A stretch of 32,000 bases of DNA from an uncultured bacterium (lineage in GTDB: Bacteria; Patescibacteriota; Gracilibacteria; UBA1369; PNNO01). Under the pieces are notes generated by a model. It did no database searches and was not told the origin of the DNA. It saw only the letters and a list, made by a program, of their open reading frames with translations. Location: contig OY969931.1 in assembly GCA_963704705.1 (NCBI GenBank), positions 150,001-182,000 on the forward strand. Reading direction: 5' to 3'. Positions 1 through 32,000 of the stretch are shown here, one piece after another. Both the position numbers and the translations under genes were made by a program. Numbering within the stretch: position 1 is the stretch's first letter; the number at the start of each line of letters is the position of its first letter.

Positions 1-551
1 TTAATGCGGATTGGATCATCGATTTTTTTGAATTCATCAGAAACACCCTGGTAAATAACTTCGATTTTTTCTTCGGGGGTTCCAAGAAGTTCTTTTAAGT
101 CTTTTTTGCTGTTTTGAGAGATGGTTATTATTTTTTTTGCTTTATTAACAGCTGAACGCAAAGTAATGGCATATCCAAAACGATGAAAAATCGAACGTTT
201 TTTATTGCCGGGATAAAACGAAAGCGTTAAGTCGTGGATTGTCACAATTGAAGTTCCTTTATAAAAAATTGGCGCATTAAAATGTGTAAAATGCATTAAG
301 TCCAGTTTGTACTTTTTAAGAATTTTGTTGAAGTGTGTCTGTTCCCTTAAACTGTAAATTGGGGCATCGGCCAATACTTTTTTAAATCTTGGAGAAGGGG
401 AATGGTAGTCGTCAAATTCAGGTTTATTGAGAAAAAGATAATAATCATTATCGTCATTCATCTTTGCAATACGGTCGGTTAATTCAAAGACATATCTGCC
501 AATTCCCGTGAATTTACTTGAATATATTCTACAATCAATCCCGATTTTCAT
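1..551 (-). CDS. Glycosyltransferase family 4 (GT-B fold), N-terminal part; 3' end runs off the window start
   Basis: Absent from the ORF track because it is truncated. Hand translation of the minus strand from ATG 551..549 gives MKIGIDCRIYSSKFTGIGRYVFELTDRIAKM...SIVTIHDLTLSFYPG...KIITISQNSKKDLKELLG and stays open to position 1. The N-terminus is paralogous to the GT4 CDS at 18594..19694 (MKIGIDIRE...). Confidence 0.75.
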   Translation of the reverse strand, partial: MKIGIDCRIYSSKFTGIGRYVFELTDRIAKMNDDNDYYLFLNKPEFDDYHSPSPRFKKVLADAPIYSLREQTHFNKILKKYKLDLMHFTHFNAPIFYKGTSIVTIHDLTLSFYPGNKKRSIFHRFGYAITLRSAVNKAKKIITISQNSKKDLKELLGTPEEKIEVIYQGVSDEFKKIDDPIRI

Positions 552-630
552 AGTAATTTAGATAAGGATTTTAAATTTTACTTGAGTTTCATTTAAAAGT
601 ATATTAAATTTAGTCGTGCTTTTACAACTC

Positions 631-707
631 GGGGTGGTAGTTCAGTTGGTTAGAACGCCTGCCTGTCACGCAGGAGGTCGCGAGTTCAAGTCTCGTCCAT
701 CCCGCCA
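631..707 (+). tRNA. tRNA-Asp (anticodon GTC) with genomically encoded CCA
   Basis: Cloverleaf read by hand. Acceptor stem GGGGTGG/CCATCCC, D-stem GTTC/GAAC, anticodon stem CCTGC/GCAGG with loop CTGTCAC, T-stem GCGAG/CTCGT with loop TTCAAGT, discriminator G, then CCA. Confidence 0.93.
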
Positions 708-712
708 TTCAA

Positions 713-746
713 TTCCACTTGCTACGAGTGGAACCTCTTTGAGGTT
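713..746. terminator. Two adjacent hairpins between tRNA-Asp and the convergent lipoprotein gene (possible bidirectional terminator)
   Basis: TTCCACT-tgctacg-AGTGGAA (713..733) and AACCTC-ttt-GAGGTT (732..746). No long T-run follows either one, so intrinsic-terminator status is weak. Confidence 0.3.
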
Positions 747-805
747 TCATCGAGTAGGAAGAGAATTAATCTCGAGCTCGAAGAGCGAGAGGCAAAATAG
801 TCAGT

Positions 806-1636
806 TTATTCCAATAATTTAAAGCTTCCTTTAACTTTCAAAAATTCATCTTCTGAAAGCTGATAACTATCTGGAGTTCCCCCGCTAGTTTGTTTAACTG
901 CGAGAATGTATAATGCTCCATCCTTATTAATTGTCCCCATCCTATCATCTTCAAATCCAACACCCGCTAAATCTGCATCTTTTAATTTGCTTGCAATTTC
1001 AGGAGTAGCATTTTCAGCAATTACCTCATATCTATTTTCTCCAGTTAAATTTAGGTCTCCTTTTTCGCTCATTCCTGGCATATACTTTTTTATTATACTT
1101 GAGGTTACTTCTTTATCTTTTATTTTTTGAGGATAAAGAACGATAGTATCTCCTTCAATAACATCAAATTCATCTAAATTTTCTGACAATATATCGTCTA
1201 TTATGCTTTGTGGAGCATTGCTCAAAAGCCTAAATTCGTCGATTGTTTTATTATTAACTTTTTCCAAAATTTCTTCATATTCTTGATTTGGAAAAATTTC
1301 CGATAACGTTTTTGCTGTTGATTCTTCATCAATAACAAGTTTCGGATCAACAAATACTAATTTATTAGCAATTTTATCCCATTCATCATTTGTATATACT
1401 TCAATTGAAAGAAATCCATTACCATTAAGTAGAAAACCTATAGTTTGAACTGCTTCAGGAGGGATGGGATTATTATCAACATTCGTTGTATATCCTTTTG
1501 CTGATTCAGGAAGTTCAATTTGAAATCCAAATTCATCATTTTGATATACAGTATTTTCATTAGGTTGAGAAACCCCACAACCAACCATTCCAAATATCAG
1601 AATAGTTAAAGCCGACAATGAAATTATTTTATTCAT
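806..1636 (-). CDS. Putative lipoprotein, unknown function
   Basis: 276-aa ORF. The N-terminus MNKIISLSALTILIFGMVGCGVSQ has a basic n-region, a hydrophobic core and a lipobox-like MVGC. The mature part is acidic and hydrophilic. Confidence 0.7.
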   Translation of the reverse strand: MNKIISLSALTILIFGMVGCGVSQPNENTVYQNDEFGFQIELPESAKGYTTNVDNNPIPPEAVQTIGFLLNGNGFLSIEVYTNDEWDKIANKLVFVDPKLVIDEESTAKTLSEIFPNQEYEEILEKVNNKTIDEFRLLSNAPQSIIDDILSENLDEFDVIEGDTIVLYPQKIKDKEVTSSIIKKYMPGMSEKGDLNLTGENRYEVIAENATPEIASKLKDADLAGVGFEDDRMGTINKDGALYILAVKQTSGGTPDSYQLSEDEFLKVKGSFKLLE

Positions 1637-1694
1637 AATAAGTAGGATTAATATATTATTTAAAACTTTAAATGATAAAATTCATTACATGAAC

Positions 1695-1703
1695 ATTATA
1701 ACA
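1695..1703 (-). promoter_or_regulatory. Extended -10 (TGtTATAAT on the minus strand) upstream of the lipoprotein gene
   Basis: The reverse complement of 1695..1703 reads TGTTATAAT, about 60 nt upstream of ATG 1636. Confidence 0.4.
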
Positions 1704-1747
1704 TAAAAAAAGTTCTGATTTCGTTTACTACGTTCCGCCACTAAAAA

Positions 1748-2296
1748 TCACTTATTTATTAAGTGGTTTTTTATTATTGATAATTTCAAAACATAATACC
1801 CGCTAAAGCATGCAAAGAAGGTATTTAGCCAAAAGAATATCCAGTTCATTTCTATATAACTGAACACTGCGATTAATATGCTGCCGAGTGTAAGTGCAAG
1901 ATTTCTTCTGACAGTGCCCATTTGAAGTGCGTAACCGAGTCCAACTCCGGTTAATCCTAAAATGAAAATTATAGTGTTGTAATTTTCAAAAAGATAAAGT
2001 GACCAAATTATTAAAGCAGCTCCTGAAATTGTGATAATAGGTATATCAATTTTATCGGGTACATCAATCATCATCATCAAAGTTGCAATTGCAATTAAAA
2101 TCTGAAGAAAAATAAAGAAAATCGGACCCCCGCTTAAATATCCAAGCAAAGCAAAAATAAACATCAAAATATTTCCTGCAACAAATAGCCAATTTTTCAT
2201 TGAATAAACAGGGTGCTTAACTTTAACTATCGGCCAGGCTGCTCCGGTTACTAAAATTAGTGATCCAATGACTCCAATATAGAAATTATAGTTCAT
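1748..2296 (-). CDS. Polytopic integral membrane protein, unknown function
   Basis: 182-aa ORF made almost entirely of hydrophobic segments, about 6 predicted helices by eye (e.g. IGVIGSLILVTGAAWPIV, LFVAGNILMFIFALLGYL, IFFIFLQILIAIATLMMMI). Confidence 0.65.
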   Translation of the reverse strand: MNYNFYIGVIGSLILVTGAAWPIVKVKHPVYSMKNWLFVAGNILMFIFALLGYLSGGPIFFIFLQILIAIATLMMMIDVPDKIDIPIITISGAALIIWSLYLFENYNTIIFILGLTGVGLGYALQMGTVRRNLALTLGSILIAVFSYIEMNWIFFWLNTFFACFSGYYVLKLSIIKNHLINK

Positions 2297-2342
2297 GAAA
2301 GTTAGTGTTATCTAAGCAGATTATATCATAAAAGTTTTTTTC

Positions 2343-2391
2343 TTGATTAATCAAAACCGCGCACATATAATAGAGGCCCGATTAATCAAAA
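2343..2391 (+). promoter_or_regulatory. Sigma70-type promoter TTGATT-17-TATAAT flanked by two copies of the palindrome GATTAATC(AAAA)
   Basis: -35 TTGATT at 2343..2348, 17-nt spacer, -10 TATAAT at 2366..2371. The 12-mer GATTAATCAAAA occurs at 2345..2356 and 2380..2391. The core GATTAATC is self-complementary. Confidence 0.55.
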
Positions 2392-2408
2392 ATTAACCTT
2401 TTAAAATC

Positions 2409-2852
2409 ATGGCGGAAACATTTTTAAGTATTCAGGAAGCAGCGGAAATATCTGATAAATCAATCCAGACTATTCGAAGAGCGATCAAATCCAAAAAGCT
2501 TAAAGCCCGAAAAAAGAAAACGCCACAAGGTTACAATTATATGATCGAAAAAGACAGCTTAAGAAAGGCATACGATCTGAAATCCATTTTTAATGAACAG
2601 GTAAAAGAGAAAAAAGAAGAACAAAAAGATGCAATTTCAAAAACAGGACGAAAGCTTTCTAAGCAGTATCTTACAAAAGATGATCTTGGAATGTTCAAAG
2701 ATACAGTACAAAAAATAATAGATCAGCACGAAAAAGATCAAGAAAATCTCTTCCGACTAATCAAATCTTTTCAGGACAAAGTTGTTGTTTTAGAAAATCA
2801 GGTCAAACTTTTGGCTGAACCAAAAAAGAAGTGGTTTCAAATCTGGAAGTAG
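2409..2852 (+). CDS. Helix-turn-helix (excisionase/MerR-like HTH_17) DNA-binding protein with a coiled-coil C-terminus
   Basis: The N-terminus LSIQEAAEISDKSIQTIRRAIKSKKLKA matches the HTH_17 pattern. The rest is K/E/Q-rich and helical, ending ...VVVLENQVKLLAE. Confidence 0.6.
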   Translation: MAETFLSIQEAAEISDKSIQTIRRAIKSKKLKARKKKTPQGYNYMIEKDSLRKAYDLKSIFNEQVKEKKEEQKDAISKTGRKLSKQYLTKDDLGMFKDTVQKIIDQHEKDQENLFRLIKSFQDKVVVLENQVKLLAEPKKKWFQIWK

Positions 2853-2866
2853 GCTAGAATTGATTC

Positions 2867-3520
2867 ATGCGAGAAAAAAAATTACGTAAAGAGATTTTAC
2901 GAAAACTCTTCCATTTATATCAGCTTCCAATGATACTTGGGTACGTTGTTCTCCGATATTATTTTTCTGAGCGAATAGCGGTTTTTGCAATAGTAATAAT
3001 TTTGGTTATTATTTTGGAATTTGAATTTTTACGATTGGATTTGAATGTAAAGGTCCCGGACCCTTTTGGAATTATGAGACCTCATGAAAAAAAGAGTGTC
3101 AGCGCGATGTTGTTTGTAGCGCTTTCAACAATTGTGGTATTTTCGGTTTTTGATTTTAGAATAGCGATTACTGCAATGCTCATTATGGTTTTTGGGGATT
3201 TGGCTTCAGCATTAATCGGAATTAAATATGGAAAGCACAGGATAAAAAGCGGCAAGTCATGGGAAGGATTTATTGGTGGATTTGTTATGAACCTGATTGT
3301 TGCTTCAATATTTTTATGGGACTTTCCTTTAATTATTCTGGCAATGGCATTGGTTGGAAGTTTTGCGGAATTTCTTACATATAAACTTGATGACAATCTT
3401 ACTGTACCAATCTCGTCAGCTTTTGCCGGTCATATAATGGCTTTCATTTTAGGGGTCAGCTTGGTTCAGCTAACTAATCCTATAACAGATTTATACCAGT
3501 TTCTCACCTCATTTTTTTAG
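2867..3520 (+). CDS. CdsA/dolichol-kinase superfamily membrane protein (CTP-dependent polyprenol/phytol kinase-like)
   Basis: Polytopic 217-aa ORF carrying GDLASALIGIKYGKHRI..GKSWEGFIGGF and a C-terminal KLDDNLTVPI. These match the D..A...G...G / KS.EG / DN...P motifs of the family. Confidence 0.55.
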   Translation: MREKKLRKEILRKLFHLYQLPMILGYVVLRYYFSERIAVFAIVIILVIILEFEFLRLDLNVKVPDPFGIMRPHEKKSVSAMLFVALSTIVVFSVFDFRIAITAMLIMVFGDLASALIGIKYGKHRIKSGKSWEGFIGGFVMNLIVASIFLWDFPLIILAMALVGSFAEFLTYKLDDNLTVPISSAFAGHIMAFILGVSLVQLTNPITDLYQFLTSFF

Positions 3521-3558
3521 CAGAGGCGCGAAGCGACTCTATGGAGCGGAAAAAACAC

Positions 3559-3587
3559 TTGCACGTTTTTAAGAACGCGAGTACTGT
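3559..3587 (+). promoter_or_regulatory. Candidate gdh promoter TTGCAC-17-TACTGT
   Basis: -35-like TTGCAC at 3559..3564, 17-nt spacer, -10-like TACTGT at 3582..3587, 34 nt upstream of ATG 3621. Confidence 0.35.
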
Positions 3588-3620
3588 ATTTTTGCTTTTT
3601 TAGACTTAACCAAACACGAC

Positions 3621-4868
3621 ATGTCTTTGTTTCAGAACACCCTCAAGCAGATCAACGAAGCTGCTGAGATTATGAGCCTTGATAAAGATATTTTAACAAT
3701 CCTTTCCCATCCAAAAAGAATTATTCAGGTTAGCCTTCCTATTAGAATGGATGATGGTACAGTAAAAGTTTTCGAAGGATTCCGCGTACAACATAACGAT
3801 GTAGCCGGCCCTTTTAAAGGCGGCATTCGTTATCATCAACAGGTTGATATGGAAGAGGTTAAAGCTCTTGCAACCTGGATGACAATGAAATGCAGCGTTG
3901 TTGGAATTCCTCTTGGCGGAGCAAAAGGTGGGATCATTGTTGATCCAAAAACACTTTCAAAAAGAGAATTGGAAAAATTAAGCCGAAAATATATTGATAG
4001 AGTTCAGCATAATATTGGACCTCACATGGATGTGCCTGCTCCTGATGTTAATACAAACGGAGAAATAATGGCATGGATGGTAGATGAATATATGAAATTA
4101 GGAAATTTAAATAAAAGAGGCGTGGTAACAGGTAAGCCACTTGAAGTCGGCGGATCTGAAGGCCGCGATGCAGCAACCAGCCAGGGTGGATCTTACGTTT
4201 GGGAAGAAGTTGCAAAAGAAAAAGCAATCAACCCAGGTGAAACAAAAGTTGTAATTCAGGGATTCGGAAATGCAGGATCACACATGGCAAGAATCATGGG
4301 TGAACAAGGTTATAAAATTGTTGGAGTTTCTGATTCAAAAGGTGGTGTATATTGTGAAAACGGGCTAGACGCATCTTCAATGCTTAAATGTAAAATTGAA
4401 AAAGGATCAGTTACTGAATGTGAAACTCAGGCTGATCACTGTACTAAAGTTACAAACGAAGAATTATTGGAACAGGATTGCGACATTTTAGTTTTGGCTG
4501 CGCTTGAAAATCAGGTAACCGAGCAAAATGCTGCAAATATAAAAGCTAAATATATTATCGAGCTTGCAAACGGACCAACTACTCCTGAAGCAGATAAAAT
4601 TCTTGAGAAAAAAGGAGTGCTAGTTATACCTGACATTCTTGCAAACGCTGGAGGTGTAACAGTTAGCTATTTCGAACTTGTTCAGAACGAAGCAGGTTAT
4701 TACTGGACAGCAGATAAAATACAACGTCGCTTAAAACCAATCATGATCAAATCTACTCAGCGTATTAAAGAGATGATGGAAAAATACAACTGTTCAATGC
4801 GTCAGGCAGCGTTTATAAGCGCGATGAGCAGGCTTGAAGCAATGCTTAAGAAAAGAGGGTTCGAGTAA
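3621..4868 (+). CDS. gdhA: Glutamate dehydrogenase (Glu/Leu/Phe/Val dehydrogenase family)
   Basis: 415 aa. Contains FKGGIRYH, MTMKCSVVGIPLGGAKGGI and the Rossmann motif VVIQGFGNAGSH, with typical length and motif order. Confidence 0.9.
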   Translation: MSLFQNTLKQINEAAEIMSLDKDILTILSHPKRIIQVSLPIRMDDGTVKVFEGFRVQHNDVAGPFKGGIRYHQQVDMEEVKALATWMTMKCSVVGIPLGGAKGGIIVDPKTLSKRELEKLSRKYIDRVQHNIGPHMDVPAPDVNTNGEIMAWMVDEYMKLGNLNKRGVVTGKPLEVGGSEGRDAATSQGGSYVWEEVAKEKAINPGETKVVIQGFGNAGSHMARIMGEQGYKIVGVSDSKGGVYCENGLDASSMLKCKIEKGSVTECETQADHCTKVTNEELLEQDCDILVLAALENQVTEQNAANIKAKYIIELANGPTTPEADKILEKKGVLVIPDILANAGGVTVSYFELVQNEAGYYWTADKIQRRLKPIMIKSTQRIKEMMEKYNCSMRQAAFISAMSRLEAMLKKRGFE

Positions 4869-4895
4869 GCTGCCACAGAAACTGCCACAGGCTAT

Positions 4896-5516
4896 TTAAT
4901 TAGCCTTTCGGGCAATCTCTTCATGCATTCGCTTAACTGTAGCTTCAAGTCTTTGAACTATTGGATTGTTGAGTAGCTTTTGAAGTTCCTGTAGCACTTG
5001 TTCATAGTACCAAATCACGTTTTCTCTTCGAGGCTCAGGTGCGTTAAATATTTCCCACATTGATTCGCCTTCCTGTTTATATTTTTCTATGATCGTTTCT
5101 AGATTGTGGATTTTATCAGCAGCACACACCATGAGCGCTGCTTTAGAAGCTGATTTTAGGTGATCAACATACGCCTGTTTGCGTTCTTTCCATACCGCAC
5201 GTTTTTCTTCCTTGGTTTTTTTATGTTCACCGTCCTGATGAGTGACATGATTTACAATATCAGCTATTCTGGTACTAAAATCCTGAGCCATATCTTCATA
5301 ATTGTAACCTTCAACATCTTCCAGCACATCATGTAAAAACCCAGCTGAAATAATATCTTCATCATCAGTATATTCTGCCAAAATTCGTGCAACAGCATCC
5401 GGATGCGTGAAATAAGGTGTTTTGCTCCCTTTTCTAACCTGGTCGGAATGTTTTTCTTTGGCAAAATCGTGCGCTTTTTTTGTTTTTGGTGTTAGTTCCA
5501 TATTTTTATTGTTCAT
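4896..5516 (-). CDS. RSH-type HD-domain (p)ppGpp-like pyrophosphohydrolase, i.e. small alarmone hydrolase (SAH)
   Basis: AHDFAKEKHSDQVRKGSKTPYFTHPDAVARIL...ISAGFLHDVLEDV...IADIVNHVT...LMVCAADKIHNL follows the SpoT/Mesh1 hydrolase motif order H..R..PY..HP..VA / HD..ED / AD+.HN. There is no synthetase, TGS or ACT region. The alternative start Met6 (ATG 5501) lies 4 nt after the upstream stop. Confidence 0.85.
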   Translation of the reverse strand: MNNKNMELTPKTKKAHDFAKEKHSDQVRKGSKTPYFTHPDAVARILAEYTDDEDIISAGFLHDVLEDVEGYNYEDMAQDFSTRIADIVNHVTHQDGEHKKTKEEKRAVWKERKQAYVDHLKSASKAALMVCAADKIHNLETIIEKYKQEGESMWEIFNAPEPRRENVIWYYEQVLQELQKLLNNPIVQRLEATVKRMHEEIARKAN

Positions 5517-5760
5517 TCATAGCATTTACCATTCTTTCGAATTCATCTTTTTCAATTTTTTGACCTTCACTCATAAACAGTTCATCACTAGGATAACCTA
5601 CTTCCCATTCACCATTGTCTTTTAAGCCATATCTGGTCGATCCACGTCCGTCTTCGGTATATACTTCTTTAACAGGAACACCATTTACATTAAAGTAATA
5701 AGTTTGTCCTGCATCTCGTTCGCATTCTTCTTCATACGATAGTGGTTCATTCATTTCCAT
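5506..5760 (-). CDS. Small strongly acidic protein (candidate immunity/antitoxin)
   Basis: 84 aa. Hand count gives 21 D/E versus 8 K/R. It lies 33 nt downstream of the giant gene, and its stop overlaps or abuts the SAH start. I recognise no family. Confidence 0.6.
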   Translation of the reverse strand: MEMNEPLSYEEECERDAGQTYYFNVNGVPVKEVYTEDGRGSTRYGLKDNGEWEVGYPSDELFMSEGQKIEKDEFERMVNAMNEQ

Positions 5761-5793
5761 ATTTGTTAAGTTAAAATTAAATTATATATATAA

Positions 5794-8700
5794 TTATTTC
5801 AATTTTACACGCTTTTTATACATCTCCCAAGCTGCTTCATTTATTTTTTGTTGAGATCGATTTAATTTCTTTTTAAAATAAAATAATTCTTCAGCTTTTG
5901 CCCTTTTTACCGGATTTTTTATTCCAGCAATTTGTTCAGGAGATCTGTCTGGAATAGACCTCCAAAGTTCATAAAATGTATGTGTTTGAAATTCAGTACC
6001 TGTTGGGAGTTTTAATTTTCCTTCTTTACCAATCCTTTTAGCAATTTCAGCAGCAAGCTCATGCTCTCTTTGTGAAAATTTTAATTTCCCTTTTAATGAA
6101 GGGATATTCATCCCTTGTTCTTTAACCTTAAGCATTTCAGAAATATGGAATTGTAATTCAGCTACTCTTCCATCTTTAAATTTAATGCTTATATTCATAT
6201 CTCTATATTGTGCAGGATGTTCGTTAGGTTTAAGTGGATCACCAAAGTTGTCTTTAATAAATATTTTAGCTACTTTAGGGTGCCTTTTAAGTGCCTCAAC
6301 AGCATGTCTAATTTGTGGAAGTGTACCATATTCCAATGATCCTCTAGCTATATCTAATAACTTTGACGCATTACCATTATACTCACCAGGATCTAAAGCT
6401 TTTTCCATTGTTCTTCCTATTTTTTTAACTGGTGCCTGATGATTACCGGTTTGATGACTTCCGTCTCCAATTAAATCTACACCTTCTTCCACAGGTTTAA
6501 CTTTCCCTGCAATATCATTCATTAAAGAGTCGAGCATATCTTTGGTTCCTTTTCGTTTTCCAAGTCTTACAATTTCCATATAATTTTCAAAAGCTTTGAA
6601 ATTAGCTTCATTTATTTTCGGATTAGTATTTGCAATCCCAAGTCTTTTTAATTGTGTTGGATTTTTTCGTATTGCTTGTAATTCTGCATATGAAGCATTT
6701 GCTAATCCAGGAGCTTTGCTTAAAAGCATTTCTTTCCCATGAATTTTAGCTTTTGTAGATTGAGATAATTTTTGTATTTTTACTGCTTCAGCCTGAACTT
6801 TTTGAACATATTTAATGTATGCATCAAACCTTTTTAATGCAGCTGGACTTGATAATCCTATTTTTTTTAACTTACCAGGACTATTTCTAAGTTTTACAAG
6901 TACCTCAATTGGCTTTTGAAGATCAGGCATTTTTGCGAGTGTTTGTTCAACACCGTTAATCCTTTTGGTAAATTGCTCAGCTATTCCATGATTTGTTACA
7001 TTTGGTTGATTAAATTTATCTAAACTAATTACAGCTTTATCTACTAGGTATTCTGCTTGTGTTTTATATATTTGTTTTTCACCCTTATAATTATATGCAA
7101 TAAGGCTTCCATCAGCATTTGTTTTTACAATCTGAAAAGCAGCTTCTTTTATATAATCCGTCATTTTTTCATAATATTGTACTTTTCCTTTTGTATTGTA
7201 AGCTAAAATTCCATGTTTATTTTTGTGCAGTAATGTATATGCAATTTCTTGTCTTTTACTTCGAGGGACTTGGTTTGTTTTATTAAATTCTGTTGCCAAT
7301 GCTTCCATGCTTGGCCTTTTCATAGTTCTTAAATTTATGCCTTGGCTTTCAGCAAGCTTTGCAATACTTCTTGATCCTTCTTTAGGAGCAACCTTTACCA
7401 ATGCTAAAGGCGTACCTACTACACCCGATACGACACTTATAGATAATATACCAAGATCTCTTAAATCTTTTGGAAGTAATTTTCCTAACTTAGGGTGTTC
7501 TTTTTTAAATTTTTCATATTTCCCATTATAATTATTCATAAATACTTGGAATGCATGTTTGATTGAGTTATTTTTTAAATATCCTTTAATTTTATCTTTT
7601 TTGTTTTTTAAAAAGTCTTCTGCATTTTTATATAATTTTGAACCTTCCCTTAAAGCTTGCATTCTTTTTTTAATCAATTCTTTTGAAAATAAAATACTTT
7701 CTACCGGTATTGAATTTATAATTTTTTTTGCTGTTTCTTCGGAAATCCCAAATTTTTTCAATTTGCCAATTAAAGAAGACTGAAGACTTTGTGCATTTTT
7801 AGTTATATGCCCATTTTGTTTAATAGATTCTCTTATTAACACAATGTATCCCGCATAAGCCGGATCTTCTGTTAACTCTTTGATGCCTGCAATTTGCTTA
7901 GCTGACAAACCTGCATATAATTCGATTTTATCAGGAGTAATTTTTTTATCACTCAGCATTTCGTTTAGAAGTTTTGCTTTTCCTCTTGTAATGGGATTTA
8001 CATCGCCTTGCATTTTGGCGATTTCTGCCTTTAATTGTGCTTTTTTTTCCCAATTACCAAATAATTTTCTAAATTTAGCACCCCCGAAGTGATATAGAGG
8101 CATTTGAGCTAAATTATTTATAAATGATGTATTACTAAAATAACTCATGACACCCGCAGATCCAGCCATATGAATAGCATTTGGAAATAAATTTTGAGTT
8201 AATTTTTGAAATTTGGAAAGCTCTGCAGGTGGAATTTTTCTAAACATTCTAGTAAATTTTGCAAGGGGATTTAATGCCATCCCAACAATCTTCATTGATC
8301 CAAGAAAGGTGAATGAATGTTTTACACCTTTAAAAGTAAATCTTTTCATCATTTCATTTAAACCTCCACCCTGGTCAGCAACCTGTAGTCCTGTCATCAA
8401 TGCTTCAAATGCCGGAGCCTCTACTGCCAAGCCCGCAGTTTCTGCAACTAATTTTGTAGTTAGATTTCTTATCAATCCCTGTTCTGCAAAACTTGCCAAC
8501 CTGCTAGTAACAAACGTTGTTGCCCCTCTTCCTAAAAAACCGGCTAAGCCGCCTGAAGCAACTATAAATAAAGCCTGCTTCAAACCATCATCATTTTTAG
8601 GCAGACGTAATTCCCCGGGTATATACTCCCCGTTTTCGTTGGTTATTGATTTAATTAAATCTTTAATTTCTTTTGCTTTTCCTTTTGTATACAAAACCTG

Positions 8701-10758
8701 CTTTACTTTTTTCATCATCAAAGCGTTCACGGAGTTATAATTTTTCATAAAACCTTTTTTCTCATCTAGTGTGCCTCTCATGATATCCAGCCAATCAGAA
8801 TTTTTATGCCATTTTCTTAACATTTTAGTTGTTTCACCTCGTTTTACTCCCGATAAAAATGCTTGTGAAGCATGTGTCCAATAATTTGGCACGGATGCAT
8901 TAATAAAATTATCTCCTCTTTGTATTTGTTTAGTTGTTGCATTTCTGCCGCGTAGCAATTTAAGTGCTTCATCCTCAAATAAATCTTTTCTTTTTTTATC
9001 ATTTTCAACTTCGGTTAATGTAACAATTCTTCTTACTAAATTATCGAAATTAAAATTATTTTTACTTCCCATATCTGCATCAACTTCTTGACCTAAATCA
9101 AGCTTATCAAATGCATCATGTAAAGAATTGGCTTTTCCTTTATTAATTAAATTTCTTAATTTATTAATTATTTTATAAGCGCCGAAATTTTTTCTTTTCT
9201 CAGGTTTCATCGGAACATTATTTATAACATTTTCCGCCATATTTAATATGCCTATTGAAGCCTTTTTTAAGCCTTCATTGCATTTTTCTTTTAATTCCAA
9301 ATATCCTTTATCCATCTGAACTTTGGCCCTTACATTTTTAAGTGGACTTCTTTTAATTTCGTCAGATTTTCTTGAAGAACTGTTTTGTAAATAATGACCA
9401 CCTTCGGAAAAACCCGCCTGATTTAGATATTTTTTAAAATGCGCATAGGCATTTATATAATCCTGGTTTTGCAAATCAACTTCTGCTCTGTAGTAATCTT
9501 TTTTAATAGGATCTTCTTTTGGATCTTCAATTTGTTTTTCAAATTTAAGCCTTTTAAAAATTTCCATATGATTATTTAATAATCCATTCAGAATACTGAT
9601 TTTCTGCATACCTTTTCCTTTTTTAAATAAAATGGTTGGAAAAAATTTATCTTTTGGATTATTTGGATTTTCTTTAAAGAAAAGACCGTACTGAGTATAA
9701 TTTTCTTCTATTGCAGCTTTCATTAATGGTCTATCTTCTTCTGGTAATAAATCCAATTGAGGATTTTTATAAAAGGTTTTTACTTGCACTAGCATTTTTG
9801 CGACCTGAACATCTAATATTTCTTCATTAAGCGAGTCAGGATATTTTTTTTCTTTTGAAACATTTTCATAATTATTGAATTCATCTATCACTAGATTAGA
9901 TTCAACTGATTTTTGTATTTCTCTGGCTTTATAATTTTTATTTTCAATCTCTTTTAATAAATCCATCCAATTTACTTTATTCTTTCCCTTTTTTAAAACA
10001 AGTTTGAAATTGGTAAATGAAGTTGGAGGCTCGTCCGGGATATCAGGGTTAATTTGTACAGGAACATCGCTTTTATCACCTGTTGTAGCCATCGAATATA
10101 TATGATCATCTTTATACTTATTTTCCATTTCATCAAATACAACTTTAAATTCAGATAACTTAACATTTCCGTTGCTATCAACACCGGTTACATAATTTGG
10201 ACCTTTAAGCCCGTGTATTACAGTTCCTGACTTGAAAAACATATTGAATTTTCCTTCAAGCAAAGATACTTCCAAAATGTCTTCCTTGATTTTTAAAGCG
10301 AGATCAGGGTGGAGCTTATCGATATTATTCTTTTTAGAAAAATTTTCGTAAAGTTTTTTAGCTTTTCCAAATTTTCTTTCCTTGACCAGTTTTTGTGTTT
10401 CCACTTCTTTTTTAAGCAACTCAACTTCAAAATATTCTTTTTGCTTTATTAGTAATTTTTCATACAATTTACCTGTTCTTTCATTTAATGAAGCATTTAA
10501 TTTTTCGCCCTCTTTGGCACTTACTTTTTTGTCCTTTAAAATTTCATTCATCAAATCCTGCGTGCCCCCCAGATATTGATCCATATCTGTTTCCCACCCT
10601 GGATAATTATTTTTTTTAATAAATTCTGTGGCCAGCTTTTGATATTTTGAAAGCATTTGTTTTGTTTCTTTGTATTTTTCCCATTTGGGAAAATTTTCAC
10701 CTAATTTATCTAATGCTGCTTTATCAACTACTTTTTTTGCATTTTCAAATACTTTCAT
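5794..10758 (-). CDS. Giant 1,654-aa protein with a C-terminal RelA/SpoT-like (toxSAS-like) nucleotidyl/pyrophosphotransferase domain
   Basis: An uninterrupted 4.96-kb ORF in AT-rich DNA. No N-terminal signal peptide (MKVFENAKKVVDKAALDK). Central Gly/Ala-rich hydrophobic block at aa ~727-895. Internal repeats at aa ~1183-1247 and ~1287-1400. RSH core motifs occupy the last ~190 aa. Confidence refers to a real CDS; I would put the functional call at about 0.55. Confidence 0.9.
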   Translation of the reverse strand: MKVFENAKKVVDKAALDKLGENFPKWEKYKETKQMLSKYQKLATEFIKKNNYPGWETDMDQYLGGTQDLMNEILKDKKVSAKEGEKLNASLNERTGKLYEKLLIKQKEYFEVELLKKEVETQKLVKERKFGKAKKLYENFSKKNNIDKLHPDLALKIKEDILEVSLLEGKFNMFFKSGTVIHGLKGPNYVTGVDSNGNVKLSEFKVVFDEMENKYKDDHIYSMATTGDKSDVPVQINPDIPDEPPTSFTNFKLVLKKGKNKVNWMDLLKEIENKNYKAREIQKSVESNLVIDEFNNYENVSKEKKYPDSLNEEILDVQVAKMLVQVKTFYKNPQLDLLPEEDRPLMKAAIEENYTQYGLFFKENPNNPKDKFFPTILFKKGKGMQKISILNGLLNNHMEIFKRLKFEKQIEDPKEDPIKKDYYRAEVDLQNQDYINAYAHFKKYLNQAGFSEGGHYLQNSSSRKSDEIKRSPLKNVRAKVQMDKGYLELKEKCNEGLKKASIGILNMAENVINNVPMKPEKRKNFGAYKIINKLRNLINKGKANSLHDAFDKLDLGQEVDADMGSKNNFNFDNLVRRIVTLTEVENDKKRKDLFEDEALKLLRGRNATTKQIQRGDNFINASVPNYWTHASQAFLSGVKRGETTKMLRKWHKNSDWLDIMRGTLDEKKGFMKNYNSVNALMMKKVKQVLYTKGKAKEIKDLIKSITNENGEYIPGELRLPKNDDGLKQALFIVASGGLAGFLGRGATTFVTSRLASFAEQGLIRNLTTKLVAETAGLAVEAPAFEALMTGLQVADQGGGLNEMMKRFTFKGVKHSFTFLGSMKIVGMALNPLAKFTRMFRKIPPAELSKFQKLTQNLFPNAIHMAGSAGVMSYFSNTSFINNLAQMPLYHFGGAKFRKLFGNWEKKAQLKAEIAKMQGDVNPITRGKAKLLNEMLSDKKITPDKIELYAGLSAKQIAGIKELTEDPAYAGYIVLIRESIKQNGHITKNAQSLQSSLIGKLKKFGISEETAKKIINSIPVESILFSKELIKKRMQALREGSKLYKNAEDFLKNKKDKIKGYLKNNSIKHAFQVFMNNYNGKYEKFKKEHPKLGKLLPKDLRDLGILSISVVSGVVGTPLALVKVAPKEGSRSIAKLAESQGINLRTMKRPSMEALATEFNKTNQVPRSKRQEIAYTLLHKNKHGILAYNTKGKVQYYEKMTDYIKEAAFQIVKTNADGSLIAYNYKGEKQIYKTQAEYLVDKAVISLDKFNQPNVTNHGIAEQFTKRINGVEQTLAKMPDLQKPIEVLVKLRNSPGKLKKIGLSSPAALKRFDAYIKYVQKVQAEAVKIQKLSQSTKAKIHGKEMLLSKAPGLANASYAELQAIRKNPTQLKRLGIANTNPKINEANFKAFENYMEIVRLGKRKGTKDMLDSLMNDIAGKVKPVEEGVDLIGDGSHQTGNHQAPVKKIGRTMEKALDPGEYNGNASKLLDIARGSLEYGTLPQIRHAVEALKRHPKVAKIFIKDNFGDPLKPNEHPAQYRDMNISIKFKDGRVAELQFHISEMLKVKEQGMNIPSLKGKLKFSQREHELAAEIAKRIGKEGKLKLPTGTEFQTHTFYELWRSIPDRSPEQIAGIKNPVKRAKAEELFYFKKKLNRSQQKINEAAWEMYKKRVKLK
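5959..6429 (-). other. RSH synthetase-like domain within the giant CDS (aa ~1444-1600)
   Basis: Ordered motifs: LLDIARGSLEY (Asp1469, nt 6352..6354); IKDNFGDPLKPNEHPAQYRDMNISI (nt 6193..6255), compared with the canonical KDYIA.PK.NGY.S.H; GRVAELQFHISEM (Glu1534, nt 6157..6159), compared with the canonical EIQIRT..M. Confidence 0.55.
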
Positions 10759-11083
10759 TATTTTTTATTTTTGATATAAATTTTTTACTATAACTTTTAA
10801 ATTTTTTTTGAAACTTATCAGTTAAATTATGCTTTGCCATAATTACAATTTTTTTATCATTTTCTTTTTGAATTATGTCTTTAAAATATTCATAAGTCTT
10901 CTTAATAAGAGAATTATTCGCGTTCTCAATAAATAATTTCCATTCATTTTTTTCATTTTCAGAAAGGAAATCAACGTAATTAATAAGCTGGATTAATTTT
11001 TGTTTTGTGATTTTTGTTTTCGGCATAATCTGAGCATAATATATCGTAATATTATACATCAAAAATCGTTTAAAATAAAGCAA
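10745..11083 (-). CDS. Small K/N-rich hypothetical protein at the head of the giant-gene module; true start probably ATG 11026 (93 aa)
   Basis: The track ORF begins at a TTG (11083..11081). An in-frame ATG at 11026 (MPKTKITKQKL...) lies downstream of a TATAAT at 11056..11051 (minus strand). The stop TGA 10745..10747 overlaps the giant gene's ATG (10758..10756) by 14 nt. Confidence 0.5.
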   Translation of the reverse strand: MLYFKRFLMYNITIYYAQIMPKTKITKQKLIQLINYVDFLSENEKNEWKLFIENANNSLIKKTYEYFKDIIQKENDKKIVIMAKHNLTDKFQKKFKSYSKKFISKIKNNESI

Positions 11084-11105
11084 AAATGTTCAATTGCTAT
11101 ATTTA

Positions 11106-12653
11106 TTATCCAAATACCGCAGTAATCTTCGAATCCAACTTTGGATATTTTTTAAAATATTCCAAGCGCTCGCTTTTCAACCGCGTTACCATCTCATTGT
11201 ATTCATCTATACGGCCTGTTCGTTCGTATAAGTGTTTTGGTTGAACAATTTCCATGTCATCAAGCCCAGGAACTTCACTGGCTATCATATAGCCAAAATC
11301 AGGATCTTCTTCCCATTTAATTGTTCCTTCCGCAATGCCTTTAACGCACGCTGAAGAATGCGGGATTTTAACTTTTTTTGAAGATTCAATTGATTCCTGT
11401 CCGCCAACTCTTCCTGTGTTCATTAAGTATACTTCCATATCTATTTTTTCGAGTAATTCTTCAACTCTATTGCCTTGCATGTCATCAAGAAGTGGAAAGA
11501 AAGGGTTTGTTCCGGGTATGCGAAGAGCTTTGCCAGCCTCTGAAGCTCCACCAGCAGAAGTTCCAGTTGTTTCCCCAAGCATAAAATATGCTGCGGCTTG
11601 TTCAGCATTTAATTTTGCAACTGCAGGAATTATATTTTCGTTACGATTTAAAATAATTAAAGCATCCGCTTTCTCAATTTCGCTTGCTTTTGCCGCATTT
11701 GGGATAGCATCAAGGCTGAACACGGCACGTCCGTTTTTAGTATAGGAAGTATCAAAAAAGTCGAGCTCGCCTTCTTCGTTCATCGAAACATTTTCCAAAT
11801 ATGCACGCTTATCAATAGTTGCATTGTAGATTGCTTCTTCTGTTTCCGGATTCAAGCCAAAAGTTTTTGCAAAGCATCCGGCTTCAGTTGCAATAACTTT
11901 TCCATCAGGCATTAAAGCCACAAAGTCGTCCTGAACCGGCCGGCTGTTGTTTTGCGAAGTGAAAGTTGTTGTTGTTTTTCCTGTTCCGCTTAGACCGATA
12001 ATTAGAAATGTTTTTTCACCTTCAGATGTTGGGATGATTTTTGCACCTGCGTGAAGGGAAAGTCCGCCATGATCATAAATCATTTTATTCCACATTCTAA
12101 GACCAGCTTTTTTACTCTCTCCAAAATAATCAGAATTAAAAATTCTTGTAACATAATTATCTACATCAGCTGCAATCAATCTATCTTCAGGAAACCCCTC
12201 AGCCTTTAAATTAGGCGTATAAATCACAGTTAAATCAGGTTTATAATTTTCATTTTCATACTCCTCCAAAGGGTAATACATTATTTTTTGCATGGCAGCA
12301 ATATTCGCGATTGCAGGTTCGCAAATTAATCGAGCTTTTGTTTTGTACCCATCCTCATTTCCTATATATCCATCAATAACAATCATATCCTTACCTTTCA
12401 TATATTCATTCTGGATTTGCGCCATTTTATCACCTTCTTCTTTGCTAATTGTCTGCATTGTGTGATTTTCAGGATTATCCGAAACAACATAAGTTGAAGG
12501 AGCTGACCTTGCAACCACGCGAGTAGCCACATTCCAGTTGCCGTATTTTGTGCGCTTTGCATTTGGCATTTTTTTGATCATTTCATCGAGCTGCGCTAAA
12601 GAAGGATTGTAAATAAGATTCCAATCTTCCGGGAGAGTTGCGAAATTAGACAT
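11106..12653 (-). CDS. pckA: Phosphoenolpyruvate carboxykinase (ATP)
   Basis: 515 aa. Kinase-1a motif LIIGLSGTGKTTTT, with FGESKKAGL, QDDFVAL, EAGCFAKT, YLENV, TKNGRAVF and LMNTGRVGG in the order expected for ATP-PEPCK. The sequence is divergent. Confidence 0.8.
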   Translation of the reverse strand: MSNFATLPEDWNLIYNPSLAQLDEMIKKMPNAKRTKYGNWNVATRVVARSAPSTYVVSDNPENHTMQTISKEEGDKMAQIQNEYMKGKDMIVIDGYIGNEDGYKTKARLICEPAIANIAAMQKIMYYPLEEYENENYKPDLTVIYTPNLKAEGFPEDRLIAADVDNYVTRIFNSDYFGESKKAGLRMWNKMIYDHGGLSLHAGAKIIPTSEGEKTFLIIGLSGTGKTTTTFTSQNNSRPVQDDFVALMPDGKVIATEAGCFAKTFGLNPETEEAIYNATIDKRAYLENVSMNEEGELDFFDTSYTKNGRAVFSLDAIPNAAKASEIEKADALIILNRNENIIPAVAKLNAEQAAAYFMLGETTGTSAGGASEAGKALRIPGTNPFFPLLDDMQGNRVEELLEKIDMEVYLMNTGRVGGQESIESSKKVKIPHSSACVKGIAEGTIKWEEDPDFGYMIASEVPGLDDMEIVQPKHLYERTGRIDEYNEMVTRLKSERLEYFKKYPKLDSKITAVFG

Positions 12654-12716
12654 AATTTTTTAAATTAAATTACACGCGTATCTTAAACTCTTGGAATTAA
12701 TCGGGCAAGTTTAAAA

Positions 12717-13667
12717 TTACCTAACCCTCATCAAGCTTGCTTTACACTTTTCTCCCTCATCAGCTACTTTAATTGTGCCTTCTTCGGTATATTCAATGAT
12801 TATATGATCAGCTGATATATCAGATGATTTTTCAGGATCAAACCAATGAAATTTAGGATTGGCTTCAAGTTTTTTAATGGCAATTTCAAGCGTTTCAACC
12901 TTAGATTGAGCTAATTTAACTTTTTCATCTGCAATCATTGTTTCTTGGGAAACAGTACTGATTCTATTTTGTATATTAAACTCGCTTCTGGCTTTATTCA
13001 GCACTTCATTGGCTTTTTTAAGTTTTTCTTTTGCCATTTTAAGCAATCTTGTATCAGCCTGACCAATTGAATATTCTTCACCCGTTTCTATTTCAATTAT
13101 TAATTTTCTTCCTATTTCAGAATCCGCAGTTGAACACCAAACTATTAATTTCTCCTCTTTTCTTTCAATATTAAGAATGTGATTTTTTTCTTCTCCTTCT
13201 CTTTCAATTTCGATTTTAAGTTGCTGACATTCGCCGATTGTTATTGGTTTTTCTTTTTTTAGTTTAATTGTTTGCCCTACCCGAATTATTGATATTTCTT
13301 CCATTGCTTTTTCAACTTTTTGTGAACTTTGTGTTTGAACTTTGCCTACTGATTTAAGAATATTTGCTAAATCAACAAATAACCTTTCAGCAAAATTTCT
13401 GATTCCGGAAAAGCGATCTAATATTGAGCCTGCTTCACTTTTAAATAAATCAAGTGCGGTTTGTTTGCTATAATTCCCCTTAACATAATTCATAATTGGA
13501 TTAATCACATAATAAATTCCAAGAAGTTTTTTGATTAGTTCAGAATTTATTTCTTCTTCAACAGGGACTTTGACTTGCATCATCTCGCCATATATCTCCT
13601 TTTCTTTCAATCCTTCAACTAAAGTATCAGGTTCGATCTCTGGGTTTATTGATTCTTTTGTGCTCAT
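12717..13667 (-). CDS. Hypothetical protein with a coiled-coil region; possible degenerate FHA-like C-terminus
   Basis: 316-aa ORF in a clean gap between pckA and ppdK. Coiled-coil-like stretch KLKKANEVLNKARSEF...KVKLAQSKVETLEIAIKKLE. The C-terminal ISADHIIIEYTEEGTIKVADEGEKC loosely fits the FHA pattern S..H......G....D.G. Confidence 0.6.
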   Translation of the reverse strand: MSTKESINPEIEPDTLVEGLKEKEIYGEMMQVKVPVEEEINSELIKKLLGIYYVINPIMNYVKGNYSKQTALDLFKSEAGSILDRFSGIRNFAERLFVDLANILKSVGKVQTQSSQKVEKAMEEISIIRVGQTIKLKKEKPITIGECQQLKIEIEREGEEKNHILNIERKEEKLIVWCSTADSEIGRKLIIEIETGEEYSIGQADTRLLKMAKEKLKKANEVLNKARSEFNIQNRISTVSQETMIADEKVKLAQSKVETLEIAIKKLEANPKFHWFDPEKSSDISADHIIIEYTEEGTIKVADEGEKCKASLMRVR

Positions 13668-13751
13668 AACAACTGATTAGTAAACAGGAGGTATACTTTA
13701 GATGTTTGTCAAACAAAGTCAACATAAAAGAGTTTAAATCAAAATTCACAT

Positions 13752-13760
13752 TGCTATAAT
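13752..13760 (+). promoter_or_regulatory. Extended -10 TGcTATAAT upstream of ppdK
   Basis: TGCTATAAT at 13752..13760, with a weak -35 TTTAAA at 13733..13738 (16-nt spacer). ppdK ATG is at 13788. Confidence 0.5.
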
Positions 13761-13787
13761 ATCCAAGGCTTTTCTAACCAAATAGGC

Positions 13788-16379
13788 ATGCAATACATCT
13801 ATTCTTTCAAAGAAGGCAACCGCAATATGAAAGACACGCTTGGCGGTAAAGGCGCTAATCTCGCGGAAATGACTAAACTTGGAATTCCTGTTCCGCAAGG
13901 TTTTACGATTACAACCGATGTATGTGATTTGTATTTTAAAAATAATGGGTACCCGCAAGGATACGATGGTGATCTCGATAATTATATAAAAAATTTAGAG
14001 GAAGAGACCGGTAAAAAATTTGGCGATTTTTCTGATCCGCTTTTAGTTTCTGTGCGTTCCGGTGCTGCAATTTCAATGCCCGGAATGATGGACACTGTTC
14101 TTAATCTAGGCTTAAACGATGAGACGATTAAGGGTCTTATCCAAAAAACCGGAAACGAAAGATTTTGTTACGATGCTTATCGCCGTTTTATACAAATGTT
14201 CGGGGATGTTGTTTTGGGAATCGACCATCATAACTTTGAAGAAAAGCTAGAAGCAATAAAAAAAGAAAAAGGTGTAGAAAAAGATATTGATCTTAATGCA
14301 GAAGATCTAAAAAAATTGGTTTCGGAATATAAAGAAATCGTTTTTAAAGAGAAGGGAGAGCCATTCCCGGATGATCCGAAAAAGCAATTGGACATGTCTA
14401 TCGAAGCCGTGTTTTCGTCTTGGAATAACCAAAGAGCGCGAACATATAGACGTTTAAACAAAATAACCGGACTTCGCGGAACAGCTGTAAATGTCCAGAG
14501 CATGGTATTTGGAAATATGGGCGAAAATTCGGGTACCGGTGTTGCATTCACCCGCGATCCATCAACAGGTACAAACGAATTTTACGGTGAATATCTTATG
14601 AATGCGCAGGGTGAAGATGTTGTTGCCGGAATCAGGACTCCAAATAAAATCGAAAATTTAAAAAATGAAATGCCTCAAATTTATGAAGAGCTCATGAATA
14701 TTCGAAATAATCTTGAGAATCATTATAAAGAAATGCAGGATATTGAGTTTACAATTGAAAATGGCAAATTATTCATGCTGCAAACCAGAACCGGAAAACG
14801 CACAGCTGCTGCAGCTTTAAAAATCGCTGTTGATCTTGTGCGAGAAGGCCAGATTACAAAAGAAGAAGCACTTTTAAGACTTGATCCTAACCAGTTGAAT
14901 CAATTGTTGCATCCAATGTTGGATCCTAAAGCTGAGAAGAATATTTTAGCAAAGGGTCTGCCTGCATCGCCCGGGGCAGCCTGCGGAAAAGTTGTTTTTA
15001 CTGCTGACAACGCGGCTGAATGGGCTGAAAAAGGCGAAAAAGTTATTTTGGTTCGTAAAGAAACATCACCTGAAGATATTCACGGAATGCATGCTGCTCA
15101 GGGCATCTTAACTTCAACCGGAGGAATGACTAGCCATGCAGCTGTTGTTGCCCGCGGAATGGGGACTCCTTGTGTTGCTGGATGCGGAGATGTGCAGGTT
15201 GATTATGCTAGTCGTAAATTTAATGTTGGTGAAACTACAGTTAACGAAGGCGATATAATAACTTTGGACGGCGCCCTAGGTCAGGTTATTTTGGGCGAGG
15301 TTCCAACTATAGAACCTGAGCTTACAGGCGATTTTCAGGAAGTCATGACATGGGCCCGCGAAGCAAAAAGGCTTGGGGTAAGAACCAATTGCGACACTCC
15401 CCACGATGCACAAGTTGCCCGAGAATTTGGTGCCGAAGGAATCGGATTATGCCGAACAGAGCATATGTTTTTTGATGAAACAAGAATTAAAAACATGCGC
15501 GAGATGATTTTGGCCAAAGATCTCGAAGGCCGAAAAATCGCTTTGGCAAAGCTAAAACCTCATCAAAAAGAAGACTTCGTCGGAATATTTAAAGCCATGG
15601 ATGGTCTTGGTGTGACAATAAGACTTCTTGACCCGCCGCTTCACGAATTCCTTCCTCAAAAAGAAGAGCACATTGAAGAATTGTCACGCGAAATGAATGT
15701 GCCAATTGATGAACTTAAGAAAAAAGTCGCATCACTTCACGAAATGAATCCAATGCTTGGCCATCGTGGTTGTCGTCTTGGAATCACTTATCCTGAAATT
15801 TACGAGATGCAGGTCAGCGCAATTATCGAAGCCGGAATTGAAGCGCAAAAACAGGGCATCAGACCTGTCCCTGAAATCGAGATTCCCCTTGTTTCAAGCG
15901 CAAATGAATTTTTACAATTAAAAGAACGTTTACAAAAAATCATCGACCAATACGAAGTAACATTTGAATATAAAATCGGAACAATGGTTGAAACTCCGCG
16001 CTGCGCACTTACCGCAGACGAAATTGCTGAGCATGCAGATTTTATGTCATTTGGAACAAACGATTTAACTCAAATGACTTTCGGATTCTCACGTGATGAT
16101 ATCGGCAAATTTCTTCCGGACTATATTGAAAACGGAATCCTTGAAGTTGATCCATTCGAATCCATCGATATTAATGGAGTTGGAAAACTTATGAAGTGGA
16201 CAGTTGAACAGGGCAAAGCAAAAAATCCTGATGTTGAAATAGCTATTTGCGGAGAGCAGGGCGGCGAGCCAAAATCAGTTGAATTCTGCCACTCGATCGG
16301 CCTTGATTATGTGAGCTGTTCGCCGTTTAGAGTGCCGATTGCAATACTCGCGGCTGCTCAGGCTAATTTAAAAAAGTAA
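13788..16379 (+). CDS. ppdK: Pyruvate, phosphate dikinase
   Basis: 863 aa. N-terminus YSFKEGNRNMKDTLGGKGANLAEM, phospho-His loop GGMTSHAAVVARGMG, C-terminal PEP-utilising motifs GLCRTEHMF, FSFGTNDLTQ-like MSFGTNDLTQM, and ICGEQGG. Confidence 0.95.
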   Translation: MQYIYSFKEGNRNMKDTLGGKGANLAEMTKLGIPVPQGFTITTDVCDLYFKNNGYPQGYDGDLDNYIKNLEEETGKKFGDFSDPLLVSVRSGAAISMPGMMDTVLNLGLNDETIKGLIQKTGNERFCYDAYRRFIQMFGDVVLGIDHHNFEEKLEAIKKEKGVEKDIDLNAEDLKKLVSEYKEIVFKEKGEPFPDDPKKQLDMSIEAVFSSWNNQRARTYRRLNKITGLRGTAVNVQSMVFGNMGENSGTGVAFTRDPSTGTNEFYGEYLMNAQGEDVVAGIRTPNKIENLKNEMPQIYEELMNIRNNLENHYKEMQDIEFTIENGKLFMLQTRTGKRTAAAALKIAVDLVREGQITKEEALLRLDPNQLNQLLHPMLDPKAEKNILAKGLPASPGAACGKVVFTADNAAEWAEKGEKVILVRKETSPEDIHGMHAAQGILTSTGGMTSHAAVVARGMGTPCVAGCGDVQVDYASRKFNVGETTVNEGDIITLDGALGQVILGEVPTIEPELTGDFQEVMTWAREAKRLGVRTNCDTPHDAQVAREFGAEGIGLCRTEHMFFDETRIKNMREMILAKDLEGRKIALAKLKPHQKEDFVGIFKAMDGLGVTIRLLDPPLHEFLPQKEEHIEELSREMNVPIDELKKKVASLHEMNPMLGHRGCRLGITYPEIYEMQVSAIIEAGIEAQKQGIRPVPEIEIPLVSSANEFLQLKERLQKIIDQYEVTFEYKIGTMVETPRCALTADEIAEHADFMSFGTNDLTQMTFGFSRDDIGKFLPDYIENGILEVDPFESIDINGVGKLMKWTVEQGKAKNPDVEIAICGEQGGEPKSVEFCHSIGLDYVSCSPFRVPIAILAAAQANLKK

Positions 16380-16380
16380 A

Positions 16381-16716
16381 ATGAACGAAAGAGACGAATA
16401 TCAAATAGGAAAAATCCATGAACTTTTAGATACCATGGAGGCGCAGGAGCCCGACCCGACAGTGCAAAAGCTGGTTGATGCAGTAAGGGACAGACTTCAT
16501 TTAATGACTCCAGATTGCAGACCTTATTTTTCACCAAGAGAAGAAGCAGCGCGTATAGAATTATATGAAGAGCTTTTGTTAATGCCGGATAAAGATTTGG
16601 AATATTTTTTAGAATTGAAAGTAGGCGAGGCAATCAATCATTTAGATCATAGAACTTTAAATGGGCTTGCTTTAACAAGATTGCATATGGAAATGAGTGC
16701 AAGAACGCTGCACTAG
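16381..16716 (+). CDS. Small acidic hypothetical protein, start 2 nt after the ppdK stop
   Basis: 111-aa ORF. ATG 16381 immediately follows TAA 16377..16379. Its composition is less AT-rich than the surrounding intergenic DNA. I recognise no motif. Confidence 0.5.
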   Translation: MNERDEYQIGKIHELLDTMEAQEPDPTVQKLVDAVRDRLHLMTPDCRPYFSPREEAARIELYEELLLMPDKDLEYFLELKVGEAINHLDHRTLNGLALTRLHMEMSARTLH

Positions 16717-16862
16717 TTGCAAATTTTTAATCGATTCAATAGCGTAAATATTTTCAGTTCTGGCCCGGGTCAGCCAAATCTGCGGCGCAATAAAATCATA
16801 TTAATGTCAAAAATTCCCCGGGGAAAGAATTCTTAATTAAAATTTATACTAGCATTCAATCG

Positions 16863-16891
16863 TTTACACACTACACTTTTTATGTTATAAT
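16863..16891 (+). promoter_or_regulatory. Promoter TTTACA-17-(TGt)TATAAT giving a very short leader
   Basis: -35 TTTACA at 16863..16868, 17-nt spacer containing TG at 16883..16884, -10 TATAAT at 16886..16891. The ATG at 16906 lies only ~8 nt from the expected transcription start. Confidence 0.6.
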
Positions 16892-16905
16892 ATTTATATA
16901 AATAA

Positions 16906-17700
16906 ATGACAAAAATAAAAATGTTTAAAGAAAAAAGATTAATCCATTTTAGTGGAGGACCTGAATTTAAGGGTACTACTGATCCGGAACCTTATAAGGA
17001 CGAACGTGCTAACTTAAATCTTAAACAACCTGAAAAGAAACTAACTTTAGAAAAGACTTTTAATCGAGATGCATTAAAAAAATATGTTGAAGGCAAGATT
17101 GACAGAACAAATTCAGATCAATTAAAGAAATTACAAGAAAAAATTAAGAAAAAAGGCTGGTCGCAGGATATAAATGATGATTTTTGTAAGAATGTACTTG
17201 GTTTGAAAATCGAAGGCAGAAGCAAGGAGCAAATTAACATCATTATCAAAGGATTTCAGCAAGAAATAAAAACCAGATTTCCCAAAGCCGCAGATCTGAA
17301 AGTTGATGGAAAATTTGGTAAAAAATTCGCTGAAGCTTTGTTAGCCATGGATGAAGTTGAAAATAGTGTATATTATCCAATTGACGACATTATTTTTGTA
17401 TCTGTAGAAGACATGTTTGGGAAAGTGGATGTAAATAAAGTATCAAAATGTGGTAAGATTAAAGATAAAGCAAAAAGAAACGAGTTCTTTTGGAAAAGTG
17501 TTCTAGGATTAGAAATGCCAAATGGAAATCCAAAAGAGCAGGCTAAATCTATAAAAGATAATGTTAAACAATTACAGAACTACATGAAATATAAATCGGG
17601 TAAAAGTATTGATGCTGACGGACAAGTTGGCCCTCAAACTTTGGATGCTTTTGCTAAATTGGTAAAACCTGCCGTAGAATTTAACGACGGTTTATTCTAA
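16906..17700 (+). CDS. Protein with two peptidoglycan-binding-like (PG_binding_1-type) repeats, no signal peptide
   Basis: Internal duplication: FCKNVLGLKIEG..KEQ...IKGFQQEIK...LKVDGKFGKKFAEALLAM versus FWKSVLGLEMPNG..KEQ...VKQLQNYMK...IDADGQVGPQTLDAFAKL. The DG.(F/V)G....(A/D)A(L/F) pattern resembles PG_binding_1. Confidence 0.55.
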   Translation: MTKIKMFKEKRLIHFSGGPEFKGTTDPEPYKDERANLNLKQPEKKLTLEKTFNRDALKKYVEGKIDRTNSDQLKKLQEKIKKKGWSQDINDDFCKNVLGLKIEGRSKEQINIIIKGFQQEIKTRFPKAADLKVDGKFGKKFAEALLAMDEVENSVYYPIDDIIFVSVEDMFGKVDVNKVSKCGKIKDKAKRNEFFWKSVLGLEMPNGNPKEQAKSIKDNVKQLQNYMKYKSGKSIDADGQVGPQTLDAFAKLVKPAVEFNDGLF

Positions 17701-18581
17701 TCTCCCCACCTTAATTTCTGCCTAAGTACCTTATAATAATTCCCGCCGGTGATTCGAATCATGTCGAAGCTGCGTGAGGATTTTCGGATTTTAATTTCAT
17801 CACCATATTCAAGGTCGAATGTTTCCTGTCCGTCCAAAGTTAAGCCAACGTGTTCTTTTACGCGGTGTGTTTGGACAATTAGTTTTAATTGTCTATCGTT
17901 TGGCACGATAATCGGCCTTACTGATAGCGAAGCAGGGCAAATAGGCACAATAACAAACGAAGGCACGCTCGGGTGAACAATTGGTCCGCCAGCTGATAAA
18001 GCGTGGCCTGTTGAGCCTGTTGGCGTAGCAACAATTATTCCATCCGCTTCAAATTCAATTATTTTTCGTTGATTTACTTCCAATCGCAAATCAATCAATC
18101 TCGCGAATAATCCCTGGTTAATTACAGCATCGTTCAAGGCAAGGTTTGTGTAAATTTTTTCCTGATCTCTATAAATGGTTACGCGCAAAATAAATCGTCT
18201 GTCCAAAACATATTTACCTTTAAAAATTCTATCCAAAACTTCATGCATTTTGTCCGGTGTGGTTTCAGTTAAAAAGCCTAAGGTTCCCATGTTTACACCT
18301 AAAATCGGCACCTTTTTTTTACCCATGCGGCGCGCTGTTTTTAGCAGAGTGCCGTCCCCTCCAAGACAAATCACCATGTCAGCTTTTCGAAGTAATATTT
18401 CTTTTTTCATGCCCTCTTTATCTTTAAAAAGCGCAGCTGAGTTGCTGTCAAAATAAATTTTCTTTTTTTTCTTTTCCAGATATTTAACCAGATCAAACAC
18501 AATCTCTTTACTGGCAATAATATTTCGCTTTGTGATAATCGCTACTGATTCCAATTTATCAGGATTTTTAGTGTGCGGCAT
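17697..18581 (-). CDS. nadK: NAD kinase
   Basis: 294 aa. Contains DMVICLGGDGTLL, LGVNMGTLGFL, NDAVI and TPTGSTGHALSAGGP, the canonical NAD kinase motif order. Confidence 0.9.
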   Translation of the reverse strand: MPHTKNPDKLESVAIITKRNIIASKEIVFDLVKYLEKKKKKIYFDSNSAALFKDKEGMKKEILLRKADMVICLGGDGTLLKTARRMGKKKVPILGVNMGTLGFLTETTPDKMHEVLDRIFKGKYVLDRRFILRVTIYRDQEKIYTNLALNDAVINQGLFARLIDLRLEVNQRKIIEFEADGIIVATPTGSTGHALSAGGPIVHPSVPSFVIVPICPASLSVRPIIVPNDRQLKLIVQTHRVKEHVGLTLDGQETFDLEYGDEIKIRKSSRSFDMIRITGGNYYKVLRQKLRWGD

Positions 18582-18593
18582 ATTTTGAGAGGC

Positions 18594-19694
18594 TTAGAGT
18601 GATTTTATAATATCAAGAAATTTCCTTGCACTCAATTTCCAGGAGTATTTTTTCGATTGTTTAAAACCTTTTTTGATTAGTTCTTTTCGCAGCTCGTGGT
18701 TTCTTAATACGCTCAACATGGCGTCTGCAAGGGCTTTCGGGTCATTTGGGTCGATTTTCAAAGCAGCATCTTCAACAACTTCAGGCAAAGAAGAAATATT
18801 TGAAGTTACAACAGGGCAGCCACATTTCATAGCTTCCAAAGGAGGAATCCCAAAACCTTCGTATAAAGTAGGGTATACAAAAACCGAAGCTAAATTGTAT
18901 AAATAAACCAATTCCCGTTCCGGAATATAATCCAAAAATCTCACTTTCCCATCTAAACCGAGTTTTGCTTGTGTTTCAAAAATTTCTCTGAACATCCAGC
19001 CTTTTTTGCCTGCTACCAATAATTCATAATCCGGGAATTCTTTTAATACTTTTGCAAAAGCTTCAAATAAAACCGGAAAATTTTTGCGAGGTTCCAAAGT
19101 ACCTGCAGTAAAAATAAATTTTTCCGGAATATCTTTTTGAATTATAAAATCTTCATAAACTTCAGAAGGCATAGGCTCAAAAATATCCGAAGCAGCATTT
19201 GGGACAATATCAATTAAATCATTTGAAACTTTAAATCTTTTCATCAAATCATTTTGTGTATTTTTTGAGACCGCAAGCACTTTCACCGCTTTTTTAAGGG
19301 CTTTTTTGATTGTAATTTTTTCTGTAAAAACAGCCTTTTTATTGTGTTTGTCTGGAAAAAGAAAAGCCACCAAATCATGAACCGTCATAATAACTTTTAA
19401 TTTTTTCGGTTTATGAAGGGCAGGGATAATATAACTTGTAGGAGCAAAAAATATATCGCACTTTTCATTATATAAATCTTTCAAAACTGTTGTATGCCAT
19501 TTAAAACCTTTCTTATCTATTATTTTCAGTTCTGTATTATTAAATCCAACATACATTGAAACAGGGCAATCAGAATAAAGTAAATATTTATTCTTATTGT
19601 CCAATTTTAGAATGTCTTCTACTAGGTGAGCCGTATAATAGCCTTTCCCAGCTTTTTCATGTACCGTCTCCCTAATATCTATGCCAATTTTCAT
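18594..19694 (-). CDS. Glycosyltransferase family 4 (GT-B)
   Basis: 366 aa. The C-terminal half carries LEPRKN...LVVAGKKGW...YPTLYEGFGIPPLEAMKCGCPVVTSN, an E(x7)E-type GT1/GT4 signature. Confidence 0.85.
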   Translation of the reverse strand: MKIGIDIRETVHEKAGKGYYTAHLVEDILKLDNKNKYLLYSDCPVSMYVGFNNTELKIIDKKGFKWHTTVLKDLYNEKCDIFFAPTSYIIPALHKPKKLKVIMTVHDLVAFLFPDKHNKKAVFTEKITIKKALKKAVKVLAVSKNTQNDLMKRFKVSNDLIDIVPNAASDIFEPMPSEVYEDFIIQKDIPEKFIFTAGTLEPRKNFPVLFEAFAKVLKEFPDYELLVAGKKGWMFREIFETQAKLGLDGKVRFLDYIPERELVYLYNLASVFVYPTLYEGFGIPPLEAMKCGCPVVTSNISSLPEVVEDAALKIDPNDPKALADAMLSVLRNHELRKELIKKGFKQSKKYSWKLSARKFLDIIKSL

Positions 19695-19719
19695 GAGCGC
19701 TAAAGAATCAAGGGTTTTT

Positions 19720-19749
19720 AGTATACAGTTGTCAAATCTTAAATGTCAA
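19720..19749 (-). promoter_or_regulatory. Promoter TTGACA-18-TATACT (minus strand) for the GT4-nadK pair
   Basis: The reverse complement of 19744..19749 is TTGACA, and that of 19720..19725 is TATACT, with an 18-nt spacer. ATG is at 19694. Confidence 0.5.
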
Positions 19750-19810
19750 TTGTTAAAATTTACCTGCTATGTTATCTTTTTATATGATGTATAACTAATC
19801 CAACCTTAAC

Positions 19811-20644
19811 GTGCATACTAATACTATCAAAAATAAATTTTTGAACCTGCCTCTGCCTCAAAAACTTATTGGAGGTGGTGCACTTCTTGCCCTTATTGGT
19901 TCACTTTTACCTTGGTATCAGGATTTTGACGCTTTTAATCATGGCGTTCAGTTTTTAGGTGTAACAGGGCCATTATATTTAGTGGGATTTATTATTATTT
20001 CCTTAAGTATTTTTTCTTTAATCCTTACTGGATTTTATATTTTTGAAAAAAGTCTTCCTGATTTGCCAATGAAAGAATCGCTTGTTTATATATTAAGCGG
20101 GGCAACAGGTTTATTTTTACTTCTTATAGCAAATTCTGTTTATTTTCATAAGGATTTTGGAACAAATATCACTTCCAAAGAATATGGTATTGGTATGATG
20201 ATCGCATTAGTAGGCACAATTGCTGTAACTTTAGGGGGAATTTTACAAAGCAGAGAGAGCGGCACCGCAAGATTTATTAATAAATTTAAAGAAGAAACAG
20301 GTCTTATTGATGAAGAGGAAGAGAAAATTGATCCGGTTGTTGAACTTAATAATTTCCAAAAAGAGCAACAAGCTCAGGAATTAAAGCAAAAAGAAGCCAC
20401 TGTTGTTGAGGAATCTGTTGCTGAGCCTAAAAAATCATTGGCGCAGGAGCGTTTTGAAGGACATGCAGGAGTGCGTGAATATAAAGCTAAATCTGATATC
20501 GCAGCAGCTAAAACTAAAGTCAGACAGGAGCCGTATCCTGATTCGAGCTTGCTTAAACGTGAAGCTGCGGTTTCAAAACCAGCTGCTAAAGAAGAGGACA
20601 ACGGTCCGATAAATCCAAATTCAGTAATCAGAATGGACTTATAA
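19811..20644 (+). CDS. Membrane protein with a disordered, charged C-terminal tail
   Basis: 277 aa with a GTG start. About 4 hydrophobic helices in the first ~150 aa (e.g. LIGGGALLALIGSLLPW, YLVGFIIISLSIFSLILTGFYIF). The tail is E/K/A-rich low-complexity sequence. Confidence 0.6.
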   Translation: MHTNTIKNKFLNLPLPQKLIGGGALLALIGSLLPWYQDFDAFNHGVQFLGVTGPLYLVGFIIISLSIFSLILTGFYIFEKSLPDLPMKESLVYILSGATGLFLLLIANSVYFHKDFGTNITSKEYGIGMMIALVGTIAVTLGGILQSRESGTARFINKFKEETGLIDEEEEKIDPVVELNNFQKEQQAQELKQKEATVVEESVAEPKKSLAQERFEGHAGVREYKAKSDIAAAKTKVRQEPYPDSSLLKREAAVSKPAAKEEDNGPINPNSVIRMDL

Positions 20645-20645
20645 T

Positions 20646-20870
20646 ATGATGAAACCTAAATCTAATAATCCGTTTGGCAAAGAAATTCTTTATTACTGCA
20701 AAGACTGCGAAAAGTTTGTTAATGCTAGTAAAATTGGACGCAAGTACGTTTTTAGATGCCCTATTTGTAAAACTAAAAATGTTGCGTTCGGGACCGAAAA
20801 GAGTTTAAAAAATTTCTTTCATTTGGAAGATAAGCCTGACGAGCAAAAGGAAGCCAAAACCAAGGAATAA
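20646..20870 (+). CDS. Small zinc-ribbon protein
   Basis: 74 aa with CKDC...(18 aa)...CPIC, a two-CxxC-knuckle arrangement. It starts 2 nt after the upstream stop. Confidence 0.5.
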   Translation: MMKPKSNNPFGKEILYYCKDCEKFVNASKIGRKYVFRCPICKTKNVAFGTEKSLKNFFHLEDKPDEQKEAKTKE

Positions 20871-20934
20871 AATTTTATAAAAATTTTAGATTTTCTTAAT
20901 AATTCCGCGCTATAATATGGGCAGAAAATTTTCT

Positions 20935-20964
20935 ATTGACAGGTGAGTGCGCACTCACCTATAC
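20935..20964 (+). promoter_or_regulatory. recA promoter TTGACA-18-TATACT whose spacer is a perfect 18-bp palindrome (candidate operator)
   Basis: TTGACA at 20935..20940, GGTGAGTGCGCACTCACC at 20941..20958 (self-complementary over all 18 nt), TATACT at 20959..20964. Confidence 0.6.
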
Positions 20965-21057
20965 TAGAGACGAGTAATGCGAGTCTCTCGCGAGCGTAGC
21001 GTGAGCGACAGCGAACTCCTATCTAATACGATCATTATATTTTTAACTTAAATTAAT

Positions 21058-22065
21058 ATGGCTGATCAAAACACTGAGAGAAAAAAGGCGATTGATCTTG
21101 CTCTCGCACAAATTGAAAAAACATTTGGTAAAGGTTCCATCATGAAATTGGGTGAAGCCAAAAAGGTACCGATCGAAACAATACCTACAGGTTCACTTTC
21201 GCTTGATATGGCGCTTGGTGGCGGTGTTCCTCGTGGAAGGATAGTTGAAATTTACGGTCCTGAAAGTTCAGGTAAAACCACTTTAAGTCTGCATGTAATT
21301 GCAGAAGCTCAAAAATTAGGCGGCCAGGCAGCGTTTATAGATGCCGAGCACGCGATGGATCCTATTTACGCAGGTAAAATAGGCGTAGATTTGGACAATT
21401 TATTGGTGTCTCAACCTGATTCAGGTGAACAGGCACTTGAAATAGTTGAAACCCTTGTTCGTTCAAATGCACTCGATGTTATAGTTGTGGATTCGGTTGC
21501 GGCTTTAACTCCTCGTGCAGAAATTGAAGGTGATATGGGTGATGCTCATATGGGTCTTCAGGCAAGATTGATGAGTCAGGCACTTCGCAAATTAACCGCT
21601 GCTATAAGCAAATCTAAAACTACCGTTATCTTCATTAATCAAATAAGAATGAAGATAGGTGTAATGTTCGGAAATCCTGAAACTACCCCTGGAGGTAATG
21701 CTCTTAAGTTCTATTCTTCAGTAAGAATGGAAATAAGAAATATCGGTAAAATTGAAAATGGAATTGGTGACCAAAAAGAAATTCAGGGTAACAGAGTGCG
21801 TGTAAAAGTTGTGAAAAATAAAATCGCACCTCCGTTTAAAATTGCTGAATTCGATGTTATGTACAAAAAAGGTATCTCTTATATTGGAGACTTATTGGAT
21901 CTTTCAACAAAATATGAAATTACCCGTAAAGCAGGAGCCTTCTTCAATTATAAAGATTTAAAACTTGGCCAGGGTCGCGAAAATGTTAAAGATTTCCTTG
22001 AAAAAAATTCTAAAGTTGCAAAAGCAATCGAGAAGGAAGTTCGCGAAAAAGTAGCTAAAGAATAA
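21058..22065 (+). CDS. recA: Recombinase RecA
   Basis: 335 aa. Contains [24 protein letters not shown], Walker [26 protein letters not shown] and [29 protein letters not shown]. Confidence 0.97.
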
Positions 22066-22068
22066 ACA

Positions 22069-22515
22069 ATGTACGACAATTTGATGCAGTATGCCCTTAG
22101 GCTTATAACGCGCAAGCGATATACTCAAAAAGAGTTAGAAACTAAGCTTAGGGGCAGAAAAATCGGCACTAAAAAAGATCGTGATAAAGTAATTAATCGT
22201 TTAAAAGAGCTTAGCTATATTAACGATAAAGAGTTTGCAAAAGACTATATTCAGACACGTTTAATTATTAATCCAAAAGGTGAAAATTTGCTTAAATTAG
22301 AGCTTAGACTAAAAGGCGTAGACAGACAAATTATAGACAATGCAATTCAAAGCGCGAATATAGATGAAACAAAAGTTGCATTGGATGTTATTGAAAGAAA
22401 AAAGAAATCTATAAAGCGCACTGAAGGGCAAAAAAGAAAAGAAAAAATACTTCGCCTGCTTTCATCAAGAGGATTTAAGCTTGAAACTATTTACAAAATT
22501 TTAGAGAAGTGGTAG
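22069..22515 (+). CDS. recX: RecA regulator RecX
   Basis: 148 aa, starting 3 nt after recA. RecX-like helical repeats (ALRLITRKRYTQKELETKL, VINRLKELSYINDKEFAKDYI) in the usual position downstream of recA. Confidence 0.75.
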   Translation: MYDNLMQYALRLITRKRYTQKELETKLRGRKIGTKKDRDKVINRLKELSYINDKEFAKDYIQTRLIINPKGENLLKLELRLKGVDRQIIDNAIQSANIDETKVALDVIERKKKSIKRTEGQKRKEKILRLLSSRGFKLETIYKILEKW

Positions 22516-22539
22516 TATCAAGTCAGATTTGAGATAAAG

Positions 22540-22564
22540 CAGGATAAAAATATCCTGTTTTTTT
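22540..22564 (+). terminator. Rho-independent terminator after recX
   Basis: CAGGATA-aaaa-TATCCTG stem-loop (22540..22557) followed by seven T (22558..22564). Confidence 0.75.
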
Positions 22565-22586
22565 ATTATATTTAATCAAAACCATA

Positions 22587-23852
22587 ATGGCTGATATGCA
22601 ACAATCACAATTTCTAGCTGCAATTAATCAAATTTGCGACGAGAAAAATATCCCGAAAGACAAAGTAATCGAAACAATTAAAGCCGCGCTTCGGGCTGCA
22701 TTCCGTAAAGATTACGGCAACAAAGAGCAAAATATTGATGTAGAACTAAACGACAAAGGTAATTTTGCAACAATTTTCGTTGTAAAAGAAATCGTAAAAA
22801 AAGTCGAAGACCCTGAACTTGAAATGACTTTAGCTGAAGCAAAAAAATATAAAAAGAATCCAAAAGTTGGCGATGAAGTCAAAATTGACGTTACTCCTAT
22901 GGAGTATGGAAGAATCGCTGCACAAGCCGCAAAACAGGTAATCATTCAACGAATACAGGAAGCTGAAAGAGATGTTATGTATGATACATTTAAAGATCGC
23001 GAAAACGAATTGTTAAATGCTTTGATTCATCGTGTAGACAACCAACAGGTTTACGTGAATCTTGACAATAAAATCACCACAATGCTTCCGCCTGATCAAC
23101 AGATTCCTGGTGAACAGTATTATGCCGGTCAAAGAATCAAGCTTTATCTTGATAAAGTAATTAAAACTACAAAAGGGCCTCAGTTGGTTATTTCAAGAAC
23201 TCATCCAAATTTGGTAAGAAAGCTTTTGGAACTTGAAATTCCTGAAATTAAATCGGGTGTTGTTGAAGTTAAAGGTATTGCCCGCGAAGCAGGTACAAGA
23301 TGTAAAGTTGCGGTTTCATCGAATGATGAAAAAATTGACCCGATTGGTTCTTGCGTAGGTCAAAAAGGAGTACGTGTTCAAAATATTATGGATGAATTAA
23401 ATGGAGAAAAAATTGATATTATTCCATGGACTGACAATATTGAGGAATTTATTAAAATTGCGCTTGCTCCTGCAAAAATAACTTACATTAAACTAGATGA
23501 TAAATTAAAGCGTTCAGCTTGTTATGTGAATCCTGATCAGCGTCCGCTTGCAATCGGTAAAAATGGCCAAAATGTTCGTCTCGCATCAGAATTAACAGGC
23601 TGGGAAATTGATATAATGGATATTAGTGATCTTGACGGAAAAGACGCTGAAAAAATTCATGCTGCACAGGCAAAAGAATTAACTGTTGATGATCTTGAAC
23701 TTGATGAACAGGTTGTTGAAAAATTAAAAGCAGCGAATTTAACACTTGTTGAGCAATTAAAAGGTTTAAGTGTAAAAGATATGTCTTCTGTTGAAGGAAT
23801 AGAAGAAGCAGATGCTAAAAAGATCGTGACTGCTGTAAAAAAGCTTAAATAG
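22587..23852 (+). CDS. nusA: Transcription termination/antitermination factor NusA
   Basis: 421 aa. NusA N-terminal domain ([33 protein letters not shown]), then S1 and KH-type segments ([39 protein letters not shown]) and a C-terminal HhH-like tail. Confidence 0.92.
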
Positions 23853-23874
23853 ACTTCCAAAAAAGCCATTTTTC

Positions 23875-23883
23875 TGCTATAAT
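23875..23883 (+). promoter_or_regulatory. Extended -10 TGcTATAAT upstream of the pilB-like gene
   Basis: TGCTATAAT at 23875..23883, 26 nt upstream of ATG 23909. I see no good -35. Confidence 0.45.
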
Positions 23884-23908
23884 ACATAGATATTTCTATA
23901 TCAGAATA

Positions 23909-25639
23909 ATGGTTGATATAAATCAAAAAGTACAAAGAGAGCAAAAATCGGCTGCTGGAGGCGGAACAACCGCTGCTGCTGCCGCTCCTGCGCTGCAAAG
24001 AGGTAAAATGGGGGCTGGTTTGGCAGAAATAGACAGGGACTTTGTTGAAAAAGAAACTCTTACAAAAGCACGGGAACTTGGAATTTCATATATCAATGTT
24101 GCTAAAACACCGATTAATCCCGATTTATTATTTATTTTAGATCCGGAAAAAGCAAAGAAGGCAATGGTTATGCCATTTTTTAGTGTTGGAAAGCGTTTGA
24201 GAGTGGCGGTAGCGGATCCTAGCAATCCTGATACAAAAAAAGTAATTGATGGCTTGAAACAACAAAAATATCTGATCAATTTAAATCTTGCTTCAACTGA
24301 GGGATTACAGGAAGCATTTAAATTATATGAATCAGATCAGTACAAAGTTAAAAAGAAAATTGAATCTGAGTATAAAGAAAAAGAAGTTAAGTCTTATGAT
24401 GAAGAGCTTGTTCAGTTAAGTAAACTTCGTGAAAGAGTTGAATCTGTAGCAGCTGAAGAAGCCGTTCAATTGATAAATGTTGGAGCAATTAAAACAGGTG
24501 CTTCGGATATTCATTATGAGCCTGAAGAAAAATCAATTCGGGTTCGATTTAGAATTGATGGAGTATTGCATAAAGTGTTTGATATTGATCATGAAATTTA
24601 TAAAAATCTGGCTAATCAGATTAAATACATGTCCAAAATGAAGCTCAATGTAACCAATGTTCCTCAAGACGGCAGATATAGCTTTGTTGTAAACGAAAGA
24701 AAGGTTGATGTCCGTGTTTCCGATATTCCGACCCAATGGGGTGAGTCGTTTGTAATGAGGCTTTTGGATTCAAAACGTGCAAAACTTGATTTTAATCAGA
24801 TGGGATTTTTTGGAGAAAATTTCAATGAAATCCAAAGACTAAAAGAATTAAGTCATGGAATGATTCTTTGTACCGGGCCTACAGGTTCAGGAAAAACTAC
24901 AACTCTATATACTTTGCTTGAGGATATGAACACCGAAGAAACAAAAATTATTACACTTGAAGATCCAATTGAATATAATTTGCCTGGTGTTTCTCAGTCG
25001 CAAATTAATGAAAAGCGAGGTTATGATTTCGCAAGCGGACTCCGAACAATTTTAAGACAGGATCCGGACATTGTAATGATCGGTGAAATCCGTGATCTTG
25101 ATACTGCGCAAACTGCTTCTCAGGCTGCCCTAACCGGCCATCTGGTATTAAGTACATTGCATACAAACAGCGCAATTGAGACAATTCCGCGTTTGATTAA
25201 TATGGGCTTGCCGCCTTTTATGGTTGCACCCGCACTTCACACTATAATCGCGCAGAGGCTTGTGCGAAGGGTCTGCGAAAGTTGTAAAGTAATGAAACCG
25301 ATTCCGGAAGCGAAGTTAAAAGATATCCAGCAAACTCTTGAATCAATTAAAAAAATAAAACCTGATTTAGCAGTTGAAATTCCAAAAGAACTTCCTGAAG
25401 TTGTGGGCTGCGAAAAGTGCAGTCAAACTGGTTATAGCGGACGAATTGCTCTTGTTGAAATGCTTAATCTTGATTTTGAAATTCGCGATATGATTTTGAA
25501 AGAAGAAAGTTCAAATAATATTTTACTTGCTGCACGCAGAAAAGGGCTTATCTCCCTTAGAGAAGACGGCATTTTAAAAGTTTTAAAAGGTATTACCACC
25601 ATTGAAGAAGTTTACCGCGTAACTAATATTGCGACTTAA
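23909..25639 (+). CDS. pilB: GspE/PilB/ComGA-family secretion ATPase (type IV pilus or competence-pilus assembly)
   Basis: 576 aa. T2SSE N-terminal-type region, Walker A GPTGSGKTTTLY, Asp box ITLEDPIEY, Walker B DPDIVMIGEIRD, His box LVLSTLHTN, and a tetracysteine CESC...CEKC motif. Confidence 0.88.
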   Translation: MVDINQKVQREQKSAAGGGTTAAAAAPALQRGKMGAGLAEIDRDFVEKETLTKARELGISYINVAKTPINPDLLFILDPEKAKKAMVMPFFSVGKRLRVAVADPSNPDTKKVIDGLKQQKYLINLNLASTEGLQEAFKLYESDQYKVKKKIESEYKEKEVKSYDEELVQLSKLRERVESVAAEEAVQLINVGAIKTGASDIHYEPEEKSIRVRFRIDGVLHKVFDIDHEIYKNLANQIKYMSKMKLNVTNVPQDGRYSFVVNERKVDVRVSDIPTQWGESFVMRLLDSKRAKLDFNQMGFFGENFNEIQRLKELSHGMILCTGPTGSGKTTTLYTLLEDMNTEETKIITLEDPIEYNLPGVSQSQINEKRGYDFASGLRTILRQDPDIVMIGEIRDLDTAQTASQAALTGHLVLSTLHTNSAIETIPRLINMGLPPFMVAPALHTIIAQRLVRRVCESCKVMKPIPEAKLKDIQQTLESIKKIKPDLAVEIPKELPEVVGCEKCSQTGYSGRIALVEMLNLDFEIRDMILKEESSNNILLAARRKGLISLREDGILKVLKGITTIEEVYRVTNIAT

Positions 25640-26702
25640 GAAAATATTTACCTGATCTGTTTATTTCAATTACGTTATCGAGTTCAAGCTCTGTAAGGCA
25701 CGAAGAGAGTTTTGCAGCTGGTATTAATATTTTTTGCATTAATTCATTTTTGGAATGATTTCCTGTTTTTAAATGTTCAATAATCATTTTTTGTTCAAAT
25801 GAGAATCTGCTTAAAATAAGCGGATTTTGTTTTCTGGAAATCCCGAGATTAATATAAATTTCATCATAATTGTAAATTGGCATTGCACCATCAAATATTA
25901 ATTTATTGGGCCCTTCACTGGTTTTATCTGTAATCCTGCCAGGGAAAGCATACACATCGCGGCCTTGTTCTAACGCACATTTCGCGGTAATTAACGCTCC
26001 TGATGTTATTGACCCTTCAACCACAACAACTGCTTCACTAAGCCCTGCAATTATTCTGTTTCGCAGCGGAAAATGATATTTTTGAGCATTCAGATTTGGT
26101 GGATATTCTGAAATTATTGCTCCGTCCCGTATTATTCTTTGAGTTATTTCTTGTTGATAATAAGGTATTCGTTTTAATCCAAACCCGAGCACAGCAACAG
26201 TAGGAACATTATTTTCAATAGCGGCTTTGTGTGCATTCGTATCAATTCCTCTTGCGAGTCCGCTAACAACAACAAAGTCATCAGGACTCAGGGCCTGAAC
26301 GAGTTTTTTTGTTACTGTCTGGCCATAATCCGACATAGCTCTTGTGCCCACTATACCGATAAAATGCTTTTTTAAGTTTGGAATATTACCTTTTATATAA
26401 AGAATCTTCGGTGAAATATCTTTATTCATTTCACGCAATTGGCAAGGATAATTTTCATCTCGAATTGTAATTACTTTTATATTTTCCGAATTAAAACTTT
26501 CAAATTCTTTAAATGGCGTTCCTGTTTTTTTATATAAGTTGAAATTTTTAATATAATCTTCATGAAATCGCAGATTACGAAGATCTTTTTCCGTAAGATT
26601 TTCCCAGGCGGATTTTACTTCTGAATGGTATTTAATAAGCTTTTCAAACGGCCCTGCCAAGCCCATAAATACACAATTCCAAGCATGATAATATTCTTTC
26701 AT
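25623..26702 (-). CDS. dprA: DNA processing protein DprA (Smf)
   Basis: 359 aa. Contains IGIVGTRAMSDYG, VVSGLARGIDTNAHKAA, TVAVLGFGL, FPLRNRIIAGLS and VVVEGSITSGALITA. The 3' end overlaps the convergent pilB 3' end by 17 nt. Confidence 0.9.
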   Translation of the reverse strand: MKEYYHAWNCVFMGLAGPFEKLIKYHSEVKSAWENLTEKDLRNLRFHEDYIKNFNLYKKTGTPFKEFESFNSENIKVITIRDENYPCQLREMNKDISPKILYIKGNIPNLKKHFIGIVGTRAMSDYGQTVTKKLVQALSPDDFVVVSGLARGIDTNAHKAAIENNVPTVAVLGFGLKRIPYYQQEITQRIIRDGAIISEYPPNLNAQKYHFPLRNRIIAGLSEAVVVVEGSITSGALITAKCALEQGRDVYAFPGRITDKTSEGPNKLIFDGAMPIYNYDEIYINLGISRKQNPLILSRFSFEQKMIIEHLKTGNHSKNELMQKILIPAAKLSSCLTELELDNVIEINRSGKYFLKSQY

Positions 26703-26753
26703 GCCTAAAATCTAGCAAACAAAGATTAAATTTTGATTAAATTTTTCTAAAAT

Positions 26754-27797
26754 TTAAAAAGGAATATTTAAAAGTTCCACGCCGGGTTTTTCAACAATTT
26801 CACCAATTACCATTGCCGAAATATCGTGTTTACCAACCATTTCTATTACTTTTTCCGGTTCTTTTGTGACAATAACCATTCCTATACCCATATTCCAAGT
26901 TTTATAAGCTTCCATTTTATCGACTTTACCAAGCTCAATAAGCTTAAGCATAATATCATTTGGTTTAGGTAAATTATCGATTTTTGCACCAAAACCTTTA
27001 TGTTTTACCACCCTTATTACATTGCCTGGTAATCCGCCGCCGGTTATATGTGCAATTGCGCTTATATCAACTTTTCTTGGTTGTTTATATCTTCCAATCA
27101 TATCAAGAACAGCATTGTGATATATCAATGTTGGCTGCAATACAGCTTCTCCCCAAGTTAATCCATTATCGTACATTTCATTGTGCCAGTTTTCACCAAA
27201 GTTAGAAGCAAGTATATGTCTTACCAGAGTCATACCATTTGATCTGAATAATCGTGATCTTAATCCAACAATTTTATCCCCTACTTCTAATTTATCACCT
27301 GTAATAAATTTTTCTTTTTCCACAATTCCAATAGCGGTAGCATTCCAAACATATCCATTTATCATTGTTCCAAGTTCTGCGATTTCTCCACCCGGAACCA
27401 CTATTTTTTGTTCAGTACAAGCCGCTTGTAAACCTTTCATCATTTCGCTTATTACACCTTTATCAACTTTTTCCACATCTATAGTATTTGAAATTGAAAC
27501 CACTTCAGCACCAACGCAAATTGCATCATCAGCAACCATGCCAACAAGGTCATATCCCATTGTGTCATATTTTCCGACCTGTGTGGCAATAACCATTTTT
27601 GTTCCAATCCCATCATCATTCTGGACAAGGTAAAAATCTCCAAAATCCATGGCACCGGAAAATCCGCCTTCCATTACAACTGGTTCTCCTATCATGCCTT
27701 TGCGTGAACTAAAAGTAGCTTTTGCAGCTTCATATGCAATCCGTGAACATTCGTCACCCATTTCAATGTCCACTCCAGCTTCTTTATATGTAGCCAT
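26754..27797 (-). CDS. purM: Phosphoribosylformylglycinamidine cyclo-ligase (AIR synthase, PurM family)
   Basis: 347 aa. Contains YKEAGVDIEMGDE, NDDGIGTKM, GYDLVGMVADDAICVGAE, VPGGEIAEL and HITGGG. The order and length match PurM rather than ThiL, SelD or HypE. Confidence 0.8.
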   Translation of the reverse strand: MATYKEAGVDIEMGDECSRIAYEAAKATFSSRKGMIGEPVVMEGGFSGAMDFGDFYLVQNDDGIGTKMVIATQVGKYDTMGYDLVGMVADDAICVGAEVVSISNTIDVEKVDKGVISEMMKGLQAACTEQKIVVPGGEIAELGTMINGYVWNATAIGIVEKEKFITGDKLEVGDKIVGLRSRLFRSNGMTLVRHILASNFGENWHNEMYDNGLTWGEAVLQPTLIYHNAVLDMIGRYKQPRKVDISAIAHITGGGLPGNVIRVVKHKGFGAKIDNLPKPNDIMLKLIELGKVDKMEAYKTWNMGIGMVIVTKEPEKVIEMVGKHDISAMVIGEIVEKPGVELLNIPF

Positions 27798-27809
27798 TTT
27801 TAATGATTG

Positions 27810-28487
27810 TTAAAATTCATAAGTACCGTGAGCTTCGTCACTAATCACTTTACCATTTTCCAGCCTGACTACACGTTTTTTGAGTTTATCAACAAGCCCT
27901 TTATTGTGTGATGCAAACAGTACTGTTGCCCCATTTTTATTTATTTTAGTGAAAAGCTTTAAAATTTCATCTGCAGATTTTGGATCCAAATTTCCTGTTG
28001 GTTCATCCGCAACGACCAGTTTGGGATCATGCACCAATGCTCTTGCAATAGCCACTTTTTGCTGTTCACCTCCTGAAAGTTGATAAGGAAAATGACCTTT
28101 CAAATTTTCCAGACCCACAAGTTTTAATACTTCATCCACTTTTTCTTTTATATATGATTTTGATTCACCTGTAGCCTCTAAGGCAAATGCAATATTTTCA
28201 TAAACATTTTTGCTTAGAATCAATTTGTAATCCTGAAAAACAATTCCAAGTTTTCTTCTAAAAAGCTGCAAAGCATTTTCACTCATTATATGAACATGAT
28301 AATCATCAACAAAAATCTTGCCGCTATTCAATTTATCGGCTCCGATAAGCGCATGAATCAATGTTGATTTACCTGCGCCCGAAGGCCCGATAATCGAAAC
28401 AAATTCCTGCGGTTCGATTTTCAAACTCACATTATCTAAAATTTTTCGGTCACCGTGTTGTTTATTTACTTTGTCGAAGACGATCAT
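27810..28487 (-). CDS. ftsE: Cell-division ABC ATPase FtsE-like
   Basis: 225 aa. Walker A GPSGAGKSTL, LGIVFQDYKLI, signature LSGGEQQKVAIARAL, Walker B LVVADEPTGNLD. The size and FQD..L/NV.EN motifs resemble FtsE. No ftsX lies adjacent. Confidence 0.7.
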   Translation of the reverse strand: MIVFDKVNKQHGDRKILDNVSLKIEPQEFVSIIGPSGAGKSTLIHALIGADKLNSGKIFVDDYHVHIMSENALQLFRRKLGIVFQDYKLILSKNVYENIAFALEATGESKSYIKEKVDEVLKLVGLENLKGHFPYQLSGGEQQKVAIARALVHDPKLVVADEPTGNLDPKSADEILKLFTKINKNGATVLFASHNKGLVDKLKKRVVRLENGKVISDEAHGTYEF

Positions 28488-28526
28488 AAATTTGGAATAC
28501 GTAAAGAATGCATTCTAACTATAAAG

Positions 28527-29837
28527 TTAACCTTTCAGTGATTCAACCCAATTTCTAAAAACCTCACCCCTATGTTTGTAATTTTTAAATTGATCGAAGC
28601 TTGCACTGGCTGGAGAAAGTAATATCACATAGCCTTCCCAGGCTTTCTCCAAAGCCAAATCAAAGGCATCGCGATAATTCGCAACTACTCTTATTTCCGG
28701 TTTTATTTTGGGATTTTTTTCGATTGACGCCTTGATATGTTTTGCAGTATCACCCATTAATATAACTTCTTTTAAATTTTCTTTTGCAGCAATAAGTTTG
28801 CCGAGTTCATCATAATTTGAATTTTTTTCACTGCCACCGGCAATCAAAATAACAGGTTCTTTAAAAGAATTTATCGCTGCCATGCAAGTTTCTGGTGTTG
28901 TTGAAAAAGAATCATTATAGAATTTTATACTTTTATGTTCGCCAACAAGCTCAAGCCTATGGGGCAAACCTTTAAATTCACGAACCACTTTTTTTATAAA
29001 ATTTGTGGGAATATTTAGAATAGAAGCAGTCACACATGCAGGTAAAATATTTTCAATGTTATGAGGTCCGATTAATCCGACTTCGTCTGTTTTGCAAAGT
29101 TCGAAGTCAAATAAATATAGTGACCCGCGCTGTTCATAAGCCCCGTGAGCAACTGTTTTTTTGGCGCTAATATAATATTTTTCAGCCTTTGTTAAATCTT
29201 CATACCTCTTATGATACGGATAATCTATATTGAAAATCGCTGAATCTTTAGTTGTTTGAAATTTAACAATAGCCTCTTTTGCCTGCAGATATTCTTCTCT
29301 GTCTTTATGATAATCAAGATGGTCACTGGTTGTATTTAAAATAATCGCAATATTCGGACTTTTTGTTAGATCATGCAGCTGAAAACTGGAAAGTTCGAGT
29401 ATGGCAATTGATTCTTCATCCAGCTCATCCAAAAAAGTAAGTGCTGGAATTCCAATATTCCCCCCTAAGTAAACAGCTTTTCCCGCTGCTTTAAGAATTT
29501 CATAAATTAAAGTTGAAGTTGTACCTTTGCCTTTTGTTCCTGTAATACCAATGGTTTTACATGGGCACAAATCAAAAAACAGCTGTGTTGCAGAAGTAAC
29601 ATTTAAACCTTTTAGGCTTGGATGATCTTTATGAATTCCCGGACTTCTAAAAATTAAATCGTACTCTTTTAGCTTGGATAAGTCGTTTTCAACATCATCT
29701 CTTATTAGTTTTTCATCAAAAATAGTTATATTTTTATATGCTTTTCCTTCAAGAAATTGAAAAGTTGCCTGACCTTCTACTCCAAAACCAAGAATAGCGA
29801 TTTTACTTTCTTTAGGTATAGAAATTTCCATGCCCAA
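28527..29837 (-). CDS. murD: UDP-N-acetylmuramoyl-L-alanine--D-glutamate ligase
   Basis: 436 aa. N-terminal Rossmann-like ILGFGVEGQA, Mur ligase P-loop GITGTKGKGTT, NTTSDHLDYH, and C-terminal HRLE..FYNDS..T. Confidence 0.9.
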   Translation of the reverse strand: MGMEISIPKESKIAILGFGVEGQATFQFLEGKAYKNITIFDEKLIRDDVENDLSKLKEYDLIFRSPGIHKDHPSLKGLNVTSATQLFFDLCPCKTIGITGTKGKGTTSTLIYEILKAAGKAVYLGGNIGIPALTFLDELDEESIAILELSSFQLHDLTKSPNIAIILNTTSDHLDYHKDREEYLQAKEAIVKFQTTKDSAIFNIDYPYHKRYEDLTKAEKYYISAKKTVAHGAYEQRGSLYLFDFELCKTDEVGLIGPHNIENILPACVTASILNIPTNFIKKVVREFKGLPHRLELVGEHKSIKFYNDSFSTTPETCMAAINSFKEPVILIAGGSEKNSNYDELGKLIAAKENLKEVILMGDTAKHIKASIEKNPKIKPEIRVVANYRDAFDLALEKAWEGYVILLSPASASFDQFKNYKHRGEVFRNWVESLKG

Positions 29838-29846
29838 ACATTACCA

Positions 29847-30077
29847 TTATTCAGGTTTAATTTCACCAATTTTTTTTCTGAATAGCGTTCTCAATCTGTC
29901 TATTTGATCCGGACTGATTGATTTTTCCGGCTGTTTTGCAGCTTCTCCTCTAAATAAACGAAGAGTTGCGTCATCAAGAGGATTCTCAGCATTTCCGCCT
30001 GCTGATTTATATGTTTTTAATAAACGATCAAATTCTTTTTGTTCTTCTTCATTTAATCTGGCATTTTGATTATTCAT
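29847..30077 (-). CDS. Small hypothetical protein heading the murD-ftsE-purM string
   Basis: 76-aa ORF lying 9 nt upstream of murD and downstream of a good promoter. Hydrophilic and helical, with no motif I recognise. Confidence 0.45.
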   Translation of the reverse strand: MNNQNARLNEEEQKEFDRLLKTYKSAGGNAENPLDDATLRLFRGEAAKQPEKSISPDQIDRLRTLFRKKIGEIKPE

Positions 30078-30103
30078 TTTTATTTTATTAATTATCTATA
30101 TTA

Positions 30104-30132
30104 ATTATACAACAAATAGTTCAATTGGTCAA
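30104..30132 (-). promoter_or_regulatory. Promoter TTGACC-17-TATAAT (minus strand)
   Basis: The reverse complement of 30127..30132 is TTGACC, and that of 30104..30109 is TATAAT, with a 17-nt spacer. ATG is at 30077. Confidence 0.55.
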
Positions 30133-30140
30133 AAAAATGA

Positions 30141-30168
30141 TTGACAAATTTTTGCTTATGAATATACT
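30141..30168 (+). promoter_or_regulatory. Promoter TTGACA-16-TATACT, back-to-back with the minus-strand promoter
   Basis: TTGACA at 30141..30146, 16-nt spacer, TATACT at 30163..30168. ATG is at 30204. Confidence 0.55.
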
Positions 30169-30203
30169 CTTATCTTGGCTTTTTACTCTTAACAAAATAA
30201 AAA

Positions 30204-30464
30204 ATGGCTAGTCGCGATCATAACGCTGAGCACTTTGAACAATGGATTGTTGATACCATTGCAGATCAAGGTCTCATTGAATCACAAGATAAACATGAAA
30301 TTGAAGTTCCATGTCCATGTTGTAAAACAGGTCTTGTTAGATTGGAAATCAACGGTAAATTAAGTCAGGTCATGGCTAAATGTTCTAATCATGACGAGGG
30401 AAAATGCGGAAGCCATAAAGTTATCATGCCTTATAAAAACCGCAGACAAAGTGCAGTTAGTTGA
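30204..30464 (+). CDS. Small Cys/His-rich (zinc-binding-like) hypothetical protein
   Basis: 86 aa with CPCC...(22 aa)...CSNHDEGKCGSH. It has its own promoter. Confidence 0.5.
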   Translation: MASRDHNAEHFEQWIVDTIADQGLIESQDKHEIEVPCPCCKTGLVRLEINGKLSQVMAKCSNHDEGKCGSHKVIMPYKNRRQSAVS

Positions 30465-30480
30465 TAACAAAGTTTAATCG

Positions 30481-30489
30481 TGGTATAAT
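30481..30489 (+). promoter_or_regulatory. Extended -10 TGgTATAAT upstream of rnj
   Basis: TGGTATAAT at 30481..30489. rnj ATG is at 30537. Confidence 0.45.
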
Positions 30490-30536
30490 GTAAGTGAATT
30501 CGACTAGGACAAAATTGAATTTGAGTAACAAAATTT

Positions 30537-32000
30537 ATGAACAATCAGTTAGACCGCTGGATAGAAGAGAAACTTCAACATACAGCGAATCCGCAAAAAA
30601 TTAAAACCCCCACGCTGCAGCGTCAGCGGAAGCGGCAATCTTTTAGAAAACGAAAATCTCACCATCAAAACAAGCAAAACAAGGGTGAATTTGTTAATAA
30701 AGTACGTATTTTGCCATTGGGCGGGCTTGATGAAGTCGGCAAAAACATGATGGCAATTGAATATGGCCGCGATATCATAATAATAGATATGGGATTCCAG
30801 TTTCCTGATGAGGATATGCTTGGAATCGACTACGTTATTCCTGATATTTCATGGCTAAAAGAGCGCAAAAACCGCATTCGCGGTATTATTCTGACTCATG
30901 GCCATTTGGATCACATCGGAGGAATACCGTACATTTTACCTGAACTTGGATTTCCGCAGCTTTACGGCACTAAACTTACCTTAGGCTTAGTCGAAAAACG
31001 TGTCGAGGAGTTTGGAATCAAAAAAGAATCGGTATTAAATGTTTTTAATCCTGACGACACTCTTAAATTAGGCGCTTTTAAATGCCGATTTTTTAGAGTT
31101 AATCATTCGATTCCCGATGGTGTAGGCGTTATCGTTGAAACACCTGAAGGTAATATTGTGCATACAGGAGACTTTAAGTTTGATGCAAGCCCGGCTGATC
31201 AAATTCAGGCGGATTATGATAAATTAAGCGAACTCGGTAAAAAGAGAAATGCCACAATCCTATTTTCTGACAGCACAAACGCATTAAAAGAGGGCCATAC
31301 CATATCAGAAGAAGCAATTGGTGAAACCCTTGATACTTTGATTGGTGAAACTGATGGCAGAATTATTATTGCATCATTTTCGTCTTTAATAGGCAGAATC
31401 CAGCAAATTTTAAATTCAGCTCAAAAGTACAAAAAACAGGTTTTTGTAAGTGGACGAAGCTTGATTGATAATATTGGAATTGCAGAACGGCTCGGATATA
31501 TAAAAGTTCCCAAAGGGCTTATACATGATGTTCGAAAAGCTCAAAAAGTTCCCGGCAAAAACGCTCTTATTTTAACAACAGGAAGCCAGGGTGAAGCTGT
31601 TTCAGCATTAACAAGAATTTCGCTTAATGATCACAAGCATATAAAAATTAAAAAAGGCGATACTGTAATTATTTCAGCAACACCAATTATAGGTAATGAA
31701 CGTGCTATCTACACCGTAATTGATAATTTAACAAAACTTGGTGCCAGAGTGATCGATAATAAGATTATGGATGTTCACACTTCGGGCCATGGATGTCAGG
31801 AAGATTTGAAAATGATGATAAACATGGTTAAGCCAAAGTATTTCGCTCCTATCCATGGGTTTTTCCATATGCGTTCACGACACAGAGAGCTTGCCTTAGA
31901 AGAGGGAATTCATGAACAAAACACAATTATGGCTAATAACGGCGATATTATCGAACTTAAAAAAGGGCAGGTAACCATGAGTAAAGAAAAAATTGATACA
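30537..32000 (+). CDS. rnj: Ribonuclease J (metallo-beta-lactamase/beta-CASP), 3' end beyond the window
   Basis: Absent from the ORF track because it is truncated. Hand translation from ATG 30537 gives MNNQLDRWIEEKLQ..(basic QRQRKRQSFRKRKSHH)..VRILPLGGLDEVGKNMMAIEYG..ILTHGHLDHIGGIPY..GDFKFD. It stays in frame and open to 32000 (488 codons). Confidence 0.88.
   Translation, partial: MNNQLDRWIEEKLQHTANPQKIKTPTLQRQRKRQSFRKRKSHHQNKQNKGEFVNKVRILPLGGLDEVGKNMMAIEYGRDIIIIDMGFQFPDEDMLGIDYVIPDISWLKERKNRIRGIILTHGHLDHIGGIPYILPELGFPQLYGTKLTLGLVEKRVEEFGIKKESVLNVFNPDDTLKLGAFKCRFFRVNHSIPDGVGVIVETPEGNIVHTGDFKFDASPADQIQADYDKLSELGKKRNATILFSDSTNALKEGHTISEEAIGETLDTLIGETDGRIIIASFSSLIGRIQQILNSAQKYKKQVFVSGRSLIDNIGIAERLGYIKVPKGLIHDVRKAQKVPGKNALILTTGSQGEAVSALTRISLNDHKHIKIKKGDTVIISATPIIGNERAIYTVIDNLTKLGARVIDNKIMDVHTSGHGCQEDLKMMINMVKPKYFAPIHGFFHMRSRHRELALEEGIHEQNTIMANNGDIIELKKGQVTMSKEKIDT

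Follow-up and report, generated by a model that had tools for sequence, protein, structure and literature searches.

What does a bacterium gain from a giant protein that ends in a synthetase-like domain and is followed by an acidic protein and a small alarmone hydrolase? In the 32,000-nucleotide stretch of DNA analyzed here (the window), from an uncultivated bacterium of Patescibacteria type with a small genome, this arrangement comprises four close-set ORFs on the minus strand, for which the original prediction had proposed a toxSAS-like warhead on a delivery body with two antidotes. A small basic ORF (10745..11083, minus strand; 112 amino acids from a TTG) overlaps the start of the giant ORF (5794..10758, minus; 1,654 amino acids) by 14 nucleotides. 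A 33-nucleotide gap separates the giant from the acidic 84-amino-acid ORF (5506..5760, minus), which overlaps the 206-amino-acid hydrolase ORF (4896..5516, minus) by 11 nucleotides, or lies 4 nucleotides from it if the hydrolase starts at Met6 (nucleotide 5501; 201 amino acids). These coordinates and boundaries, as originally claimed, were all reproduced by ORF calling and a check of the spacing. The giant's start codon is backed by an N-terminus conserved across its family, and the hydrolase at a related locus, L001, begins at the position equivalent to Met6. For the upstream ORF, the family alignment favors an internal MPKTK start, so that Met20 (nucleotide 11026) is likely the true start of a 93-amino-acid protein.

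Judged by sequence, profile and predicted fold, the C-terminal head of the giant (5797..6489, minus), which consists of a core at amino acids 1424-1608 and a C-terminal helix to amino acid 1654, belongs, as an RSH synthetase domain, to the toxin-type Tas1/Apk1 clade (toxSYNTH) and is homologous to (p)ppApp-synthetase toxins. A phmmer search of the PDB returned Tas1 (6ox6) as the sole match (5.5e-4), and a profile of two RSH heads again found Tas1 only (4.1e-5). Alignment by hhalign to a 29-sequence Tas1 family gave a probability of 98.7% (E 2.7e-16) over 156 columns at 30% identity. The head keeps ten residues (K1445, K1453, D1469, R1472, Y1518, E1534, Q1536, Y1596, E1597 and R1600), acidic and basic catalytic positions included, that are invariant in a 31-sequence alignment of the 29 Tas1-family sequences and the two RSH heads. 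For an AF2 model (pLDDT 81.5), biased towards the Tas1 fold by its use of the Tas1-family alignment, Foldseek placed Tas1 first (9.5e-6), followed exclusively by SAS, RelP, SaEAS and FaRel2 synthetases. Tas1/Apk1, from the T6SS of Pseudomonas aeruginosa, is thus the closest detectable relative by all three approaches; the head departs from Tas1 by QYRD in place of the GYSG motif, by two insertions and by its long C-terminal helix. The synthetase motifs noticed earlier at this C-terminus are therefore real, but they lie below Pfam detection, with no match to RelA_SpoT (PF04607) even at E=10. Because Tas1-family proteins have no precomputed Pfam match either, the missing match is uninformative.

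The other Pfam model proposed for this locus, HD_4, does match the 206-amino-acid protein (1.6e-20), which was correctly called an RSH-type HD hydrolase. It also matches the N-terminal hydrolase part of TIGR00691 (1.4e-24), and its best PDB relatives are the RelH-type hydrolases 7qoc (2.3e-31) and 7qoe (4.5e-28), with both of which it aligns end to end. It shares HD_4 and the H...HD...D motifs with RelH/Mesh1-type small alarmone hydrolases; unlike them, it moves within a swappable cassette together with a synthetase head of toxin type. A composition count of the 84-amino-acid protein agreed with the reported acidity (21 D/E versus 8 K/R; pI 4.2), and its only matches are weak ones to beta-hairpin repeats of the choline/glucan-binding-like kind. 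We consider it a candidate cognate binding inhibitor (immunity protein or antitoxin) of the RSH head. The head is basic (pI 9.9), and the pairing of a basic head with an acidic partner is a point in favor of an effector and its inhibitor; the lack of sequence similarity to Tis1, the Tas1 immunity protein, or to any known antitoxin counts against an effector.

In Cellulomonas marina, the toxic RSH FaRel has an adjacent hydrolase antitoxin, ATfaRel, and a Tis1-like antitoxin, AT2faRel (PMC11782079). The present cassette follows the same double-antidote logic, with a hydrolase and a separate candidate binding antitoxin. However, FaRel is a small stand-alone toxin in a toxin-antitoxin operon, with its antitoxins on either side, whereas here the synthetase forms the last ~230 amino acids of a polymorphic protein of 1,654 amino acids, with the two candidate antidotes encoded downstream. 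The Tas1/Apk1-Tis1 locus is similar in placing a C-terminal enzymatic head on a larger carrier, followed by a small cognate gene, but it has no linked hydrolase, and its carrier is of the PAAR/T6SS kind, none of which was detected on the giant.

L001 is the only other known carrier of an RSH head. As anticipated, the triad of giant, small protein and hydrolase is syntenic there, and it is conserved although the flank is rearranged; with two RSH-headed members (n=2) from closely related genomes, this conservation is weak evidence. Between the two loci, identity is 63% for the head (53% for a longer, 329-amino-acid stretch reaching into the linker), 58% for the small protein (82 amino acids in L001, at the same position), 76% for the same-position hydrolase and 84% for the neighboring PckA, and the head and small protein diverge faster than the adjoining housekeeping genes. 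A remnant, in which a degenerate RSH-like head has a binding or structural role within a large protein of the surface or adhesion kind and sits beside the hydrolase by chance, would fit the change of the family-typical GYSG and the large surface proteins common in related CPR lineages. We find it very improbable, as both RSH-headed members keep the ten invariant residues, and the rearrangement of the flank has not separated the hydrolase and small ORF from the head.

The remainder of the giant belongs to a very rare, previously undescribed family. When amino acids 1-1200 were used for an exhaustive phmmer search of 1.84 billion representatives, 19 proteins matched, most of them 1,556-2,284 amino acids long and collinear with the query; the named members are Patescibacteria/Peregrinibacteria. 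The body of ~1,440 amino acids proposed earlier has to be shortened: the conserved part (amino acids 1-1125; 7384..10758, minus), delimited by the family search and alignments, stops at about amino acid 1,125. It is lysine-rich, with a conserved N-terminus and a Gly/Ala-rich hydrophobic core at approximately amino acids 728-900, and has no match in Pfam, NCBIfam, PADLOC, PHROG or PDB. Near its end lies a junction motif, AF..F......G.Y..F...HP.LGK.LP.DL, found in 16 family members, and directly after it the giant's sole strongly hydrophobic segment (amino acids 1102-1120; motif and segment together 7393..7494, minus). The 19-mer after the junction has a Kyte-Doolittle value of at least 1.6 in 10 of the 16 members and is weak in six; this degeneracy counts against an effector or toxin. 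Past the junction, sequences differ between members. The head-specific linker (amino acids 1126-1423; 6490..7383, minus) resembles only that of P0022, the other RSH-headed member (33% identity), belongs to no Pfam family and contains a short internal repeat (ILAYNTKGKVQYYEKMTDYI / LIAYNYKGEKQIYKTQAEYL). The suggestion that the architecture was undescribed thus holds for the carrier family and the lineage that hosts it, where the novelty lies, but not for RSH toxin heads (PMC3482391; PMC12691689) or for a double antidote, already known from FaRel (PMC11782079).

Heads in this family comprise RSH, GGDEF, Ser/Thr kinase (Pkinase), phosphatase+FHA and J-domain (DnaJ-like) types, and an FHA or FHA-like domain forms the C-terminal end of about half of the members. 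The identity of the downstream gene varies with the type of head. Kinase heads are followed by one common partner family in three of three cases (187, 186 and 187 amino acids; E 1e-31 and 3e-35), GGDEF heads by another, unrelated family in two of two (180 and 170 amino acids; E 4e-10), and both RSH heads by the 84-amino-acid-type protein and the hydrolase. The exchange can be seen at orthologous loci: this chromosomal slot is occupied in syntenic relatives by a GGDEF head with its partner (L003) or a kinase head with its partner (L010), and the hydrolase is absent from it. The L010 slot also carries a PckA fragment, possibly a recombination scar. Covariation of partner and head is equally expected for regulator/enzyme pairs. 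At least three members (P0006, P0012 and P0020) have no same-strand downstream partner, which counts against an effector, as does the fact that the other heads are of signaling type rather than classic killing domains.

These signaling-type heads would also suit a cell-autonomous, non-toxin role. The giant would be the bacterium's own cytoplasmic or membrane-associated scaffold or sensor, and its C-termini would offer alternative outputs, namely synthesis of alarmone or of c-di-GMP, addition or removal of phosphate on Ser/Thr, and recognition of pThr through FHA. At this locus the head would supply the cell itself with alarmone, with the hydrolase as off-switch and the 84-amino-acid protein as regulator; a split synthetase/hydrolase pair with a housekeeping role would be one version of this. 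We regard this as a serious rival, if a somewhat unlikely one. The heads form a typical signal-transduction set, and the several giant paralogs per genome (L002, L008 and L010) could, with their kinase, phosphatase and FHA domains, make one network; the partnerless members, the missing export signals and the chromosomal location, with housekeeping genes on the flanks, also agree with it. On the other hand, the head falls in the toxic or exported Tas1/Apk1 clade and is unrecognized by the housekeeping RelA_SpoT model, and it outpaces the neighboring housekeeping genes together with its small partner. A swap of the core stringent response for a GGDEF or kinase head without hydrolase would be unexpected among close syntenic relatives, and the stoichiometric-looking acidic partner and hydrolase mirror FaRel's two antitoxins.

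The N-terminus of the giant has no visible hydrophobic h-region, which bears out the predicted lack of a signal peptide. Two further observations count against an effector: the body has no known trafficking, secretion or pre-toxin domain (Pfam, NCBIfam, PADLOC, PDB, PHROG), and no secretion-system genes are adjacent to the cassette. A PilB-like ATPase ~13 kb away is part of the conserved backbone. The conserved body, swappable heads and head-specific downstream genes agree with the proposed warhead on a carrier, but no export signal or trafficking domain was found. The lack of export signals would also suit the cytoplasmic location of an anti-phage abortive-infection or toxin-antitoxin module akin to CapRel and FaRel-type toxSAS, in which the body would detect infection or a different insult and set the RSH head free, shutting off metabolism or translation in the producer itself, with the 84-amino-acid protein and hydrolase as antitoxins. 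Such systems combine enzymes of this family with a hydrolase or a binding protein as antitoxin, and the locus is hypervariable between relatives, like defense islands. This module nonetheless seems improbable to us, as the giant matches no PADLOC defense model, the flanks are housekeeping genes with no defense genes nearby, kinase, GGDEF, J-domain and FHA heads would be atypical effectors for it, and a 1,100-amino-acid conserved body with a small upstream partner is unparalleled among known toxSAS.

The reading that we favor, with about even confidence, is a polymorphic effector or toxin accompanied by its cognate binding inhibitor and by an enzymatic antidote. The cassette would be one unit of a polymorphic giant-protein system of Patescibacteria with four parts: a translationally coupled upstream basic partner of ~93 amino acids; a conserved carrier body of ~1,125 amino acids ending in the junction motif and hydrophobic segment; a swappable C-terminal enzymatic head, here the Tas1/Apk1-like RSH pyrophosphokinase; and at least one downstream gene specific to the head type. 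The RSH head may use ATP as the pyrophosphate donor to modify purine nucleotides at the 3' OH, yielding (p)ppApp, (p)ppGpp or both, or, less likely, act on tRNA 3' ends. Least securely of all, we infer that the carrier reaches a recipient cell, host or competitor, where the head would drain ATP or force an alarmone response. The producer and its sister cells would be protected by the acidic protein, which may bind and block the basic head, and by the hydrolase, which may break down any alarmone made. In keeping with this reading, the Patescibacteria/Peregrinibacteria group counts epibiotic parasites and predators among its members (PMC8080830).

Apk1-like SYNTH domains are known as modular C-terminal heads on N-terminal carriers, often with a downstream immunity gene; carriers of EAS/RelA-SpoT heads include LXG/T7SS, MuF, Rhs/PAAR, XopAD, DUF4157 and Sec types (PMC12691689; PMC3482391). 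None of these export-associated N-terminal domains is detectable on the giant, which instead represents a new carrier family confined to genomes of Patescibacteria type, with a small partner of its own encoded upstream, and the nuclease, deaminase and peptidase heads of polymorphic toxins contrast with the mainly signaling enzymes found here. Homologs of the upstream ORF (~91-122 amino acids), with a conserved L..I..L...EK.EW motif, align directly 5' of giant genes in L002 (twice), L003 and L006, and the giants of L007, L008, L009 and L010 are preceded by ORFs of similar size; searches of Pfam, PDB and PHROG gave no assignment. In LXG/T7SS loci, a small helical targeting partner (~100 amino acids) precedes a toxin that is conserved in its N-terminal part and variable at the C-terminus, followed by a head-specific downstream gene. 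Although neither the upstream ORF nor the body resembles WXG/LXG/Lap proteins in PDB and Pfam searches, and no T7SS genes were seen in the window, the cassette has a similar gene order.

Four minus-strand ORFs were recovered exactly where the original prediction had placed them: a small upstream ORF at 10745..11083 (112 aa from a TTG start, 93 aa if an internal MPKTK start is used), the giant protein at 5794..10758 (1,654 aa), an acidic small protein at 5506..5760 (84 aa), and a predicted alarmone hydrolase at 4896..5516 (206 aa). The predicted spacing held as well. The upstream ORF overlaps the start of the giant gene by 14 nt, and the hydrolase gene either overlaps the 84-aa ORF by 11 nt or lies 4 nt from it with a start at Met6, the position at which the hydrolase of a relative begins; a 33-nt gap separates the giant gene from the 84-aa ORF. 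For the upstream ORF, the alignment with its relatives indicates that the true start is probably the internal MPKTK, giving a protein of 93 aa. A scan of the window for promoters and terminators gave signal no higher than the shuffled expectation. G+C content falls to 27-28% at 9001-11000, across the upstream ORF and the first third of the gene for the giant, versus 35-40% in the flanking housekeeping genes; Lys/Asn-rich coding may be the cause.

The C-terminal head of the giant resembles a toxin-type alarmone synthetase. A phmmer search of the PDB with the last 249 aa matched one protein, Tas1 (6ox6_A, 5.5e-4), a T6SS (p)ppApp synthetase effector, and the match strengthened to 4.1e-5 with a two-sequence head profile. 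By hhalign, the head alignment scored 98.7% (E 2.7e-16) against 29 Tas1-family sequences, with 30% identity over 156 columns. In the scheme of Ahmad et al. (2025), exported alarmone synthetases join an Apk1-like SYNTH domain to an export-associated N-terminal element; the SYNTH domain is present in the giant, and none of the listed export elements was detected. The Tas1 family had been gathered with a Tas1 segment rebuilt from the phmmer alignment, yielding 58 matches, the best of which bears the name 'T6SS effector (p)ppApp synthetase Tas1'. Pfam RelA_SpoT (PF04607), proposed as a check on the C terminus, was absent from the whole giant and from six pieces of it, even at E=10. Since the Tas1-family proteins themselves lack this annotation in precomputed Pfam (0 of 58; 57 have no Pfam match at all and one has PF24154), the missing match is uninformative and membership is not excluded.

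Every residue invariant across a joint alignment of 31 sequences is kept in the window head (K1445, K1453, D1469, R1472, E1534, Q1536, Y1596, E1597 and R1600), as is the acceptor-loop tyrosine Y1518. The catalytic and substrate motifs are likewise kept (basic P-x-K...K, D-x-A-R, the acceptor-loop Y, E-x-Q and H..YE.WR), the sole departure being QYRD at the GYSG of the family. This retention argues against a degenerate, inactive head, which we regard as highly improbable. An AlphaFold2 model of the head from a Tas1-based alignment reached pLDDT 81.5 and pTM 0.74, and a Foldseek search of the PDB recovered the nucleotidyltransferase-type synthetase fold expected by the original prediction, with Tas1 as best match (9.5e-6) followed exclusively by SAS1, SAS2, RelP, SaEAS and FaRel2, at modest TM-scores (0.3-0.45) and from a model driven by the Tas1-family alignment. 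A single-sequence model (pLDDT 50) was left out of the fold search. We take homology of the head to RSH synthetases of the Tas1/Apk1-like (toxSYNTH) clade as established, on profile and Foldseek evidence although not on PF04607; a pyrophosphokinase activity, with ATP/ADP, GTP/GDP or tRNA as acceptor, is putative.

The 206-aa protein, judged by its domain content, is clearly a small alarmone hydrolase of the HD_4, RelH/Mesh1 type, as its earlier description as an RSH-type HD hydrolase implied. Its matches were to Pfam HD_4 (1.6e-20) and to the hydrolase portion of TIGR00691 (1.4e-24); among solved structures, two RelH-type hydrolases, 7qoc (2.3e-31, residues 8-200) and 7qoe (4.5e-28), aligned with it over its full length. 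The protein carries the HD_4 metal-binding H, HD and D motifs in a single domain of ~200 aa. The 84-aa protein is acidic on recomputation, again as described (21 D/E versus 8 K/R, pI 4.2); the isoelectric point of the head is a basic 9.9. Unlike Tis1-like immunity proteins, the 84-aa protein does not resemble Tis1 (chain B of 6ox6) in sequence: PDB searches with either the single sequence or a two-sequence profile (E<=10) did not return it. Weak matches of the 84-aa protein to choline- and glucan-binding repeats (alternansucrase repeats in the PDB, and Pfam Choline_bind_3 with a sub-threshold 1e-4) were treated as beta-hairpin resemblance.

The remainder of the giant belongs to a rare carrier family. 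With aa 1-1200 as the query, exhaustive phmmer searching found 19 proteins among 1.84 billion cluster representatives, most of them 1,556-2,284 aa long and collinear with the query. It is on this search that the rarity of the family rests; head-seeded searches of genomes and metagenomes were blind to the source itself and say nothing on rarity. A word-index search with the whole giant returned no match beyond the giant itself, and the body had no match in Pfam, NCBIfam, PADLOC, PHROGs or the PDB. Family members carry the names 'Patescibacteria group bacterium', 'Candidatus Peregrinibacteria bacterium' or simply 'bacterium'. The extreme N terminus is conserved (MPFKEAKxI, in the window giant MKVFENAKKV), with several conserved blocks up to ~aa 700 and then a Gly/Ala-rich hydrophobic core at ~aa 728-900. 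The body closes with a junction motif, AF..F......G.Y..F...P.LAK.LP..L (aa ~1072-1100 in the window giant), and a hydrophobic stretch of ~20 aa, past which family members share no related sequence. In the window giant this stretch, at aa 1102-1120, contains the one 19-mer of strong hydrophobicity, and the residues before it are net positive. Given that charge and its place just past the junction, it could act as an N-in/C-out signal-anchor exposing the head; in 6 of 16 members, however, the stretch is degenerate.

Directly before every family member examined lies a short ORF encoding 91-122 aa. On three of the related contigs, L002 (which has two copies), L003 and L006, this ORF aligns with that of the window and shares the motif L..I..L...EK.EW; the window ORF had no credible known-family match in the profile searches (PADLOC, PHROGs, NCBIfam and PDB). 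Only one other protein carries the head of the window giant, an N-terminally truncated sequence from a JGI metagenome (P0022, encoded at L001), with 53% identity over 329 aa. The linker that precedes the head is specific to it and has a short internal repeat at window 7039-7218 (giant aa 1181-1240), ILAYNTKGKVQYYEKMTDYI / LIAYNYKGEKQIYKTQAEYL, of which P0022 has one copy.

Downstream of the junction, the heads are exchanged. Pfam identified FHA, Pkinase, GGDEF and a weak DnaJ domain in the C termini of different members, and one further annotation, metallophosphoesterase, comes from NCBI. An FHA or FHA-like end is present in about half of the members, confirmed by Pfam in one and recognized by eye in the rest. 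A PARP-like 'YHGS' motif spotted by eye in an insertion of P0010, another member, gained no support from PDB sequence searches. The gene that follows covaries with the head. Both RSH heads are followed by an acidic protein of 84 or 82 aa and then the hydrolase, both GGDEF heads by homologous proteins of 180 and 170 aa (E 4e-10), and all three kinase heads by homologous proteins of 187, 186 and 187 aa (E 1e-31 and 3e-35); the GGDEF and kinase partners show no relationship. A same-strand downstream partner is missing from three members: P0006 and P0020 (both phosphatase plus FHA) and P0012 (J-domain).

The triad of giant, acidic protein and hydrolase was found linked again in L001, in line with the synteny anticipated by the original prediction. 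Identities between the two loci are 84% for PckA, 76% for the hydrolase, 63% for the RSH head, 58% for the small protein and 33% for the linker. A full PckA gene follows the triad in L001 and lies upstream of it in the window, so the triad has been held together through rearrangement. Three MAG contigs (L003/L005, L010 and L008) share long-range synteny with the window from the PilB-like ATPase through HTH_17, including, past the giant, GDH and a CTP-transferase-like gene; the main variable part is the position of the giant itself. The locus is a variable slot within a conserved backbone. The gene order of L003 (MAG SW.3.65), PilB-NusA-RecX-RecA-...-GT4-NAD kinase-PPDK-[103 aa][GGDEF giant][180 aa]-GDH-...-HTH_17, is that of the window but with a different cassette and without the hydrolase. 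The equal backbone of L010 carries [97 aa][kinase giant][187 aa] between PckA and GDH. There, full PckA stands before the kinase cassette, and directly after it comes a short second PEPCK_ATP ORF (218 aa, L010:23312-23968), an apparent scar of duplication or recombination beside the slot. A second slot lies beside carbamoyl-phosphate synthase and pyrimidine genes, occupied in L007 by a GGDEF head with its 170-aa partner and in L009 by a phosphatase+FHA head without a same-strand partner. At L002:1393-16834 and L008:3712-15177, two or three [small ORF][giant] modules stand in tandem, so that one genome carries differing heads. One L008 giant is divided into ORFs of 597 and 1,058 aa, which suggests a frameshift or an assembly break.

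A conserved carrier with exchangeable heads and head-specific downstream genes is the signature of polymorphic toxin systems (PMC3482391), and both such toxins and exported alarmone synthetases are known to carry RSH heads (PMC12691689). As in the systems described by Zhang/Aravind 2012, the N-terminal part is conserved while C-terminal domains are exchanged, with RSH, GGDEF or kinase in one slot, and the downstream gene covaries with the head, although its immunity role here is putative. Two features set the giants apart: neither the body nor the upstream ORF has a recognizable trafficking or secretion domain, with no secretion genes adjacent, and most heads of the family are signalling-type enzymes. 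Because this signature is seen in full, with a carrier, a junction and exchangeable heads that have their own downstream genes, all in a hypervariable slot, we favor the giant as a polymorphic effector or toxin with a Tas1-like head, an 84-aa blocker and a hydrolase antidote, a reading to which we give an even chance. The head would consume ATP by pyrophosphorylating purine nucleotides inside a recipient cell, the acidic 84-aa protein would block the basic head, and the hydrolase would clear product arising in the producer.

Such a pairing has a precedent in C. marina FaRel, a toxic RSH with two antitoxins, one a hydrolase and the other a binding protein (PMC11782079). Like FaRel-type toxSAS modules, the window has an adjacent small ORF (84 aa) and an HD_4 hydrolase, both kept in L001, as candidate antitoxins; unlike them, the synthetase is not a small, stand-alone product of a bi- or tricistronic operon but occupies only the last ~230 of the 1,654 residues of the giant. 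A role in abortive infection or as a toxin-antitoxin module appears distinctly improbable, as neither a PADLOC defence model nor a defence context supports it. Delivery would be the weakest link of the effector reading, since we found no signal peptide or known trafficking domain in the giant (Sec signal, LXG, XopAD, MuF, DUF4157 and Rhs/PAAR were all undetected) and no adjacent secretion-system genes. The earlier picture of a toxSAS-like warhead on a delivery body thus gains from the swappable heads with head-specific genes, but not from any export element.

The main rival is a cell-autonomous signalling scaffold, which would account for the predominance of signalling enzymes among the heads, the frequent FHA or FHA-like ends, the several paralogues per genome and the members that lack partners. 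It fits less well with a window head that sides with the toxin-type clade, or with close relatives in which the slot holds unrelated heads and the hydrolase is lost, and we consider it possible but rather doubtful. A Patescibacteria-specific effector system, in which an epibiont introduces signalling enzymes into the bacterium it lives on, with reprogramming and not mere killing as the outcome, seems to us unlikely, if worth stating. Its export route would be marked by the conserved N terminus and the coupled ~100-aa partner, its payloads would include alarmone synthetase, diguanylate cyclase, Ser/Thr kinase or phosphatase with FHA, and J-domain, and the producer would be kept safe by head-specific inhibitors and, in the window, also by the hydrolase.

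The hydrolase, the concept of an RSH toxin head and the double antidote are all known, so the original claim of an undescribed architecture does not extend to them. What appears new is the carrier family (a ~1,125-aa body to which an upstream partner of ~100 aa is coupled), its confinement to genomes of the Patescibacteria type, and a head repertoire that makes or reads bacterial signals; a limited literature search, not aimed at the family itself, found no published description of it.

Much of bacterial diversity falls within the Patescibacteria, most of which live on other cells, and to our knowledge almost nothing is known of the proteins they use on their hosts. The locus offers a concrete, testable candidate for such proteins, a modular giant family with exchangeable Tas1-like synthetase (with two putative antidotes), diguanylate cyclase and kinase heads. 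If the heads are delivered, the range of RSH toxins extends to a new phylum-level lineage and a new carrier, and epibionts may rewire the second-messenger signalling of their hosts; if they are not, the family represents an unusual self-signalling architecture in reduced genomes. Whichever reading is true, the small size of the head, of the 84-aa protein and of the hydrolase makes them accessible to toxicity, rescue and nucleotide-profiling experiments.

The other genes of the window (PilB-like ATPase, DprA, RecA/RecX, NusA, Mur ligase, PPDK, PckA and GDH) fit a small-genome CPR-type bacterium; the source contig is 1.37 Mb with ~35% GC. A 316-aa ORF between PPDK and PckA (12717-13667) gave no family match, and an FHA-like C terminus suspected in it by eye had no similarity to the FHA-like end of a family member. 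The sole tRNA gene of the window is tRNA-Asp (GTC) at 631-707. The 264-aa protein encoded at 16906-17700 ends in a peptidoglycan-binding domain and weakly matches an endolysin-like PHROG, and at the corresponding spot beside PPDK in L008 is a 281-aa ORF with a faint PG_binding_3 match.

Follow-up and report, generated by a model that had tools for sequence, protein, structure and literature searches.

A predicted Tas1/Apk-like toxin with two candidate immunity genes at a chromosomal locus of a probably Patescibacteria-type bacterium

The window, i.e., the whole stretch of 32,000 nucleotides that was analyzed, probably contains a toxin-immunity module of the Apk/Tas1 kind (toxic alarmone synthetase) that is equipped with two immunity genes. 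The order on the minus strand is a 1654-aa ORF, a 33-nt gap, an 84-aa ORF (p84), and then an HD-domain small alarmone hydrolase (SAH; Table 1). The coordinates and the strand that a preliminary description had given for the 84-aa ORF and the SAH were reproduced when the ORFs were read again. Within the limits of sequence analysis, comparative genomics supports its central proposal, namely that the two downstream genes pair sequestration of the toxin with detoxification of its product.

The setting of the locus is chromosomal, with housekeeping genes around it and no phage genes close by in the ORF list of the window. The outer flank is occupied by PEPCK in one related lineage (L001) and by GDH in another (L002) and in the window. 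A scan for promoters and terminators remained at or below the shuffle expectation. Upstream of the large gene, the small ORF p112 overlaps its start by 14 nt and is possibly the first gene of the operon; ATG 11026 (~93 aa) is a more likely p112 start than the TTG. A homolog of p112 is located directly upstream of a 1294-aa toxin protein in L007, and one in L003 opens another unit (blastp E 5.6e-7; phmmer 8e-10). No family was found for p112 in Pfam, PADLOC, or PHROG, and a function as an accessory protein or chaperone would be speculation.

Table 1. Positions in the window of the features of the predicted toxin-immunity locus.
Feature	Position	Strand	Basis
1654-aa ORF, polymorphic-toxin-like protein	5794..10758	minus	uninterrupted ORF
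Predicted C-terminal Tas1/Apk-type RelA-SpoT-homolog synthetase (toxSYNTH) domain, ~aa 1409-1654	5797..6534	minus	search of PDB, motifs, Foldseek
p84, acidic protein of 84 aa, predicted to bind the toxin domain as its cognate immunity	5506..5760	minus	charge, nine homologs, position, AF2
SAH, RelH-like, predicted enzymatic immunity	4896..5501 (201 aa) or 4896..5516 (206 aa)	minus	Pfam, NCBIfam, PDB
p84/SAH junction	5499..5516	minus	sequence and start position of orthologs
TTAACTTAAC, TTAA[CT]-matching element, 5-14 nt upstream of p84 start	5765..5774	minus	upstream-region survey
Hydrophobic Gly/Ala-rich region, aa 724-834 of the 1654-aa protein	8257..8589	minus	Kyte-Doolittle scan
p112, small ORF, 112 aa from TTG	10745..11083	minus	ORF list; homologs in L007 and L003

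Toxin domain and carrier protein

The C-terminal domain of the 1654-aa protein was searched against the PDB as a single sequence with phmmer, and Tas1 (6OX6_A) was the sole match (E 4.9e-4). A profile of the 9-member family returned Tas1 6OX6_A at E 1.5e-9, SAS1/YwaC at 0.007, and RelA at 0.28. R70, K74, D90, R93, G94, R140, E155, Q157, H159, and Y217 (fragment numbering) were invariant in the 9 family members; these residues are taken to represent Syn1-5 (R-x-x-x-K, D-x-x-R-G, Y-R, E-x-Q, and H-x-x-Y), and the motifs line up with those of Tas1 in the profile alignment. The AF2 model of the domain, which was built from 3 sequences, was poor (pLDDT 60), and Foldseek with this low-confidence model had Tas1 as its top match (E 4e-3, prob 0.94), with Rel and SAS enzymes ranking next. 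Searches and motifs together identify the C-terminal domain, which had previously been described as a putative toxin domain, as a predicted Tas1/Apk-like RSH synthetase with intact catalytic motifs. The Lys-rich character that had been ascribed to this C-terminus was also recovered, with K31 R13 vs. D7 E19 in aa 1440-1654 (net +18, pI 9.9).

The domain is invisible to Pfam and NCBIfam, including Pfam RelA_SpoT. A word-index homology search with the domain gave no match, the parent protein included, and a word-index search with the toxin alignment retrieved only 2 proteins. One Bordetella phage match was obtained from the phage collection, and scans of genomes and metagenomes with the toxin alignment yielded few further Patescibacteria-type loci and mostly Photobacterium paralogs. 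These Photobacterium proteins, which were the nearest relatives found outside of the Patescibacteria, are accompanied by neither p84 nor an SAH. In a published survey, a Vibrio/Shewanella cluster holds Sec-exported enzymes, including VpEAS, and some Apk1 homologs make only (p)ppGpp (PMC12691689); this survey and the kinship with Photobacterium count against (p)ppApp as the product.

The 1654-aa protein is rich in Lys (net charge +98) and was a singleton when clustered at 90% identity; it is encoded on a contig of 1.37 Mb. No signal peptide was recognized by eye. The N-terminal part of ~1400 aa matched no family in Pfam, NCBIfam, PADLOC, or PHROG and contained no recognizable delivery domain, and aa 1-1100 had no match in the PDB by sequence. 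None of PAAR/Rhs, MuF, LXG, XopAD, DUF4157, or a Sec signal was found as a fusion partner of the toxin domain, although the position of the domain is nevertheless C-terminal, and no genes for a secretion or delivery apparatus were recognized near the locus. Moderately hydrophobic Gly/Ala-rich stretches are present at aa 724-834 and aa 1098-1128, and Kyte-Doolittle 19-residue windows >1.0 fall at aa 724-751, 770-795, and 815-834. From this hydropathy, the region of aa 724-834 is a candidate membrane-inserting or translocation segment.

The locus might also be an intracellular toxin-antitoxin or abortive-infection system similar to the FaRel and CapRel toxSAS. The long N-terminal region would then have a sensory or regulatory function, and phage attack would release p84 and the SAH, which would serve as antitoxins. 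Toxin-antitoxin systems of the toxSAS type with an SAH plus protein antitoxins do exist, and both the chromosomal position amid housekeeping genes and the failure to find a signal peptide, a secretion-marker domain, or linked secretion genes agree with such a system. On the other hand, the N-terminal parts of the relatives vary, whereas the pre-toxin and toxin part is conserved (PMC12226406), and no PADLOC defense family was matched. Orphan toxin-immunity cassettes are a feature of polymorphic toxin loci, and L007 harbors another toxin-domain ORF that resembles them, located behind an IS element and accompanied by immunity genes of its own. Furthermore, a very large protein that carries its toxin domain at the very C-terminal end bears the signature of a polymorphic toxin. 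An intracellular system is thus considered unlikely compared with an exported polymorphic toxin.

The acidic protein p84 and its linkage to the toxin domain

The p84 ORF starts with ATG and ends with a TAA stop at 5508..5506. Its composition is D5 E16 K4 R4 (net -13, pI 4.16), and the earlier hand count of 16 Glu + 5 Asp vs. 4 Lys + 4 Arg was therefore exact. Exhaustive phmmer searches recovered nine small homologs, which are 82-103 aa long and 36-58% identical within the stretches that matched (E 5e-23 to 9e-4), and the AF2 model that was obtained from 10 sequences (pLDDT 90.9, pTM 0.74) has a predicted alpha-beta4-alpha-beta-alpha topology. Conservation of the ORF in relatives, which the preliminary description had named as a check on its proposal, was thus borne out, and the possibility that p84 is a chance ORF is refuted by conservation and fold.

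A p84 homolog is located immediately 3' of a toxin-domain homolog in all eight of the other lineages with readable upstream sequence (L001, L002, L003-5, L006, L007-9/16/28, L010, L012-14/27, and L015), so that the immunity-gene position first noticed in the window recurs throughout. The toxin-domain homologs ahead of the p84 homologs share 28-59% identity, and all members are of opposite charge, with -5 to -14 for the p84 family and +5 to +39 for the toxin domains. This pattern of neighborhood and charge supports the view that p84 behaves as a cognate partner of the toxin domain.

The relationship between p84 and known immunity proteins is distant. Nothing above threshold was found for p84 in Pfam, NCBIfam, PADLOC, or PHROGs, the word-index homology search retrieved p84 itself only, and the phage collection contained no match. 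Neither the sequence nor the family profile detected Tis1 or another plausible relative in the PDB, and Foldseek of the model against the PDB gave no significant match, with Tis1 (6OX6_B) not among the 50 listed matches. When the p84 family was aligned by hhalign to six Tis1-like sequences, which had been harvested beside phage Apk toxins, 56 collinear columns were aligned (P 9.7e-4, probability 22%) with a score that 300 column shuffles all failed to reach. Reciprocal HMM searches between p84 and the Tis1-like proteins showed rank enrichment, with 6 of the 10 best-ranked of 619 ORFs and, in the reverse search, 4 of the 9 best-ranked of 317 ORFs. Two anchor motifs are common to p84 and Tis1, [AS]G-x-x-[VY]-Y at strand 1 and G-x-x-I-[ST]-[KR]-x-E-[FY] near the C-terminus. 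Homology to Tis1 is unproven because the hhalign probability is only 22%, and these comparisons no more than suggest that p84 belongs, as a divergent member, to the Tis1/IapK-like immunity proteins. Sub-threshold matches of p84 to choline/glucan-binding repeats were also recorded and are regarded as a resemblance in beta-hairpin composition. A cell-wall-binding repeat protein was rejected as a candidate, as p84 is a single short domain that is cytoplasmic, acidic, and always tied to a toxin domain.

Partnership with the toxin domain would also be expected if p84 were a chaperone, adaptor, or stabilizer that serves the solubility or export of the toxin domain, with self-protection provided by the SAH alone. 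Such a protein would be comparable to Eag and Lap proteins, which serve T6SS and T7SS effectors. The chaperones known for effectors attach to N-terminal or transmembrane segments and are usually encoded upstream, whereas p84 follows the catalytic domain itself. In L007, a p84 homolog also accompanies a 229-aa toxin-only ORF. Moreover, L015 contains toxin and p84 without an SAH in the available DNA, and p84 must therefore suffice for protection there. Adjacency and charge complementarity fit a partner without proving an inhibitor, no significant structural match between the p84 model and Tis1 was obtained, and full-length Tas1-like effectors require chaperones (PMC10083569), all of which agree with a chaperone. 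However, the profile similarity of p84 is to Tis1-like immunity proteins, and p112, upstream of the large gene, would be the better chaperone candidate. A chaperone function of p84 appears quite improbable, and p84 is preferably interpreted as a binding immunity protein.

The p84 gene may have an initiation signal of its own. The genome is Shine-Dalgarno-less, and TTAACTTAAC fits the -15 TTAA[CT] element that was found ahead of 8 of 21 genes; it is possibly an independent initiation signal for the immunity genes.

The SAH and its junction with p84

The SAH contains Pfam HD_4 (1.6e-20) and HD (1.8e-5) domains and the hydrolase part of TIGR00691 spoT_relA (1.4e-24), which agrees with its original assignment as an SAH. 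In the PDB, it matched the RelH-type SAH dimers 7QOC (2.3e-31) and 7QOE (4.5e-28), in contrast to just 3.8e-4 for Aph1 (7SMG). The His/Asp motifs THP, LHDVLED, and ADKIHN are present, and these stretches align to 7QOC. The signature of Aph1 consists of D24, R96, D116, R119, K133, and Y134 (PMC10083569); by reading, the SAH of the window has Q-V-R-K where Aph1 has Q-I-D-K, i.e., an Arg at specificity residue D24. Judged by these matches and residues, it is classified as RelH-like, and neither as a dedicated (p)ppApp hydrolase nor as a member of the Aph1 family. L001 and L002 have orthologs at the corresponding position, with 76% and 62% identity, respectively.

On the minus strand, the junction between the two putative immunity genes reads ...AAT GAA CAA TAA AAAT ATG GAA.... 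The SAH start at ATG 5501 comes 4 nt after the p84 stop, and the in-frame ATG 5516 overlaps the 84-aa ORF by 11 nt; both readings had been proposed, and both were confirmed. ATG 5501 is the conserved start because the orthologs of L001 and L002 align from residue 6 (M6) of the 206-aa reading. Neither an SD nor a TTAA[CT] element was found before the SAH, and its translation is therefore probably coupled to that of p84, by termination-reinitiation. The p84-SAH junctions of the relatives are also short, with +9 nt in L001, +7 nt in L002, -4 nt in L007, and +16 nt in L012-14.

An SAH adjoins toxin-p84 in five of the six lineages with a readable downstream side. It is on the same strand in the window, L001, L002, L007, and L012-14, and is convergent in L003; the linkage is frequent but dispensable. 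The SAHs at this position belong to three different subtypes (RelH-like, Aph1-like, and Rel/Mesh1-like), which argues for repeated recruitment, and such a recurrent linkage in three subtypes supports, at the level of gene content, a role in product-level detoxification, for which it would be expected. That three unrelated subtypes share this position is also good evidence that hydrolysis of the product is itself under selection and can be supplied by interchangeable enzymes, whereas the binder remains linked to the toxin domain. The SAH of L003 is Aph1-type (7SMG 2e-35), and ppApp was hydrolyzed by 12 of 12 tested Aph1 homologs (PMC10083569); together, these observations point to (p)ppApp as the product. 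The Tis1-like similarity of p84 is a further, likewise indirect, pointer to (p)ppApp synthesis.

The SAH could otherwise be a housekeeping alarmone hydrolase that is a neighbor by position, and p84 would then be the sole antidote. The RelH-like type is known as a general (p)ppGpp hydrolase, CgSAH is counted among the (p)ppGpp hydrolases, and Aph1 homologs are mostly encoded away from toxins (PMC10083569); the lack of an SAH in the available DNA of L015 is also consistent with a housekeeping enzyme. However, the SAH abuts toxin-p84 in most of the readable lineages although their outer flanks differ, three unrelated subtypes fill the same position, and the short p84-SAH junctions (-4 to +16 nt) indicate that the two are co-translated. 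There is accordingly little probability that the SAH has a housekeeping function only. Coupled translation would provide a fixed p84:SAH stoichiometry, as might suit a p84 that pairs with or regulates the SAH (as an inhibitor, activator, or dimerization partner) and not the toxin, but this highly improbable role was rejected because p84 homologs occur with three SAH subtypes, with one SAH on the opposite strand, and at one locus without an SAH, and a toxin-domain homolog is upstream every time.

Proposed mode of action and comparison with known systems

With p84 and the SAH as two antidotes to one toxin, the RelA-SpoT-type pyrophosphokinase domain would most likely use ATP to pyrophosphorylate adenine nucleotides at their 3' position, and (p)ppApp would be made and ATP drained in whichever cell the domain is active. 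The large N-terminal region may serve delivery to another cell. In the producer, p84 would bind the basic toxin domain one-to-one and block the active site, probably by a Tis1/IapK-like occlusion of the acceptor-nucleotide site. The SAH, whose translation presumably re-initiates 4 nt beyond the stop codon of p84, would hydrolyze the product that escapes inhibition and regenerate ATP/ADP.

A precedent closer than the tricistronic toxSAS of the preliminary description is the "bicistronic immunity" of temperate phages, which has the gene order apk2-iapK-aph1 (FEBS Open Bio 2025, PMC12226406; Ahmad et al. 2023, PMC10083569). For MuF-Apk2, it was shown experimentally that the Apk2 toxin is followed by the Tis1-like binder BcTis1 and then by the hydrolase Aph1, and that protection is cumulative; in MuF-Apk2 loci, a Tis1 homolog is always present and the SAH is sometimes absent (PMC10083569). 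Likewise, the C-terminal Apk domain of a large protein is followed here by a predicted binder of ~75-90 aa and a tightly coupled HD hydrolase, the binder is always kept, and the hydrolase is at times missing. Among close relatives, the hydrolase is also better conserved than the binder, with 76%/62% vs. 58%/51% here and 43-57% vs. 35-38% for Apk2 (PMC12226406). Unlike in MuF-Apk2, the N-terminal region is not MuF and has no known match, and the locus is in the chromosome of a small-genome, probably Patescibacteria-type bacterium with no phage genes nearby. Furthermore, the toxin domain is a distant relative (family profile vs. Tas1 E 1.5e-9), the likeness of p84 to Tis1-like proteins is at the limit of detection, and the hydrolase is RelH-like, not Aph1-like.

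Tas1 of the Tas1/Apk1-Tis1 pair (P. aeruginosa type VI, PDB 6OX6) is the best solved relative of the toxin domain, and both loci have a small immunity gene directly downstream (Tis1, 77 aa). In contrast to Tas1-Tis1, the window locus has no PAAR or T6SS context, and the tas1-tis1 arrangement has no adjacent hydrolase (PMC10083569).

The preliminary description had also mentioned a tricistronic toxSAS, which corresponds to the three-gene FaRel operon of C. marina with an SAH and a protein antitoxin (aTfaRel SAH, faRel, and aT2faRel; Jimmy et al. 2020, PMC7229694; Dominguez-Molina et al. 2024, PMC11782079). There, a (pp)pApp synthetase is likewise neutralized both by an SAH that degrades the product in a type IV-like manner and by a protein antitoxin, and the Tis1-like domain of AT2faRel occludes the acceptor site of FaRel (PMC11782079). 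However, FaRel is a free-standing small toxin with antitoxins on both sides and the SAH upstream, whereas the toxin of the window is the end of a 1654-aa protein with both antidotes downstream, and the locus is not a member of the FaRel-type operons. AT2faRel also carries an extra pZFD domain that p84, a single 84-aa domain, lacks, and the SAH of FaRel belongs to the PbcSpo subfamily. Bxa-Bsi-BAH, the system of a MuF ADP-ribosyltransferase (PMC11699363), follows the same logic of a stoichiometric blocker plus an enzyme that reverses the toxin chemistry, but its chemistry is ADP-ribosylation and its proteins are unrelated.

The two-antidote concept is unchanged by the window locus because it has already been established for phage MuF-Apk2 and for FaRel. 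What is new is the lineage, the ~1400-aa N-terminal region that matches nothing known, and the divergent immunity family. The system is thereby extended to small-genome, probably Patescibacteria-type bacteria, a lineage in which it has not been described before, and to a very large carrier protein without a known delivery domain. Patescibacteria-type bacteria have been described as epibionts on other bacteria. It is possible, if still rather doubtful, that these bacteria possess an unrecognized family of giant, signal-less, membrane-interacting effectors, which would bring an ATP-draining alarmone synthetase into a host or competitor via a new N-terminal translocation region and from which a new, highly divergent Tis1-like branch and exchangeable hydrolases would protect the producer. 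If true, the Patescibacteria-type group would have its first alarmone-based effector, and a handle on host manipulation or killing by such cells would be gained. The immunity family is missed by standard annotation, Pfam, and Foldseek, and the alignments of the p84 family and the toxin domain can be used as new profiles that would flag such loci in metagenomes.

Organization of the locus and its gene junctions

Four tightly packed minus-strand ORFs, encoding a small protein (p112), a large protein, an acidic protein (p84), and an HD-domain small alarmone hydrolase (SAH), were bordered by PEPCK and, on the opposite side, by a convergent glutamate dehydrogenase (GDH). Judging from sequence comparisons, this locus is best read as encoding a toxin with bicistronic immunity, in which the large protein ends in a predicted pyrophosphokinase domain, most likely making (p)ppApp; p84 would bind and block this domain, and the SAH would break down its product. 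The window (G+C, 35%) also harbored the housekeeping genes recA, nusA, pilB, PPDK, and NAD kinase, and the three core proteins, all encoded on a single 1.37-Mb contig, were each singletons at 90% identity. The G+C content of the large gene was 27–35% per kb vs. 35–44% in the adjoining housekeeping genes, which may reflect its Lys-rich composition or a foreign origin.

The preliminary description had counted 16 Glu, 5 Asp, 4 Lys, and 4 Arg in p84, which is exact (net charge −13, pI 4.2), and the adjoining C-terminus of the large protein was indeed basic (aa 1440–1654, net charge +18, pI 9.9). The p84 stop codon TAA (5508..5506) falls within the reading frame that starts at ATG 5516 and is followed 4 nt later by ATG 5501, as had been described. 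ATG 5501 is the conserved SAH start because the orthologues in two relatives (L001 and L002) have their first residue at the position of M6; the junction accordingly consists of the stop, AAAT, and ATG. None of 21 genes in the window was preceded by a Shine-Dalgarno sequence, and the element TTAA[CT] started 14–16 nt upstream of the start codon in 8 of them (background, 7.5% per 19-nt window). This element, which may act as a −10-like promoter element of short leaders or as a non-Shine-Dalgarno initiation signal, was present before p84 and absent before the large gene and the SAH. Coupled translation of p84 and the SAH is plausible, since the SAH gene has neither signal.

Features of the window and of related loci; L numbers denote contigs of relatives, and junctions are with p84
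Feature	Coordinates	Strand	Details
p112, window	10745..11083	−	likely start ATG 11026; 14-nt overlap with large gene
Large protein	5794..10758	−	1654-aa ORF
p84	5506..5760	−	84-aa ORF; 33-nt gap after 1654-aa ORF
SAH, window	4896..5516 (from ATG 5501: 4896..5501)	−	RelH-like; same strand as p84; junction +4 nt
SAH, L001			same strand; 76% identical to window SAH; junction +9 nt
SAH, L002			same strand; 62% identical; syntenic with window; junction +7 nt
SAH, L007 (group)	9343..9954	+	Rel/Mesh1-like, 6S2V 9e-16; same strand; 4-nt overlap
SAH, L012-14			same strand; junction +16 nt
SAH, L003 (L003-5)	1337..1804	−	Aph1-like, 7SMG 2e-35; opposite strand to p84, convergent
p112 family, L007	2839..3147
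p112 family, L003	1929..2258
TTAA[CT], p84	5765..5774
TTAA[CT], recA	upstream of 21058
TTAA[CT], nusA	upstream of 22587
TTAA[CT], GDH	upstream of 3621
TTAA[CT], PEPCK	upstream of 12653
Toxin region, L007	3151..9954		also L008, L009, L016, L028; Patescibacteria MAGs
Toxin region, gut phage L032 (MT835636.1)	3935..5343
Toxin region, phage L108	1805..3309
Apk-like ORFs, Photobacterium spp. (L017-L026, L029-L031)	~4500..7500 per locus
Toxin-core match, Bordetella phage vB_BbrM_PHB04 (MF663786.1)	36205..36507		hypothetical protein

The predicted toxin domain and its carrier protein

The toxin domain had no match in Pfam or NCBIfam, and its sole phmmer match in PDB was the type VI effector Tas1 (6OX6_A, E 4.9e-4). 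A profile of nine members again found Tas1 (1.5e-9), followed by SAS1/YwaC (0.007) and RelA (0.28), and the synthetase motif residues R-x-x-x-K, D-x-x-R-G, Y-R, E-x-Q, and H-x-x-Y were invariant in the family. The structure model was poor (pLDDT 60) because it was built on only three sequences; with this model, Foldseek ranked Tas1 at the top, then Rel and SAS enzymes. The Bordetella phage protein resembled the toxin-domain core (31% identity over 108 aa, E 1e-4).

Inspection by eye revealed no signal peptide in the large protein, which also lacked any known delivery domain, and its 1400-aa carrier region contained no recognizable domain in Pfam, NCBIfam, PHROG, and PDB (for the first 1100 aa). 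Moderately hydrophobic Gly/Ala-rich stretches occurred at aa 724–834 and 1098–1128. Between lineages the N-terminal parts were not conserved, and only ~200 pre-toxin residues and the toxin domain aligned; the N-terminal region might represent a new delivery device of epibiotic bacteria. In several lineages, a small helical protein of the p112 family, which could not be assigned to any family, was encoded directly upstream of, and overlapping, the large gene, and might serve the toxin as a chaperone or accessory protein.

The p84 family and its possible relation to Tis1

A word-index search with p84 returned only itself, and an exhaustive phmmer search yielded nine small homologues (82–103 aa, E 5e-23 to 9e-4). 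The contigs of all homologues were retrieved and their neighbors compared with the window proteins. At all loci with upstream sequence, a homologue of the C-terminal ~300 aa of the large protein (28–59% identity) was encoded immediately before the p84 homologue, namely in L001, L002, L003-5, L006, L007-9/16/28, L010, L012-14/27, and L015; p84 is a conserved ORF. Net charges were negative throughout the p84 family (−5 to −14) and positive in every partner toxin domain (+5 to +39). Three SAH subtypes adjoined the pair in different lineages, one of them convergently, and no SAH was found next to the pair in the available DNA of L015. Given this constant adjacency and the varying presence and type of SAH, the toxin-domain/p84 pair is the invariant core, often joined by an alarmone hydrolase that is exchangeable.

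In the L007 group, an insertion sequence (DDE_Tnp_1 transposase) followed a 1294-aa protein that itself carries a toxin domain, and beyond it came a second toxin-domain ORF (229 aa), a p84 homologue, and an SAH. The 1294-aa protein does not end with the toxin domain but runs on for ~85 aa into another pre-toxin-like stretch; this arrangement suggests tandem toxin modules split by the insertion sequence, or an orphan toxin-immunity cassette.

AlphaFold2 predicted for p84, with its homologues, a confident alpha-beta4-alpha-beta-alpha fold (pLDDT 90.9). Matches to choline- or glucan-binding repeats were sub-threshold and limited to one beta-hairpin, and this identity was rejected. Among viral proteins (BFVD), the closest neighbors of the model were unnamed small phage proteins (A0A977KMG2, 73 aa, TM 0.56/0.63; A0A516KX65, 92 aa, TM 0.63/0.58). 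Neither p84 nor its family profile found Tis1, the immunity partner of Tas1, or any plausible relative in PDB by sequence, and Foldseek of the model against PDB found nothing significant. A Tis1-like set was assembled by using a Tas1 fragment to reach gut phage contig MT835636.1, which encodes a 204-aa Apk (alarmone-synthetase toxin), a 79-aa ORF that matches Tis1 (6OX6_B, 77 aa; E 0.013), and a 157-aa Aph1-like SAH, and by adding four small ORFs in the equivalent position next to Apk at other phage loci. The hhalign match of the p84 family improved with target diversity, from one sequence (score 13.7, P 0.066, 13 columns) through four (19.2, P 0.0051, 54 columns) to six (22.8, P 9.7e-4, probability 22%, 56 collinear columns). 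Two motifs anchored the alignment, [AS]G-x-x-[VY]-Y in the first strand and, C-terminally, G-x-x-I-[ST]-K-x-E-[FY]; 300 column shuffles of the Tis1-like alignment scored 9.8 ± 2.0 (maximum 18.1), and none reached 22.8. The Tis1-like HMM placed the p84 family at ranks 1, 2, 3, 6, 7, and 10 among 619 ORFs of Patescibacteria-type loci, and the reverse search (317 ORFs) placed Tis1-like ORFs at ranks 1, 2, 6, and 9. These comparisons tip slightly toward p84 being a remote Tis1 homologue, which is probable but unproven.

The hydrolase, the likely product, and known systems

The SAH contained the His/Asp motifs and matched Pfam HD_4 (1.6e-20) and the hydrolase part of TIGR00691 (1.4e-24). Its best solved relatives were the SAH dimers 7QOC (2.3e-31) and 7QOE (4.5e-28), which we take to be RelH-type enzymes of Corynebacterium and Leptospira, whereas Aph1, a (p)ppApp hydrolase, matched weakly (7SMG, 3.8e-4). 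The earlier interpretation of p84 and the SAH as two antidotes is supported at the sequence level by the toxin-p84 pairing across lineages, the recurrent SAH, and the Tas1-like and HD matches.

An adenine product is favored because the L003 orthologue is partnered by an Aph1-type enzyme and all 12 Aph1 homologues tested hydrolyse ppApp (PMC10083569), and because Tis1-like domains neutralise (pp)pApp synthetases, at the acceptor site, whereas pZFD domains neutralise tRNA-modifying toxSAS at the donor site (PMC11782079). (p)ppApp is thus the most likely product, although this is uncertain since some Apk1 homologues make (p)ppGpp only (PMC12691689) and the SAH type of the window can act on guanine alarmones.

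The preliminary description was correct about a three-gene toxSAS operon, with C. marina FaRel lying between an SAH antitoxin and AT2faRel (PMC7229694, PMC11782079). The closest precedent, nearer than FaRel, is the MuF-fused Apk2 toxin of temperate phages, which is followed by the binder BcTis1/IapK and then Aph1, with cumulative protection (PMC10083569, PMC12226406). In Apk2 loci the binder is always there and the hydrolase sometimes missing (PMC10083569), and hydrolases are interchangeable whereas binders are cognate-specific (PMC10083569, PMC12226406). The locus resembles this system in gene order, constant binder, and sometimes absent, exchangeable hydrolase, but differs in lineage, in a 1400-aa carrier without recognizable domain, in a very divergent immunity protein, and in hydrolase type. 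It is a variant of a known toxin-immunity type, and the principle is not new. Our literature search found no paper tying Patescibacteria to such toxins, and Patescibacteria go unmentioned in a survey of ~1,400 Apk1 homologues. The most valuable leads are the N-terminal region, as a candidate delivery device, the p84 family, which has a predicted immunity function and lacks annotation, and the recruitment, several times over, of different alarmone hydrolases.

The gut phage locus recurred in ~75 near-identical IMG/VR contigs (L033-L107), all human-gut phage genomes of 50–220 kb; its Apk-like toxin is free-standing and not MuF-fused, its hydrolase ORF overlaps the Tis1-like ORF, and its public record carries no annotation. 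The phage locus L108 encoded a 419-aa protein with an Apk domain at its C-terminus and an N-terminal part that is not MuF; a 72-aa Tis1-like ORF came next, without a hydrolase. Photobacterium spp. carried two tandem paralogous Apk-like ORFs (~270–300 aa each) that lacked p84 and SAH homologues in their vicinity, and our guess is that they match the Sec-exported EAS cluster of Vibrio/Shewanella (PMC12691689).

Follow-up and report, generated by a model that had tools for sequence, protein, structure and literature searches.

What does the C-terminal end of a giant bacterial protein do, and what substrate do the altered residues in its active site point to? To address this question, we analyzed the window, a 32,000-nucleotide stretch of DNA from an uncultured bacterium (GCA_963704705.1 OY969931.1:150001-182000), in which a preliminary description of the sequence had placed an RSH synthetase core with substituted substrate-contact residues. 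We conclude that the C-terminal 170-190 residues probably constitute a toxic RSH-family nucleotide 3'-pyrophosphokinase of the Tas1/Apk1-like toxSAS/EAS group, accompanied by two co-transcribed candidate immunity genes. This would be a known kind of bacterial weapon, on an unusual carrier and in an unusual lineage.

5794..10758, minus strand: giant ORF of 1654 amino acids with the putative toxin domain at its C-terminus.
5929..6441, minus strand: RSH/toxSAS-type pyrophosphokinase (SYNTH) domain, residues ~1440-1610, from profile comparison with the PDB, AlphaFold2, and Foldseek.

The same 1654-residue protein is a called gene on the NCBI/ENA contig of 1,374,545 bp (P0001, 100% identical), and window positions 5959-6429 on the minus strand encode its residues 1444-1600. 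When the domain sequence alone was compared with the PDB, the sole match was Tas1 (6ox6, E = 4.9e-4). A family profile of 43 sequences (the window domain and 42 relatives) matched Tas1 at 2.8e-23, YwaC/RelP at 4.4e-10, and E. coli RelA at 2.3e-7, with bit scores of 86-88 for Tas1, 43 for YwaC, and 34-36 for RelA; RelQ, Rel, and Rel_Seq chains were matched as well. The RelA match falls in exactly the register of the motif-by-motif alignment proposed earlier, LFDVRAVRIV pairing with LlDlaRgtiv and the VEIQIRT region with kDrfkkPlpsgYrDvl...aELQlhl, and the claimed spacing of 16 residues between Tyr1518 and Glu1534 equals that of E. coli RelA as aligned. Judged by these bit scores, the domain sits nearer Tas1 than the housekeeping SAS or the long RSH enzymes, and its grouping with toxic or exported relatives, apart from the housekeeping RelA, RelP, and RelQ, is supported. 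The window protein itself gave no match to Pfam RelA_SpoT (PF04607) up to E = 1, whether searched whole or as its C-terminal 268 residues, and none to the NCBIfam RelA_SpoT families; PF04607 is matched by 42 of 94 full-length relatives. In a search of a viral library, the top matches were phage RelA/SpoT-like and Tas1-like domains.

Profile alignment and structure prediction, which had been proposed as checks, both recovered RSH synthetases. The AlphaFold2 model of the domain, made from the 43-sequence alignment (pLDDT 82.1), has the central antiparallel sheet and flanking helices of a nucleotidyltransferase-like fold. When it was compared with the PDB using Foldseek, Tas1 ranked first (4.5e-6), ranks 2-30 were all SAS, Rel, or RelA, and the best 50 matches were RSH synthetases throughout, including SAS1, RelP, Rel, and RelA. 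TM-scores of about 0.5 are modest, a consequence of peripheral helices that diverge or are badly positioned. By homology and fold, the C-terminal domain of the giant ORF is an RSH-type synthetase domain.

The fold comparison also bears on whether the domain could be a tRNA-pyrophosphorylating toxSAS like FaRel2 and CapRel. Fold and catalytic residues are common to these enzymes and the window domain, and the fold search does include them, but at rank 31 for FaRel2 (1.1e-3) and rank 47 for CapRel (5.6e-3), against 4.5e-6 for Tas1, and the family profile, which matched Tas1, RelP, RelQ, Rel, and RelA, matched no FaRel2 or CapRel PDB chain at E up to 1. The hydrolase gene described below is compatible with a tRNA target, since small alarmone hydrolases also neutralise tRNA-targeting toxSAS (Table 1, PMC7229694). 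We regard this activity as highly improbable, and tRNA is the least supported option for the target.

The motifs of the domain are as follows, with conservation counted over 151 family sequences.

6400..6426, minus strand: syn1-like K1445-x3-R1449-x3-K1453, aligned with P-K...R-K of RelA and predicted by homology to bind the phosphates of the donor ATP (K1445 in 147, R1449 in 141, K1453 in 149).
6337..6354, minus strand: syn2, D1469-I-A-R1472-G-S, its Asp the metal-binding catalytic residue by homology (D1469 in all 151, R1472 in 143).
6193..6210, minus strand: syn3, Q1517-Y1518-R-D1520-M-N1522, replacing the RSH G-Y-x-S-x-H (Y1518 in 145, R1519 in 137, D1520 in 148, N1522 in only 31).
6145..6159, minus strand: syn4, E1534-L-Q1536-F-H1538, replacing the RSH E-I-Q-I-R, its Glu catalytic by homology (E1534 in all 151, Q1536 in 141, H1538 in 119).
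5986..6123, minus strand: insertion of ~45 residues (1546-1591) that separates the catalytic strand from the last conserved helix, from the alignments (model helix 135-147).
5959..5982, minus strand: syn5-like helix H1593-T-F-Y1596-E-L-W-R1600, aligned with GHKYYEDWR of Tas1 (Tyr in 120 at the Y1596 column, Phe in a further 13).

D1469 lies within LLDIARGSLEY (residues 1467-1477), and Y1518 and E1534 lie within IKDNF...ISEML (1501-1543). The two residues put forward earlier as catalytic-dead positions, D1469 and E1534, turned out to be the only columns invariant across the family, and K1445, K1453, R1472, Y1518, and Q1536 are each kept in at least 93% of the sequences. The syn4 Glu and Gln have been named as active-site residues in Tas1 (E382/Q384) and SaEAS (E182/Q184) (PMC12691689; numbering mapped in the present analysis). 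The helix that follows the EIQ strand, reported in the preliminary description as not recognisable, can be recognised: it is displaced by the insertion, and THTFYELWR (1592-1600) aligns with the Tas1 segment and with a Tyr that at least 90% of relatives retain. Members of the closest clade have this insertion too, and one like it is present in Tas1.

The substitutions listed earlier, D-I-A-R-G-S, Q-Y-R-D-M-N, and E-L-Q-F-H, are real, but the non-canonical acceptor deduced from them is not supported, because the same motif states are present in RelV/VpEAS of Vibrio, whose sole product is (p)ppGpp. Nor do the odd residues show that an unusual substrate is used, because R1472, R1519, D1520, and H1538 are, by the counts above, the norm of the family. 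RelV/VpEAS is a Sec-exported, (p)ppGpp-specific enzyme (PMC12691689), and its motif states at the flagged positions, DLAR(A/G)(T/S), (G/Q)YRDxN, and ExQ(L/F)H, are those of the window domain. Q87Q55_VIBPA reads DLARAT, GYRDLN, and EVQLH, KNRF is a further state of RelV/VpEAS in this set, and D-x-A-R-x-S/T, Y-R-D-x-N, and E-x-Q-x-H are common to the two. VpEAS accepts guanosine only and yields pppGpp (PMC12691689). Compared with the RSH pattern D-x-x-G/A-x-R, the Arg of syn2 is displaced, as it also is in Tas1 (DLARNT) and in VpEAS (DLARAT). The Asn at the RSH "His" position of syn3 is found in VpEAS (GYRDLN), in Tas1, a (p)ppApp maker (GYSGVN), and, as listed (N169/N370), in SaEAS, which makes both products (PMC12691689).

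These shared states raise the question of whether the domain acts like the adenosine 3'-pyrophosphokinases Tas1/Apk1 and Apk2, with (p)ppApp as its sole product and killing through exhaustion of ATP. Tas1, the (p)ppApp synthetase effector of the Pseudomonas aeruginosa PA14 T6SS (PDB 6OX6), is the closest solved structure by both sequence and fold. It has in common with the window domain the post-strand insertion, the H-x-x-Y-E-x-W-R...P..SPE tail, the shifted syn2 Arg, and the syn3 Asn, the latter two being Apk signatures (PMC12226406); moreover, the order of toxin, small ORF, and HD hydrolase is that of Apk2-IapK-Aph1 (PMC10083569). Against this, syn3 is D-x-N in the window and G-x-N in Apk (QYRDMN versus GYSGVN of Tas1), syn4 is ELQFH rather than the EIQVN of Tas1, and the whole motif set equals that of the pppGpp-only RelV/VpEAS. 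The domain is also equidistant from the two, with a core identity of only 28.4% to VpEAS and 28.3% to Tas1, and its HMM scores for RelV equal or slightly exceed those for Tas1, although the RelV fragments used were truncated. In a neighbour-joining tree, the window domain lies inside a separate 21-member clade, apart from RelV/VpEAS. The hydrolase of the operon, in turn, is RelH-like, with R-K-G and H-N-x-x-T kept, and its match to Aph1 is marginal.

The published Apk signature (syn2 R-x-T, syn3 G-x-N, syn4 (Y/V)-(H/N); PMC12226406) fits the window at syn2 (R-G-S) and syn4 (F-H) and differs at syn3 (D-M-N), and it is non-discriminating because VpEAS, which is (p)ppGpp-specific, shows these states too. 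When the syn2, syn3, and syn4 residues of Apk2 were changed to the RSH consensus, specificity was not switched (PMC12226406). On this evidence, an adenosine-only enzyme is possible but somewhat unlikely. Either GDP/GTP or ATP/ADP could serve as acceptor, or both could, and we lean slightly toward guanosine nucleotides or dual specificity over adenosine only.

Other parts of the giant gene, and an ORF that overlaps its start, are as follows.

7618..10758, minus strand: N-terminal ~1047 residues of the giant ORF, from database searches and blastp.
6475..7617, minus strand: pre-toxin region, residues ~1048-1428.
7396..7452, minus strand: segment 1103-1121 (GILSISVVSGVVGTPLALV) of strong hydrophobicity, which may form a transmembrane helix (Kyte-Doolittle mean 1.96 across 19 residues).
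8509..8586, minus strand: weaker Gly/Ala-rich hydrophobic stretch, residues 725-750 (Kyte-Doolittle mean 1.2-1.3).
10745..11083, minus strand: 112-aa ORF with a TTG start that overlaps the start of the giant gene; its membership in the system is uncertain.

The N-terminal ~1047 residues gave no family match in Pfam, NCBIfam, PADLOC, PHROGs, or the PDB, and blastp found them unlike even the N-termini of the closest relatives, which are likewise unrelated to one another. The pre-toxin region, by blastp, is common to the closest relatives only (P0002, P0003, P0004, and the L009 ORF). The 112-aa ORF has no exact-sequence entry in the protein collection and shows no homology to the small upstream ORFs of relatives. 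Searching 1.84 billion representative proteins yielded 369 relatives of the synthetase domain, which is C-terminal in 118 of 150 relatives, and eCIS_core, PAAR, RHS, PT-HINT, and WXG100 domains are found on relatives, distant ones among these carriers. With its fast-diverging carrier, pre-toxin region with a hydrophobic segment, toxin domain, and candidate immunity genes, the giant gene is built like a polymorphic toxin.

How such a protein would leave the cell is less apparent. It has no signal peptide, its N-terminus being hydrophilic; no PAAR, RHS, LXG/WXG, MuF, DUF4157, or XopAD trafficking domain was found in its 1428 N-terminal residues; and no secretion-system genes adjoin the toxin operon. 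For these reasons, export of the giant protein is only putative. The arrangement is like that of Tas1 in that a C-terminal toxin domain on a carrier is followed directly downstream by an immunity gene, here a candidate, but Tas1 has a PAAR carrier and T6SS export, while the window carrier, of ~1400 residues, is unrelated and no T6SS genes are in view. RelV/VpEAS differs more, as a stand-alone protein of ~260 aa that carries a Sec signal peptide and lacks an immunity gene, whereas the window domain ends a 1654-aa protein and has two linked genes.

The missing signal peptide and known trafficking domains would also suit a non-exported intracellular toxin-antitoxin (TA) or abortive-infection module in which the 1400-residue N-terminal part is a sensor or regulator that frees the toxin upon phage attack or stress. 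FaRel, a toxSAS paired with a hydrolase and a further small antitoxin, is a known TA system (PMC7229694), CapRel is a phage sensor (PMC12691689), and some relatives lie in polyvalent or mobile-element contexts (ddrB-ParB, ResIII, L002) or in phage proteins. However, PADLOC gave no match, and hypervariable N-termini on a conserved pre-toxin region and toxin are a hallmark of delivered polymorphic toxins, as are the hydrophobic segments, the PAAR, RHS, eCIS, and WXG100 relatives, and an orphan cassette behind a transposase. The last is seen at L009, where the toxin gene is followed by a DDE transposase and then by an orphan toxin fragment with its immunity ORF and hydrolase. We therefore consider an intracellular module unlikely and favor a delivered toxin.

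Two genes follow the toxin gene.

5506..5760, minus strand: 84-aa ORF, candidate cognate (binding) immunity protein, beginning 33 nt past the toxin stop codon.
4896..5516, minus strand: small alarmone hydrolase (HD_4) of 206 aa, candidate enzymatic immunity (Pfam HD_4 PF13328, 1.6e-20, above the cut-off).

The likely true start of the hydrolase is Met6 at 5501, which leaves an intergenic gap of about 4 nt after the stop of the 84-aa ORF. Homologues of the 84-aa ORF (82-102 aa) lie directly downstream of the toxin gene at six places (L001, L005, L006, L009, L007/L008, and L002), with 57-27% identity to the window ORF and E values of 8e-33 to 2e-8; L007 is connected via L009 and L006. An HD_4 hydrolase follows the small ORF in the window and at L001, L005, and L009, giving the same three-gene order. 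In the two code-25 relatives checked (L013 and L014), neither the small ORF nor the hydrolase could be recognised; the toxin module is therefore not universal in the clade. We suggest that both products protect the producer.

The 84-aa protein matched Tis1 (chain in 6OX6) neither as a single sequence nor as a 7-sequence profile against the PDB, in which respect it differs from the partner of Tas1; Tas1, for its part, has no linked hydrolase. Over its full length, the hydrolase best matched RelH_Cg (7qoc, 2.3e-31) and RelH_Ll (7qoe, 4.5e-28); these best solved relatives (PDB 7QOC/7QOD and 7QOE) are stand-alone housekeeping hydrolases, whereas the window hydrolase comes third in a toxin operon. 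The H...HD...ED...D motifs are seen as THP, LHD, LED, and AADK, and R28-K29-G30 and N138-L-E-T141 align with R-K-N and N-M-R-T of S. aureus Rel, the H-N-x-x-T motif being kept (residue roles from PMC10083569). The hydrolase does not fall in the Aph1 family, whose signature is D24, R96, D116, R119, K133, and Y134 (PMC10083569), as Aph1 (7smg) was matched only at 3.8e-4 over residues 13-98.

Two described systems combine a toxic synthetase with both kinds of partner. Apk2-Tis1/IapK-Aph1 of MuF prophage toxins, described as bicistronic immunity (PMC10083569; PMC12226406), has the order of C-terminal synthetase toxin, small Tis1-like binding immunity gene (IapK), and HD hydrolase, and the window toxin falls in the same Tas1-like superclade. 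The window nevertheless differs in that its carrier is not MuF, its locus is not a prophage, its hydrolase is RelH-like rather than Aph1, its small ORF has no detectable kinship to Tis1, and its syn3 is DxN and not GxN. FaRel of Cellulomonas marina is neutralised by two antitoxins, the hydrolase ATfaRel and the small AT2faRel (PMC7229694). The likeness is by description only, a toxic RSH synthetase with a hydrolase and a second small specific antidote (here a candidate), for FaRel is a small cytoplasmic TA toxin with a PbcSpo-subfamily hydrolase, while the window domain tips a giant protein.

A housekeeping-like hydrolase next to a synthetase could also mean that the locus is no weapon, and that the two enzymes, anchored to a large membrane protein, make and degrade (p)ppGpp for the organism itself, whose genome is reduced. 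The motif states match those of RelV, a physiological source of (p)ppGpp in Vibrio, RelH_Cg is a housekeeping (p)ppGpp hydrolase (PMC10083569), and the GC content of the operon is that of its surroundings, with housekeeping genes around it. What makes such a pair very unlikely is the conserved small ORF between synthetase and hydrolase in several lineages, the extreme variation of the carrier, and the orphan toxin-fragment copy with its transposase; in addition, VpEAS/RelV are themselves lethal if kept in the cytoplasm (PMC12691689).

We hypothesize that the toxin works as follows. ATP-Mg would be bound via K1445, R1449, K1453, D1469, R1472, E1534, and Q1536, and Y1518 would stack on a purine nucleotide whose 3'-OH receives the beta-gamma pyrophosphate of the ATP. 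Uncontrolled production of (p)ppGpp, of (p)ppApp, or of the two together would drain ATP and/or GTP, and growth of the recipient cell would stop. In the producer, the 84-aa protein would bind the toxin and block it, by a mode that is a guess given the lack of sequence likeness to Tis1, and the RelH-like hydrolase is predicted to strip the 3'-pyrophosphate off leaked product.

The host chromosome belongs to the tiny-genome Patescibacteria, near Peregrinibacteria, the best named matches of its RecA being from a Patescibacteria group bacterium (87%) and Candidatus Peregrinibacteria (86%). A broader and quite doubtful proposal is that a Patescibacteria lineage (Peregrinibacteria-like and code-25 Gracilibacteria-like) arms giant membrane-associated proteins with an alarmone-synthetase warhead for contact use on host or competitor cells, and protects itself with small immunity proteins and a RelH-type hydrolase. 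If this were true, these epibionts could arrest, kill, or reprogram the metabolism of cells on which they depend, one possibility being that the host is pushed into a (p)ppGpp-driven stringent state. The small immunity proteins would then form a new family, no effector-level mechanism would have been put forward earlier for this branch of the candidate phyla radiation, and a new route of toxin delivery would be implied. Among the relatives, the synteny of L005 with the window reaches the glutamate dehydrogenase and HTH genes.

The region 5959-6429 (minus strand) lies within a 1654-codon ORF, 5794-10758, and encodes residues 1444-1600 of its product, here called the window protein. The preliminary description had aligned this region by hand to the RSH synthetase core, and the peptides that it quoted were located where it placed them, LLDIARGSLEY at residues 1467-1477 (with D1469) and IKDNF...ISEML at residues 1501-1543 (with Y1518 and E1534). 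When a family profile built from A2, an alignment of 43 sequences headed by the window domain, was aligned to E. coli RelA, exactly the same register was obtained, including the 16-residue Tyr-to-Glu spacing found in RelA. The window protein had no RelA_SpoT match in Pfam or NCBIfam, and a comparison of its last 255 residues with the PDB returned one match, the (p)ppApp toxin Tas1 (6OX6, E=4.9e-4). When 1.84 billion representative proteins were searched exhaustively with HMMER, 369 relatives were found at E up to 1e-3, and Pfam RelA_SpoT was matched by 42 of 94 full-length relatives. With the A2 profile, the PDB matches were Tas1 (2.8e-23), B. subtilis YwaC (4.4e-10) and E. coli RelA (2.3e-7), together with RelP, RelQ, Rel_Seq, and other Rel enzymes. 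AlphaFold2 gave a confident model with the A2 alignment (pLDDT 82.1, pTM 0.65) and a useless one from the single sequence (pLDDT 50.6). By Foldseek, the best PDB matches of the model were exclusively RSH synthetases, with Tas1 first, and in a viral structure library phage RelA/SpoT-like and Tas1-like domains led the matches. The proposed alignment and fold are thus recovered by database comparison, and the resemblance to RSH synthetases is not due to chance. The WAE..H..YK helix following the syn4 motif had been called unrecognisable; it is, however, present after an insertion of ~45 residues as T-H-T-F-Y-E-L-W-R (1592-1600), which aligns with GHKYYEDWR of Tas1.

The viral domains matched best are parts of phage proteins 1000-1300 aa long whose annotation is DdrB-like or ART-PolyVal-like ("polyvalent"); here, too, the domain sits on a giant carrier. 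A word-indexed homolog search with the 255-residue C terminus returned no match, not even the window protein itself, and with the 43-sequence profile only eight distant proteins; scans of GTDB genomes and JGI metagenomes for the toxin-domain locus found nothing. Weak DUF4404, GeBP, and PRD matches were rejected as noise.

To describe conservation across the family, we aligned 151 sequences, namely the window domain, Tas1, and 149 relatives. D1469 and E1534 were invariant, and since they were, the preliminary description had picked the right residues as catalytic-dead candidates. Counts at the other motif positions were K1445 (147/151), R1449 (141/151), K1453 (149/151), R1472 (143/151), Y1518 (145/151), R1519 (137/151), D1520 (148/151), and Q1536 (141/151), with H1538 in 119/151 and N1522 in only 31/151. 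Judged from this alignment, what had been described as substitutions is mostly the consensus of the whole family. Two relatives carry two copies of the synthetase domain, P0009 (3127 aa) at about 2339-2427 and 2663-2743, and P0016 (2115 aa) at about 857-997 and 1966-2085.

The preliminary description had further proposed that the altered acceptor-side residues suggest a non-canonical substrate. Adenosine 3'-pyrophosphokinases are reported to have R-Y-T instead of A-V-R in syn2, G-x-N instead of S-x-H in syn3, and Y-H instead of I-R in syn4, and conversion of these motifs in Apk2 inactivated the enzyme without pppGpp production (PMC12226406). We took the sequences of RelV/VpEAS, the exported (p)ppGpp synthetases of Vibrio, from the supplement of PMC12691689. 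The motifs of Q87Q55_VIBPA (DLARAT, KNRF, GYRDLN, and EVQLH) have the same states as those of the window domain (DIARGS, KDNF, QYRDMN, and ELQFH), and VpEAS uses guanosine as its only acceptor (PMC12691689). SaEAS, which makes both products, is also listed with Asn at the RSH "His" position, and this Asn is counted among the ATP-binding residues (PMC12691689). Tas1, a (p)ppApp maker, has it as well. Asn at this position is thus found in (p)ppApp-only, (p)ppGpp-only, and dual makers. With the same states in a (p)ppGpp-only enzyme, the proposal is not supported; the altered residues do not indicate a non-canonical acceptor, and the domain may be specific for guanosine, for adenosine, or for both.

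Overall similarity gave little separation between Tas1 and the Vibrio enzymes. Over 97 core columns, the window domain was 28.4% identical to VpEAS and 28.3% to Tas1, and in a neighbour-joining tree it fell in its own 21-member clade. HMM scores slightly favoured RelV over Tas1, with 29.7 versus 23.5 bits for the single sequence and 41.9 versus 28.6 bits for the close-clade profile; the RelV fragments scored lack the C-terminal part, yet still outscore Tas1. The tRNA-modifying toxSAS enzymes are clearly more distant than either: FaRel2 and CapRel were absent from the A2 profile matches in the PDB and ranked 31 and 47, respectively, among the Foldseek matches of the model. Weighing this evidence by judgement rather than by computation, we tentatively place (p)ppGpp alone first among the possible products; (p)ppApp alone is a somewhat more doubtful choice, both alarmones together are rather unlikely, and tRNA or another acceptor is improbable. 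The case warns against inferring acceptor specificity from the syn motifs; the same residue states occur in (p)ppGpp-only makers.

The toxin gene is followed by two others, and the cassette reads as follows.
5794-10758, minus strand: 1654-aa window protein, with the toxin domain at residues about 1440-1610
5506-5760, minus strand: 84-aa ORF starting 33 nt after the toxin gene; candidate binding immunity protein
4896-5516, minus strand: HD_4 protein, third gene of the cassette; predicted small alarmone hydrolase

With Met1 (5516) as its listed start, the hydrolase ORF runs 11 nt into the 84-aa ORF. Its orthologs in L001 and L005, two loci of relatives, begin with the residue that corresponds to Met6 (MELT.../MDLT...), and the true start is therefore probably Met6 at 5501, 4 nt past the stop of the 84-aa ORF, for a protein of 201 aa. 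Homology identifies the HD_4 protein as a small alarmone hydrolase, its closest solved relatives being RelH_Cg (2.3e-31) and RelH_Ll (4.5e-28), while the (p)ppApp-specific Aph1 was a marginal, partial match (3.8e-4). Aligned with S. aureus Rel, it has R-K-G opposite R-K-N and N-L-E-T opposite N-M-R-T; motifs of this type serve guanine recognition in TtRel and are altered in Aph1 (PMC10083569), the mapping to TtRel numbering being by motif inference. The presence of a hydrolase gene leaves the product unsettled, since hydrolases neutralise every toxSAS type (PMC7229694). Equally far from Tas1 and RelV, the window clade would, together with its RelH-like hydrolase, form a useful enzyme-antidote pair for finding what sets specificity. 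With the hydrolase alignment as query, GTDB genomes and JGI metagenomes yielded unrelated HD proteins only.

The small ORFs of the relatives are mutually homologous (E of 8e-33 to 2e-8 against the window copy) and have no detectable sequence relation to Tis1, which is a chain of 6OX6. A choline-binding/glucan-repeat match of the 84-aa ORF was below threshold and was taken as a beta-hairpin-like compositional resemblance, not as function.

The same cassette was found in relatives. In L001, the toxin gene is followed by an 82-aa ORF and HD_4, and in L005 by a 90-aa ORF, HD_4, and then the glutamate dehydrogenase, 217-aa, and HTH genes, as in the window. L009 (2861-9664) encodes a 1294-aa protein with the toxin domain at residues 895-1198, then a DDE_Tnp_1 transposase, and beyond it the orphan toxin fragment P0006 (229 aa) with an immunity homolog of 102 aa and an HD_4 hydrolase. 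This second set, on a Patescibacteria contig, has the look of a toxin-immunity cassette that was orphaned or displaced. A complete toxin gene, a transposase, and an orphan toxin fragment with an immunity pair are typical of polymorphic-toxin loci. L006 and L007/L008 have the toxin and small ORF only, in L002 the small ORF is fused to a hydrophobic extension, and in two code-25 relatives both the small ORF and the hydrolase are missing.

The L002 fusion, a 231-aa protein (L002:9079-9774) downstream of the 364-aa P0008, has an immunity-family domain in its N-terminal ~100 residues and may be a membrane-anchored immunity variant, since its C-terminal half is hydrophobic. L002 also holds type I restriction subunit, ParB-like, and IstB-like genes, which give it a mobile-element flavour. 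The gene order HTH_17, 217-aa membrane protein (weak CTP_transf_1 match), glutamate dehydrogenase, and hydrolase is common to window 2409-5516 and metagenome contig L005:1684-4737. The PEP carboxykinase gene, upstream of the toxin gene in the window, comes immediately after the hydrolase in L001, so the surroundings of the cassette have been rearranged locally.

Of 150 relatives, 118 have the domain at the C terminus, and distant relatives bear eCIS_core, PAAR, RHS, PT-HINT, or WXG100 domains. The window protein resembles its closest relatives only from residue ~1048 onward; its first ~1047 residues showed no similarity even to the N termini of P0004 or the L009 protein, and its N-terminal 1428 residues had no match in Pfam, NCBIfam, PADLOC, PHROGs, or the PDB. 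It has no signal peptide; of its two hydrophobic segments, the one at 1103-1121 is strong and that at 725-750 weaker. No second toxin or immunity-gene copy was present within the window, self-BLAST showed no internal repeats, and a promoter/terminator scan did no better than on shuffled sequence.

Toxic and exported alarmone synthetases have recently come to be recognised as a class of bacterial weapon. The gene arrangement in the window matches both the "bicistronic immunity" of Apk2 with Tis1/IapK and Aph1 (PMC10083569) and FaRel with its two antitoxins, a hydrolase and a further small one (PMC7229694). We consider it likely that a polymorphic-toxin-like giant protein ends in a toxSAS/EAS-type pyrophosphokinase toxin domain, which a small protein neutralises by binding and a hydrolase by degrading the product. 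Among the rival roles, an intracellular toxin-antitoxin or defence function is unlikely in our estimation, and a housekeeping synthetase-hydrolase pair very improbable. Published work already covers the warhead class, two-layer immunity, and the logic of polymorphic toxins; what appears new is the lineage, the unrecognisable carrier, the small-ORF family, and a RelH-type hydrolase instead of an Aph1- or PbcSpo-type one. To our knowledge, the known carriers of such synthetases (PAAR, MuF, LXG, eCIS, XopAD, and Sec) are all from cultured phyla, and our literature search found no paper linking Patescibacteria with this toxin type. The same warhead and two-layer antidote would here be found in ultra-small Patescibacteria, on carriers matching nothing known, and, if the protein is delivered, would give a way of approaching the interactions of these epibionts with other cells.

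The window is chromosomal: it encodes RecA, RecX, NusA, PilB, DprA, NAD kinase, PEP carboxykinase, pyruvate phosphate dikinase, and glutamate dehydrogenase, and the contig that carries the window protein is 1,374,545 bp long. The best named relatives of its RecA are from a Patescibacteria group bacterium (87%), Candidatus Peregrinibacteria (86%), and Gracilibacteria (79%). Recent horizontal acquisition is unsupported, the operon GC of 31-38% matching the 35% of the window. Among the relatives, the stored proteins of P0012, P0017, P0028, P0029, P0046, P0063, and P0070 have Trp at conserved Gly positions; the loci concerned include L013:5385-8585 and L014:112-3159, and the GC content of these relatives is 24-31%. 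For P0017 and P0028, the stored protein is what table 4 yields from a gene with 48-52 in-frame TGA codons, whereas translation under table 25 (TGA=Gly) brings back the conserved glycines and motifs such as ARGTLEY and GYRD. The Trp-for-Gly relatives are from code-25 (Gracilibacteria/Absconditabacteria-type) genomes, mistranslated in public collections.

A PilB-type T2SS/T4P ATPase (576 aa) and DprA (359 aa), pilus and competence machinery of a kind typical of Patescibacteria, are encoded at 23909-26702, about 13-20 kb from the toxin operon; no link to the toxin was established. Close upstream of the toxin gene, the PEP carboxykinase gene has an ORF without a family match on either side, 12717-13667 (minus strand) and 10745-11083 (minus strand). 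The latter (112 aa, TTG start) overlaps the toxin start codon, is absent from the protein collection, and shows no homology to the small upstream ORFs of relatives, of which those in L006 and L009 share a weak similarity (E=8e-6). Two overlapping opposite-strand ORFs (91 and 111 aa) immediately follow the pyruvate phosphate dikinase gene at 16358-16716, a stretch with no family or Rfam match and a GC of 0.40, slightly above that of the window. The only RNA gene found in the window by Rfam and ARAGORN was tRNA-Asp (GTC) at 631-707 (plus strand), and a 264-aa Lys-rich protein with a C-terminal peptidoglycan-binding domain (PG_binding_3/1) is encoded at 16906-17700 (plus strand).
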